The position numbers and the translations under genes were made by a program. From positions 1-36,303 of the forward strand of contig JANMLN010000171.1 in the NCBI GenBank assembly GCA_031372565.1: 36,303 bases of DNA, read 5' to 3'. The notes beneath the pieces are model-generated. The model searched no databases. It saw only the letters and a list, made by a program, of their open reading frames with translations, and was not told the DNA's origin. Within the stretch, counting starts at the first letter, position 1. Each line of letters begins with the position of its first letter. Of the stretch, positions 1 through 36,303 are shown piece after piece. This DNA comes from Gemmatimonadota bacterium (GTDB lineage Bacteria; Gemmatimonadota; Gemmatimonadetes; Gemmatimonadales; Gemmatimonadaceae).

Positions 1-1215
1 GCCGCATTGCTTGAGCCAATGGTGAGTCACGGATTCGCGGCCGCGCGCTTCCGGAACGGGCTCGTCACGGCCCAGATCGCCCTCTCCATGGCGCTGCTCA
101 TCTCGTCGGGGCTCTTCCTCAAGAGCCTCGCGAATGTCAGCCGCGTGGACCTGGGCATCCGCGTGGACGACATGGTGACCTTCGACATCAGCCCGCGTCG
201 CACCGGCTACGACAGCGCGAGCACGACGGCGCTGTTCCGTCAGGTGGCGGAGGAACTCCGCGCCATTCCGGGCGTCACCGCGGTCACCGAGTCCGTGGTG
301 CCGCTGCTGGCCGGCGACAACTGGGGCAACAGCGTGAAGGTGCAAGGCTTCCCGCACGGTCCCGACGTGGACGACAACTCGCGGTTCAATGCCGTGGGCC
401 CCGGCTTCTTCTCCACCATGGGGGTGACGCTCACCTCGGGACGCGAGTTCACGCCGTCGGACGAGGTGGGGGGCGCGAAGGTGGCGGTCGTGAACCAGGC
501 GTTCGCCGACAAGTTCAGGCTCGGCCGCGACGCCGTGGGCAAGTTCATGACCAACAGCGACACGGGGGCGCTCAACATCCAGATCGTCGGGCTGATCCCC
601 AACATCAAGTACAGCAGCGTGAAGGACTCGGTTCCTCCCGTGTTCTACCTCCCCACGCGGCAGGATGCCCGCATCGGGTCGCTGTACTTCTACGTCCGCA
701 CCTCGCTCGCCCCGGCCGAGTTGCTCGGTACCATCCGCACCGTGCTCAAGCGCCTGGCCCCCACGGTACCGGTGGAGGACCTGCGCACCATGCCGCAGCA
801 GGTGAAGGACAACATCTTCCTCGACCGGATGATCAGCGTGCTGACCGCCGCGTTCGCCTTCCTGGCAACGTTGCTCGCGGGGGTGGGTCTCTACGGCGTG
901 CTGGCGTACTCCGTGGCGCAGCGGACGCGCGAGATCGGGGTGCGCATGGCGCTCGGCGCCGACGGTGGCACCGTGCGCCAGATGGTGCTCAGGCAGGTGG
1001 GCGGCATGCTCCTCGTGGGCGGCGCCATCGGCATCGTGGCGGCGCTCGGGCTCGGGCGCGCCGCGCAGTCCCTCCTCTACGGCCTCCAGGGACACGATCC
1101 CCTGGTCTTCGGCGCCGCCGTGGTGCTGCTCGCCCTCATCGCGCTCGGCGCCGGATGGATTCCCGCCCGTCGTGCCGCCATGATCGATCCCATGCTGGCC
1201 CTCCGGTACGATTGA
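1..1215 (+). CDS. ABC transporter permease, MacB/FtsX family (ADOP-type duplicated permease); 5'-partial, C-terminal half only
   Basis: Frame is open from base 1. Motifs 'LVTAQIALSMALL', periplasmic 'VGPGFFSTMG..L..GREF', 'GLYGVLAYSVAQRTREIGVRMALGA' and terminal 'IPARRAAMIDPMLALRYD'. Stop TGA 1213-1215 overlaps the next ATG. Confidence 0.93.
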   Translation, partial: AALLEPMVSHGFAAARFRNGLVTAQIALSMALLISSGLFLKSLANVSRVDLGIRVDDMVTFDISPRRTGYDSASTTALFRQVAEELRAIPGVTAVTESVVPLLAGDNWGNSVKVQGFPHGPDVDDNSRFNAVGPGFFSTMGVTLTSGREFTPSDEVGGAKVAVVNQAFADKFRLGRDAVGKFMTNSDTGALNIQIVGLIPNIKYSSVKDSVPPVFYLPTRQDARIGSLYFYVRTSLAPAELLGTIRTVLKRLAPTVPVEDLRTMPQQVKDNIFLDRMISVLTAAFAFLATLLAGVGLYGVLAYSVAQRTREIGVRMALGADGGTVRQMVLRQVGGMLLVGGAIGIVAALGLGRAAQSLLYGLQGHDPLVFGAAVVLLALIALGAGWIPARRAAMIDPMLALRYD

Positions 1216-2459
1216 TGGACATCGCGCGAGAGAAGCCCAGGCGACGCGGGCGCAACGTGGCCATTGGCGTTGGCGTGGCGCTCCTCGTGATCGCCACGGT
1301 GGCGGTGTCGGGGCTCAAGCCCGCCGCGCCCACCGTGGAGCGCAACGCGATCCTCATCGACTCGGTCAGCCGGGGCGACGTGGTGCGCGAAGTGCGCGGC
1401 CCGGGCACGCTCGTGCCCGAGCAGATCCGCTGGATCACCGCGCAGGCCTCGGCGCGCGTCGAGCGACTGGGCGCCGAGTCGGGGCGACAGGTGGCGGCCG
1501 GCGACGTGCTGCTCGAGCTGTCGAACCCGGACCTGCGCATCCAGACCATGCAGGCCGAGCAGCAGGTGCAGCAGGCGCAGATCGCGTTGCTCAACCTCAA
1601 GACGTCGCTGCGCAGCCAGGTGCTCACGCAGGAAGGACTCGTGGCCACCACGCGCACGCAGTACCTGAGCGCGATGGCCGAGGGCGCGGCCGCCGACTCG
1701 CTCGGGGCACGCAAGCTGCTCTCGGTCATCGAGTCCACCAATCGGCGGGCGCAGGCTGAGGAGCTCACCGTGCGCTATCGGGTGGAGCGCGAGCGGCTGG
1801 ACCTGATGCGCCAGTCGATCGATTCGCAGGTGGCCGTGCAGGCGGCGCAGGTGGTGCAGTTGCGCGCCATTGCCGACAACCAACAGGCCCGGCTCCGGTC
1901 GCTGTCGGTGCGGGCCCCCGAGGCCGGCGTGCTCCAGGACCTCACGCTGCAATTGGGCCAATGGGTGCCCGAGGGGACCACGCTCGCCAAGGTCGTGCAG
2001 CCGGGCAAGCTCAAGGCCGTGCTGCGCATTCCGGAGTCGCAGGCCAAGGATGTGCAGCTCGGGCAGCCGGCCATGATCGACACGCGCAACGGCATCGTGA
2101 AGGGCCACGTGATGCGCAAGGATCCCTCGGCGCAGGGCGGGTCGGTGACGATTGACGTGGCGCTCGACGGACCGCTGCCGGCCGGCGCCGTGCCCGACTT
2201 GAGCGTGGACGGCACCATCCAGGTGGACCGGATGGTGAACGTGATGCACACCGGCCGTCCCTCGGGGAGCGCCGGCGCCGGCACCATGGGCCTCTTCCGG
2301 CTGGAGGCCAATGGCGACGAAGCCATCCGCGTGCCGGTGGAGATCGGCCGCGTGTCGGTGAATGCCATCGAGATCCTCCGTGGCCTCGCTGCAGGCGACC
2401 GGCTGATCGTGTCCGACATGACCCCGTACGTGAATGCCAACCGCGTGCGGATCAAGTAG
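1215..2459 (+). CDS. Efflux transporter periplasmic adaptor subunit (HlyD/MacA-type membrane fusion protein)
   Basis: ATG at 1215 overlaps the upstream stop (TGATG). N-terminal basic stretch plus TM helix, 'RGDVVREVRGPGTLVPE', coiled-coil hairpin, 'VRAPEAGVLQ' lipoyl half-motif, C-terminal 'GL..GD.LIVSD'. Confidence 0.92.
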   Translation: MDIAREKPRRRGRNVAIGVGVALLVIATVAVSGLKPAAPTVERNAILIDSVSRGDVVREVRGPGTLVPEQIRWITAQASARVERLGAESGRQVAAGDVLLELSNPDLRIQTMQAEQQVQQAQIALLNLKTSLRSQVLTQEGLVATTRTQYLSAMAEGAAADSLGARKLLSVIESTNRRAQAEELTVRYRVERERLDLMRQSIDSQVAVQAAQVVQLRAIADNQQARLRSLSVRAPEAGVLQDLTLQLGQWVPEGTTLAKVVQPGKLKAVLRIPESQAKDVQLGQPAMIDTRNGIVKGHVMRKDPSAQGGSVTIDVALDGPLPAGAVPDLSVDGTIQVDRMVNVMHTGRPSGSAGAGTMGLFRLEANGDEAIRVPVEIGRVSVNAIEILRGLAAGDRLIVSDMTPYVNANRVRIK

Positions 2460-2490
2460 TCCGCTTCGCCCACCCCTTCAGGACGCTCTC

Positions 2491-3204
<714 letters not shown>

Positions 3205-3206
3205 GC

Positions 3207-3260
3207 CGGTGGTGGGGTGGCCGACTCAGCCCGTGATCGGCGCCGCCCACGGCACCACCG
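3207..3260. terminator. Extended GC-rich hairpin between convergent genes; possible terminator or 3' stabiliser
   Basis: CGGTGGTG (3207-3214) pairs with CACCACCG (3253-3260), with inner GTGG/CCAC, CCGA/TCGG and TCA/TGA pairings. Starts 3 nt after the ATPase stop. No clear U-tract. Confidence 0.4.
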
Positions 3261-3315
3261 CGTACGTCACGAGTACCTCGTTGCCCGCTGCCGATTGGGC
3301 TTCCTTTCCCGCCGT

Positions 3316-4512
3316 CTAGGGATTCTGCGGGGCGGGAGCGGTGGGTCGCACGAGCGGCACACGCGGTCGGCCTCCCGGCCTCGGCGACGTCCGCTGCACC
3401 CGCGGCCCCTCCAGCTGCAGGTCGTCAAGCCCTTCCTTGGTCTCGATCACCCGACCGTCGATTGCCACGTACGTGATGTCCACGCGCCGATTTCGCGCGA
3501 GGTCGGTCACGTTCCCCTCGGCCGTCTTCAGGTTGGCCTTGCCCAGCGCCTGGAGCTGGATGCGCTCCGCCTCGATCCCCTTACCCACCAGGAACGCCTT
3601 CACCGCCTCGGCCCGGCGCTGTGACAGCGCCTGGTTGTACGCGGCGTTGCCGCGCGAGTCGGTGTTGCCTGAGAGGGTGACGCTCACGCCGGCATAGCGG
3701 AGCATCGAGTCGGCCGCGGCCTGCAGCACGCGCTTGCTGCCCGCCGACAGCGTGTCGAGGTTGAGGCCGAAGTGCACGTTGGGGGGCACACCGGTCAGCA
3801 GCTTCGGCGACGTGACCTTCACGTCGGGCACGGTGGACGGCGCCGGATTGCGGGCGATGTACAGCGTGTCGACGCGTGGCGGCGTCAGCTGTACCACCCC
3901 GGGCGGCGGGCGCGAGATGATCCCCACCGCGCCCATCGCGGCGACCTCGGCCAACCGCTGCGGCTTCTCGTTGGGGCACGACAGGTACCCCGCCGCCTCG
4001 AGCGCCGCGCGAACGAGGTGCAGTTCGAGCGCCGCCAGTTCCGCCGACACGCGCTCGAGGTCCTTCGAACCGCGCAGGTCGTCGGCCAGCTTCCACAGGT
4101 CCGCGCGAACGCGTGGTGCGTACGTCGGCGACGCGGTGCCTTGCGCCAACGCGGGCACCTCGCCGGTCTCGAGCGCGCGCGTGAGCTTCACCGCCTCGCC
4201 AAGCGCGTCGCTCGCCACGCTCCCCTTCGCATTGCCCTCGTACGTCTCGCGGGCGAGCGAGACCCACCGCTGCGCCTTCTCGAACGGATACTGCGACAGC
4301 GTCGGCAACCGGCGGCGCGCTGCGAGGAGCCGCCCCTGCCAGAGGTCCAGGGCCGCCTGGTCGCCGGCGATGACCTCGTCGGACAGCCGCTCGCTCACCG
4401 GGTGCAGCGTGGTGCGCTCCTCCCCCTGCGCGCCGAGCGACGGCGCCAGCAGCAGGAAGGCCGAGAGCAGCGTGGCGCGCCGCGCGCGCGTGGACATTGG
4501 CATGGGATTCAT
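3316..4512 (-). CDS. OmpA-C (peptidoglycan-binding) domain protein with signal peptide and helical N-terminal domain, about 398 aa
   Basis: ATG at 4512 overlaps the TGA of the giant gene. Signal peptide 'RARRATLLSAFLLLAPSLGA|Q'. OmpA-C motifs 'VHFGLNLDTL', 'GNTDSRG..AYNQALSQRRAEAV' and 'NRRVDI'. Pro/Arg-rich tail. Confidence 0.9.
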   Translation of the reverse strand: MNPMPMSTRARRATLLSAFLLLAPSLGAQGEERTTLHPVSERLSDEVIAGDQAALDLWQGRLLAARRRLPTLSQYPFEKAQRWVSLARETYEGNAKGSVASDALGEAVKLTRALETGEVPALAQGTASPTYAPRVRADLWKLADDLRGSKDLERVSAELAALELHLVRAALEAAGYLSCPNEKPQRLAEVAAMGAVGIISRPPPGVVQLTPPRVDTLYIARNPAPSTVPDVKVTSPKLLTGVPPNVHFGLNLDTLSAGSKRVLQAAADSMLRYAGVSVTLSGNTDSRGNAAYNQALSQRRAEAVKAFLVGKGIEAERIQLQALGKANLKTAEGNVTDLARNRRVDITYVAIDGRVIETKEGLDDLQLEGPRVQRTSPRPGGRPRVPLVRPTAPAPQNP

Positions 4513-7500
4513 CACTTGCTCCCGGCGACCGCGGGCGCCGAGGCGCCGCGCCCAAAGAGGGATTCGTCGAACTTGAAGGCGAAGTCGAGGTAGGCGCCCT
4601 TCATGGTGAAGCCGAAGCTGCTCAGGTCGCGATCGCGGTAGCCCCACATGTTGTACCCCACCGCGAGACGCAGGTTGGTCAGGATGATCCGGCCCACTTC
4701 GGCGCCCAGCCCGTACTTGCGCGCGGCGCCGCCGTCGTTGAAGAGCACGGAGCCGATGAGCCCCGCATCCCAGCGCGGAGTGAGGTCGTAGATGGCGCGC
4801 GCCATCAGCAACTGCGCGTCGCTGGTGGTGACGAACCCTTCGCTGCGGTCGGTGGCGTACTTGGCCGCCAGGCGCCCGCTCAGCACGAGCCGGGCGTTGG
4901 CTTGGTAGTTGAGCAACCCGGCCACGATGTGCGCGTCGAACCCTGTCGCCGGCAGCCCCACCGGCGTCTGGTTCTCGCGGCGCAGCTCATAGCGCAGGAG
5001 GCCGTTCCAGCGGTTCTCGTCGGTCTCGCGCCACGCCACGCCGAAGTGCGCGCGGAGCCGATCGCCGAGGGTGCCCTGCTGGTCGAACAGGCCGCGCGTG
5101 AGCAGCGTCCAGTCGCGCGAGAGCTTCTGCGCGATGCCGGCGCTGAACAGGTAGCCGTCCTGGCCGTTCTGGCGGCGCCACTCGGCCCGGCTCGTCACCT
5201 TGGTGGTGGCGGGACGGGTGTACTCGATGGCGCCGGTGACAGCCGTGGCGTTGCCGAGCCCCGCGCCGACCAGCGGTGCAACGCGCTCGAGGCTGGTGTT
5301 CACCAGCAGCCCGGGCCCGAGCGCCCACCGGTTGCGCAGGCCGATCGACGCCTCGGCGTCGCGACCGTTGATGGCGTCGCGTTCGCGATACTCGCTGAAG
5401 ATCTGCGCGTTCTTCATGTAGTCGGCATCGATGCCGAACACGGTGTTCTGCTGCGTCTGGCTCGACGTCAGCCCGTACGGGCCGGCGTAGCCGTCAATCC
5501 ACTCGTGGCGGGCATAGGCGCGGGCCCGGCTGGCGATCACGTACTCGCCACCGAGCGAGGCGCGCGTGGCCGAACCGCCCATGTCGCGCTCCAGCTCGCC
5601 GAACACCGACGATCGGTCGCTCCCAGGCAGCCGCGACGTGACCTTGGCGCGGAAGGCGGAGAACGAGGGCGGTACGAGCAGCCCGGTGGTGGCCGCCGAG
5701 GCGACCCCGGTCTCCTTGGCCCACCGAAGGCCCAGCTCGGCGCGGATCATCGTACCGAACGACCGTTCGAGGGTGACGAGCGCCCCGTCGCGCTTGCCCC
5801 CCGTGCGCAGGTCCTCGGTCTCGATGGCCTCGGCCAGCAGGCGCAGCTCCTTCGTCATGGCGAGCGTGGCGCGCGCGCCCAGCTCCTGCCGCCCGGTGCC
5901 GAAGGTGGCCGAGCGGTTGGCGAAGCCGATGCCGGCGCGGGTGCCGTAGACGCGCGCCTCGAAGCCGTCCTGCGCGTGCCGCAGCTCGAACCGGCCGGCG
6001 CGGCCGTCCTGGCCCGCCATGCCGGTGGCCTGCGCGACCTCGACGATGCCCACCGTCCGATCGGCGAAGCGGATGCTGGCGTTCGCGCCGAAGAGCTTGA
6101 GTGAGTCGAGCGGATTCTCGTCGAGCACCGCCACGCCGCCCACTTCCACGCGATCACCGAGCTTGACGGCGCCATCGGCGCCGTACGTGTTGTAGGCGAT
6201 GCCCCCCTGGTCCACCTCGTACGTGACGCGGATGGAGACGGGGTTGAGGTTCGCGTCGAGGCTGGCCACCGGAGCCCGGAAGAGCAGCCGGCCGGTGAAC
6301 GGCTCCACCGTGTAGTCGGCAAAGCGGGTCATGGGCCGCGACTGCAGGATGAGCGCCGGCTGGTTGCGATCGCGGGTGAGGATCTCCACGCGCTCGCTGT
6401 TGATCACCGCGTTCTGGCGCGACAGGAAGTACGGACCGGAGATGCCGCGCCCCGGCAGCTCGTCGATCACCTGCGAGATGGTGCCGCGCGCCGCATACAC
6501 GTTGGCGAGGCCGCGCGCGCCCTCCTGGTGCAGCTGGATGCCGTTGAGCGAGCGGTCCCACGAGCCGAGCAGGCGGCGCTCGTCGCTGCGCGCGGTGGCG
6601 AAGTCGCCGAACCGGTAGTACGAGGCGCCGTCGTCGATGCGCGCGTACAGCCGGCGCTGCGACTGGCCGTCGAACTCGCGCAGCGAGCCGTCGCCGTAGG
6701 TCGGGAACATCTCGTCGGGCTGGATGTCGCGGAACTGCGTCCGGTTCGGGTCGCGCTCGGAGTCAAAGCCCAGGGTGAGCAGCTTGTCGCCGAGCACGGT
6801 GCCCTTGGCGAAGAGCGCCGCGCGCAGGCCGCCGCGCACCTTCCCCGAGTCCTGCGAGAACGACCAGGCGGTGAGCCGCGACTCAAACGCCTCGTCGGGG
6901 GCACTCGTGACGAGCGAGCCGCCCGAGAAGGCCGCGAGGTCGATGCGTCCGGTGACGAGGCCGGCCACCACGAGCGCGCGGTTGGCGGGGGTGAAGGTGA
7001 TGGGGAGCGCCGACTGCGCATTGGGCGACGTGACGCGGATCTCGCCACGTCCCGGCTGCCCGGGCACGAGGAGCTTGAACATTCCCTCGCCGTCGGTCAC
7101 CACCACCTGCGCGCCCTGGTCGGTGCGATCCACGTCGCCCACGAGCCAGCGGCCGAGCGACGCCTCGAGCGTGACGGGCACCCGTCCGGTGAGCTTGTTC
7201 CCCTTGGCGTCGAACAGCTTGACCACCACCGGAATGGCGCTGGTGCCGTCGGCGGGATAGGCGGTGCCCGTGAGGCCCAGCTCCACGCGCCCGGCGCTGG
7301 TGCGCGTGCCGGGCATCAGCTGCGCGGCGCGGAGCGGCGTGGCCGGGAGGTTCGACGTGGCGTCGCTCAGGATGGGCGCGGCAATCGGCGCGGCGGCCGA
7401 GAGCACCGGCACCGCGGTGGGCGCCTCGGTGCCTCCCATGGGCGCGGCGCCTTCCATGCGCGACAGGTCGCCCTCGACCACCGGCATGGTGGGCGCGGCC

Positions 7501-10500
7501 TCACGAACCGGCACGCCGCCGCTGGCCGGCGGCGCCGTGGGCGGCGTCACCCCCGCGGCGATCGGCGCTCCCGCGCTCGTCGGCGCCACGGGCGGCATGG
7601 CCGCGCGGATCGAGTCGGCATTGGACCAGTCCACGGCCCGGGTGCTGTCCGGCTTCTGCGGGATGATGGCGGCCTCGGGCTCGCTCTTCCGGCGGCGCTC
7701 GCGAACCGCCAAGAGCACCTGCGCGTCGTTGGCCGTGGCGAAGTCGGCCTTGCCGAGCTCGCCCCCCTTCACGTCCACGAACCGGGAGGCGGCGTCGAGG
7801 GCGTTGCGGTTGCTCGTGACCACGAGGCGCGCGCCGACGGGCAGCGTCGTGGCATCCACCTTCACCACGTGCATCCCCGACGACACGTCCCAGAAGTTGT
7901 ACTTGCCCTCGCCGTCGGTGATGGCCGAGGTGCCGTCCTCGAGGTAGACGCGGACGCCCGGGATGCCGAGCTCACCCTGCGTCTGCATGCGCTCGTCGGC
8001 GCAGTCGCACGAGGCAAACACCTTGCCCACGATGACGCCGCGATCGCTGAAGACGCCGCGCCGCACGATCACCGCCGCCGCCGCGTTGTTGGCCTGCACC
8101 ACGAGGGTGCCGCTCGATGCGGTGGCGCGGTTGACGGACGTTCCGGCCCGGATGTTGGCGCCGATCTTCACGCGGTAGCTGACGTGCTTCTCGTCGCCGG
8201 GGTTGAGGGTCCCGAGCGGCCAGGTGAGGGCCGGGCCGGCGCCACCCGACGGGTCGGCGAACGCCACGCCCTCGAGCCGGCTGGTGCCCAGCTGGTACAG
8301 GAAGCCCGCCGGCAGCAGGTCGTTGATCTGCACGTTCGGCACCGGCGAGCGGCCAATGTTCTTGACGGTCACCGTGTAGTCGTTCACGCCGCCCACTTCC
8401 ACCACCGGCGACCGCGACACCTTCTGGATGAAGAGGCGGAAGTCGCCGACCACGCTCACCGTGGCGCAGGAGCGGTTGTTGGCGGTGTTCGCGTCGAGCG
8501 CGGCCGCCCCCACCGCGCAGTTGGTGATTGCGCCGTTGAGGTTCGCGGCGGCGCGCACCTTCATCGTCACGAGCACCGAGTCGCCGTCGGCGATCGGGGT
8601 GCCGGTGGAACAGGTCACCACCACGCCGGCCACGGCGCACGTCCATCCCGCGCCGGTGCCACTCGTGAACGTGAGGCCGGCGGGCAACGTGTCCACCACG
8701 GTCACCGTGCCCTGCGTGGGCACGTTGCCGCGGTTGGCCACGCGGAAGATGAAGTCGTTGTCGATGCCGCTCGTGAACTGCGCCCCGACGGCCGTCTTCA
8801 GGAGGTCGAGGTCCACCACGCCGCGCACGACGCTCGCCTTGCTCGCGCGGTTGTTGGTGGTGTCCACGTCGCCCGCCACGCTCGCGGCCACGCGGTTGGT
8901 CACGCCGGGGAACGCTGCCTTGCTCACCAGCGCGGTGAGCGTGATCGGCGTGGAGGCGCCCAGGGCGAGCGCCGCGGTGCTCGTGCAGGTCACCACCGCG
9001 CCCGCCGCCGCGCAGCCGAAGCCCGCGCCGGCCGCCGACTGGAAGGTCAGCCCCGTGGGCAGCGAGTCCACCACTATGAACCCGGCCGGTGCCGGCAGCG
9101 AACCCACGTTGGTCACCGTGAGGGTGTAGGTGGCGCTCGTGCCCACGTTCAACGTGTCGCCGCCGGTCTTGGCCACGGCCACGTTCACTTGGCCGGTGAC
9201 CACGGTGCGCACCGAGTCGCGGTCGTTGCCGCTCCCCACGTCGCCCGGCGTCAGCACGCGCGCGATGTTCGACACGGCGGGCACCGCCGTCACCCCCGGC
9301 GTGACCGCGAGGGTCACCACGGCCGAGGCACCGGCGGCGAGCGGCACCGTGCGCAGGCAGCTCACCACGCCCGCGCTCGCCGTGCACGCGAACGACGGGC
9401 CCGTGGCCGACACGAACGCCAGCGACGCCGGCAGCGAGTCGGTCACGCGAATGGTGTCGGTGGTCGCCCCGGTGCCGATGTTCTGCACGGTGAGCGTGTA
9501 GCTGGCCGCGGTGCCCACGCCGAAGGCGCCCACGGCAGCCTTGGTCAGCCGCAGGTCGGGCGTGGCCGCGACCGGCACGGCGCCCGTGGTGCCCGCATTG
9601 TCGCCCGTGACGGTCTCCCCCGGCGTGCTCACCCGTGCCGCGTTTGTCACGCTCGGCAGGGCGGCGGCCGCCACGTTCACCGTGACCGTAACGAGGCTCG
9701 AGTCCAGCCCGGCGATCGGCGCCGGCTGCGTGCAGGTCACCACGGTGGCCGCGCCCGGCGCCGCGCAGCTCCAGCCGGCGCCCGTGGCCGAGACGAAGGT
9801 CAACCCGGCGGGCAGCGTGTCGAGCAACGCGGTCACCCCGCTCGTGGCGATGGTCGCGACGTTGCGCACCACGAACTGGAACTGGGCCGTGCGACCCACC
9901 GCGAAGGCGCCGATCGCGCGCTTCACCAGCTGCACGTTGGGCGCGGCCGAGATCGTCACCGGCGCGCTCGACGCCGAGTCGTTGGCCGGCACGAGGTCGC
10001 CCGGGGTGCTGGCCCAGGCGCGATTCACGATCGAGGCCGGGGTGCCGACGCCGACGATGGCGCGCACCACGACCGATGCCGTGTCGCCCGCGACGAGCAC
10101 GGCCGCCCGCGCGCAGCTCACCACGCTCCCGGCCGCCGAGCAGCTGAAGGTGGACGGTTGCGCCGAGAGGAACACCAACGCTGTGGGCAGCGTGTCGGTG
10201 AGCGTCACCGCGCCGGTCGTGGGCCCGGACCCGCCGTTGCTCACGCGGAGCCGGAAGCTCGCCGTGTCGCCCACCGCGTAGCTGGCGGCCAGCGCGGTCT
10301 TGGTCATCGCGAGGTCGGGCACCACGGTCACGCCGATGGCCGGCGTGGTGGCGGTGTTGTTCGTGGCGTTCACGTCGCCCGGCGTGGTCACGGTGCCGCT
10401 CACGATCACGCTGGGGAGTGCCCCCGGCAGGACGTTCACGCTGATGTTCACGAACGAGGAGTCGCCCGGCACGAGCGGACCCGGGTTGGTGCAGGTCACC

Positions 10501-13500
10501 ACCTGGCCCACCGCGCTGCAACTCCAGCCGGTGCCGCTCCCCGACGCGAAGCTCAGCCCCGGCGGCAGCGTGGTGGAGTAGGTCAGCGGGGCGGTGGTTG
10601 TCCCCGAGCCCACGTTGCGGATCGTGTTGCGCAGGGTCGCGGGCTGACCCACCACGAATGCGCCGAGCGGCGCCGTGGCGAGCGAGAGGTCCGGGGCGAC
10701 GCCCACCGGCACCGCCGGGGTGGCAGCCGAGTCGTTGACCGCCGCCGGGTCGCCCGGCGTGGCAACCACGGCCGAGTTGGTCACGCTCGGCTGCGCCGCC
10801 GGCAGCACGTTGACGGTGAGCGTCACGACCGAGGAGTCGGCGATGGCGATGGCCGTGGGCGAGGTGCACGTGACCAGCTGCGCGACCGCGCTGCAGGTCC
10901 AGCCCGTGCCGACGCCGCTCGCGAAGGAGAGGCCCGTTGGGAGCGGGTCGGTGATGGTGACCAATGCACTCGTGGCGGCCGACCCGGTGTTGCGGACCAC
11001 CAGGCGATAGGTGGCCGTCGCACCCACCACGAAGCTCCCGACCGCCGTCTTGGTCATGGACAGGTCGGGGGCGGTGGTCACGGGGATGGACGGCGTGGCC
11101 GACGTGTTGTTGGCGCCCACCGGATCACCCGGCGTGGTGACCGTGGCCGAGTTGATGACGCTGGGCAGGGCGCCCGCCAGCACGTTCACGGTGAGCGTCA
11201 CGACCGATGAGTCTGCCGGCAGGATGGGGCCGGCGTTGGTGCAGGTGACCGCCTGCGCCACCGCGCCACAGCTCCACCCGGTGCCCGTGCCCGACACAAA
11301 GGCGAGCCCGGTGGGCAGCGTGTCGGTGAGAGTCACGGCGCCCGTGGTGCTCCCGGAGCCCATGTTGCGCGCGACGATGCGGAACGTGGCCGGTCGCCCG
11401 ACGATGAACGCGCCGACTCCCGCCTTGCCCAGCACCAGGTCTGGCGCCACGCCGATGTTGCCCAGCGGCGCGCTCCCCGAGTTGTTGCTCGCGTTGGGAT
11501 CGCCGGTGGCCGACACCCACGCGCGGTTGGCCAGGGTGCCCGTGGCGTTCGCGGCCACGAGCGTGGTCAGCGTGATCGCCACCGAGTCGCCCACCAGGAG
11601 CGGCGTGGCGCGCGTGCACGTCACCACTTGGCCGCTCACGCCGCAGGTGAAGCCGCCACCCGATCCGAACACGAACGAGAGCACGGTCGCCAGCGTGTCG
11701 GTGACCGTGACCGTGCCGGTGGTCGCGGCGGACCCGAGGTTCTGCACCGAGAGCGTGTAGACCTGATTCTGCCCGGCCACCGGGTTGGTCGAGCCGGCCT
11801 TGAGCAGGCGCAGGTCGGGGGCCGTGGTCACCGGCGACGTGGCCGTGCCCATGTCGTTCGTGGCGTTCGGGTCGCCCGCCGTCTGCCCCCAGGCCCGGTT
11901 GGTGGTGCTCGGCAGCGCCGGCGCGCCCACCGTCACGGACACGGTGACGACATCGGAGTCGCCCGGAGCGAGTGGTGGCGGCCGCTTGCAACTCACGACG
12001 CCGGCGGCGGCGCTGCAGGCGTACGCGCCGCCCGAGGCGCTCACGAAGGTCATGCCGGCCGGGAGCGTGTCCACCACGCGCACCGAGTCGGACGTGGCCA
12101 GCGAGCCCACGTTCTTCACCACCAGCTGCCACGACGCGGGCTGCCCCACAATGAAGGCGCCGGTGGCCGCCTTGGTGAGCTGCACGTCGGGAGCGCCACT
12201 CACCGGAGTGCCGGCCAGCGTGGTGCTGTTGTTGCCGCCGTTGGTGTCGTTCGGCGTGGTCACGGTCGCCGTGTTGCTCACGGTGGAGGCCGCCGACGGA
12301 TCCACGAGCACGGTGAGCGTCAGCACGCCCGAACCAGCGGCCGCGATCGGGCCGCTCGAGGTGCACGTCACCGTCTGGCCGGCGACAATGGTCCCGGTCG
12401 CGCTGCAGCTCCAACCGGTGCCGCTCGCGGAGACATATCCGATCCCCGGCGCGAGGTTGTCCACGACGGTGATCGTGCCCGTGGTGGCGCCCGTGCCGAT
12501 GTTGTTCACCGTGAGCTGGTAGCTCGCCGGTTGCGAGCGCACAAACGGAGTGAGGGCGATCTTGCTGACCGTGAGGTCGGGGGCGACCACCGCGAGCGTG
12601 GAGGTGACGCCGCGATCGTTGGTCGCGTTGGCGTCGCCGACGGTGCTCACGGTGGCGGCGTTGGTCACCGAGCCGAGCGCGGCGGCGGTCACGTTGGCGG
12701 TCAGCGAGAGGATCACGTCAAGTCCGGCCGTGATGGCGGGCTGCGTGGGCGGCGCCGGGCGCACGCACTGCACGATGTCGCGCGCGGGCGCGGGCGTCGT
12801 GCCGATCACGCTGCACGTGAAGGTCGCGCCCACGTCACCGCCGCTCACGAACGTCATCCCCTCCGGCAGGGTGTCGGTGACGGTCACGGCGCCGGTATTG
12901 CCCCCGGTGAGCGGCGGCACCGGCGAGACGTTGGACAGCGTGATCGTGAACGTCGTCTGGCTGCCCACGTTGATGGGACCACTCCCCGTCTTGCCCAGCG
13001 CGAAGTCGGGCACCGAGGTCACCGGGAGCGGCGCCGTCACCGCGGTGTCGTTCGCGAAGATGAAGTCGCCCGGCGTGGACACCGACACGATGTTGCGAAC
13101 GGTCGGGAAGGCGGTGAGCCCCACCGCGGCCGCGATCGGAAAGGAGACCGCCGCACCCGAGGCGATCGGGCCCGCGCTGGTGCAGGTCACGATCTGTGCC
13201 ACGGCCGAGCAGCTGAAGCCGCTGCCCCCCGAGCCGCCGGCCGAGTAGGTGAGCCCCACCGGCAGCGAGTCGCGCACGGTGATGGCGCCGGTGGTCGGGC
13301 CCGCCGACACGTTGGTGACGCTGATGTTGAACGTCGCCGTGTTGTTCACGATGATCGCGCCCGCCGGCGCCTTCGCCACGGTGAGGTCGGGAATGGACGA
13401 CACCGTCACCGGCCCCGTCTGGAAGGTGTCGTTGGTGGGATTCAGGTCGCCCGGCGCGCTGACCGTCACCCGGTTCACCTGGCTCGGCAGCGCCGACACC

Positions 13501-16500
13501 GTCACGTCCACGAACAGCGGGAAGGTGACGAGCGTGTTCGCCGCGATCGCGGTGGCGCGCGTGCAGGTGACGATGTCGCGGCCCGAGAAGGTCCCCGTCA
13601 CCGAGCAGGCGAAGCCGTTGCCGCCGGAGCCGGTGACGCGGTACGCCATGCCCGTGGGCAGCGTGTCGGTCACGGTGATCGGGCCCGGTTGGTTCCCGGG
13701 CGAGACGTTCTGCACGCGGATCGTCCAGCTGGCCGGACGGCCGACGACGAAGAGCGAGTCGGGCGCCTTGGAGATCGCGATGTCGGGCGAGGCGATGACC
13801 GCCGTGGGTGCGTCACTGCCGAAGTCGTTCGCCGGGTTCGGGTCGCCAGGCGTGCTCACCCGCACCGTGTTCGTCACGCTCGGTAGCGCCAGCGCCGTCA
13901 CGTTCACCACGAGGGCGATGGACACCGTGCCGCCCGCGGCGATGGGGCCCGCGCTGGTGCAGGTGACCACTTGGCCGAGAGCGCCGCAGGTGAACCCCGT
14001 GCCGATGCCGCTGCTGAAGCCGAGCCCGGCGGGCAGGGTGTCGGTCACCGTGATGGTGCCGGTGGTGGACGACGAGCCCACGTTGTCCACCTGCAGGGTG
14101 TAGGTGCCGGTGAAGCCCGTCACGAACGACCCGCTGTGCGACTTGAAGACGGCGAGATCCGGCGTGCCGATCACCGGCGTGGGGTCGGTGGCGCGATTGT
14201 TGGCCGTGCTCGACTCCCCGGGGGTGCTCACGCGCGCCACGTTCGTGGCGGTGCCGATCGCGCCGGCCGCCGGCGTCACCTGGATGCCGAGCGTGCTGTT
14301 GCCGCCGGCCGGAATGGGGCCGGCGTTGGTGCAGCTCACCACCTGCCCGGTGGCCACCACGCCCGTCGTGGTGCAGCTCCATCCGCCCCCGGTGGTGCCG
14401 ACGAACGCGACGTTCGCCGGGAGCGAGTCCACGAGGGTCACCACACCGGTGGTGGCGGAAGTGCCGGCGTTGGTGACCGTGAGGTTCCACGTCCCCGGCT
14501 GCCCCACCACGAAGCTCGACGGCGTGTGCGTCTTGGCAATGGTGAGGTCGGGGCGCTGGACCGTGCGCGCCGGCGCGGACCCGGTGTCGTTCGACGGATT
14601 CAGGTCACCGGGCGTGGCTGACACGACCTGATTCGTCACCGTCGCCGCAGCCGTCGAATCCACGCTCACGGTGAGCGTCACCTGGGCCGAGTCGCCGGCG
14701 GCAAGCACCGGCGCCGCCGGTCGCGTGCAGCTCACGTTCTGAGCGACCGCGCTGCAGCTGAAGCCGCCCCCCGTGCCGGAGACGAAGGTGAGGCCCGTGG
14801 CGAGCGCGTCGGTGAGGGTGATGACCCCCGTGGTCGGTCCCGGCGACACGTTCACCACGGTGAGCAGATAGCTCCCGGTGCCGCCCACGGCAAAGGCGCC
14901 ACTGAACGACTTCCGCACGGTGAGGTCGGGCACGCTCACCACGCCGATGGGTCCCGCGAAGCCGCTGTTGTTGGCGGGGTTCTGATCGCCCGGCGTGGAC
15001 ACCCACGCGCGGTTGGCGACGCTCGGGATGGCCGCGGCGGTGGGGGTCACCGTGAGCACGATGGACGCCGAGCCGCCGGGTCCGATCGGCCCCGGACTGG
15101 TGCAGGTGACCACGGGGGCGCTGAACGAACAGCTGAACCCGCCGCCCGCCGCAGAGCCGAAGGTGAGCGAGGCGGGCAGCGTGTCGGTGACGGTGATGAC
15201 GCCCGAGGTCGCGGCGCTGCCGGTGTTCTGCACCGCAAGCGTGAAGGTGCCCGCAACCCCCACCGCGAGCGTCCCGCTCGCCGTCTTGGTCAGCCCGAGG
15301 TCGGGGACGCCGAGCACGGGAGTGGCCGTCACGCGCGCGGTGTCGTTGGTCGCGTTCAGGTCGCCCGGCGTGGTGCCACGCGCCAGGTTGTTCACTGCCG
15401 GCAGCGCCGCGCCGCCAACAGCCACCGTGAGCACGATCGTGGCGGAGCCGCTCTGCGCCAGTGCCGGTACCGCCGGTCGCGTGCAGGTGACGAGCGGCGC
15501 CGCCGACACGCAGCTGAAGCCGCCCCCCGCGGCCGACACGAAGGTGAGGCCCGTCGAGAGCGTGTCCACCACGGTGATGGTGCCGGTGGTGGCCGAGCCG
15601 CCCACGTTGGTCACGGCGATGTCGTAGGTGGCGTTGGCCCCGATGCTGAAGGTGCTCGACGCCGTCTTCACCAGCTGGATGTCCACCGCGCCCACCACGG
15701 GCACCGCCGGCGACGACGCGACGTTGTTGCCCGCATTGGGGTCGAGCGGCGTGGACACGCGCGCGCGATTGGTGACCGCGGGCGCTGCGGCGGCCAGCAC
15801 GTTCACCGTGAGTGTCACGACCACGGAGTCGCCGACGGCCACCGGCGTACCTGCCGGGCGGAAGCAACTCACGACCTGGCCGGTGTTGGCGCAGGTGAAG
15901 CCGCCTCCCGTGGCGCCGGCGAAGGTGAGCCCCGTCGGCAGCGTGTCGAGCATGCGCATGCTGTCGGCGGCTGCGGCCGAGCCCACGTTCTTCGCCACGA
16001 GCGAGAAGGTGGCCGTGGACCCGATCACGAACGGCGAACCGGTGGTCCCCTTGGCCATCTGCAGGTCGGGCACGCCGATGGTCACCGTGAGGTCGCTGGC
16101 CAGGTTGTTGCCCGGCGTGTTGTCGCCGCCGCCGGAGACGCGCGCCCGGTTGGTGAAGCTGGCCGGCGCGCCGGTGGGGACGGTGACGTTCAGGGTGATG
16201 GGCGCCGCCGCCGCGGAGGCCGCGAGGCCGCCGCTCAGCGTGCACTGCACCACCTGCCCCGTGATCGTGCAGCTCCAGCCGGTGCCGCTGGCCGAGGTCG
16301 GGACGATGGGCGCCGGCACGGTGTCGAGCACCACGATCGGCGCGGCCGTGGTCCCGCCGTTGCCGACGTTGGTGACGGTGAGCGTGTAGGCCCCGGTGCC
16401 GCCGCGCGAGAAGTCGGCGGGGTGAGTCTTGGTGATCGTGAGGTTGGGACCCGCCACGGGCGAGAGGGTCGGCGGGGTGCCACCGCCGCTCGTCAGCGAA

Positions 16501-18026
16501 TCCCGGCTCTTGGCATTGATCGGCGTGCCGAGCGTCTGCGAGATGCCGGTGACGACCGCCTGGTTGGTGATGATGAAGCCGGCCGGGATCGTGTCGCCGA
16601 CGACGACGCGAAACTGGACTGCCGTGGTGGCCCCGGGGGCGAGCGTCCCGCCAGTGGCGCCATTCGCACCGGTGCCGAGGCGGAACACCACGCGCGGCGT
16701 GCCGGTGGACTGATACTCCCCCTGATCGTCGGCGAGTGGGTCGGTCTTCACCCCCGCGTTCGCCCCGTTCACCACGCGCAGCGTGCCCGTGGCGTACGTG
16801 GTGCCGGTCGGGATCGTGTCGATGAGGACGGAACTGAGGGCGCCGTCCTGCCCGGAGTTGGCCACCGTCATGTAGTAGAGCAGCGTGTCGCCGGGCGAGA
16901 GCAGCCCGCCGTTCACGTCGGTCACGAGCTTGACGACGTTGCCGTTGATGACCGGGTTGAACAGGTCGACGAGGAAGGTGAGCACGCCGGGGAGGTACTG
17001 GTCGCCCGAGGTCGTGAAGGAGATCGTCGCACTGGTGGCCCCGGCGGGCACGGCCGCGGTCTTCACCTGCTTGGCGTCCACCCCCATCTGGTTGGTGAAC
17101 GCCGGGTTCTGGCCCGCCGTCACGTACACGCCCGTGTCGGCGATGGTGGAGTTGAAGAAGTCGCCGGCCAGTGAATTCACGTCGGCGAGGTCGGTGCCGT
17201 TGACGCGCATGCGGTCACCGGTGAAGCCGGTGCCGCGGTCCCCTTCCCACGAGACCACGCCGACGCGCGTGGTGGGGGTGCCGAGCGCGGGGGTGAGGAA
17301 GCCCGACACGGTGGTGTTCACGGTGGACCCGCCCTGGATGTTCCCGAAGCCGTCGAACACCGTGAGGTTGCGGAGCGGCCTCGATCCGTCGCGCAGCACC
17401 ACCACCAGCGACCAGCCGGCATAGTCGTTGCCGGCGGCGGTGTTGATGTTCGCCTGCACGTTGCCCACCGAGTAGCTGCCCGAGCCGCCGGCCTGCACCA
17501 GCGACGTGACGTTCACGAACCCCTGGTACTCGGTGCCCGTGCCGTTCGCGTCGAGCGTCGAGGCGGTGACGGTGATGTAGCCGGGGGTGGCGGGGGTGCG
17601 GAACTGCACCTGGCCGCGCTGCGCACTGGTCGAGCGCGCGCTCCAGTAGAGGCCGGCCCACAACACGCTGGCCCCGGTGGGGACGTTCAGCGACGAGACA
17701 CTCGAGTTGAACGTGGCGGGATTGCCGTCCACGTCCACGTACTGCATGCGGTAGTTGTTGTTGACGCCCTGGTTGAGCGACACGGTGCCCGACTGCGCCT
17801 GGGCACAGGTGAGGGCGCCTGCCGTGGAGCCCGTGGCGAGCGTGTTGCTGCAGGTGGCCAGCGTGTTGCCGCGGATGACGATGTCGCCGGCATCGTTGAC
17901 GGAGAACCGCGTCGTGTACGCGCGGCGCACCTGGGCTTCGGCGGCGGAGGTCGCGATCATGAGACCAACGCCAGCGAGGATGGCGCGCGCGACAACAGAC
18001 CCCGCGCGACGGAGGCGGGGCATCAC
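4512..18026 (-). CDS. Giant secreted DUF11-repeat surface protein/adhesin (4,504 aa) with C-terminal predicted outer-membrane beta-barrel region
   Basis: Uninterrupted ORF (GTG 18026 or ATG 18023). Sec signal ending 'AAEA|Q'. Head domain with WAGLYW / GWSLVVV / FDGF / EGD / FFNSTI motifs. 23 repeats of 'PDLxxxK...N.G...D(T/S)LP...N.A.V'. SdrD-B-like domain, Pro/Ala linker and Ig-like domain, then ~820 aa with amphipathic beta-strand pattern ending 'GAYLDFAFKFDE'. Confidence 0.92.
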   Translation of the reverse strand: MMPRLRRAGSVVARAILAGVGLMIATSAAEAQVRRAYTTRFSVNDAGDIVIRGNTLATCSNTLATGSTAGALTCAQAQSGTVSLNQGVNNNYRMQYVDVDGNPATFNSSVSSLNVPTGASVLWAGLYWSARSTSAQRGQVQFRTPATPGYITVTASTLDANGTGTEYQGFVNVTSLVQAGGSGSYSVGNVQANINTAAGNDYAGWSLVVVLRDGSRPLRNLTVFDGFGNIQGGSTVNTTVSGFLTPALGTPTTRVGVVSWEGDRGTGFTGDRMRVNGTDLADVNSLAGDFFNSTIADTGVYVTAGQNPAFTNQMGVDAKQVKTAAVPAGATSATISFTTSGDQYLPGVLTFLVDLFNPVINGNVVKLVTDVNGGLLSPGDTLLYYMTVANSGQDGALSSVLIDTIPTGTTYATGTLRVVNGANAGVKTDPLADDQGEYQSTGTPRVVFRLGTGANGATGGTLAPGATTAVQFRVVVGDTIPAGFIITNQAVVTGISQTLGTPINAKSRDSLTSGGGTPPTLSPVAGPNLTITKTHPADFSRGGTGAYTLTVTNVGNGGTTAAPIVVLDTVPAPIVPTSASGTGWSCTITGQVVQCTLSGGLAASAAAAPITLNVTVPTGAPASFTNRARVSGGGDNTPGNNLASDLTVTIGVPDLQMAKGTTGSPFVIGSTATFSLVAKNVGSAAAADSMRMLDTLPTGLTFAGATGGGFTCANTGQVVSCFRPAGTPVAVGDSVVVTLTVNVLAAAAPAVTNRARVSTPLDPNAGNNVASSPAVPVVGAVDIQLVKTASSTFSIGANATYDIAVTNVGGSATTGTITVVDTLSTGLTFVSAAGGGFSCVSAAPLVTCTRPAVPALAQSGSATIVLTVAVGGAALPAVNNLARGTTPGDLNATNDTARVTATPVLGVPDLGLTKTASGTLAVGVAGTFTLAVQNTGSAATSGVITVTDTLPASLTFGSAAGGGFSCSFSAPVVTCTSPGPIGPGGSASIVLTVTPTAAAIPSVANRAWVSTPGDQNPANNSGFAGPIGVVSVPDLTVRKSFSGAFAVGGTGSYLLTVVNVSPGPTTGVITLTDALATGLTFVSGTGGGFSCSAVAQNVSCTRPAAPVLAAGDSAQVTLTVSVDSTAAATVTNQVVSATPGDLNPSNDTGSAPARTVQRPDLTIAKTHTPSSFVVGQPGTWNLTVTNAGTSATTGVVTLVDSLPANVAFVGTTGGGWSCTTTGVVATGQVVSCTNAGPIPAGGNSTLGIQVTPAAGAIGTATNVARVSTPGESSTANNRATDPTPVIGTPDLAVFKSHSGSFVTGFTGTYTLQVDNVGSSSTTGTITVTDTLPAGLGFSSGIGTGFTCGALGQVVTCTSAGPIAAGGTVSIALVVNVTALALPSVTNTVRVSTPGDPNPANDFGSDAPTAVIASPDIAISKAPDSLFVVGRPASWTIRVQNVSPGNQPGPITVTDTLPTGMAYRVTGSGGNGFACSVTGTFSGRDIVTCTRATAIAANTLVTFPLFVDVTVSALPSQVNRVTVSAPGDLNPTNDTFQTGPVTVSSIPDLTVAKAPAGAIIVNNTATFNISVTNVSAGPTTGAITVRDSLPVGLTYSAGGSGGSGFSCSAVAQIVTCTSAGPIASGAAVSFPIAAAVGLTAFPTVRNIVSVSTPGDFIFANDTAVTAPLPVTSVPDFALGKTGSGPINVGSQTTFTITLSNVSPVPPLTGGNTGAVTVTDTLPEGMTFVSGGDVGATFTCSVIGTTPAPARDIVQCVRPAPPTQPAITAGLDVILSLTANVTAAALGSVTNAATVSTVGDANATNDRGVTSTLAVVAPDLTVSKIALTPFVRSQPASYQLTVNNIGTGATTGTITVVDNLAPGIGYVSASGTGWSCSATGTIVAGQTVTCTSSGPIAAAGSGVLTLTVLVDPSAASTVSNTATVTTPNDTNGGNNSTTLAGTPVSGAPDVQLTKAATGAFIVGQPASWQLVVKNVGSLATSDSVRVVDTLPAGMTFVSASGGAYACSAAAGVVSCKRPPPLAPGDSDVVTVSVTVGAPALPSTTNRAWGQTAGDPNATNDMGTATSPVTTAPDLRLLKAGSTNPVAGQNQVYTLSVQNLGSAATTGTVTVTDTLATVLSFVFGSGGGFTCGVSGQVVTCTRATPLLVGDSVAITLTTLVAANATGTLANRAWVSATGDPNASNNSGSAPLGNIGVAPDLVLGKAGVGAFIVGRPATFRIVARNMGSGSTTGAVTLTDTLPTGLAFVSGTGTGWSCGAVAQAVTCTNAGPILPADSSVVTLTVNVLAGALPSVINSATVTTPGDPVGANNTSATPSIPVTTAPDLSMTKTAVGSFVVGATATYRLVVRNTGSAATSALVTITDPLPTGLSFASGVGTGWTCSAVAQLVTCTSPTAIAIADSSVVTLTVNVLPAAQPSVTNSAVVATPGDPAAVNDSAATPAVPVGVAPDLSLATAPLGAFVVGQPATLRNTIRNVGSGTTTAPLTYSTTLPPGLSFASGSGTGWSCSAVGQVVTCTNPGPLVPGDSSFVNISVNVLPGALPSVIVSGTVTTPGDVNATNNTATTPAIGVTVVPDLAMTKTALAASYAVGDTASFRLRVSNGGSGPTTGAVTLTDTLPTALVFLSAQPSTFSCSAAGSVVSCARAAVLVAGDTASVVVRAIVGVGTPASIVNRAWASTPGDLVPANDSASSAPVTISAAPNVQLVKRAIGAFAVGRTAQFQFVVRNVATIATSGVTALLDTLPAGLTFVSATGAGWSCAAPGAATVVTCTQPAPIAGLDSSLVTVTVNVAAAALPSVTNAARVSTPGETVTGDNAGTTGAVPVAATPDLRLTKAAVGAFGVGTAASYTLTVQNIGTGATTDTIRVTDSLPASLAFVSATGPSFACTASAGVVSCLRTVPLAAGASAVVTLAVTPGVTAVPAVSNIARVLTPGDVGSGNDRDSVRTVVTGQVNVAVAKTGGDTLNVGTSATYTLTVTNVGSLPAPAGFIVVDSLPTGLTFQSAAGAGFGCAAAGAVVTCTSTAALALGASTPITLTALVSKAAFPGVTNRVAASVAGDVDTTNNRASKASVVRGVVDLDLLKTAVGAQFTSGIDNDFIFRVANRGNVPTQGTVTVVDTLPAGLTFTSGTGAGWTCAVAGVVVTCSTGTPIADGDSVLVTMKVRAAANLNGAITNCAVGAAALDANTANNRSCATVSVVGDFRLFIQKVSRSPVVEVGGVNDYTVTVKNIGRSPVPNVQINDLLPAGFLYQLGTSRLEGVAFADPSGGAGPALTWPLGTLNPGDEKHVSYRVKIGANIRAGTSVNRATASSGTLVVQANNAAAAVIVRRGVFSDRGVIVGKVFASCDCADERMQTQGELGIPGVRVYLEDGTSAITDGEGKYNFWDVSSGMHVVKVDATTLPVGARLVVTSNRNALDAASRFVDVKGGELGKADFATANDAQVLLAVRERRRKSEPEAAIIPQKPDSTRAVDWSNADSIRAAMPPVAPTSAGAPIAAGVTPPTAPPASGGVPVREAAPTMPVVEGDLSRMEGAAPMGGTEAPTAVPVLSAAAPIAAPILSDATSNLPATPLRAAQLMPGTRTSAGRVELGLTGTAYPADGTSAIPVVVKLFDAKGNKLTGRVPVTLEASLGRWLVGDVDRTDQGAQVVVTDGEGMFKLLVPGQPGRGEIRVTSPNAQSALPITFTPANRALVVAGLVTGRIDLAAFSGGSLVTSAPDEAFESRLTAWSFSQDSGKVRGGLRAALFAKGTVLGDKLLTLGFDSERDPNRTQFRDIQPDEMFPTYGDGSLREFDGQSQRRLYARIDDGASYYRFGDFATARSDERRLLGSWDRSLNGIQLHQEGARGLANVYAARGTISQVIDELPGRGISGPYFLSRQNAVINSERVEILTRDRNQPALILQSRPMTRFADYTVEPFTGRLLFRAPVASLDANLNPVSIRVTYEVDQGGIAYNTYGADGAVKLGDRVEVGGVAVLDENPLDSLKLFGANASIRFADRTVGIVEVAQATGMAGQDGRAGRFELRHAQDGFEARVYGTRAGIGFANRSATFGTGRQELGARATLAMTKELRLLAEAIETEDLRTGGKRDGALVTLERSFGTMIRAELGLRWAKETGVASAATTGLLVPPSFSAFRAKVTSRLPGSDRSSVFGELERDMGGSATRASLGGEYVIASRARAYARHEWIDGYAGPYGLTSSQTQQNTVFGIDADYMKNAQIFSEYRERDAINGRDAEASIGLRNRWALGPGLLVNTSLERVAPLVGAGLGNATAVTGAIEYTRPATTKVTSRAEWRRQNGQDGYLFSAGIAQKLSRDWTLLTRGLFDQQGTLGDRLRAHFGVAWRETDENRWNGLLRYELRRENQTPVGLPATGFDAHIVAGLLNYQANARLVLSGRLAAKYATDRSEGFVTTSDAQLLMARAIYDLTPRWDAGLIGSVLFNDGGAARKYGLGAEVGRIILTNLRLAVGYNMWGYRDRDLSSFGFTMKGAYLDFAFKFDESLFGRGASAPAVAGSK
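8045..16960 (-). repeat. Tandem array of 23 DUF11 (TIGR01451-like) Ig-fold protein repeats, about 125-145 aa each
   Basis: Counted by eye in the translation. Repeats 2-22 (from 16448) share PDLxxxK, DTLP, (W/F)xC...VxC, NxAxV and GDxNxxN(N/D). Repeats 1 and 23 are Cys-free variants. Units are divergent at the DNA level. Boundaries approximate. Confidence 0.88.
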
Positions 18027-18195
18027 GTGGGGGAGGAGGCGCTCGAGCGCGCCAGAAGTGCTGCGGGCGGGACGGAAAATCGGCAGAGGGGCGGGTACGA
18101 GCAGGCGCGGGCCTCGTCAACGAGGATCGTGCGGCTCGGCACCGCGGCGATGACGGGCAACCGGGCCGCCGACTGGTCAGAACAGGCGCGGAAGC

Positions 18196-18201
18196 AAAGT
18201 A
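18196..18201 (-). promoter_or_regulatory. Candidate -10 box (TACTTT) for the giant adhesin/OmpA unit
   Basis: Sits in a locally AT-rich patch of the 414-bp intergenic region and fits TANNNT. Would give a leader of about 160 nt. No well-spaced -35 element. Confidence 0.35.
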
Positions 18202-18397
18202 ATGACGTTCGGTGAACCCGATTCGCAACGCCCGCGTTCCCGCGAGCGCCGCGCTCGAGCGCCCGGTGCACGGCCCGCGCATACCGCATGAAGTTCGCCC
18301 CCGCCCATGGAGGCCGGGCGAAGGACTCCCGCGGCGCTGTCACGCCATTGGAAGCGCGGCGCGTCGGGGGTTTGGCTTATGCGAAGGGCGAGGGCAC

Positions 18398-18427
18398 AAG
18401 CAGGTCCTTCGCTGCGCTCAGGATGAC
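18398..18427 (-). repeat. REP-like 30-bp extragenic element GTCATCCTGAGCGCAGCGAAGGACCTGCTT
   Basis: 29/30 identical to the unit tandemly repeated at 36161-36220. Begins 14 nt after the ilvE stop in transcript sense. Internal TCCT/AGGA stem. Confidence 0.85.
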
Positions 18428-18440
18428 CGATGCGCTTCGC

Positions 18441-19370
18441 TCAGGTCGACACGAGGGTGCGCCAGTTGTGCGTATCCGGCAGCGCCCCCTTGGCGTACTC
18501 GAGATACCGCTTCTGCAGCGCGAGCGTGATCGGCCCCGCCTTCCCGGACCCGATCGGCTTGCGATCCACCGTGGCGACGGGCGTGACTTCGGCGGCCGTA
18601 CCGGTGAAGAAGATCTCGTCCGCCCCGTACAGCATCTCGCGCGGAATCTGGCGCGGCTCGATCGTGATGCCGATGTCGTTGGCGAGCGTGATGATCGAAT
18701 CCATCGTGATGCCGGGGAGCAGCGTGCCGTCGAGTGCGGGCGTGTACACCTTGCCGCGCCAGACAACGAAGATGTTCATCCCGGTGCCTTCGCTCACCAG
18801 CCCGGCGGGGCTCAACCCGATCGCTTCCTGGAAGCCGTTGCGCTTGGCCTCCCACTTCATGAGCTGGCTGCTCAGGTACTGCCCCGCCGCCTTGGCCATG
18901 AGCGGGTAGGTGTTGGGATGCGCGCGCTGCCAACTGCTGACGCAGGCGTGCACGCCGGCCTCGAGCGCGCCGGCGCCCAAGTAGGTGCCCCACGGGAAGG
19001 CGGGCACGTACGTCTCGACGGGACTGCCATCGGCTTCAAGGCCGGCAGCGCCGTAGCCGAGCAACACGACCGGGCGGAGGTAGCAGCCCGTGAGCTTGTT
19101 TCTCGACACGGCATCGAGGCACGCCTTGGTGAGCGTCGCCATGTCGTGCGTGACGTCCAGGTTGTACGTGCGCGCCGAGTCGAGCAGACGGCGCAGGTGA
19201 TCCTCGAGGCGGAAGATCGCGGGACCGTCCGGCGTCTCATAGCAGCGGATCCCTTCGAACACGGAGGTGCCGAACTGGACGGCGGTCGCGAGCACGTGCA
19301 GCTGCGCGTCCTCCCACTTCACGAACGTTCCGTCCTTCCAGATCCAGTCGGCCTTGGTGATCGGTGCCAT
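18441..19370 (-). CDS. ilvE: Branched-chain amino acid aminotransferase (PLP class IV)
   Basis: 'WIWKDG.FVKWEDA', 'FGTSVFEGIRCY', 'FRLEDHLRRL', PLP lysine region 'AKAAGQY', 'EGTGMNIF', 'LLPGITM', 'ADEIFFTGTAAEVTPV'. Confidence 0.93.
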   Translation of the reverse strand: MAPITKADWIWKDGTFVKWEDAQLHVLATAVQFGTSVFEGIRCYETPDGPAIFRLEDHLRRLLDSARTYNLDVTHDMATLTKACLDAVSRNKLTGCYLRPVVLLGYGAAGLEADGSPVETYVPAFPWGTYLGAGALEAGVHACVSSWQRAHPNTYPLMAKAAGQYLSSQLMKWEAKRNGFQEAIGLSPAGLVSEGTGMNIFVVWRGKVYTPALDGTLLPGITMDSIITLANDIGITIEPRQIPREMLYGADEIFFTGTAAEVTPVATVDRKPIGSGKAGPITLALQKRYLEYAKGALPDTHNWRTLVST

Positions 19371-19438
19371 GCGGGTCCTGTGCGTGTAGGCGAAGTGAAT
19401 GGGGCGCGTCTGCGAGCCGGCGAACCGCTCCCGTGCGA

Positions 19439-19837
19439 TCAGCGAGAACGCAGCAGATCGTCGACGCCAGTCTTCAGGTAATCGTCCGACTTGTTGAGCC
19501 AGTCGGCCCGGGGCGGATCGAAGATATCGACATCCAGCGTGTCCTCGATCGCCTCGGCGCGATGCGGCACGTTGCCCGGAATCGTCAACACCTCGCCCGC
19601 GCGGACGGTGATCTCGGTTTCGCCCTGGTCCCCGATCCAGAACCTGAGCGCCCCTTCGAGGATGTACGTGATCTGCTCGTTCTCGTGCGAGTGGCGCGGC
19701 ACGATGGAGCCCTTCTTGAGATACACGTGGGCGATCATCATCCGGTTGCAGGTGATGAGCCGACGACTGATCATCTCGGTCACCTCTTCCTTGGGCATCG
19801 CCTCCCAGCGATGCCAGCGGGCGGTCGTTTCTGCCAT
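19439..19837 (-). CDS. Cupin domain-containing protein
   Basis: Cupin motif 1 'PRHSHENEQITYILEG', motif 2 'GEVLTIPGNVPH', and 'DIFDPPRADW'. GGAG upstream of ATG 19837. Confidence 0.9.
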   Translation of the reverse strand: MAETTARWHRWEAMPKEEVTEMISRRLITCNRMMIAHVYLKKGSIVPRHSHENEQITYILEGALRFWIGDQGETEITVRAGEVLTIPGNVPHRAEAIEDTLDVDIFDPPRADWLNKSDDYLKTGVDDLLRSR

Positions 19838-19872
19838 TGCGCTACTCCGGATAGTGTGGTCGAGCGTGTCGC

Positions 19873-21150
19873 TCACGCCGCGATCGTCTTGAGGGCCTTC
19901 ACGAACTGGTCCAGCTCGGTCGTCGTGGTGAACAGCTGCGGACAGACGCGCACCCCGTGCACACCGGCGCCATCGATGGCCACGGTGAAGATCTTGAACT
20001 CGGTCATCAGCCGCTTGGCAAGCGCACCCGGCGTTATACCCTGCACGCCGACATTGGCGATCGCGCCCGATCGTTCCGGCTGCGACGGCGTGTTGAGGAC
20101 GATCCGCCGATGGCCGCGCACCTGGTCGGTCCAGTAGCGCTGCAGGTAGCGGAGCCGCGCGCTCTTGCGCTGGATCCCGATGGCCTGATGGAATGCGATC
20201 GCGTCCATGATCGCGAGATCGGTCGCGACCGGATGCGTCCCCGTGTGGTTGAGCTTGCGAATATCATCGGCGGCAAAGCCCATGTCGGCAAAGACGGGCC
20301 AGAGCGGCGCGATGCGATCCTTGCGCACATACAGGAGTCCCGCGCCCAGCGGCGTCCCGAGCCACTTGTGGAGTGACGTGGCGAAGTAGTCGATGGGGCC
20401 GAGATCGCCGAGCGTGAAGTCGAGCTGCGCGAAGGTGTGCGCGCCGTCGACCATGACCTCGACGCCGCGCGCCTGCGCCATCGCGGTGATCTTCCTGATC
20501 GGGAGGATCTGCCCGGTGATGTTCACCGTGTGGCAGACCATGAGCAGGCGGGTGCGCGACGTGATGGCAGCGGCGTACGCCCGCACGACCTCGTCATCCG
20601 ACTGTGGATCCATGGGCAGCGTGATCACGCGGTTCACGGTGCCGTATCGCCTGGCCTGCAACGAGAACATGTCGAGCATCGCGCCGTAATCCTGCTCCGC
20701 CATCACCGCTTCATCGCCGGGCTTCCAGTCGCGCCCGGCAATCACCGTGTCGAGACTCTCGGTGGTGTTGCGCGTGATGATCAGCTCCGCTGGCGTACAC
20801 CCGAGGAGCGTGGCCAGCGCGTCGCGCGCCACGGCCTTGTCGTCGTCCTTGGTCGTGCGCATGTAGTACGACGACACGGCGTTGACGCGGCGCAGATGGC
20901 CGATGTACGCCTCGAGCACCGGAGTGGCCTGGAGCGAGTAGTAGCCGTTCTCGAGCTGGATGAAGTCGCGCGTGACCCCGTACTTCGCGCGCAGGTCATC
21001 CCAGAGGTCGTTGGTGCGCGCGAGCACGTCGGGCGCCAGATGGGTCGTGTGCGCGAATGCGTCGCGCAGCCCCGCGAGCGGACTGAGCGCGAGCGCCCCG
21101 GCGGAGGCAGCGGCGCTCGCGAGAAACTCGCGCTTGGTGCGATGCGACAT
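19873..21150 (-). CDS. PLP-dependent aminotransferase class V (isopenicillin-N epimerase/cysteine desulfurase-like) with Tat-like leader
   Basis: 'ITRNTTESL', 'MVDGAH', PLP lysine motif 'SLHKW', 'P.GAGLLYV'. N-terminus 'TKREFL' followed by a hydrophobic stretch and AFA. Confidence 0.88.
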   Translation of the reverse strand: MSHRTKREFLASAAASAGALALSPLAGLRDAFAHTTHLAPDVLARTNDLWDDLRAKYGVTRDFIQLENGYYSLQATPVLEAYIGHLRRVNAVSSYYMRTTKDDDKAVARDALATLLGCTPAELIITRNTTESLDTVIAGRDWKPGDEAVMAEQDYGAMLDMFSLQARRYGTVNRVITLPMDPQSDDEVVRAYAAAITSRTRLLMVCHTVNITGQILPIRKITAMAQARGVEVMVDGAHTFAQLDFTLGDLGPIDYFATSLHKWLGTPLGAGLLYVRKDRIAPLWPVFADMGFAADDIRKLNHTGTHPVATDLAIMDAIAFHQAIGIQRKSARLRYLQRYWTDQVRGHRRIVLNTPSQPERSGAIANVGVQGITPGALAKRLMTEFKIFTVAIDGAGVHGVRVCPQLFTTTTELDQFVKALKTIAA

Positions 21151-21186
21151 GCGGCGGTCGGACGCGGAAGAGGGGAACAGTCGGGG

Positions 21187-21215
21187 AGAATGGGCGCGCG
21201 CGCAGGGGGCGTCAA
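21187..21215 (-). promoter_or_regulatory. Sigma70-type promoter TTGACG-N17-CATTCT upstream of the class V aminotransferase
   Basis: On the minus strand TTGACG (21215-21210), exactly 17 nt, then CATTCT (21192-21187), inside the 80-bp intergenic gap. Confidence 0.7.
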
Positions 21216-21230
21216 CTGCGCGCGGCTGCC

Positions 21231-24200
21231 TTACCGCCCGAGCTCGCCCAGTACCTGGTCAAGCGTCTCCACCACGCGGTCCGCGTCTGCCTCGTCGAAC
21301 GGCATCGGTGGCCGGATCTTGACCACGTTGTGATGCGGGCCGTCGGTGCCGAGCAGGATGCCGTGATCGCGCATCCGGTTGGAGACGTACGAGGCTTCGT
21401 CGCCGGCAGGCTCCAGCGTATCGCGGTCTCGCACCAGCTCGATCCCCAGAAAGAGCCCTTCCCCGCGTACGTCACCCACGATCTCATGCCGTGGCGCAAG
21501 CTCCCGTAGTCCGGTGAGCAGGTGCGTGCCCACCCACGCCGCGTGCGCCTGCAACTGCTCGCGCTCCATCACATCCAGCACGGCGTTCCCCACGACGCAG
21601 CTCACGGTGTTGCCGCCGAACGTGCTGAAGTACTCCATGCCGTTGTCGAATGCATCGGCAATCGCGCGCGTGGTGACCACGGCCGCCAATGGATGTCCGT
21701 TGCCGAGCGGCTTGCCCATCACCACGATGTCGGGCACCACGCCATGCGCCTGGAAGGCCCACGTGTGCGAACCGACACGACCGAGCCCGGTCTGGACCTC
21801 GTCGGCGATGCAGAGGCCGCCCGCAGCACGCACGGCGTCGTACACCCCCGACAGGTACTTCGGGGGGAAGAAGAGCTGGCCGCCCACGCTGGGGCAGGTC
21901 TCGGCAATGAAGCCCGCGAGTTCGCGACCCTGCGCGTCGAGTCCGGCAAGCTGCGTGGCGACATCACGCGCGTACTTGGCTCCGGCCTCGGCGTCGCTGC
22001 GCTTGTACGCGCCGCGATAGCTGTCGGGGAGCGGCGCCACGTGGACCCAGTCCGGTGGGCCCGCGCCGCCCGGGCCATTGTGCTTGTACGGACTGATGTC
22101 GACCAGCGAGGTGGTGTTGCCGTGATACGCCGCCTCGAGCACGAGCATGTCCTTCCGCCGCGTGGCTGCGCGCACGAGCCGCAGCGACAGTTCGTTGGCC
22201 TCGCTCGCCGAACTCACGAGATACGCCACGCGGAGCGGTTCGGGCAGGGAGGCCGTGAGTCGTTCCACGTACTGCTCGAGCGCGTCGTGCAGGTACCGGG
22301 TGTTGGTACTGAGCACCGCCATCTGCCGCGCGGCCGCCTGCACCACGTGCGGATGCGCGTGCCCGACGTGCGGCACGTTGTTGTAGGCGTCGAGATAGCG
22401 GCGCCCGTCGTCATCGTACAGATACTGCTTCCAGCCGCGCACGATGCGCACCGGGCGGCGGTACGCGATGCTGAGCGACGGCCCGATCACGGCGCGACGG
22501 CGCGCGAGCGTATCGGCAACGGGTGGCAGCGGCTTCGGGAACAGGTCGGCGCGGAGGCCGACGATCAGGTTCGGGTCCGGCGACACCGAACGCCACACGT
22601 CGCGTCGCGTGGGCGTGCCCACGCCGGGAAAGTTCTTGCGCTCGTCCAGCATGTCGGTGATCACCTGCAGGTGCAGGTGCGGCGGCCAGCCGCCATTCAC
22701 GGCCGCGCTGCCCAGCGTCGCGATCTGCTGCCCCTTGGTCACGCGACGCTCGGCACGCACGGCCTCGAACGACGTCGGATCGAGATGGCCGTACAATGTG
22801 AAGAACGGTGTCCCGTCGTCGGTCTCGTGCCGGAGGATGAGCAATCCGCCGTAGTCGAGCGGCAGATCGTGATGCTCGATCAGGGCCACCGTACCGTCCA
22901 TCGGCGCGCACACGGGGGTTCCCGCCGCGGCAAACAGGTCGAGCCCGATGTGCACGGTGCGATGTTCGCTCGTGGTGCCATCACCGCCGGCAAAGGCGGG
23001 CGTCGCGTACAGCAGCCGCGGCTCGTCGTAGCGCCCGACCGCGACGCGTGCGCCGGCCTCGCGGAGTTCGTCGTCGACGCGAGCGGCAAACGGCGTTGCT
23101 TCGTTCTGCCGCGCATCGCCGTGGACCAGCGCACTCCCGATGCTCAGGTCGAGCACATGCACAGGCTCGGCGTGCAGGTCGATGCCGAGCACCGAGGCAA
23201 ACGACGCCGTGTTGGCGGCGAGCCACTCCCGGACACGGGTACTCCCCGGCATGGGCTCGAGACCGCACGCGCTCCGCAGCGTGCCGGCCGCGAACGCGAA
23301 CGGCACCTTGGCCAGGCGCGGCAGCGTACGCGCCAGCGGCGCCTGACTCACACCGAGATACTCGTTCCCGGGGTCGGCGCGCTGCTGCTCGGCGGCAAGG
23401 ACGGCGCTCATGCACAGGCGGAGCAGCGTGAGGCCCCACAACGCCTGCAGCTCCGGTTCGCCGATCGGGCGTACGTCGTGGTAGCCGCGCGTCATCTCCC
23501 ACGCGACCGAGAGCGGATCGGGGGCATCGAGCATCGCGTACGCCATGGCAATCGCCAGGTCGCCGATGGTGATGCCGTGCACCATGTCGCCAAAGTCGAG
23601 CAGCGCCGTGACGTGCTGCGCATGGTCATGCAGCGTGGTGCCGCCGCCGACGAGCACGTTGTAGTCGTTCAGATCGCCATGGATGACGCTGCGCGCGAGG
23701 TCATCGAGCCGTGGCGCCGTGTGGGCATCGAAGCGATGGATGATGACATCGAGTGCGACGCGCACGACCGGATCGGTGAGCAGCCCGCGATGGCGATCGA
23801 CCACGGCCCGACCCTGCGCGAGATCCCAGTGGAATTCCCGGTGCAGCGCCGGGTCGTCGAACCCGTCGAGAGCGCTCGTCAGCTGCGCCACCGCCGCTCC
23901 GAACTCGCGCCAGAGCGCCGGCGTGCGGTGGGCGATGCTCCCGAGTGGACGGCCGGGCATGGCCGAGATCGCCCACGCGAGGTGTTCGCGACCATCGGAA
24001 CCGGAGATGGTCGCCAAGGTGGTCCCGTCGGCCATCGGCACGACGCGCGGCACCAAGGGGCACCGCTCGGCCACGTACTGCATGGCGCGCTGCTCCGCGT
24101 CGAGAAAGGCGCGCGCCTCGTTGGCGTTCGCCACCTTGAGCACGAACCTCGGCGCACCGTGCACATGCAGCAGCAGGTTCTGGTCGCGCTCGCTGGGCAG

Positions 24201-24287
24201 CGCCGACGCGGACGCCTCGACTCCGAGATGGTCGCGCGCGAACCGGGTGGCGTCGGCAGCGCTGAGCGTCGGTACGGAGGGCGTCAT
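21231..24287 (-). CDS. Tri-domain fusion: APH/hydroxylysine-kinase-like phosphotransferase, M23-like domain, class III PLP enzyme (phospho-lyase/aminotransferase), about 1,018 aa
   Basis: Kinase 'LPSERDQN', 'HGDLNDYNVL', 'LDFGD'. M23 'HIGLD', 'TLYGHL', 'PHLHLQ'. Class III 'YLDAYNNVPHVGH', 'AYHG', 'IADEVQTGLGR', 'MGKPLGNG', 'KIRPP'. Start placed at ATG 24287. Confidence 0.9.
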   Translation of the reverse strand: MTPSVPTLSAADATRFARDHLGVEASASALPSERDQNLLLHVHGAPRFVLKVANANEARAFLDAEQRAMQYVAERCPLVPRVVPMADGTTLATISGSDGREHLAWAISAMPGRPLGSIAHRTPALWREFGAAVAQLTSALDGFDDPALHREFHWDLAQGRAVVDRHRGLLTDPVVRVALDVIIHRFDAHTAPRLDDLARSVIHGDLNDYNVLVGGGTTLHDHAQHVTALLDFGDMVHGITIGDLAIAMAYAMLDAPDPLSVAWEMTRGYHDVRPIGEPELQALWGLTLLRLCMSAVLAAEQQRADPGNEYLGVSQAPLARTLPRLAKVPFAFAAGTLRSACGLEPMPGSTRVREWLAANTASFASVLGIDLHAEPVHVLDLSIGSALVHGDARQNEATPFAARVDDELREAGARVAVGRYDEPRLLYATPAFAGGDGTTSEHRTVHIGLDLFAAAGTPVCAPMDGTVALIEHHDLPLDYGGLLILRHETDDGTPFFTLYGHLDPTSFEAVRAERRVTKGQQIATLGSAAVNGGWPPHLHLQVITDMLDERKNFPGVGTPTRRDVWRSVSPDPNLIVGLRADLFPKPLPPVADTLARRRAVIGPSLSIAYRRPVRIVRGWKQYLYDDDGRRYLDAYNNVPHVGHAHPHVVQAAARQMAVLSTNTRYLHDALEQYVERLTASLPEPLRVAYLVSSASEANELSLRLVRAATRRKDMLVLEAAYHGNTTSLVDISPYKHNGPGGAGPPDWVHVAPLPDSYRGAYKRSDAEAGAKYARDVATQLAGLDAQGRELAGFIAETCPSVGGQLFFPPKYLSGVYDAVRAAGGLCIADEVQTGLGRVGSHTWAFQAHGVVPDIVVMGKPLGNGHPLAAVVTTRAIADAFDNGMEYFSTFGGNTVSCVVGNAVLDVMEREQLQAHAAWVGTHLLTGLRELAPRHEIVGDVRGEGLFLGIELVRDRDTLEPAGDEASYVSNRMRDHGILLGTDGPHHNVVKIRPPMPFDEADADRVVETLDQVLGELGR

Positions 24288-24395
24288 GCCTGAGAAGATG
24301 GAGAGCGCCGCCGTGTTGCGGCAGCGCCCACCGTGCGCTGGCGCGCGCGTGCACACCACCGCATGATGGAGTCGTCCCTTTGCGCCGGAGAGCGT

Positions 24396-25439
24396 GTGTC
24401 GTTGCGTCGCCTGATGATGGCCTGTGCGTGGTGCCTGCCCGCGAGTCTCGCGGCGCAGCCGGTCCCGTCTGCGTCGGGAGTGACGGTCATCCGCCAGACC
24501 AGTGGCACCACGCAGCTGCTGGTGGGGCTGCACGCGGTGAACGAGCGCGTCGTCTGGGCCACGGGCGCGGGCGGGACCGTGCTGCGCACCACGGACGGCG
24601 GCACCAGCTGGCAGTCACGACCGATCGCGGGTGGCACCTCGCTGGCCGTGCGCGACGTGCACGCGCTCGACTCGCTCACCGCGTGGGTGCTCTCGATCGG
24701 CAACGCCGACAGTTCGCGCATCTATCGCACGACCGACGGCGGTTTGCACTGGGAGGCACAGTTCGTGAACGACGATCCAGCCGCGTTCTACGATTGCCTC
24801 GCGTTCTGGGACGCACGTCGTGCGATCGTGATGAGCGATGGCGCGCGCGGGCGCATCCCGGTGCGTCTCACCCGTGATGGTGGGGCGCAGTGGGAGCTGC
24901 TGGAAGCCGAGCGACAACCGGTGGCCGATAGTGGCGAGGGCTCGCTCGCTTCGAGTGGCACGTGCGTGGCGGTCGCCGGATCGCAGCACGCCTGGATCGG
25001 CACCGTGGGCAACGCGCAGGGTGCGCGCGTGCTGCGATCGACGGATGGTGGTCGCAGCTGGGCCGCATCGATGACCCCCATTGGCGGCGGTGCCAAGGGG
25101 TCGAGCGTGGCGAGCCTGGCGTTTCGCGACGTGCGTCGCGGCTTTGCGGGCGGCGCCAAGGCACCGCGCGTGGCACGCACCACCGATGGCGGCGTCACCT
25201 GGATCGCCGTGGGCGAACCGACGTTCAGCGCCGATGTCTACGGGCTGGCGGTGCGCGGCGCTCGTGGCCCCGTGCTGGCGGGCGGGCGCAACGGACTCAG
25301 CATCAGTCGGGACGACGGCGACCACTGGGACGCGGTGGACGCGGGCGACTGGTGGAGCATCGCCTTTGCGAGTGACACGGTGGCATTCGCGGTCGGTCCC
25401 AAGGGACAGATCGCGCGACTCAGCCTGTCGCCGCGCTGA
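24396..25439 (+). CDS. Secreted BNR/Asp-box beta-propeller protein (Ycf48/WD40-YVTN-like)
   Basis: Six Asp-box repeats (RTTDGGTSW, RTTDGGLHW, LTRDGGAQW, RSTDGGRSW, RTTDGGVTW, ISRDDGDHW). GTG 24396 preceded by GGAG. Signal peptide ending 'LAA|Q'. Start uncertain (alternative ATG 24363). Confidence 0.82.
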   Translation: MSLRRLMMACAWCLPASLAAQPVPSASGVTVIRQTSGTTQLLVGLHAVNERVVWATGAGGTVLRTTDGGTSWQSRPIAGGTSLAVRDVHALDSLTAWVLSIGNADSSRIYRTTDGGLHWEAQFVNDDPAAFYDCLAFWDARRAIVMSDGARGRIPVRLTRDGGAQWELLEAERQPVADSGEGSLASSGTCVAVAGSQHAWIGTVGNAQGARVLRSTDGGRSWAASMTPIGGGAKGSSVASLAFRDVRRGFAGGAKAPRVARTTDGGVTWIAVGEPTFSADVYGLAVRGARGPVLAGGRNGLSISRDDGDHWDAVDAGDWWSIAFASDTVAFAVGPKGQIARLSLSPR

Positions 25440-26127
25440 CTGGCGGACCCTTGGCGTCGCGAATCCGGCGCCCGATGAAGAGCGAGCAGTAACCGCCGGA
25501 TGTGGCGTGCACACGCACGCTGTGTGTGTCGACCGCGAGCCCTGCACGCTCGAGCGTCTTCACGAAGGCGGGATCAGGCGCGGAGGACCAGTACGCCAAT
25601 CGACCGTTGTGCGCGAGCGCCGCCACCGCAGTGCGCACCCCCGCATCGCCGTACAGCTTGCGATTCGACTTGGTGGTGAGCGCGTCGGCGCCGTTGTCGA
25701 CGTCGAGCATGATGGCGTCGTACTGCCCCGCACCCTGGGCGAGCTGCGCGGCCACGTCGCCCACGCGGACCTCCACGCGCGGATCGGCGAGTGCCTCGCT
25801 CGAGAGCGCCCACGCCGGGTTGCTGTTCCATTCGACGACGGCGGGCACGAGCTCCGACACGACCACCCGTGCCGCGCCGCCGACTGCGCGCAGTGTGGCC
25901 TTGAGCGTGAACCCAAAACCAAGTCCTCCCACGAGCACCCGCGGTGCCGCCACCTCAGCCAGGTGCGCGCACGCCAGTTCTGCGAGCATCGCCTCCGAGT
26001 GAAAGCGGCGCGTGGACATGAGCTCCACGCCGCCCACGCGGATCTGGTAGGCGCCGTCGTGCCGGAAGAGCACGAGCTCGGTGCCGTCAGGGGCGGTCGC
26101 GGTAGCGAGGCGTTCGGTTGGCTTCAC
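25420..26127 (-). CDS. Spermidine synthase-like SAM-dependent methyltransferase-fold protein
   Basis: 'LMSTR...SE..LA', SAM motif 'VLVGGLGFGFTL', 'VVSELVP', 'YDAIMLDVDNG', 'G.LAYWS'. Start placed at GTG 26127. 3' end overlaps the convergent gene by 20 bp. Confidence 0.82.
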   Translation of the reverse strand: MKPTERLATATAPDGTELVLFRHDGAYQIRVGGVELMSTRRFHSEAMLAELACAHLAEVAAPRVLVGGLGFGFTLKATLRAVGGAARVVVSELVPAVVEWNSNPAWALSSEALADPRVEVRVGDVAAQLAQGAGQYDAIMLDVDNGADALTTKSNRKLYGDAGVRTAVAALAHNGRLAYWSSAPDPAFVKTLERAGLAVDTHSVRVHATSGGYCSLFIGRRIRDAKGPPVSAATG

Positions 26128-26254
26128 GGCAGGATGCGACGAGGGGAGAGGAACGGTCAAAGCTACGCGGCCGCTGCGCGCCGAGGCGGTTCGGCATGAA
26201 TGGCGCTACTATCTGCCGGAGCGCGCGTCCGTCTCACTCGCCATCCCATTCGTC

Positions 26255-28006
26255 ATGCGTCCACGTGTCGCGTTTCCGCTGCTGGTCCTGCTCATCGCCG
26301 TGGCATCCGGCGGGGCCGGTGCCCAGCAGCCGCGCGCAACGCTGCTGCTGCTCCACGGCAAGGTCCTGACCGTGGACGCGTCCGAGCGCGTCGCGCAGGC
26401 GGTCGCCATCGCGGGCACGCGTATTGTCGGCGTGGGCACGGACGCCGAGATGGAGAAGCTCGCCGCCCCGAACGCGAAGCGCGTGGACCTCAAGGGACGC
26501 ACCGTCACCCCCGGTCTCCTCGACGCGCACGTGCACTTCGCGCAGGGCGGCACGGACCAACTGCTCTTCATCCCGCTCGGCTTCCCGACCGTGAAGACCA
26601 TCGCCGAAGCGGTGGCGGCTGTGAAGGCACGCGTGGCCGCCACGCCGGCGGGCCAGTGGGTGCAGGGCAACGGGTGGGACGAAGGCAAGCTCGCGGAGAA
26701 GCGCTACATCACCGCCAGGGATCTCGATGCGGTGAGCCCCAACCATCCCGTGTACCTCGAGCACACCACCGGCCACTACGCGGCGGTCAACAGCGTGGCG
26801 CTCAAGCTCGCCGGCATTACCAAGGACACGAGGGATCCTCCAGCCGGCACGATTGATCGCAACGCTGACGGCACGCCCACGGGGGTGCTCAAGGAGACGG
26901 CGCAGGACCTCGTGCGGTCGCTGATTCCCGACGTCACACCGGCGCAGCTGGACCGCGGCATCGCGGACTTCGCGAAGAAGTTCAACGCTGAAGGGATGAC
27001 CGGCGGGAAAGACCCCGGTATCGATGACAGGACATGGGACGCGTACCAGCGCGTCGCGCGTGCCGGCAACCTGAGCGTGCGCATCTTCGCGCTCTGGAGC
27101 GGTGGGCGTTCGATCGCCGAGGCCACGGCGCTGATCGCCAAGCGCGCCAGGATGACGCGCCCGTACGAATCCACCGGCAACGACAACATCATTGCTGGCG
27201 GCGTGAAACTCTTCATGGACGGATCGGGCGGCGCGCGCACCGCGTGGGTCTACGACCCGTGGTACAAGAACGGCTCCACCGTGGACGGCGAGAATCGCGG
27301 CTATCCCGCCATGAACCCGCACACGATGCGCACGATGATCCGCCTGTACCACGATGCCGGGATGCATGTGTCCACGCACGCCATCGGTGACAAGGCGATC
27401 GACTGGATCGTGGACAGCTATGATCAGGCGCTCAAGGCGAAGCCGACCAAGGGCCTGCGTCATGGCATCATCCACGCCAACCTGCCGACCGACCGCGCGA
27501 TCGATGCGATGGCGCGCCTGCAGCGCGACTACGAGGCGGCCTATCCCGAACCGTCGGCCAGCTTCACCTGGTGGATCGGCGACCTGTACGCGGGCACCTT
27601 CGGCCCGCAGCGCGCAGCCCGCCTCAATCCGTTTCACACCTTCCAGTCGAAGGGGATCATCTGGGCGAACGGTTCCGATTTCTTCGTCACTCCCTTCCCC
27701 GCCCGCTACGGACTCTGGTCGGCCGTCGCCCGCGAGACGGCGCTCGGCACCTACGGTCGCACCCCCTTCGGGACACAGGAATCGGTGGACGTGCACGCCG
27801 CGCTTCGTGCCGTCACGATCTGGGTCGCGCGCCAGCAGTTCCTCGAGAAGAAGACGGGCTCGATCGAGGTGGGCAAGTATGCCGACCTCGCCATCTGGGA
27901 TCGCAACTTCTACGAGGTACCCACCGCGCAGCTCAAGGACGCGAAGTGCCTCATGACCGTGTTCAACGGCAAGATCGTGTACACGGCGGACGGCAGCGAC
28001 TTCTGA
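26255..28006 (+). CDS. Secreted amidohydrolase (YtcJ-like, Amidohydro_3)
   Basis: Signal peptide ending 'AGA|Q', 'DLKGRTVTPGLLDAHVH', 'G.GWDE', 'VKLFMDG', 'HAIGD', 'GSD', 'GSIEVGKYADL'. Confidence 0.92.
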   Translation: MRPRVAFPLLVLLIAVASGGAGAQQPRATLLLLHGKVLTVDASERVAQAVAIAGTRIVGVGTDAEMEKLAAPNAKRVDLKGRTVTPGLLDAHVHFAQGGTDQLLFIPLGFPTVKTIAEAVAAVKARVAATPAGQWVQGNGWDEGKLAEKRYITARDLDAVSPNHPVYLEHTTGHYAAVNSVALKLAGITKDTRDPPAGTIDRNADGTPTGVLKETAQDLVRSLIPDVTPAQLDRGIADFAKKFNAEGMTGGKDPGIDDRTWDAYQRVARAGNLSVRIFALWSGGRSIAEATALIAKRARMTRPYESTGNDNIIAGGVKLFMDGSGGARTAWVYDPWYKNGSTVDGENRGYPAMNPHTMRTMIRLYHDAGMHVSTHAIGDKAIDWIVDSYDQALKAKPTKGLRHGIIHANLPTDRAIDAMARLQRDYEAAYPEPSASFTWWIGDLYAGTFGPQRAARLNPFHTFQSKGIIWANGSDFFVTPFPARYGLWSAVARETALGTYGRTPFGTQESVDVHAALRAVTIWVARQQFLEKKTGSIEVGKYADLAIWDRNFYEVPTAQLKDAKCLMTVFNGKIVYTADGSDF

Positions 28007-28068
28007 CGTCCCTGCCGATGCGTCGATGGCGCTAGCTTTGACGTTCCCGCGCTCATGCTGGAGGGCAG

Positions 28069-29289
28069 ATGCCGCGAGTCATGGTCATCGGCGCTGGCGC
28101 GGCAGGTTGCATGGCCGCGATCTTCGCGGCAAGCGCGGGCGCCGAGGTGGTGCTCGTCGAGGGGACGCGCGACGGTGGTCGCAAGATCCTCATCAGCGGC
28201 GGCGGACGGTGCAACGTGCTGCCGTCGCGACTCGACGAATCGCGCTTCATCACGGACTCGTCGCCCAACCTGCTCCGCAAGATGGTGCGCGCGTGGCCGC
28301 TGGCCGAACAGCGCGCCTTCTTCGAGACGACGCTCGGCATTCCGCTCGAGGAAGAGGTGGAGTCAGTCAAGCTCTTTCCGGCTTCGCACAAGGCGCGCGA
28401 CGTGCGGGACGGCCTCATGGCCCACGCGCGCGCGTCGGGCGTGACGCTGCGCATGGAGACGCGCGTGACGGCGCTCGCCGCACAGGACGGCGCGTGGACG
28501 GCCACCCTCGACCACGCTGATGCGCTCACGGCCGATGCGGTCATCGTCGCGACCGGAGGATTCTCGGTGCCGAACACTGGTTCGGACGGCGCTGGGCTCG
28601 ACTGGCTCGTTGGCCTCGGTCACACGCTGCACCCGACCTACGCTGCACTCACACCGATCACCGCCGAACCGTCGTCATTCTCCGAACTCTCGGGCGTCTC
28701 GCTGCGTGTGACGCTCACGGCCACGAGTGCCGCGCGAAAAGCCAAGGCCACCGGCGGCTTCCTCTTCACGCATCAGGGGTACAGCGGCCCGGCGGCGCTC
28801 AACGTGTCGCATGTCCTCGTGCGTGCGCGGGCCGAGCGGATGGCTGCCACGCTGCGCGCGCAATGGACGTCGCTCGATGCGGCGGCGTGGACCGCAGCGC
28901 TCGCACCGGCTGGGGCGCGCACGGTGATGGGCGCGCTGCGCGCCGAGCTGCCCGACCGGCTGGCGTCCGTGTTGGTCGCCCGGGCGGATGTGGAACCCAC
29001 ACGCTCGTTGGCCGAACTCCGTCGTGATGAACGGCTGCGCCTCATCGACACGCTCGTCAATGGCGAGTTGCCGTGGAGCGGCGACGAGGGCTACAAGAAG
29101 GCGGAAGTGACCGGCGGCGGCATCGCGCTCGGCGACGTGCATCCCGCGACCATGGAGAGCCGCCGACACGCCGGGCTCTACCTCTGCGGCGAAGTACTCG
29201 ACGCGTTCGGACCGATCGGCGGGTACAACTTCTGCTGGGCGTGGGCCACGGGACGCGCGGCGGGGCTTGGCGCCGCAGGCGTGACGTGA
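28069..29289 (+). CDS. HI0933/YhiN (BaiN-like) family flavoprotein
   Basis: 'VIGAGAAG' Rossmann motif, 'GRKILISGGGRCNV', 'ATGG.S.P.TGSDG', 'LFTH.GYSGPA', 'A.VTGGG', 'GLYLCGE.LD..G.IGGYN...AW.TG'. GGAGG ribosome-binding site. Confidence 0.93.
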   Translation: MPRVMVIGAGAAGCMAAIFAASAGAEVVLVEGTRDGGRKILISGGGRCNVLPSRLDESRFITDSSPNLLRKMVRAWPLAEQRAFFETTLGIPLEEEVESVKLFPASHKARDVRDGLMAHARASGVTLRMETRVTALAAQDGAWTATLDHADALTADAVIVATGGFSVPNTGSDGAGLDWLVGLGHTLHPTYAALTPITAEPSSFSELSGVSLRVTLTATSAARKAKATGGFLFTHQGYSGPAALNVSHVLVRARAERMAATLRAQWTSLDAAAWTAALAPAGARTVMGALRAELPDRLASVLVARADVEPTRSLAELRRDERLRLIDTLVNGELPWSGDEGYKKAEVTGGGIALGDVHPATMESRRHAGLYLCGEVLDAFGPIGGYNFCWAWATGRAAGLGAAGVT

Positions 29290-30173
29290 TGCTGCGATCT
29301 GCGCTCCTGCTTGCGTGCGCGGCCACCGTGGCCGGTGCGCAAATCACCTACGCGCCGACGGCGGCGGCGGAGCAGTGCCTCTCCGCGCTCCCCGCCACTT
29401 CGTACGCGCGCGTCTCGGTGTTCGCGGTACCGACCGTCGCGGATACGACGCAGCGCGCGATCGTGCCGCAAGCCGCGCTCGTGCTGCAGTCCGCGATCGA
29501 GTTTGCGCGCACGAGCGCCGGACTGCCATCGGATTCGCTCCCCGCCGGCGAACCCGACCGCTCGTGGCGGCAGTTGGATCACGATCTCGTGCTGGTGGCA
29601 CACCGCGACGGGCGCCTCGCCTGGCGCGTGAGCGACAATACCGGCGGCATCACGCGCGGCGACGGTGGCGCGCGCTGGCTGGAACGCGCGCTCGCGACGG
29701 CGCGCGCGGCGAACGAAGCCTTCCTCGCCTGGCCAGACGGACTGCGCGGTGACTCGGCGGTGGTACGCGTGAGCTTCGTACGGCCGTACATCGATGAACG
29801 CGGCGTGCTGCAGCCGGCACGTACCGAGTATCCGGTGGCGACGTTCACCGTGCTCGTGCCGCGCGAACGGCTGGTGGAGCAGCTGCGCGCCCCCCGTCCG
29901 CGCTATCCGGAGGACGAACTCCGGTCGCTCGGCATGGCGCGCGTGGTCATGCAGTTCGTCGTGGACACGGTCGGCGGCATCGACCCTGCATCGATTCGCG
30001 ACCTGCGCTCGGAGCCATCCGAATCGGCGACCAACGCGAGTGCACGCGCGTATCTCGAGTTCCTTCGAAGCGTGCGGCTTGCCATCGAGAGCGCCCGGTA
30101 CGCGCCCGCGCGGGCCGGCGGGTGCCTGGTGCCAGCGCTCGTCCAGCAGCGGTTCGAGTTTCGAGCCCGCTGA
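29289..30173 (+). CDS. Exported protein with C-terminal TonB-C-like domain
   Basis: ATG overlaps the upstream TGA. Signal peptide ending 'AGA|Q'. C-terminal 'PRYP..L...G..RVVMQFVVDT.G.ID...ARYAPAR..G..V..LVQQRFEF' fits the TonB C-terminal pattern. Confidence 0.65.
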   Translation: MLRSALLLACAATVAGAQITYAPTAAAEQCLSALPATSYARVSVFAVPTVADTTQRAIVPQAALVLQSAIEFARTSAGLPSDSLPAGEPDRSWRQLDHDLVLVAHRDGRLAWRVSDNTGGITRGDGGARWLERALATARAANEAFLAWPDGLRGDSAVVRVSFVRPYIDERGVLQPARTEYPVATFTVLVPRERLVEQLRAPRPRYPEDELRSLGMARVVMQFVVDTVGGIDPASIRDLRSEPSESATNASARAYLEFLRSVRLAIESARYAPARAGGCLVPALVQQRFEFRAR

Positions 30174-30274
30174 GGCGCCCGGCCGGCACGATCTCGGCGA
30201 TTCGCGCTAGGTAAGGTGACGAGCAACGCGTGCACGCGTGCGCTCGCCTCGGTTCCCCCCCGCGGAGCGCGATC

Positions 30275-30889
30275 ATGCCTGCACGCACTCGCACGCCGGC
30301 GGCACCCTCGACACGGGCGCTCGCCACCCTGCTGACGCGAATCCGCGCATGCACGATCTGCGCCGAGCACTTGCCGCACGGACCGCGTCCTGTCGTGCAA
30401 GCCGATGTGCGCGCCCGCATCCTCATCGCCGGGCAGGCACCCGGTCGGCGCGTGCACGCATCAGGTATCCCGTTCGACGATGCCAGTGGCGATCGACTGC
30501 GTGACTGGATGGGCGTTGATCGTGACACCTTCTACGATGCCGCACAGGTCGCCATCCTGCCCATGGGTTTCTGCTATCCCGGGACCGGGGCAAGCGGCGA
30601 CTTGCCTCCGCGCCCCGAGTGCGCCCCCGCGTGGCGCGCCCCGCTGCTGGCGCAACTGCCGAACCTCCAGCTGACGCTGTTGCTCGGCCAGTACGCGCAG
30701 GCGTATCACCTGCCCGGCGCAACGAAGACCGTCACGGAGACCGTGCGCGCGTGGCGTGCTGGGTGGCCGGCGGTGCTGGCACTCCCGCACCCGAGCCCAC
30801 GCAATCAGGGGTGGTTCGCCGCGAACGGCTGGTTCGCGGACGAGGTCCTGCCTGCGCTGCGGAAGCGTGTGCGCGCCGTCCTGCGGTAA
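30275..30889 (+). CDS. Uracil-DNA glycosylase superfamily protein
   Basis: 'IRACTICA', 'ILIAGQAPG', 'PFDDASGDRLRDWMG', 'PMGFCYPG', 'DLPPRPECAP', 'LPHPSPRN'. GGAG upstream of ATG 30275. Confidence 0.92.
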   Translation: MPARTRTPAAPSTRALATLLTRIRACTICAEHLPHGPRPVVQADVRARILIAGQAPGRRVHASGIPFDDASGDRLRDWMGVDRDTFYDAAQVAILPMGFCYPGTGASGDLPPRPECAPAWRAPLLAQLPNLQLTLLLGQYAQAYHLPGATKTVTETVRAWRAGWPAVLALPHPSPRNQGWFAANGWFADEVLPALRKRVRAVLR

Positions 30890-30899
30890 CTTGCACGGC

Positions 30900-31763
30900 G
30901 TGAGACGCATACTTCCCTGGCTGCTGCGCGGCGCACTGCTCAGTCCGCTCGTCGCATGGACCGCGCGGGCCCAGGTCGCGGCCCCCGCCGAGCGCGTGCC
31001 CACCGTGCCCACCGGGAGCGTCGCCGTGCACGTGGTGCCAGACAGATCCCTCGGGCGCACGCGAAAGGTGTGGGTCTATACGCCGCCAGGTTACAACCCG
31101 CGCCGTTCGACGCCGTACCCGCTGATCATCGCGTTCGGCGCTGCCCGGTATCGCGACTCCATGCCGCTGGCCCGCGTGCTTGACTCACTCGTGGGCCTGG
31201 GACGGACCCCTGCCATGGTGGCGGTGCTTGTCGAGGATGCCGATGTGGCATCGCCGCGCGCGCAATCCGGCAATGCCGATCGCGGGCCGGCGTTCGTGGG
31301 CCGCGCACTGGTGCCGTGGGTGCGCCGTCGGTGGCAGGTGACGCGCGATCCGGCGCGCACGATCGCGATGGGCGCCAGCGCAGATGGATGGGCGGCCGCG
31401 CATCGGGCGCTCATGCGGCCGGATCTCGTGGGCAACGTGTTCGCCCAGAGTGGCGTGTTCGGACGTGGGCCCGACGGCGCCAACGTTCCACCCTTCGAGT
31501 GGCTCACGCAGCGCGTGGGATTGTTGCCGAAGGCGCGTGTGCGCTTCATTCTCGATGTCGGGGAGCACGAGGACCGCACTCCATCGGATAGTGACGGCCC
31601 GAACCTTCGGGATGCCACCCGGCGCTTTCGCGATGCGCTCATCGCGCGCGGCTACGAGGCGATCCTGGTAGACGTTGCCGGCGGCTCACACGACGAGCGG
31701 TCGTGGCGGCCGCGCGTCGGTGCCGGCGTGCTGGCATTGAGCGCGCTCTGGCCCTCCCCGTAA
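30900..31763 (+). CDS. Exported alpha/beta-hydrolase, enterochelin-esterase (Fes)-like, with atypical nucleophile elbow
   Basis: 'R.VWVYTPPGY', 'YPL', 'LVPWVR', 'GASADG' (where GxSxGG is expected), 'QSG', 'LDVG..E', 'GGSHD..SW'. GTG start at 30900. Confidence 0.78.
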   Translation: MRRILPWLLRGALLSPLVAWTARAQVAAPAERVPTVPTGSVAVHVVPDRSLGRTRKVWVYTPPGYNPRRSTPYPLIIAFGAARYRDSMPLARVLDSLVGLGRTPAMVAVLVEDADVASPRAQSGNADRGPAFVGRALVPWVRRRWQVTRDPARTIAMGASADGWAAAHRALMRPDLVGNVFAQSGVFGRGPDGANVPPFEWLTQRVGLLPKARVRFILDVGEHEDRTPSDSDGPNLRDATRRFRDALIARGYEAILVDVAGGSHDERSWRPRVGAGVLALSALWPSP

Positions 31764-31858
31764 GTGCCAGGTCGTGGCCCGTCGCGGGCCAGATCGTCCG
31801 AACGGCCCGCCGGCGTGTAGACTCCATCAGCACGCGTCACGCATTCCGGGAGCGGCAA

Positions 31859-32167
31859 ATGGGCAAGCACTATGTGTTGATGGGATCGGACGGCGTGCCG
31901 TTCGATAGTGAGATCCCGGGCGAGATCGGCGGAAATGGTGCCGACAAGATCTACGGACGTCTCGATTGTCCGTCGGGCACGCGTGCCGCCGCCAAGGCGG
32001 ACGGCCTGTACCGTTCCCACCGGGTCTTCTTCTCCGATGAGTCCACGGCGATCGCGGCGGGCTTTCGCCCGTGCGGCGCCTGCATGAAACCGCAGTACGC
32101 ATTCTGGAAGTATGGCCCGCAGCCCGGACTGCCCTTCCCCTGGCGGAAGCGACCGCGCGCTGGCTGA
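31859..32167 (+). CDS. Stand-alone Ada metal-binding (N-Ada-like) domain protein, about 102 aa
   Basis: 'KIYGRLDCPS', 'RVFF.DE..AIAAGFRPCGAC'. GGGAG upstream of ATG 31859. Confidence 0.85.
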   Translation: MGKHYVLMGSDGVPFDSEIPGEIGGNGADKIYGRLDCPSGTRAAAKADGLYRSHRVFFSDESTAIAAGFRPCGACMKPQYAFWKYGPQPGLPFPWRKRPRAG

Positions 32168-32178
32168 CCAGCGGGCGC

Positions 32179-33188
<1,010 letters not shown>

Positions 33189-33216
33189 CGAACGTCGAAC
33201 TCCGCACGAAGGGCGC

Positions 33217-33645
33217 ATGATGCTGACGTACGTCTCGATGCTTGGTGCGGCACTCTTCGGCGTGCTCGCGCTCATCCACTTCGGCTGGGCCGCCACGGGG
33301 CGCGTACCCGCGGCGGTCGTGCCCACCAAGGGCGACGGCACGCGACTTTTCGAGCCGAAGCGGAGCGAGTCTGCGGTCGTCGGGAGCGCACTGCTGGTGG
33401 CGGCGTTCCTCCTGCTCCAGCGCGGGGGGGTGGGCCCGACCGTCCTGCCGCACTGGGCGCGCGCGACGGGCAGCGCGGTGATCGCGATCATGATGCTGCT
33501 GCGCGCGATCGGCGATCGACAGTACGTCGGCCTCTTCAAGCGTGTGCGGAAGAGTGTGTTCGGCCGTCTCGACACGGCGTACTACACGCCCCTGGTCATC
33601 CTGCTCGGGACGTTCGCCGGCCTGGTCGCGTTCCTCGGCCGCTGA
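33217..33645 (+). CDS. DUF3995-like membrane protein
   Basis: 'LIH..WA', several hydrophobic helices, 'LLRAIGD..YVGLFK......F...DT..YTPL'. Confidence 0.8.
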   Translation: MMLTYVSMLGAALFGVLALIHFGWAATGRVPAAVVPTKGDGTRLFEPKRSESAVVGSALLVAAFLLLQRGGVGPTVLPHWARATGSAVIAIMMLLRAIGDRQYVGLFKRVRKSVFGRLDTAYYTPLVILLGTFAGLVAFLGR

Positions 33646-33694
33646 TGGCGGATGCGGCTCAACAGCAGCGCGCTCGCGCGTTAGCTTGGGCTGC

Positions 33695-35428
33695 ATGTTG
33701 AGTCTTCGACCGCAGCGGTGCGCGGCACGGCTCGCCTTGACCGCGCTCCTCGCGTCCGCGTCATTCACGCCCGCGGCGCTCCGCGCCCAGGCGGCGGCCC
33801 CGGGGTCCCCGGTGCCGGCCAACGTGACGCTCGCGGTCATCAATGGCCGCGTCTGGACCGGCGACCCGGCGCAGCCGTGGGCCGAGGCCGTGGCGGTGGC
33901 CGGCGACCGCCTTGTGCTCGTGGGGACGAGCGCCGCGATCACGGCACGGGTGCCGAAGTCGGCGCGCGTGATCGACGCGAGGCGCGCGCTCGTCACTCCG
34001 GGCTTCATCGATGCGCACGTGCACTTCCTCGACGGCGGGCGGGCGCTGGAGTCGGTGCAGCTGCGCGATGCCTCCACGCGCGTCGAGTTCATCCGGAGCA
34101 TCGCCGCCCACGCGCGGCGCATCCCCAAGGGCGCGTGGATCACCAACGGCGATTGGGACCACCAGCTCTGGGGCGGGGAGCTACCGCAGCGCAGCGGGAT
34201 CGACTCCGTGACCCGCGACAACCCGGTCTGGATCAACCGCCTCGACGGCCACATGGAGCTCGCCAACACGGCGGCACTCACGGCGGCCAAGGTGGGCAGG
34301 TCGGTGACGAACATCGCGGGCGGCACCATCGTGCGCGACGCCAAGGGCGAGCTGACCGGCGTCTTCAAGGACAACGCCATGTCGCTCGTCGACCGCGCGG
34401 TGCCTGCGCGCACGGACGCGCAGTGGGAGTGGACGCTCGACACCGCGATGCGGCATGTGGCTGAGCGCGGCGTCACCACGGTGCGCCACGTGGGCGAGAG
34501 CGACGTGAGCAGCTGGACCGGGGTGAACACGATTCGCCGCGCACACGACCAGCACCGGCTGATCACGCGGGTCATCGCCTACACGCCGCTCGAGAAGTGG
34601 CAGCGACTCCGCGACGAAGTGGCGAAGCGCGGTCGCGGGGATGACTGGTTCCGGCTCGATGGCCTCAAGGGATTCGTGGACGGATCGCTGGGCTCGCACA
34701 CGGCGGCCATGTTCCGTCCGTTCAGCGATACCCCACGGGACTCGGGCTTCTTCGTGACGCCACCCGACAGCCTGTACGCGTGGACGAAGGGAGCCGATGC
34801 GGCCGGGCTGCATGTCACCGTCCACGCGATCGGCGATCGCGCGATCCGGACGCAGCTCGACATCTACGAGCGCGTCGCGAAGGAGAACGGTCCGAAGGAC
34901 CGGCGATTCGCGATCGAGCATGCCCAGCACGTGGCTCCGACCGACTTCGCGCGTTTCGCCACGCTGGGAGTGGTTGCCAGCATGCAGCCCTATCACGCCA
35001 TTGACGACGGACGCTGGGCCGACAAGGTCATCGGCGCCGAGCGTGCCAAGGGCACGTACGCCTTCAAGTCGTTCCTCGATGCCGGCGCCACGCTCGCGTT
35101 CGGCAGCGACTGGTTCGTGGCACCCCCCACGCCACTCGAGGGGCTTCAGGCGGCCGTCACGCGCCGCACACTCGACGGCAGGCATCCCGGCGGCTGGGTG
35201 CCGGCGCAGAAGATCACGCTCGAGCAGGCGCTCACCGCCTACACGCGGGGCGCGGCGTACGTCGCGTTCATGGACACGAAGGTCGGCATGCTCAAGGCCG
35301 GCATGCTGGCCGACATTGTCGTGCTCGATCGTGACCTGTTTGCGGTGCAGCCCGAGACCATCGCTGACGCGAAGGTGCGCTTCACGATCGTCGGCGGCCG
35401 CATCGTGCACGAGCGGCCGGCCCGGTAG
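33695..35428 (+). CDS. Secreted amidohydrolase (YtcJ-like, Amidohydro_3)
   Basis: Signal peptide, 'PGFIDAHVH', 'WDHQLWGG.LP', 'RLDGHM', 'LKGFVDGSLGSHTA', 'HAIGD', 'IEHAQH', 'SMQPYH', 'FGSDW'. Confidence 0.93.
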   Translation: MLSLRPQRCAARLALTALLASASFTPAALRAQAAAPGSPVPANVTLAVINGRVWTGDPAQPWAEAVAVAGDRLVLVGTSAAITARVPKSARVIDARRALVTPGFIDAHVHFLDGGRALESVQLRDASTRVEFIRSIAAHARRIPKGAWITNGDWDHQLWGGELPQRSGIDSVTRDNPVWINRLDGHMELANTAALTAAKVGRSVTNIAGGTIVRDAKGELTGVFKDNAMSLVDRAVPARTDAQWEWTLDTAMRHVAERGVTTVRHVGESDVSSWTGVNTIRRAHDQHRLITRVIAYTPLEKWQRLRDEVAKRGRGDDWFRLDGLKGFVDGSLGSHTAAMFRPFSDTPRDSGFFVTPPDSLYAWTKGADAAGLHVTVHAIGDRAIRTQLDIYERVAKENGPKDRRFAIEHAQHVAPTDFARFATLGVVASMQPYHAIDDGRWADKVIGAERAKGTYAFKSFLDAGATLAFGSDWFVAPPTPLEGLQAAVTRRTLDGRHPGGWVPAQKITLEQALTAYTRGAAYVAFMDTKVGMLKAGMLADIVVLDRDLFAVQPETIADAKVRFTIVGGRIVHERPAR

Positions 35429-35442
35429 GGAGGCCGCCGCCC

Positions 35443-36153
35443 ATGAACTGGGTTCAGGTCGCTGCCCATCTCGTCGCGCTCGCCGCACTCGAGCTGTTGC
35501 GGCAGCTGTTCGGCATAAAGGTCTGGATCGGTTTGCTGATCGCGACGCCGATCGTGTCGTTCGCCGTCGTGCGCCTCGTGCGCGAGCAACGGCGCAGCCG
35601 GATCCGGGCCGTGGCGCAGTTGACCCCCGATGCGCGCGAGGCGGCGCTCGCGCGCATGTCCGACGACGAGCGCGCGGCCGCTCGGCTCAAGCTGGGCATG
35701 GCGTCGCGTGAGGATGCGGCAACGCTGCCCGAGGGCGAGCTCTTCCGCTATCCGCCGACCCCGTGGCTGTTGCGTGAAGGCACGTTCTGGGTGTCGGTCC
35801 TCGGCGCGGTGGTCGCATTCTCGGCCGTCTTCCTCAACTGGAATCGCACGGCCTTTGCGTGGGTGGTCGGCCTCTTTCTCACTGCCAACATCGGCTACCA
35901 GGCGCGCATGTGGGACTCCGACCTCGCCACCGTCCGCCTGAGCGCGGACGGCATCGAGGAAGTGGCCGGCGACGGCACGCGCACGCTCATCCGCTGGTAC
36001 GAAGTGGCGGGGGTGCGCTACCAGCGTTGGATCGCCTGCCTCGACATCGTGGCCACGGGCGACGCGCGCAGGATTCGCGTGCGCTACACGCTGGAAGGGT
36101 TCTCGCGATTTGCCGAGCGGCTGGCGGCGTTTCTCAAGACCTCGCGGAGCTGA
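35443..36153 (+). CDS. Hypothetical membrane protein; 3-4 TM segments and a possible C-terminal PH-like domain
   Basis: GGAGG ribosome-binding site, hydrophobic helices, C-terminal 'VRLSADGI...IRWYEV..V' pattern reminiscent of bacterial PH-like domains. Confidence 0.7.
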   Translation: MNWVQVAAHLVALAALELLRQLFGIKVWIGLLIATPIVSFAVVRLVREQRRSRIRAVAQLTPDAREAALARMSDDERAAARLKLGMASREDAATLPEGELFRYPPTPWLLREGTFWVSVLGAVVAFSAVFLNWNRTAFAWVVGLFLTANIGYQARMWDSDLATVRLSADGIEEVAGDGTRTLIRWYEVAGVRYQRWIACLDIVATGDARRIRVRYTLEGFSRFAERLAAFLKTSRS

Positions 36154-36160
36154 GCCCCTC

Positions 36161-36250
36161 GTCGTCCTGAGCGCAGCGAAGGACCTGCTTGTCGTCCTGA
36201 GCGCAGCGAAGGACCTGCTTGTCGTGCAGAGAGCCGCGAAGGACCAGCGT
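36161..36250 (+). repeat. Tandem array of a 30-bp REP-like unit: two exact copies plus one degenerate copy
   Basis: GTCGTCCTGAGCGCAGCGAAGGACCTGCTT at 36161-36190 and 36191-36220. Degenerate GTCGTGCAGAGAGCCGCGAAGGACCAGCGT at 36221-36250. Begins 8 nt after the upstream stop codon. Confidence 0.9.
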
Positions 36251-36303
36251 GAGGCCGGTTGGAGCGAAAAACAGGTGCGACGCAGCGGGCCGGACGCCAG
36301 CCG

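Follow-up and report, generated by a model that had tools for sequence, protein, structure and literature searches.

Among described cell-surface systems, AtaA of Acinetobacter sp. Tol 5 sets a giant trimeric fibre on an outer-membrane barrel and works with a periplasmic operon partner, TpgA, which, in the accessible text of that work, joins an N-terminal part that associates with the barrel to a C-terminal OmpA-like, peptidoglycan-binding domain (PMC12523085). DUF11 corresponds to the CLIPPER isopeptide domain, present in fibrillar adhesins, and the Gram-negative A. silvestris protein B9T28_05395 combines a CLIPPER stalk with an OmpA-like 'anchoring domain'; the accessible text of this source mentions a barrel 0 times (10.1101/2025.04.25.650565). 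The largest solved barrel is SprA, with 36 strands. Contact-map predictions by Solan et al. (PNAS 2021, PMC8346858) reach beyond it, with 'large single barrel' families 003 and 002 (849 and 1,194 homologues) predicted to have 38 and 40 strands; in its accessible part the paper assigns these families no function and no link to a DUF11 stalk or to OmpA.

The window analysed here, a 36,303-nucleotide stretch of Gemmatimonadota DNA, contains an operon made up of a giant gene and an OmpA gene (Table 1). From N to C terminus, the giant protein comprises a signal-peptide-like start, a head of about 500 residues, a DUF11 array, a connector, a linker, an Ig domain and a putative barrel, the last two forming the final 930 of its 4,504 residues. 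Its GC3 is 0.95, the genome carries a single copy of the Ig and barrel module, and the database protein P0003 is identical to the product, with a length of 4,482 residues owing to a different start call. The head varies among relatives and has a weak, sub-threshold match to GLEYA (E 0.0069). The array scores 763 bits against Pfam DUF11 in 21 stretches, with two cysteines in each repeat and three in the last.

Table 1. Positions in the window of the giant gene, its predicted parts and its operon partner.
Feature	Positions	Strand	Residues	Evidence
OmpA-family partner	3316..4512	minus	398 aa	Pfam OmpA (PF00691)
Giant ORF	4512..18026	minus	4,504 aa	
Stalk, 21 tandem Cys-pair DUF11/CLIPPER repeats	8472..16442	minus	529-3185	Pfam DUF11
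Connector domain 1, Cys-free DUF11/CLIPPER variant	8079..8426	minus	3201-3316	Pfam DUF11
Connector domain 2, SdrD_B-like (CnaB-type) beta-sandwich	7734..8051	minus	~3326-3431	
Short helix, then Pro/Ala-rich disordered linker	7302..7733	minus	~3432-3575	composition, pLDDT, split junctions
Conserved linear motif in linker (core SNLP, 3558-3561)	7329..7373	minus	3552-3566	
Ig-like domain, invasin/intimin Big_1 type	6984..7301	minus	3576-3681	
Putative giant outer-membrane beta-barrel, conserved KFDE strand last	4557..6983	minus	3682-4490	AF2, fold searches
Most conserved stretch of module, candidate plug or insert	6216..6764	minus	~3755-3937	alignment A1

A preliminary description of positions 4512-8444 (aa 3195-4504, minus strand) had divided this region into successive elements, and each of them is borne out. 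The repeat style does change at aa ~3195: aa 3201-3316 contain no cysteine, as opposed to the cysteine pairs before them, and match DUF11 (51.2 bits vs a Pfam cut-off of 24.6) and NCBIfam TIGR01451 (30.3 vs 24), with the CnaA-like Ig fold of the solved CLIPPER domain (best structural match, 9ifr_A). The SdrD_B-like domain said to follow is sub-threshold in the window (PF17210, 24.3 bits, E 3.7e-5, cut-off 29.7) and above threshold in the orthologous domain of relatives (39.8-57.8 bits); it also weakly matches CarboxypepD_reg. In an AF2 model of aa 3195-3700, both it and the CLIPPER domain are complete and confident. As a tandem, the connector aligns structurally to the CnaA and CnaB pairs of pilins, and it precedes the Ig and barrel module in 146 of 146 fused proteins. 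The Pro/Ala-rich linker (22% Ala and 17% Pro over aa 3446-3578, 13% and 6% in the whole protein) has a pLDDT of ~40, and the Ig-like domain expected after it has a Big_1-type fold. The motifs quoted for the barrel are all present, with YGDGS at aa 3777, PGRGISGPY at 3858, NSERVEILTRDRNQP at 3876 and FKFDE at 4484, and they coincide with invariant or near-invariant columns of a 62-sequence alignment, which is more than chance would give. The barrel assignment itself agrees with an all-beta AF2 model, as judged by DSSP, and with fold searches that return outer-membrane barrels only.

How large might this barrel be? The AF2 model of the Ig domain and barrel (pLDDT 80.1, pTM 0.72) has at most 40 long strands, comprising 32 consecutive hairpin strands, which no long linker breaks, and up to 8 more; pLDDT is mostly 80-97 over model residues 370-890 and below 50 in two segments. 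The first strand follows straight on from the Ig domain, loops are short on both predicted faces, and a 14-residue tail follows the KFDE strand. Over the last 830 residues Pfam returned nothing, even at an E value of 10, the barrel region has no NCBIfam match, and neither resource detected a POTRA or TPS domain on the module or the stalk. With phmmer and the family profile, the PDB yielded nothing beyond an invasin at E 0.001, in the Ig part, and, at E 0.026, a porin of Vibrio. Some relatives weakly match Porin_4, OMP_b-brl or BBP2_2, and the nearest clusters in a protein atlas are unnamed outer-membrane proteins of 844-860 residues, which serve as leads only. The solved barrels superpose poorly on the model (TM 0.14-0.26, rmsd 6-15 Å). 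FimD is the top structural match, at an rmsd of 9-14 Å and only 1-3 Z units over unrelated barrels, and Foldseek relates the model to SprA (8gl6_A) at E 3.7e-6 and TM 0.18/0.10, without a match of sequence family. Porin alignments cover model residues ~107 to 911 and reach from the first strands to the last, which suggests that the terminal strands adjoin in a closed barrel. On the strength of the model, aa 3682-4490 would form a very large outer-membrane barrel of ~36-40 strands.

Conservation is concentrated within aa ~3755-3937: alignment A1 has 37 invariant columns, and this stretch holds 20 of them together with YGDGS, PGRGISGPY, NSERVEILTRDRNQP and DY..EP..GRLLF. In the model, this stretch includes a low-confidence loop (model residues 185-213) and four short strands (residues 304-341, pLDDT 70-86) between long strands. 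The linker motif is conserved as well: its exact [SC]NLP core occurs in 24 of the 179 relatives having enough upstream sequence, where ~0.02 would be expected per 260 aa, and in stand-alone barrel proteins it sits 15-35 aa past the signal peptide. Could the motif complete one of the domains next to it? AF2, given aa 3195-3700, a construct that excludes the barrel, docks it onto neither the connector nor the Ig domain and shows it as disordered (pLDDT ~40); with the CLIPPER and SdrD_B domains already complete, this construct gives no sign of such a role.

At least seven named phyla contribute to the barrel family, whose representative clusters number 2,833, and some bacteria encode the Ig domain and barrel as a separate gene. 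In the 55 genome loci whose 5' end is intact, the module is fused in 48 and stands alone in seven (for example P0081, P0094, P0116, P0245 and P0252), the stand-alone proteins carrying signal peptides of their own, as judged by eye. Each of the seven genes immediately follows a long DUF11/SdrD_B stalk gene, and six of them precede an OmpA gene, much as the preliminary description had suggested; in loci L075 and L081 the stalk and barrel genes are joined by ATGA overlaps. In these loci, the module is neither always fused nor, where it stands alone, found without a DUF11 gene beside it. The connector forms the C-terminal end of the upstream stalk protein in all seven split loci (44% identity to that of the window over 253 aa, E 8e-65), which places the gene break within the Pro-rich linker. 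Separate 'platform' proteins thus exist as proposed, with a different boundary: the independent unit is the Ig domain and barrel, of ~930-1,090 aa, and not the 1,310 aa first suggested. The view of a platform 'fused to the stalk' holds for the window as a description, but a recent fusion in its lineage does not follow from the data. Fused forms predominate, and in an unrooted 50-row tree the seven stand-alone forms fall within one proteobacterial clade of eight (support 99), while the window belongs to a Gemmatimonadota clade of 11 that has fused forms only (support 100). A fission in a single lineage of proteobacteria explains these data no worse than a fusion here would.

The OmpA partner is translationally coupled to the giant gene, its ATG sharing one base with the stop codon. 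It starts with a signal peptide and a helical N-domain specific to the family, which a Pro-rich hinge joins to an OmpA domain of the peptidoglycan-binding type (52.9 bits vs a Pfam cut-off of 27.2); the N-domain has no Pfam match, yet its conservation extends across phyla (E 2e-15 and 3e-35). Of 67 loci with room for an OmpA gene, at least 30 have one, either downstream or fused; this is a minimum, as given by an HMM built for the purpose, which detected none in the remaining 37. The protein continues for more than 150 aa beyond the module in 28 of 150 representatives, and 17 of these 28 extensions have one or more detectable OmpA domains. Their fusion to the C-terminal side of the barrel argues that this terminus is periplasmic. 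Other genes of the window do not appear to belong to the system. The MacB-type ABC and HlyD genes adjoining the operon are convergent, and the ORFs of 80 related loci yielded three generic ABC matches and one aminotransferase match, and none to MacB, HlyD or the ORF at 18441-19370. The MacB-type ABC, HlyD and FtsX genes, not being conserved near the module in these loci, were excluded as parts.

Measured against known systems, the locus resembles AtaA and TpgA in pairing a giant fibre on a barrel with an operon partner that has an OmpA-like domain. As far as the accessible description of AtaA goes, the fibre here differs in being monomeric and mounted on a giant barrel rather than on a trimeric 12-strand one, and the partner in its helical, family-specific N-domain, whose binding is putative. 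With A. silvestris B9T28_05395, as described in the accessible text, it shares the pairing of a CLIPPER/DUF11 stalk with an OmpA-like domain, but here OmpA is a separate gene and a giant barrel is the membrane element. Type Va and Vb systems likewise have an N-terminal Sec signal, a long passenger and a C-terminal outer-membrane barrel in one chain, or a split version with adjacent, translationally coupled cargo and barrel genes. Unlike their 12-strand Autotransporter and 16-strand Omp85 barrels, the one predicted here has ~36-40 strands (32-40 long strands in the model) and, in Pfam at E values up to 10 and in NCBIfam, no match to Autotransporter, ShlB/Omp85, POTRA or TPS. An Ig domain precedes it, the stalk is built of CLIPPER and SdrD_B Ig-like domains and not of a beta-helix, and in split forms the conserved, putative docking end of the cargo is its C-terminus, in contrast to the N-terminus in type Vb. 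Inverse autotransporters (intimin/invasin, type Ve) have the opposite order, an N-terminal 12-strand barrel followed by Big_1; the barrel here is several times larger and has no IAT_beta or LysM match. Ushers (FimD/PapC) have 24 strands and move donor-strand-exchanged subunits, whereas here a single chain of covalently stabilised domains makes up the fibre; the rmsd to ushers is 6-14 Å, there is no Usher match in Pfam and no chaperone gene, and the 22 window ORFs scanned include no PapD-like or pilin family. The Solan et al. families are comparable by strand count alone, which is compatible with the up to 40 strands here.

On balance, we lean towards regarding the module as the autotransporter-like or two-partner-like anchor, and probably the conduit, of a surface fibre stapled to peptidoglycan. 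The window would then hold a self-contained surface-fibre unit. Sec would export the giant protein, and its C-terminal ~810 aa would enter the outer membrane as a barrel of ~36-40 strands, with the Ig domain seated on the N-terminal strand and the Pro/Ala linker acting as a flexible joint. Past the linker would come the pilin-like two-domain connector, the 21-repeat CLIPPER stalk, which by analogy with fibrillar adhesins, and in view of the sub-threshold GLEYA match, would lie at the cell surface, and the N-terminal head. The barrel would anchor the fibre in the membrane and probably also conduct it across, the fused form resembling classical autotransporter logic and the split form of one proteobacterial clade two-partner secretion or an usher. 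The co-translated partner may bind on the periplasmic side and fasten the whole to peptidoglycan, in the manner of TpgA with AtaA. We infer the outer-membrane insertion, the surface position of the stalk, its passage through the barrel and the binding of the partner; the analysis shows directly the order of domains, the size of the family, the two gene arrangements and their breakpoint, the linkage and fusions to OmpA, and an all-beta prediction. Some points weigh against this reading. Barrel termini are usually periplasmic; if they are so here, the chain must, with the Ig domain abutting the first strand, cross via the lumen somewhere upstream. In split systems, the stalk has no covalent link to the barrel and the conserved linker motif is disordered in the model of aa 3195-3700; known barrels match the model poorly, and 37 of the 67 loci with room yielded no OmpA gene. 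A bolder version, which we put forward tentatively, is that the Ig domain and barrel, the OmpA partner and the connector-tipped stalk make up an undescribed outer-membrane pathway for secretion and anchoring. With ~40 strands, the barrel would exceed every solved outer-membrane protein in size and might pass folded, disulfide- and isopeptide-locked Ig domains and then grip the fibre through its pilin-like connector, the conserved insert serving as gate and the linker motif (L-x-x-x-x-S-N-L-P-x-x-P) as latch, in one chain or in two.

It is conceivable, if unlikely, that the barrel is a static platform only and that other machinery, BAM-assisted or an unlinked secretion system, exports the stalk. 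The short loops, the Ig domain held directly against the first strand and the lack of any detectable translocation-specific domain (POTRA, TPS) suit such a role, as would a lumen kept blocked for good by the highly conserved insert. Yet no other secretion genes are linked, given the convergent and unconserved MacB and HlyD genes, split forms with separate signal peptides need a route that brings the stalk to the barrel and across, and mere anchoring would hardly require a barrel this large. The stalk might instead never leave the periplasm or the inner side of the outer membrane, tethering the membrane to peptidoglycan together with the barrel and OmpA. OmcB of Chlamydia, a Cys-rich DUF11 protein, has been proposed to act as such a tether. 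Periplasmic barrel termini and a periplasmic partner, the Ig domain adjoining the first strand and a Cys pair in each repeat, which would be oxidised in the periplasm, are all in keeping with this. We nevertheless consider an envelope scaffold improbable: 21 Ig-like domains and a head would far exceed the width of the periplasm, the accessible literature places CLIPPER arrays in fibrillar adhesins of the cell surface, the head varies as expected of a ligand-binding tip, and the patchy spread (23 of 151 Gemmatimonadota genomes sampled and 2 of 31 others of the same taxonomic family) is unlike that of a core envelope component.

SusC-type receptors carry a CarboxypepD_reg-like domain ahead of a plugged barrel, and by loose analogy the barrel could be a large gated import pore whose stalk captures substrate. 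The weak CarboxypepD_reg matches, the TonB-dependent receptors that head the Foldseek list (E ~4e-7) and an insert that could serve as plug all hint at this, but TM-scores to those receptors are just 0.13-0.17, Pfam has no Plug or TonB_dep_Rec match at E values up to 10, and the window contains no TonB/ExbBD or substrate-processing genes. With linkage to adhesin-type stalks and OmpA and not to catabolic genes, we regard uptake as quite improbable. The AF2 topology itself could mislead, the true structure being an open beta-sheet or a set of at least two smaller barrels. The accessible text of PMC8346858 predicts chains with more than one barrel, and the high rmsd to every solved barrel and the two low-confidence segments could be read in this sense. 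The overall pTM and the high pLDDT over most of the barrel, the unbroken hairpin strands and the porin alignments from first to last strand argue for a single closed barrel, as do, by strand number alone, the single 38- and 40-strand barrels predicted in the same source. A composite or open structure therefore seems very improbable to us, and we retain the reading of one closed barrel that anchors and probably conducts the fibre.

What is the significance of this module? To our knowledge, Gram-negative bacteria have few known routes for exporting and retaining very long, covalently stabilised Ig-domain fibres, namely type V systems, type I systems with retention modules, ushers and T9SS. In the family described here, such fibres come with a barrel for which there is neither a family model nor a solved relative and whose predicted size is at or beyond the record. 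We found no functional description of the Ig and barrel module in the literature on DUF11/CLIPPER, on OmpA-anchored fibrillar adhesins or on barrels; the accessible text of published fibrillar-adhesin surveys takes the OmpA domain as the anchor and leaves the barrel unmentioned. The natural fused, split and OmpA-fused forms mark domain boundaries and likely contacts and so offer direct experimental handles on a widespread barrel family that probably mounts a long fibre on the cell.

The window spans an entire contig of a genome bin of 4.4 Mb in 201 contigs, and its nearest relatives are Gemmatimonadaceae. The succession that the preliminary description read in the C-terminal part of the giant protein holds in our analysis: the DUF11 repeats lose their cysteines, and there follow an SdrD_B-like domain (24.3 bits, below the threshold of 29.7), a 133-residue linker rich in alanine (22%) and proline (17%), and an Ig-like domain with weak Big_1 and Invasin_D3 matches. 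For the last 830 residues, sequence searches of Pfam (E up to 10), NCBIfam and the PDB gave no match. All motifs quoted in that description occur in the sequence, at invariant or near-invariant columns of a 62-sequence alignment. At the other end of the protein, the head carries a weak, sub-threshold GLEYA (PA14-like lectin) match (E 0.0069; 17.1 bits, cut-off 26.2), which hints at a carbohydrate-binding tip.

Positions of the giant protein, its features and the other genes discussed
Feature	Window (nt)	Strand	Protein (aa)	Remarks
MacB-type tripartite pump set	1-3204	+		FtsX/MacB_PCD permease, HlyD-family adaptor, ABC ATPase; convergent to OmpA gene
OmpA partner gene	3316-4512	-		OmpA domain 52.9 bits
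Giant ORF	4512-18026	-	4,504 in all	GC3 0.95, coding-type
Segment of the preliminary description	4512-8444		3195-4504	
RDIQPDE..P.YGD motif	6600-6690	-		model residues 185-213; loop pLDDT <50
L-x-x-x-x-S-N-L-P-x-x-P motif	7329-7373	-	3552-3566	in linker
Cys-free DUF11 after stalk			3201-3316	0 Cys
Stalk			529-3185	21 DUF11 repeats, 2 Cys apiece, 3 in last
GLEYA match in head	17697-17936	-	31-110	
1,100-aa ORF	21231-24533	-		phosphotransferase (APH), Peptidase_M23 and class-III aminotransferase in single protein
Amidohydro_3 gene	26081-28006	+		343 bits
Amidohydro_3 paralog	33542-35428	+		324 bits; ~5.5 kb from the former

An exhaustive HMMER search with the 929-aa module (Ig domain and putative barrel) matched 2,833 representative clusters with an E-value limit of 0.001 and 1,263 with a limit of 1e-30. 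When one genome of every species was scanned, at least 600 stretches matched; tblastn confirmed 572 of these, and the best 80 of the 572 formed our sample for locus comparison, drawn from Gemmatimonadota, Pseudomonadota, Verrucomicrobiota, Nitrospirota, Acidobacteriota, Thermodesulfobacteriota, Abditibacteriota and others. Within Gemmatimonadota the distribution is patchy (23 of 151 sampled genomes, and two of 31 others of the window's family), and the window's own genome has a single copy.

Is the C-terminal part an independent "platform" unit, as had been proposed? Among the best 150 representatives, the stretch upstream of the module measured 900–1,300 aa in 70, 500–900 aa in 26, 1,300–2,000 aa in 14, at least 2,000 aa in nine and 150–500 aa in 15; the 16 with less than 150 aa are mostly fragment-like, several of them bearing, by eye, a signal peptide at the N-terminus. 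The 5' end is cut in 25 of the 80 loci, and among the other 55, 37 have 200–1,400 aa upstream of the module, 11 have more and seven are stand-alone. A long stalk gene lies directly upstream in all seven, bearing out the earlier suggestion that separate modules adjoin DUF11 genes (a contig end truncates three of the stalk genes). Each stalk gene ends in a Cys-free DUF11 and SdrD_B-like pair followed by a short Pro-rich tail, and the barrel gene encodes its own signal peptide (judged by eye), then linker, Ig domain and barrel. In the related locus L072 (Undibacterium terreum CGMCC 1.10998), the end of the stalk protein shares 44% identity with the window's connector across 253 aa (E 8e-65), and in two further loci, L075 and L081, stalk and barrel genes share an ATGA overlap. 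In all 146 of the fused proteins that have 450 aa or more upstream, the connector lies before the module (median gap, 116 aa). Together with the stalk-gene ends in the split loci, this defines connector, linker, Ig domain and barrel as the conserved core. By sequence comparison, the linker is the natural breakpoint and Ig plus barrel the separable unit; a separable gene thus exists as proposed, but it is smaller than the 1,310 aa envisaged.

The direction of change is a separate matter. Our FastTree tree of the module covers 49 loci and the window, the remaining 31 loci, cut or with a partial module, being excluded. The seven stand-alone forms and one fused acidobacterial protein form a clade of eight (support 99), and the stand-alone state requires at least two changes on the tree; because the tree is unrooted, neither fission nor fusion is established. 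The window falls in a clade of 11 Gemmatimonadota, all fused (support 100); a recent fusion in its lineage finds no support.

The AF2 model of aa 3195–3700 (mean pLDDT 79.5) confidently predicts the SdrD_B-like sandwich and a short helix, and the connector pair resembles the CnaA+CnaB pairs found in Gram-positive pilins, for example EbpB, LrpA, BcpA and SpaD. The linker (model residues 257–381) is predicted to be mostly disordered (pLDDT ~40). Within this otherwise variable stretch we observed one conserved linear motif (see table), situated 15–35 aa downstream of the signal peptide in stand-alone barrel proteins and about 134 aa upstream of the PADG Ig domain, which precedes the barrel, where relatives have an additional Ig-like domain. 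Of 179 relatives, 24 have the exact [SC]NLP core, with looser variants noticed by eye; the motif might act as a latch, be cleaved or bind a partner.

The module itself (aa 3576–4504), modeled by AF2 with the 62-sequence alignment, reached a mean pLDDT of 80.1 and a pTM of 0.72. DSSP assigns 40 strands of at least seven residues within model residues 111–911, and 32 of them (residues 354–911) follow one another as hairpins whose turns are short on either side. The GPY...DY segment, for which a plug or inserted domain had been considered, was modeled as four short strands (residues 304–341, pLDDT 70–86). Is this region a single barrel? A rival reading holds that it is not. Foldseek TM-scores against known barrels are low (0.13–0.26); the matches are exclusively outer-membrane barrels, namely TonB-dependent receptors, SlpA, LptD, FimD, SprA and MtrB. 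Porins align with stretches of the model that run from about residue 107 as far as 911, which is compatible with first and last strands that may adjoin each other. According to a 2026 preprint, the largest known barrel is SprA, with 36 strands; for two uncharacterised families, 003 and 002 (849 and 1,194 proteins), Solan et al. 2021 (PMC8346858) predicted single barrels with 38 and 40 strands, respectively. The literature searched yielded no functional account of the Ig-barrel module. Its most conserved motif, RDIQPDE..P.YGD, includes several invariant Asp and Gly residues, and its low predicted confidence is typical of a segment ordered solely with a partner or ligand.

The start codon of the OmpA partner overlaps the stop codon of the giant gene by one base. 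The partner's N-domain, helical and about 170 aa long, matches no Pfam family and is conserved in partners of other phyla (26-row alignment), with E 2e-15 against the Undibacterium partner and, over the full length, E 3e-35 against that of a Geobacteraceae bin. By a home-made profile, an OmpA gene lies downstream of, or is fused to, the barrel in 30 of 67 loci with downstream room, and was not detected in the other 37. More than 150 aa follow the barrel in 28 of the best 150 representatives, 17 of which carry one or more OmpA domains there, placing the barrel's C-terminus in the periplasm. In the available text of the paper that renamed DUF11 as CLIPPER and demonstrated its isopeptide bond (10.1101/2025.04.25.650565), a Gram-negative adhesin has an "OmpA-like anchoring domain" and the word barrel does not appear; another adhesin survey likewise gives OmpA as the anchor.

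Other genes were noted around these. The pump set is not conserved beside the module in the 80 related loci. In many proteobacterial loci (e.g., L047, L029, L030, L050 and L058), a second giant DUF11/DUF7933 protein follows a fused barrel protein of about 2,000 aa, downstream of the barrel or OmpA genes; that of L047 (13900-21369) has 12 DUF7933 and seven DUF11 stretches. There may hence be more than one fibre per barrel.

We propose, as the best-supported reading, that the window encodes a self-contained surface fibre. The barrel would serve as its outer-membrane anchor and probably also as its conduit, the connector as its conserved base and the linker as a flexible joint, while the OmpA partner would tie the unit to peptidoglycan. 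Rival readings are that the barrel solely anchors the fibre, that it is an uptake channel, or that the unit is a periplasmic scaffold. We infer that the barrel inserts into the membrane, that the stalk passes through it and is displayed at the surface, and that the partner binds. The logic of a self-contained fibre resembles that of autotransporters in the fused form found here and that of two-partner secretion or usher systems in the split form, with a partner akin to TpgA, although the unit probably belongs to none of these families.

Follow-up and report, generated by a model that had tools for sequence, protein, structure and literature searches.

Two overlapping genes in a 36,303-nt stretch of Gemmatimonadota DNA (hereafter the window, meaning the whole stretch analysed) would form a surface-fibre system of a diderm bacterium, in which a giant protein ends in a predicted outer-membrane beta-barrel that acts as its anchor and most likely its export channel, braced by a periplasmic OmpA-C partner; we hold this reading with moderate confidence. 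The C-terminal module that contains the barrel belongs to a real and widespread protein family that has neither a family name nor a solved relative. The system itself is real, unannotated and type-V-like, and possibly represents a new class.

Architecture of the two-gene locus

The giant gene starts at a GTG (position 18026) or, as an alternative reading of the frame, at the ATG of the next codon, and its TGA (4514-4512) shares one base, at 4512, with the ATG (4512-4510) of the OmpA-C gene (TGATG). This overlap had been described in the first-pass annotation, as had a 4,504-aa open reading frame in which a signal peptide and a head domain are joined to 23 Ig-like repeats, SdrD_B-like and Ig-like domains and a beta-rich C-terminus; both descriptions were confirmed. 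The features, in window positions, are as follows.

4512..18026, minus strand: giant adhesin gene (P0001), 4,504 aa, open over 4,504 codons
17931..18026, minus strand: signal peptide, aa 1-32, Sec-type, with a cleavage-type site between ...AEA and QV, read off the translation without a predictor
16887..17930, minus strand: head (tip) domain, aa ~33-380, of no named family
8067..16886, minus strand: stalk of 23 DUF11/CLIPPER Ig-like domains, aa ~381-3320 (Pfam, TIGR01451, TIGR04226)
7707..8066, minus strand: SdrD_B-like (CnaB-type) domain, aa ~3321-3440 (Pfam SdrD_B below gathering score)
7302..7706, minus strand: Pro/Ala-rich linker, aa ~3441-3575, seen in the sequence and the split point in relatives
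6957..7301, minus strand: Big_1/invasin-like Ig domain, aa ~3576-3690 (sub-threshold Pfam matches)
6243..6956, minus strand: conserved beta-rich N-domain of the module, aa ~3691-3928, candidate plug or periplasmic domain
4569..6242, minus strand: predicted transmembrane beta-barrel, aa 3929-4486, 32 strands (AF2/DSSP, Foldseek)
4512..4568, minus strand: C-terminal tail after the last strand, and stop codon
3316..4512, minus strand: partner gene, 398 aa, with signal peptide, helical N-domain, Pro-rich linker and OmpA-C domain
3913..4425, minus strand: partner N-domain, aa ~30-200, a helical bundle specific to the system
3463..3780, minus strand: partner OmpA-C peptidoglycan-binding domain, aa ~245-350 (Pfam, Foldseek)

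Promoter and terminator scans around the two-gene operon gave nothing useful. The DNA has a G+C content of ~70% and holds many spurious long ORFs in other frames. This composition, together with relatives in which the gene is divided at the linker, might raise the suspicion of an assembly chimera, or of a frame that is open over 13.5 kb by chance, in which case stalk and barrel would not truly be fused. Against such an artefact, Pfam domains span the frame from end to end, and a database protein is 100% identical over the 862-aa C-terminus, with the module at its residues 3621-4482. Further relatives are 80-81% identical, and the same fused stalk-barrel layout recurs at 76-81% module identity in close relatives whose variable stalks bring them to 2,365 to 4,300 aa, and also in loci L001 and L004. 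We regard an artefact as extremely improbable.

The stalk is a CLIPPER array carrying a distal head

The head domain gave a single weak match to GLEYA in Pfam (E 0.006) and none to PDB sequences; its look-alikes in the Atlas are 'cell surface protein' clusters with DUF3344 in 15% of members. Homology (E 1e-56 to 1e-89) links this head to the N-termini of large proteins encoded separately in seven related loci, and in L004 the homologue is located within the anchor ORF itself.

DUF11 (PF01345) matched the giant protein in 22 stretches with an E-value of 6e-245 (797 bits, cut-off 24.6), DUF7933 was also matched in Pfam, and the NCBIfam model TIGR01451 scored 353 bits over 19 stretches; the isopeptide-domain model TIGR04226 matched the stalk at E 1.5e-42. 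Our own count gave 21 regular repeats of ~125 aa (aa 527-3195) and one DUF11 domain on each side, 23 in all. Lys, Asp and Asn columns at repeat positions ~7, ~42 and ~99 are each kept in 20 of the 21 aligned regular repeats, all three being lost together in repeat 16, and two Cys are kept in all 21. The positions of the three residues are those of the solved CLIPPER domain (residues 708-828), described as having a Lys715-Asn806 isopeptide bond with Asp748 as the catalytic residue (10.1101/2025.04.25.650565). For such an intramolecular bond the Lys lies in the first strand and the Asn in the penultimate one. Judged by its sequence, the stalk is a textbook CLIPPER array within the DUF11/CLIPPER family, and isopeptide bonds would be expected to form in its repeats. 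The repeats are old; Tandem Repeats Finder detected no DNA-level array in the giant gene.

Beyond the stalk, the SdrD_B match (aa 3341-3398, E 1e-5) scored 23.6 bits, below the cut-off of 29.7, and this SdrD_B-like domain aligns at 43% identity with the C-terminal end of a separate stalk protein of L051. The Big_1 match (E 5e-4, 20.7 bits) and the Invasin_D3 match (15.1 bits) in the Ig domain before the module are likewise below cut-off; this Big_1-like domain is present in the short anchors of relatives too.

The C-terminal module defines a widespread family

Searches with the module sequence against Pfam, NCBIfam and PDB returned nothing above noise. The family nevertheless comprises 2,826 representatives at 50% identity with E ≤ 1e-3, or 1,233 with E ≤ 1e-30, and is present in at least 594 species genomes. 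In a survey sample of 80 loci, with phylum labels counted from record titles, 52 were labelled Pseudomonadota, 10 Verrucomicrobiota and 9 Gemmatimonadota; the rest were 3 of Desulfuromonas/Geobacter type, 2 Acidobacteriota, 1 Balneolaceae, 1 labelled Saccharimonadales and 2 unlabelled. The module is C-terminal, since 202 of 228 full-length matches stop within 25 residues of the protein end, and DUF11 was found in 12 of 20 scanned homologues and in nearly all of the 120 longer homologues listed. A literature search that took in few subscription journals turned up neither a DUF11 protein described as having a barrel at its C-terminus nor experimental work on any member of the module family.

The module is predicted to form a very large outer-membrane barrel

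The first-pass annotation had treated the C-terminal ~820 aa as one beta-rich barrel. The region is beta-rich, but not all of it is barrel: a separate, highly conserved beta domain of ~200 aa precedes ~560 aa of strands. Conservation in the family is highest in this N-domain, with a mean column identity of 60% across 31 sequences drawn from several phyla, and it is modelled by AF2 as beta strands with pLDDT ~80-90 at module residues 150-260; its profile found nothing in PDB or Pfam.

The AF2 model of the module has a mean pLDDT of 75.5 and a pTM of 0.68, with pLDDT below 50 in 100 of 862 residues. DSSP assigned 32 consecutive strands of 9-17 residues each to module residues 287-844, and the gaps between them alternate, averaging ~3.8 residues after even-numbered and ~6.4 after odd-numbered strands, which matches the expectation for periplasmic turns and outer loops, respectively. 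The strand region also shows amphipathic periodicity. Foldseek searches with the model gave 144 PDB matches at E ≤ 1e-3, of which all but two of those listed were outer-membrane barrels, including TonB-dependent receptors, the FimD usher, MtrB, LptD, SlpA, OprC and RagA; none is close (TM ≤ 0.28, rmsd >15 Å). Weak Pfam matches to outer-membrane barrels occur in the strand region of 14 of 46 family members, two of them above the curated cut-off (L056, BBP2; L059, OMP_b-brl, BBP2 and DUF2490), and such matches are absent from the window module itself and from the other 32 of the 46 relatives. Look-alikes of the module in the Atlas bear the name 'outer membrane protein beta-barrel'. When 229 aligned modules (Meff 195) were analysed by mean-field DCA for strand pairing, 51 apparent ladders emerged against ~46 in random placement, which is noise.

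The last predicted strand ends in ...FAFKF and is followed by an 18-residue tail; that a tail comes after the last strand had been noted before. Module residues K843-F844-D845-E846 hardly vary among family members, and AF2 places a short helix at module residues 846-849. In fused relatives (L036, L060 and L076; P0066 and P0079) an OmpA-C domain comes after the tail of the module, which suggests that the C-terminus is periplasmic. The models thus bear out, as a prediction, the earlier proposal that the giant protein ends in a very large beta-barrel-type outer-membrane domain. In this prediction all 32 strands may close into a single barrel, whose pore size, like the placing of the N-domain, is conjectural. 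The proposal that this C-terminus matches no characterised transporter class also stands, by sequence (Pfam, NCBIfam, PDB) and by fold (the Foldseek scores given above).

An OmpA-C partner accompanies the module in about half of the family

The partner matched OmpA-C (PF00691) with 53.2 bits against a cut-off of 27.2, and its AF2 model has a pLDDT of 84.8. Foldseek aligned the OmpA-C domain with Pal, OprF-C and OmpA-like domains (TM(target) up to 0.93, rmsd 1.1 Å for Pal). In the partner alignment D285 and R300, which lie 15 residues from each other, hardly vary; the Asp and Arg of OmpA-C domains have a role in diaminopimelate binding. By its family score and Pal-like fold, the partner belongs to the OmpA-C-like peptidoglycan-binding proteins. 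Its N-domain consists of six helices (AF2, pLDDT ~90-96) and has no Pfam family.

This N-domain is conserved (E 8e-21 to 1e-71) in the product of the gene directly downstream of the module gene in 29 of 67 assessable loci, 26 encoding the full partner and 3 the N-domain only. Three further loci of the 67 (L036, L060 and L076) have OmpA-C fused to the module, as do P0066 and P0079, and no OmpA-C was found elsewhere in the ±10 kb flanks of the module loci. The linkage of the C-terminal region to DUF11 and OmpA-C genes that had been anticipated therefore holds across phyla and includes natural fusions. For OmpA-C it is frequent (32 of 67 assessable loci) but not universal: in the other 35 we found neither a fusion nor, in the flank that was fetched, a partner, which makes the OmpA brace dispensable, or replaced by something else, in half of the family. 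Predicting a complex between module residues 50-850 and partner residues 28-226 gave scores of 0.09 and 0.06 against a mark of 0.32, which speak neither for nor against binding; contact between partner and barrel is putative.

Split loci point to the module as a probable translocon

In L047 and L051 the stalk (2,800 aa, with its own signal peptide) and a short anchor are encoded by separate genes; they align with aa 3198-3447 and 3592-4496 of the giant protein, so that the end of the one and the start of the other flank the Pro/Ala-rich linker stretch. Furthermore, the anchor gene of 44 of 80 loci has neighbours that encode other secreted proteins, 72 in all, which bear a special domain at the C-terminus. 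(The DUF11 HMM derived from the window was too narrow to count truncated terminal domains, and an HMM built from 15 such termini worked.) The description of the system as self-contained therefore fits the window locus but not most relatives, where the fibre is spread over two to four genes. Cultured, non-pathogenic relatives with the system include Undibacterium terreum CGMCC 1.10998 (L047), Hydrogenophaga laconesensis BE240 (L051), Xenophilus arseniciresistens YW8 (L060) and Variovorax sp. CCNWLW235 (L079). Separate fibre proteins exported by Sec need an exit through the outer membrane, and no other conserved outer-membrane component was found beside the anchor gene in related loci; to judge by the gene content of these split relatives, the module probably serves for translocation in addition to anchoring.

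Positions 1-3204 of the window, on the plus strand and convergent with the OmpA gene, encode a MacB-type FtsX permease (FtsX and MacB_PCD), an HlyD-family adaptor and an ABC ATPase. This MacAB-type cluster had been overlooked in the first-pass annotation, which reported no type 1, TpsB or usher/chaperone gene nearby; for TpsB, usher and chaperone the report agrees with the Pfam searches. Beside the relatives in the 80 loci we found FtsX in none, HlyD in one and scattered generic ABC matches. The MacAB-type neighbours were rejected as exporter of the giant protein because they are not conserved beside its relatives.

Could the barrel be a passive, porin-like anchor, with the stalk brought to the surface by BAM/TAM in a type V-like manner or by an unlinked system, and with the large strand number serving a structural or transport role apart from export? 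Weak similarity to the porin-type families Porin_4, BBP2, OMP_b-brl and OmpT porin would fit, as would the failure to detect a translocation-specific domain (POTRA, TPS or usher domains) and the MacAB-type exporter adjoining the operon. However, that exporter does not accompany the relatives, and in the split loci the genes next to the anchor gene encode stalk and tip proteins that bring signal peptides of their own, with no further outer-membrane component conserved there. The strongest conservation, moreover, is in the ~200-aa domain before the barrel rather than in the barrel wall, which suits a gate better than an anchor. A purely anchoring role is, on balance, unlikely.

Improbable to a greater degree is an envelope tether or S-layer-type base, in which barrel and partner would staple the outer membrane to peptidoglycan and the DUF11 array would form a surface layer. 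Foldseek does list the 30-strand SlpA/SDBC barrels (TMq 0.20-0.24), the partner is peptidoglycan-binding by fold, and archaeal DUF11 proteins have been proposed as S-layer components (10.1101/2025.04.25.650565). Yet neither SLH nor coiled-coil domains are present, the distinct distal head is common to the separate tip proteins of relatives, repeat number varies widely in close relatives, as in length-variable adhesins, and the partner is absent from half of the family.

Proposed mechanism

In the anchor-and-channel reading that we favour, the giant protein would be exported by Sec, and its C-terminal ~560 residues would insert in the outer membrane as a very large beta-barrel of ~32 predicted strands, with the conserved ~200-residue beta domain before it serving as plug or periplasmic gate. 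The upstream polypeptide (Big_1-like domain and Pro/Ala linker) would thread the barrel, leaving outside the SdrD_B-like domain, the 23 DUF11/CLIPPER domains, of which most carry a Cys pair and the Lys-Asp-Asn isopeptide triad, and, at the far end, a head that would bind a target. The barrel would thus be anchor and, most likely, export channel, following autotransporter logic with a wide pore of usher scale or larger. The co-translated partner would be periplasmic, its OmpA-C domain holding peptidoglycan and its helical domain engaging the base of the barrel, so that the cell wall may take up the pulling force on the long fibre. What we infer here is how the protein lies in the membrane, that the stalk threads the barrel, that the N-domain acts as plug, that partner and barrel touch, that isopeptide bonds form and that the fibre adheres.

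The split loci raise a bolder idea, which we put forward tentatively and consider doubtful: that the ~850-aa module defines a new secretion and assembly class, a plugged ~32-strand barrel exporting folded, cross-linked Ig fibres in cis or in trans, with the fibres of split loci joined by beta-strand complementation. Ig-domain fibres might be folded and cross-linked in the periplasm before export. Tip or adaptor proteins would end in a DUF11 domain that is without its last two strands, isopeptide Asn included, and the mature anchor would start with a conserved two-strand motif carrying an Asn, so that the join between tip and anchor could be locked by an intermolecular Lys-Asn isopeptide bond. 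The outcome would be sortase-independent, SpyTag-like covalent pilus assembly in diderm bacteria, and the window protein would be the fused form of such split fibres. Along the giant protein an 'acceptor' profile matches best at the DUF11 domain that comes first behind the head, and the only match to a 'donor' profile, a weak one, follows directly. The window-derived DUF11 HMM matched the anchor N-terminal motif weakly (E 1e-3 to 10) at HMM positions ~72-123. A 'donor' HMM from 22 anchors scored the giant protein no better than shuffled or reversed controls (best aa 481-507, score 2.5), and Pfam found DUF11 in none of the 22 donor peptides. Asn is present in 21 of the 22, a count that is biased because the peptides were chosen by a regular expression demanding the motif and 3 of 25 were dropped by eye. 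Strand donation is a lead.

Comparison with known systems

Like type Va autotransporters, the giant protein is one chain with a Sec signal, an N-terminal passenger and a C-terminal barrel with an aromatic-rich last strand, and the proposed logic, in which the barrel anchors the passenger and lets it out, is the same. No Autotransporter-family beta-domain was found in the C-terminal 862 aa even at E ≤ 10 (Pfam, NCBIfam). A classical autotransporter barrel has 12 strands, against ~32 predicted here; in the giant protein, in addition, the barrel is preceded by a conserved ~200-aa domain and by an Ig domain, a conserved tail follows the last strand, and the passenger consists of Ig-like domains with Cys pairs and isopeptide triads, encoded by separate genes in relatives. 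Type Ve proteins (intimin, invasin) are similar in having a barrel next to Big_1/invasin-type Ig domains, a tandem Ig stalk, a distal head and a peptidoglycan-binding element. Their order, however, is mirrored, the barrel of the giant protein being last and not first, its Big_1/Invasin_D3 matches are sub-threshold and its barrel is far larger. Inverse autotransporters bind peptidoglycan by a LysM domain in the same chain, whereas here a separate OmpA-C protein does so.

An OmpA-like periplasmic partner encoded with a giant adhesin is also described for Acinetobacter sp. Tol 5, in which the N-terminal part of TpgA binds the membrane domain of AtaA and its C-terminal OmpA-like part binds peptidoglycan, increasing resistance to extraction (PMC12523085, PMC13082670). 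The partner in the window differs in that it scored 48.1 bits against NF047726 (cut-off 350), with its OmpA-C part alone aligning, and its helical N-domain is a family of its own. Chaperone-usher systems resemble the proposed one in a large plugged barrel that passes folded Ig-like units, and related loci hold several proteins with an incomplete last Ig-like domain. Here, by contrast, the barrel is fused to the fibre, and no Usher or PapD-type chaperone Pfam match was found in the window or in the scanned related loci; FimD gave the best query-normalised TM-score of the module search (TMq 0.26), which is too low for a claim of homology.

The DUF11/CLIPPER survey names Por_secre_tail, CHU_C and LPXTG as sorting domains, and its main text contains neither the term 'outer membrane' nor a mention of a C-terminal barrel anchor (10.1101/2025.04.25.650565). 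Searches for two-partner secretion (type Vb) gave no TpsB, POTRA or TPS Pfam match, whether with the giant protein, with the neighbours or with the alignment of the module N-domain. Adhesins of type 1 secretion (LapA/RTX) have a secretion signal at the C-terminus or RTX repeats and use their own ABC transporter, adaptor and TolC-type channel; they differ in that the giant protein has an N-terminal Sec signal and no RTX-type match, and the adjacent ABC system is MacB-type and unlinked to the family. SlpA-type tethers, which in Deinococcus connect the outer membrane with peptidoglycan, differ by their SLH domain and coiled coil and align with the module at the low scores noted above.

Significance

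When a diderm bacterium displays fibrillar adhesins, they are usually attributed to secretion of type 1, 5 or 9 or else to chaperone-usher pili. The module described here occurs in thousands of protein clusters from several phyla, in soil and freshwater bacteria; if it is both anchor and export channel, it would add a secretion route for very long, mechanically locked fibres and would explain how hundreds of giants annotated as 'DUF11 domain-containing' arrive at the surface. With its dedicated OmpA-type partner, the bracing of a large adhesin to the wall, as known from TpgA, would have a second and independent example. How such fibres are joined can be studied in the split loci as in a natural experiment, and the join may be covalent, which would be of interest to protein engineers.

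Architecture of the giant adhesin

The adhesin gene runs for 4,504 codons without a stop (window 4512–18026, minus strand) in DNA of approximately 70% G+C, and its stop codon has one A in common with the ATG of the gene for a 398-aa OmpA-C protein (3316–4512), the partner. These observations confirm the reading frame, domains and gene overlap described in the first-pass annotation. The encoded protein comprises:

N terminus: signal peptide, Sec-type, read from the translation
After the signal peptide: head, approximately 350 aa, no named family
After the head: stalk of 23 DUF11/CLIPPER Ig-like domains (Pfam, TIGR01451, TIGR04226)
After the stalk: SdrD_B-like domain, match under the Pfam cut-off
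Between the SdrD_B-like and Big_1/invasin-like domains: Pro/Ala-rich linker, approximately 135 aa
After the linker: Big_1/invasin-like domain, match under the cut-off
After the Big_1/invasin-like domain, to the protein end: C-terminal region, approximately 820 aa

The head weakly matched GLEYA and matched nothing in the PDB; its look-alikes in the Atlas bear the name 'cell surface protein'. Within the stalk, Pfam DUF11 covered 22 stretches (E 6e-245) and TIGR01451 covered 19, and the isopeptide-domain model TIGR04226 matched with E 1.5e-42; no similarity among the repeats was found at the DNA level. Lys, Asp and Asn are each kept in 20 of the 21 regular repeats, one and the same repeat lacking all three, and two Cys are present in all 21. 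The positions of the three residues agree with those in the solved CLIPPER domain, where a bond joins Lys715 to Asn806 and Asp748 lies close by (10.1101/2025.04.25.650565). The C-terminal region had no sequence match in Pfam, NCBIfam or the PDB.

Other genes of the window include:

1–1215, plus strand: FtsX/MacB_PCD permease, extending off the window
1155–2459, plus strand: HlyD-family adaptor
2434–3204, plus strand: ABC ATPase
26081–28006, plus strand: Amidohydro_3 gene (E 6e-102)
33542–35428, plus strand: Amidohydro_3 gene (E 4e-96)

The genes at 1–3204 make up a MacB-type tripartite exporter convergent with the OmpA-C gene; we rejected them as exporters of the adhesin, since they are not a conserved feature next to related adhesin loci. 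A 1,100-aa ORF (21231–24533, minus strand) unusually fuses APH-type phosphotransferase, peptidase M23 and class-III aminotransferase domains, with class IV and class V aminotransferase genes (18441–19370 and 19873–21150) just upstream. The two Amidohydro_3 genes lie 5.5 kb apart, separated by genes for an HI0933-like flavoprotein, a UDG-family glycosylase and an esterase.

A large, unnamed family of C-terminal modules

A search with the last 862 aa (the module) against 50%-identity representatives retrieved 2,826 proteins at E≤1e-3, 1,233 of them at E≤1e-30, and in a one-genome-per-species scan at least 594 of 600 candidate stretches were confirmed; the module is therefore a large family without a name. 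Its nearest relatives among the matches listed, from Gemmatimonadota metagenome bins (76–81% identity), are named at source only 'DUF11 domain-containing protein' or 'TIGR01451 repeat protein'. Of 228 full-length matches, 202 place the end of the module no more than 25 residues from the C terminus of the protein. DUF11 domains were present alongside the module in 12 of the 20 homologs scanned, and among the matches listed almost every one of the 120 longer homologs also carries them. More than 150 residues follow the module in 19 of the 228; in two homologs (P0049, residues 2712–2939; P0055, residues 2441–2617), TPR-S and MAP3K_TRAF_bd-like domains lie more than 600 residues past it, which may mean that gene calling joined the next gene downstream or that the protein truly extends this far.

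By record title, the 80 related loci kept (L001–L080) come from Pseudomonadota (52), Verrucomicrobiota (10), Gemmatimonadota (9), Desulfuromonas/Geobacter-type bacteria (3), Acidobacteriota (2), Balneolaceae (1) and a doubtful Saccharimonadales bin (1), with 2 unlabelled. The Saccharimonadales locus (L048) holds a full diderm-type operon, with a barrel anchor (the module-bearing protein) and two proteins with acceptor-type ends; members of Candidatus Saccharimonadales would be expected to lack an outer membrane, so the bin is probably mislabelled.

The module is predicted to form a large barrel

We modelled the module with AlphaFold2 from a 41-row alignment (mean pLDDT 75.5, pTM 0.68) and assigned strands by DSSP, which gave:

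Start of the model: Big_1 domain remnant
Residues ~80–280: beta-rich domain
Residues 287–844: 32 consecutive strands of 9–17 residues each
C-terminal end: one-turn helix and tail

Arithmetic on these strands gave a mean gap of approximately 3.8 residues after even-numbered strands and 6.4 after odd-numbered ones, a pattern that in the model would correspond to short turns on the periplasmic side, longer loops on the outer side and both chain ends in the periplasm; natural fusions carrying OmpA-C after the tail argue for the same topology. Foldseek against the PDB returned 144 matches (E≤1e-3), and those listed were nearly all large outer-membrane barrels (TonB-dependent receptors, FimD, MtrB, LptD, SlpA, OprC and RagA), in agreement with the large beta-barrel proposed in the first-pass annotation; as all TM-scores were ≤0.28, the fold class is clear and the family is not. 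Weak matches to outer-membrane barrel Pfam families fell inside the strand region in 14 of 46 modules scanned, two over the curated cut-off, and the window's own module matched none of these families. Conservation in the family peaks in the approximately 200-aa domain preceding the strands (60% mean column identity across 31 sequences from several phyla), which has no relative in Pfam or the PDB. Barrel closure, the number of strands in the wall, pore size and the site of this domain are inferred.

The OmpA-C partner

The partner is organized as follows:

N terminus: signal peptide
aa ~30–200: helical bundle, confidently predicted (pLDDT ~90–96)
Between the bundle and OmpA-C: Pro-rich linker
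After the linker: OmpA-C domain, superposing on Pal and OprF-C (TM up to 0.93, rmsd 1.1 Å)

In its OmpA-C binding motif, Asp and Arg are nearly invariant. We surveyed the 80 loci with one profile per partner half, and among the 67 with assessable downstream DNA the proposed linkage held in part: 26 have a full partner directly after the anchor gene, 3 (Opitutaceae) the helical domain only, 3 an OmpA-C fused to the module, and 35 no partner inside the flank. For part of these 35, the fetched DNA ends within the next gene, so a partner may lie further on; the profile search found no OmpA-C elsewhere in the flanks. The Opitutaceae form (L009, L017, L021) lacks OmpA-C and has an extra N-terminal helical insert, and a 746-aa variant (L068, 12625–14862) carries two HYR domains between the helical N-domain and OmpA-C. 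The nearest functional precedent is TpgA, described as a periplasmic protein that binds the membrane domain of the AtaA adhesin and peptidoglycan (PMC12523085, PMC13082670); the match of the partner to the TpgA model is confined to OmpA-C.

Relatives show three layouts

The system is modular, and its relatives show three layouts:

Layout A (window, L004, probably L001): head, stalk and module in a single chain
Layout B (checked in L047, Undibacterium terreum, and L051, Hydrogenophaga laconesensis): stalk protein, short anchor, partner
Layout C: ~180-aa single DUF11-like protein, ~900–1,000-aa protein, ~1,900–2,500-aa anchor, sometimes partner, large repeat protein

In layout B the stalk protein (~2,800 aa, with its own signal peptide) and the anchor (~1,050 aa, a Big_1/invasin-like domain plus module) align with aa 3198–3447 and 3592–4496 of the giant protein, respectively; the window gene is therefore a fusion of both across the Pro/Ala linker. 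The small first gene of layout C is present in 37 of 80 loci, and in 7 the head of the large repeat protein is homologous to the window head (E 1e-56 to 1e-89). A four- to five-gene operon is conserved in 37–44 of the 80 loci (within L008–L080; for example L038 3211–20619, L079 1650–20076 and L025 3168–20267), the large last protein being the tip protein and all non-anchor proteins ending in DUF11 without its last two strands. In Verrucomicrobiota, hybrid histidine kinases and a LuxR-type response regulator flank the operon (cluster 7, 14 loci; L013 2–2034 and 15759–20162, L009 148–2345), which hints at two-component control.

Shortened DUF11 ends and possible strand complementation

A shortened DUF11 domain closes 72 non-anchor proteins, spread over 44 of the 80 loci. 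The end of each chain corresponds to approximately position 84 of the 114-position profile, so that the first-strand Lys and the Asp motif are kept and the two final strands, which bear the Asn, are missing. At least 22 long anchors have a mature N terminus that starts with a conserved Asn-bearing two-strand motif. Together, these sequence features suggest that the anchor motif may complete the shortened domain in trans, by putative strand complementation with or without an intermolecular isopeptide bond. In the window protein, the profile of shortened ends (acceptor) matched best the first DUF11 past the head (aa ~368–476, E 8e-9), and the profile of anchor N-terminal motifs (donor) had its sole, weak match directly after it (aa 481–507).

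Export, anchoring and class

In the related loci, separate Sec-exported fibre proteins are encoded beside the barrel, where no further outer-membrane component was found to be conserved, so the module is likely both exit and anchor for the fibre proteins, and the window encodes the all-in-one form of this fibre system. The barrel and OmpA linkage of the earlier interpretation stand; translocation by the barrel and contact between barrel and partner are inferred. As that interpretation had anticipated, no characterised class matched: in membership tests the module did not qualify as type Va, Vb or Ve, chaperone–usher, type 1 secretion or SlpA. Its mode of work would be closest to that of an autotransporter, but with a plugged pore of usher size or larger and a TpgA-like brace. 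No published description of this layout was found in the literature searched, mostly main texts of journals free of subscription, and we regard a new secretion and assembly class as possible, if rather doubtful. If one wall holds all 32 strands, barrel geometry gives an estimated diameter of approximately 5–6 nm, which would accommodate folded Ig domains as well as a plug.

Follow-up and report, generated by a model that had tools for sequence, protein, structure and literature searches.

The Giant Protein and its Surroundings

The window (the whole stretch of DNA analyzed, 36,303 nucleotides long) carries on its reverse strand a giant ORF (4512..18026, (-), stop codon included) encoding 4504 aa. 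From the N-terminus onward, the protein consists of a signal peptide, recognized by eye in the translation, a head of about 320 aa, 23 CLIPPER/DUF11 repeats, an SdrD_B-like domain, a Pro/Ala-rich linker, and a C-terminal region of about 865 aa. The 23 repeats make up a stalk extending from aa 355 to aa 3330 (8037..16964, (-)). The whole protein matches PF01345 over 22 stretches (797 bits), as well as TIGR04226, the "isopeptide-forming domain" (145 bits), and TIGR01451, and the match between the head and GLEYA is below the threshold (19 bits vs. a cut-off of 26.2). The gene product is predicted to be an adhesin-like, fibrillar protein on the surface of a member of the Gemmatimonadaceae.

The C-terminal 865 aa (4515..7109, (-)), relatives of which were detected in 10 of the 61 genomes, resemble unnamed "outer membrane protein / beta-barrel" clusters (Atlas feature score 0.96). 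Because of this resemblance, the region is probably the outer-membrane anchor of the giant protein, an assignment to be taken as a lead only. The downstream ORF (3316..4647, (-)), which as listed begins within the last part of the giant gene, encodes an OmpA-family peptidoglycan-binding domain (PF00691, 52.9 bits), and its product is a possible anchoring partner.

Loss of the Isopeptide Triad in Repeat 17

Repeat 17 of the stalk (aa 2445–2569), which maps exactly to positions 10320..10694 (-) of the window, is a CLIPPER-type repeat lacking the isopeptide triad (Lys, Asp, and Asn), the aromatic cap, and any Lys. All 23 repeats were aligned with MAFFT, namely 21 Cys-bearing ones and the divergent flanking ones at aa 355–526 and aa 3196–3330. 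The strand-A Lys, the Asp of D-x-L/V/I-P, the Asn of x-N-x-A/V, and the strand-B Tyr/Phe/Trp were found to be present in 22/22 of the other repeats. In repeat 17, these columns are occupied by Thr (PDLSLATAP), Thr (TYSTTLP), Val (SVIVSG), and Leu (ATLRNT), respectively. The first-pass annotation, in which the loss of all four residues in this repeat and the conservation of the triad in the other 22 were pointed out, was therefore accurate in both respects. At the codon level, the Lys column (K7; aa 2451, 10674..10676, (-)) carries ACG in place of the AAG present in five sister or related repeats, the aromatic-cap column (column 21; aa 2465, 10632..10634, (-)) CTG in place of the TTC, TAT, or TAC of the sisters, and the catalytic Asp column (D41; aa 2485, 10572..10574, (-)) ACC in place of GAC, while in the Asn column (N98; aa 2542, 10401..10403, (-)) all three bases are changed, from AAC or AAT to GTG.

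When the repeats of four related genomes were added to those of the window, giving 71 repeats other than repeat 17, the Lys was found in 69/71 and the Asp, the Asn, and the aromatic residue each in 71/71; in both cases where the Lys is missing, the end of a weak terminal domain had been trimmed in the alignment. In the 64 other Cys-type repeats, conservation reaches 85% or more in twelve columns, and repeat 17 deviates at exactly K7, D41, and N98; by our arithmetic, the chance that three random deviations among 12 columns would be these three is 1/220. Repeat 17 retains Cys59, Cys68, and GDVNATNN. The Cys pair (aa 2503 and 2512; 10491..10520, (-)), modeled on two neighboring strands of a hairpin, is invariant in 65/65 Cys-type repeats.

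Neither of the features of an intramolecular isopeptide domain that were looked for, the triad at the family positions and the aromatic cap, is present in repeat 17. Since Lys is wholly absent and all four positions are replaced, the domain is unable to form the isopeptide bond. It is hardly credible that repeat 17 uses another crosslink (involving another Lys, a Thr-Gln ester, or an extra disulfide) or that its sequence is an assembly artefact. The Lys column does hold a Thr, and ester-bonded Ig domains are known from other adhesins (PMC8382745), but repeat 17 contains no Lys, His, or Glu, has only the two family Cys, and carries Val in the Asn column, and alternative crosslinks were ruled out on this composition. 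Each of the neighboring repeats contains exactly one Lys, which is that of the triad. As regards an artefact, the stretch is present on contigs from three samples, those of the two non-source samples, which belong to the same study, covering positions 10330–11100 and 10211–11100 of the window with 0 differences. The four codons involve eight base changes and cannot therefore be due to a single sequencing error. The loss of the triad is thus confirmed as real. Apparent variants at positions 10763–10802 of the window are not alleles but result from a second placement of the same contig, with 23 mismatches, on a neighboring repeat.

Comparison with the Crystallized CLIPPER Domain

The crystal structure of a DUF11/CLIPPER domain from the Acinetobacter silvestris adhesin B9T28_05395 (PDB 9IFR) shows a Lys715-Asn806 bond, Asp748, and "aromatic caps" (Costa et al., 2025, PMC12617251). 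A profile built from the repeats in the window matched 9ifr_A with an E-value of 1.3e-8, and the Lys, Asp, Asn, and aromatic columns were all aligned with their counterparts. In the HMMER alignment, the Lys-Asn spacing of 91 fits exactly, and the distance from the Lys to the Asp is 34 residues vs. 33 in the paper (715, 748). Column 21, which is aligned with a Tyr of 9IFR, would therefore be the three-dimensional cap beside the bond. The first-pass annotation's proposal that these residues form one unit, in which the Lys-Asn isopeptide is made with the help of a catalytic Asp, agrees with this structure and with the coupled losses described below; it is correct, but had already been published (PMC12617251). 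By homology with 9IFR, the 22 canonical repeats are expected to tie strands A and G together via an autocatalytic Lys-Asn isopeptide.

The repeats of the window share with 9IFR the CnaA-like Ig fold, a single family profile, and a location in the stalk of a giant Gram-negative surface protein. All the triad positions of 9IFR are matched by the 22 canonical repeats, whereas repeat 17 lacks the Lys, Asp, Asn, and aromatic residue. The two systems also differ in their Cys residues, which form a hairpin pair in columns 59 and 68 here and a C-terminal CTTC motif in 9IFR, and in their anchors: a large C-terminal barrel-like region plus a separate adjacent OmpA gene in the window, and a fused OmpA domain in the Acinetobacter adhesin.

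The K715A variant of the crystallized domain, which like repeat 17 is a CLIPPER domain without isopeptide capacity, is the best available proxy for the loss. It folds, but its Tm drops from about 80 to 45 °C, its refolding is lost or poor, and its sensitivity to proteinase K increases (Costa et al., 2025, PMC12617251). K715A is however a single substitution that leaves the buried Asp and Asn in place, whereas in repeat 17 the whole triad and the aromatic residue have been replaced and about a dozen neighboring positions remodeled, so that stability may have been regained. The principle is the same in the isopeptide-stapled pilins of Gram-positive bacteria, where the bond protects the domain against being degraded or mechanically unfolded (10.1101/310227). 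These pilins are sortase-polymerized subunits, whereas the protein in the window is a single polypeptide with tandem domains, from a diderm bacterium. CnaA domains are also said to act as shock dissipaters, reportedly following work by Echelman and colleagues in 2016.

Origin of Repeat 17

The closest relative of repeat 17 is a sister repeat with an intact triad (aa 2195–2319; 11070..11444, (-)), to which it is 62% identical at the amino acid level. A third member of the clade, adjacent to repeat 17 (aa 2320–2444; 10695..11069, (-)), also has an intact triad and shows 55% identity. These values, together with the retention of both Cys and of GDxNxxNN, bear out the close resemblance to repeats 15 and 16 that had been reported initially. 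In the tree, repeat 17 is the sister of aa 2195–2319, on a longer branch, and its clade includes three copies in this genome and one in G003, the closest full-length relative. It has 19–25 unique changes vs. 8–12 in the sister, and its protein-level rate is about 2–3 times that of the sister, an excess that falls short of significance when one of the four outgroups is used (chi2 1.58).

The repeats read in the relatives were 21 in G003, 10 in G004, 18 full repeats and a fragment in G001 (which is partial), and one in G023. None of these 50 repeats from four related genomes lacks the triad, and the state is therefore not conserved in this genus; the idea that orthologs might keep a triad-less repeat at a similar position was not borne out. 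In this region, the copy number of the repeats ranges from 10 to 23. On this sequence comparison, repeat 17 is to be regarded as a lineage-specific extra copy. No same-species copy of it was detected in the metagenome contigs, where the best match is 54% identical, and a whole-database protein search returned the protein itself (100%) followed by matches of at most 53%. In 32 metagenome loci taken as an extra sample, the triad is intact in 83/105 repeats.

Fold and Selection

The AF2 models have a pLDDT of 97.6 for repeat 17, which has 10 strands, and 97.3 for the sister, although a model derived from an alignment of the family would adopt its fold regardless of stability. The strand patterns of the two models differ only by a single residue at one boundary and by a short turn of helix. 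The top PDB match of the repeat 17 model in Foldseek was 9IFR (E 1.3e-7, TM 0.72), and AF2 and Foldseek together predict a CnaA-like Ig beta-sandwich.

Repeat 17 could also be a decaying pseudo-domain serving as an unfolded flexible spacer. Taken alone, it matched no Pfam family at E ≤ 0.01 (the gathering score of PF01345 is 24.6 bits), whereas three neighboring repeats scored 51.6, 52.2, and 65.6 bits against PF01345, it contains 15 rare residues, the second highest number among 65 repeats (median 9), and its branch is longer. Its identity of 62% and 55% to canonical repeats and its place inside the repeat clade nevertheless indicate descent from the PF01345 family. In addition, dN/dS is practically the same between repeat 17 and its sister (0.43) as within the sister pair (0.44), both values being rough because dS is about 0.7–1.0. 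The length of 125 aa has been preserved and indels are absent, the pLDDT of the model is high, N27, G16, L43, V66, A92, D107, and N112 are retained along with both Cys, and the residues that came in are not a random set but hydrophobic or beta-branched ones. Decay into a spacer therefore seems very improbable.

The rare residues include those in columns 7, 21/23/25, 37/39/41, 81/83/85, and 98/100, and the unusual residues are spaced as i, i+2, and i+4 along strands B, C, F, and G. This alternation suggests a repacked hydrophobic core compensating for the buried polar triad. Jensen-Shannon column shifts between triad-less and intact repeats gave weak, lineage-dependent support for the other remodeled columns. 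The best reading of these data is that repeat 17 is a folded domain unable to crosslink.

Triad Loss in the DUF11 Family

We surveyed 1809 repeats in 119 other giant DUF11 proteins, where related repeats were counted as independent and divergent ones may be misaligned. The triad is intact in 1575 of these repeats, completely lacking in 91, and partial in 143, and the 91 complete losses compare with about 0.9 expected if the three residues were lost independently. The Asp is absent in 100 repeats, in 99 of which the Lys is absent too, and the residues replacing the triad are mostly L, V, I, A, G, T, or F. The aromatic residue is kept in 1570/1575 intact repeats vs. 45/91 triad-less ones, a coupling that weakens when four proteins with many triad-less blocks are left out (31/42 triad-less repeats keeping it). 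At least one triad-less repeat occurs in 29/119 proteins, and such repeats are a regular minority of the family. Costa et al. (2025, PMC12617251) also state that the bond residues are missing from some DUF11 domains, among them domains of archaeal porin/S-layer proteins. Repeat 17 shares with all these domains a natural loss of the bond residues, but differs from them generally in being a single, recent, lineage-specific case in an otherwise fully canonical stalk.

These data bear on the suggestion that selection has favored repeat 17 as a sacrificial or extensible element, which would be the first to unfold under load and so absorb shocks, or would offer proteases a site for the controlled release of the distal stalk. 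In 7/93 long stalks, exactly one repeat is triad-less and the others are intact, and three proteins of another lineage (P0093, P0102, and P0095, the repeat being 50–60% identical) share a single triad-less repeat conserved at the 6th position, with reciprocal best matches. Within the window, repeat 17 would be the only fully extensible repeat of the 23, it has been maintained intact under purifying selection rather than deleted, its core appears to be compensated, and stability and protease resistance were both lower in the published K715A variant. On the other hand, no triad-less repeat was seen among those read in the relatives, so that there is no conservation within the genus; repeat 17 is a recent addition to a region of variable copy number; every degree of triad loss is scattered through the family, as under drift; and no positional rule was seen for triad-less repeats in the survey. 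We consider selection for such a role unlikely. The hinge also proposed in the first-pass annotation was rejected, since the loss of an intradomain bond does not imply a hinge.

A Probably Tolerated Loss and its Implications

The explanation that we regard as probable is that of a folded, non-crosslinking repeat in a stapled stalk, resulting from a loss tolerated in a redundant copy and then compensated. The stalk consists of 23 tandem CLIPPER (DUF11) Ig-like domains, 22 of which would be stapled by isopeptides. Repeat 17 is an extra, lineage-specific copy; as it was new and redundant, the loss of the triad would have been tolerated in it and the core then compensated, a history that seems more likely than that of a purpose-built fuse. 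The domain is not decaying: its disulfide pair and the other conserved positions are kept, it evolves under purifying selection like that acting on its sisters, and its model has their fold. It would be the only domain of the stalk that force or heat could unfold over its full length, adding about 40 nm, and the one most open to proteases. Since it alone is unable to crosslink, repeat 17 is probably the one link of the stalk that is vulnerable to heat, force, or proteases, this greater susceptibility being deduced from the published data on K715A.

That this lone crosslink-free CLIPPER domain, with its re-engineered core, has been kept as a mechanical fuse, a shock absorber, or a protease-gated release point is a rather doubtful proposition. 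If it is true, the design recurs independently in other lineages, as in the 7/93 long stalks and at position 6 in one lineage. No new mechanism is added here, because the isopeptide chemistry of DUF11 was already established. The survey makes small additions to the published one, namely the all-or-none loss, the fact that the Asp is almost never lost without the Lys, and the hydrophobic replacements. The stalk also provides a natural matched pair of repeats, 62% identical, one crosslinkable and the other not, which could be used to measure the contribution of the bond to stability and the rebuilding of the core after its loss, and which bears on engineered isopeptide domains and on the tolerance of weak links in long adhesin stalks.

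Loss of the isopeptide triad in repeat 17

The stalk of the giant surface protein, which is encoded by an ORF of 4504 aa (window 4512..18026, minus strand), was aligned as 21 Cys-bearing repeats together with the divergent repeat on either flank (aa 355-526 and aa 3196-3330). Repeat 17 (aa 2445-2569) corresponds exactly to window 10320-10694. As noted in the first-pass annotation, the other 22 repeats retain a triad consisting of a Lys in strand A, the Asp that precedes L/V/I-P and the Asn of x-N-x-A/V, and a strand-B Tyr, Phe or Trp is present in every stalk repeat but repeat 17. The latter lacks the whole triad and the aromatic, with Thr, Thr, Val and Leu at the Lys, Asp, Asn and aromatic columns, respectively, and retains the two Cys as well as the GD-N-NN motif. 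The codons at these four columns are ACG, ACC, GTG and CTG, those of its five closest relatives being AAG, GAC, AAC/AAT and TTC/TAT/TAC, and eight base changes distinguish them from the codons of the sister repeat (aa 2195-2319). Repeat 17 contains zero Lys, His and Glu residues; the neighbouring repeats contain exactly one Lys each, that of the triad. Among the 12 columns conserved at 85% or more in 64 other Cys-type repeats (from the giant protein and its relatives), repeat 17 deviates at exactly three, which are those of the triad; the chance of three random departures hitting the triad is 1/220. Since the contigs of two further samples from the same study show 0 differences in the repeat 17 region, a one-off assembly error is excluded. 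The loss of the triad is confirmed to be real and non-random.

The triad had previously been interpreted as a Lys-Asn crosslink with a catalytic Asp, which is right and was already in print: this chemistry is known, not new, in the family (PMC12617251). Costa et al. (2025; PMC12617251), who renamed DUF11 'CLIPPER', described in the 1.77 A structure 9IFR a Lys715-Asn806 isopeptide bond adjoining Asp748. Their K715A variant is folded, with its thermal transition at 45 C instead of about 80 C, and shows incomplete refolding and a greater sensitivity to proteinase K. Aromatic caps above such bonds and the absence of the bond residues from some DUF11 domains are also mentioned in that study (PMC12617251). 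The profile of the window repeats has 9ifr_A as its sole match in the PDB (E 1.3e-8), with the K, D, N and aromatic columns aligned. The Lys-Asn spacing is identical to that of the published numbering, and the Asp, by our count, aligns one position away from that given in the paper.

History of the repeat among related genomes

Relatives of the giant gene were sought with its unique C-terminal 945 aa as query, and high-identity counterparts were found in three of the five congeneric genomes and in one further genus. The gene is full length in the window genome (23 repeats) and in two relatives, G003 (L012, 21 repeats) and G004 (L014, 10 repeats); it is cut by a contig end in G001 (L013, 18 repeats plus a fragment, i.e., at least 19) and is a fragment with one full repeat in G023. 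The stalk copy number is fluid, ranging over 23, 21, at least 19 and 10 within a single genus. Duplicated blocks of three- to four-repeat units, the copies of which are near-identical, occur in G001. None of the repeats of these four relatives is missing K, D, N or the aromatic, and the question raised in the first-pass annotation, whether orthologs keep a triad-less repeat at a similar position, is answered in the negative for the genus.

In a tree of 65 repeats, repeat 17 is sister to aa 2195-2319, with a branch about twice as long. Their clade also holds the adjoining canonical repeat (aa 2320-2444), together with a single repeat from G003 and two from G001. Since G003 has one repeat in this clade versus three in the window genome, repeat 17 is a lineage-specific extra copy. 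Relative-rate counts gave 19-25 unique changes in repeat 17 versus 8-12 in its sister (chi-square 3.9-8.8 for three of the outgroups, 1.6 for the fourth).

Triad loss across the family

The repeat HMM was run on 119 other giant DUF11 proteins, which yielded 1809 repeats spanning the triad columns: the triad is intact in 1575, entirely missing in 91 and partial in 143. The 91 triple losses compare with about 0.9 expected under independence (arithmetic from the counts). Since related repeats are counted as independent and the alignment affects the result, all the counts of this section indicate a pattern, not a probability. The Asp is absent in 100 repeats, in 99 of which the Lys is absent too. 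Partial triads include 67 losses of Lys only, 53 of Asn only and a single loss of Asp with the Lys kept, which suggests that the buried Asp is retained as long as the Lys is present. The aromatic is kept in 1570/1575 intact, 136/143 partial and 45/91 triad-less repeats, or in 31/42 of the latter once four proteins with long triad-less blocks are removed. The triad residues are replaced mainly by L, V, I, A, G, T and F.

Triad-less repeats occur in 29 of the 119 proteins; among the 93 stalks of at least 10 repeats, 7 contain exactly one, the rest of the stalk being intact. In a separate sample of metagenome contigs, 83 of 105 repeats have an intact triad. Triad-less runs of 11-13 consecutive repeats were observed in the database proteins P0004 and P0005, and 11-14 of the 14-15 repeats are triad-less in P0051 and P0108, so entire isopeptide-free stalk segments exist.

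Fold of repeat 17

The AlphaFold2 models (65-row alignment) have a pLDDT of 97.6 for repeat 17 and 97.3 for its sister, which is weak evidence of folding since the family alignment imposes the family fold. The strand patterns of the two models differ only in one residue at a strand boundary and a short turn of helix, and the top PDB match of the repeat 17 model in Foldseek is 9IFR (TM 0.72). The length of repeat 17 is unaltered, its remaining conserved columns are intact, and its dN/dS is 0.43 versus the sister, the value between two canonical sisters being 0.44. These evolutionary data argue more strongly than the model that repeat 17 probably remains a domain.

Searched alone against Pfam, repeat 17 gave no DUF11 match at E<=0.01; three neighbouring repeats scored 52-66 bits. 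It carries 15 family-rare residues, including those at columns 7, 21/23/25, 37/39/41, 81/83/85 and 98/100, which occupy alternating positions of strands A, B, C, F and G in the model. For instance, column 21 no longer has its aromatic and column 39 has acquired a Tyr. We read this modelled pattern as a probable repacking of one core face after the loss of the buried polar triad. Repeat 17 is a degenerate representative of a domain family that is already known.

Organization of the giant gene and its neighbours

All the DUF11 matches of the 4.4-Mb assembly lie within the single giant gene. The protein matches DUF11 (PF01345; 797 bits in 22 stretches) and DUF7933 in Pfam, and TIGR01451 and TIGR04226 (the 'isopeptide-forming domain-containing fimbrial protein' model) in NCBIfam. 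The G+C content of the window is about 70%, and the sequencing runs carrying this DNA are labelled freshwater sediment metagenomes. The closest proteins in the database bear names that assign the organism to the Gemmatimonadaceae. The database copy P0002 (4482 aa) starts 22 codons downstream of the ORF start (window 17958-18026, minus strand). The longer start seems better, since that of P0002 would remove the basic and hydrophobic parts of an apparent Sec signal peptide, which, judged by eye, ends in AEA.

The N-terminal head (aa 31-349; window 16980-17936, minus strand) shows only a sub-threshold match to GLEYA, a PA14-like lectin family (19 bits, cut-off 26.2). The last CLIPPER repeat is followed by an SdrD_B-like (CnaB-type) stretch (aa 3329-3560; window 7347-8042, minus strand; 26.8 bits, Pfam cut-off 29.7) and then by a Pro/Ala-rich linker. 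The C-terminal 865 aa (aa 3640-4504; window 4515-7109, minus strand) match no Pfam family and are similar to unnamed clusters of the 'outer membrane protein / beta-barrel' type (Atlas score 0.96); YLDFAFKF occurs there about 20 residues from the end. Relatives of this region are present in 10 of 61 related genomes.

Directly downstream lies an ORF with an OmpA-family peptidoglycan-binding domain (window 3316-4647, minus strand; 52.9 bits), the true start of which is probably later, since the GTG listed as its start gives an overlap of about 135 bases with the end of the giant gene. In the crystallised Acinetobacter adhesin the OmpA-like anchor is fused, whereas here the domain is in a separate ORF, the product of which may be a separate anchoring partner of the giant protein. 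Adjoining it, genes for a MacB-type permease (FtsX/MacB_PCD), an HlyD-family adaptor and an ABC ATPase stand in a row (window 7-3204, plus strand) and resemble the components of a tripartite system for efflux or export. An 1100-aa ORF (window 21231-24533, minus strand) is an unusual three-part fusion of APH-type phosphotransferase, Peptidase_M23 and class-III aminotransferase domains. Kinase and phospho-lyase pairs from the APH-type and class-III aminotransferase families are known; the M23 insert is the odd element.

Mechanical consequences and possible role

We show here, at the level of the residues present, that a Lys-Asn bond would be impossible in repeat 17. In the homologue this bond confers resistance to heat and proteases and enables refolding (PMC12617251). 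In the 22 stapled domains, force would be transmitted from strand A to strand G by way of the bond, skipping about 90 residues, whereas the entire chain of repeat 17 would be extensible, save for the 8 residues enclosed by the disulfide, and its unfolding would add about 40 nm at roughly 0.36-0.4 nm per residue. Among the stalk domains, repeat 17 would therefore unfold first and be the likeliest to be cut. The hinge role also put forward in the first-pass annotation does not follow from the data.

The idea that repeat 17 was selected as a fuse is kept alive by another lineage, in which P0093, P0102 and P0095 share a conserved triad-less repeat at the sixth position (reciprocal best matches, 50-60% identity), whereas the genus lends it no support. 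Since the triad-less state is unconserved in the genus, repeat 17 originated as a spare copy and such losses are scattered throughout the family, we favour a loss that was tolerated and then compensated. The main use of repeat 17, with its canonical neighbours, would be in biophysics, as a natural matched pair.
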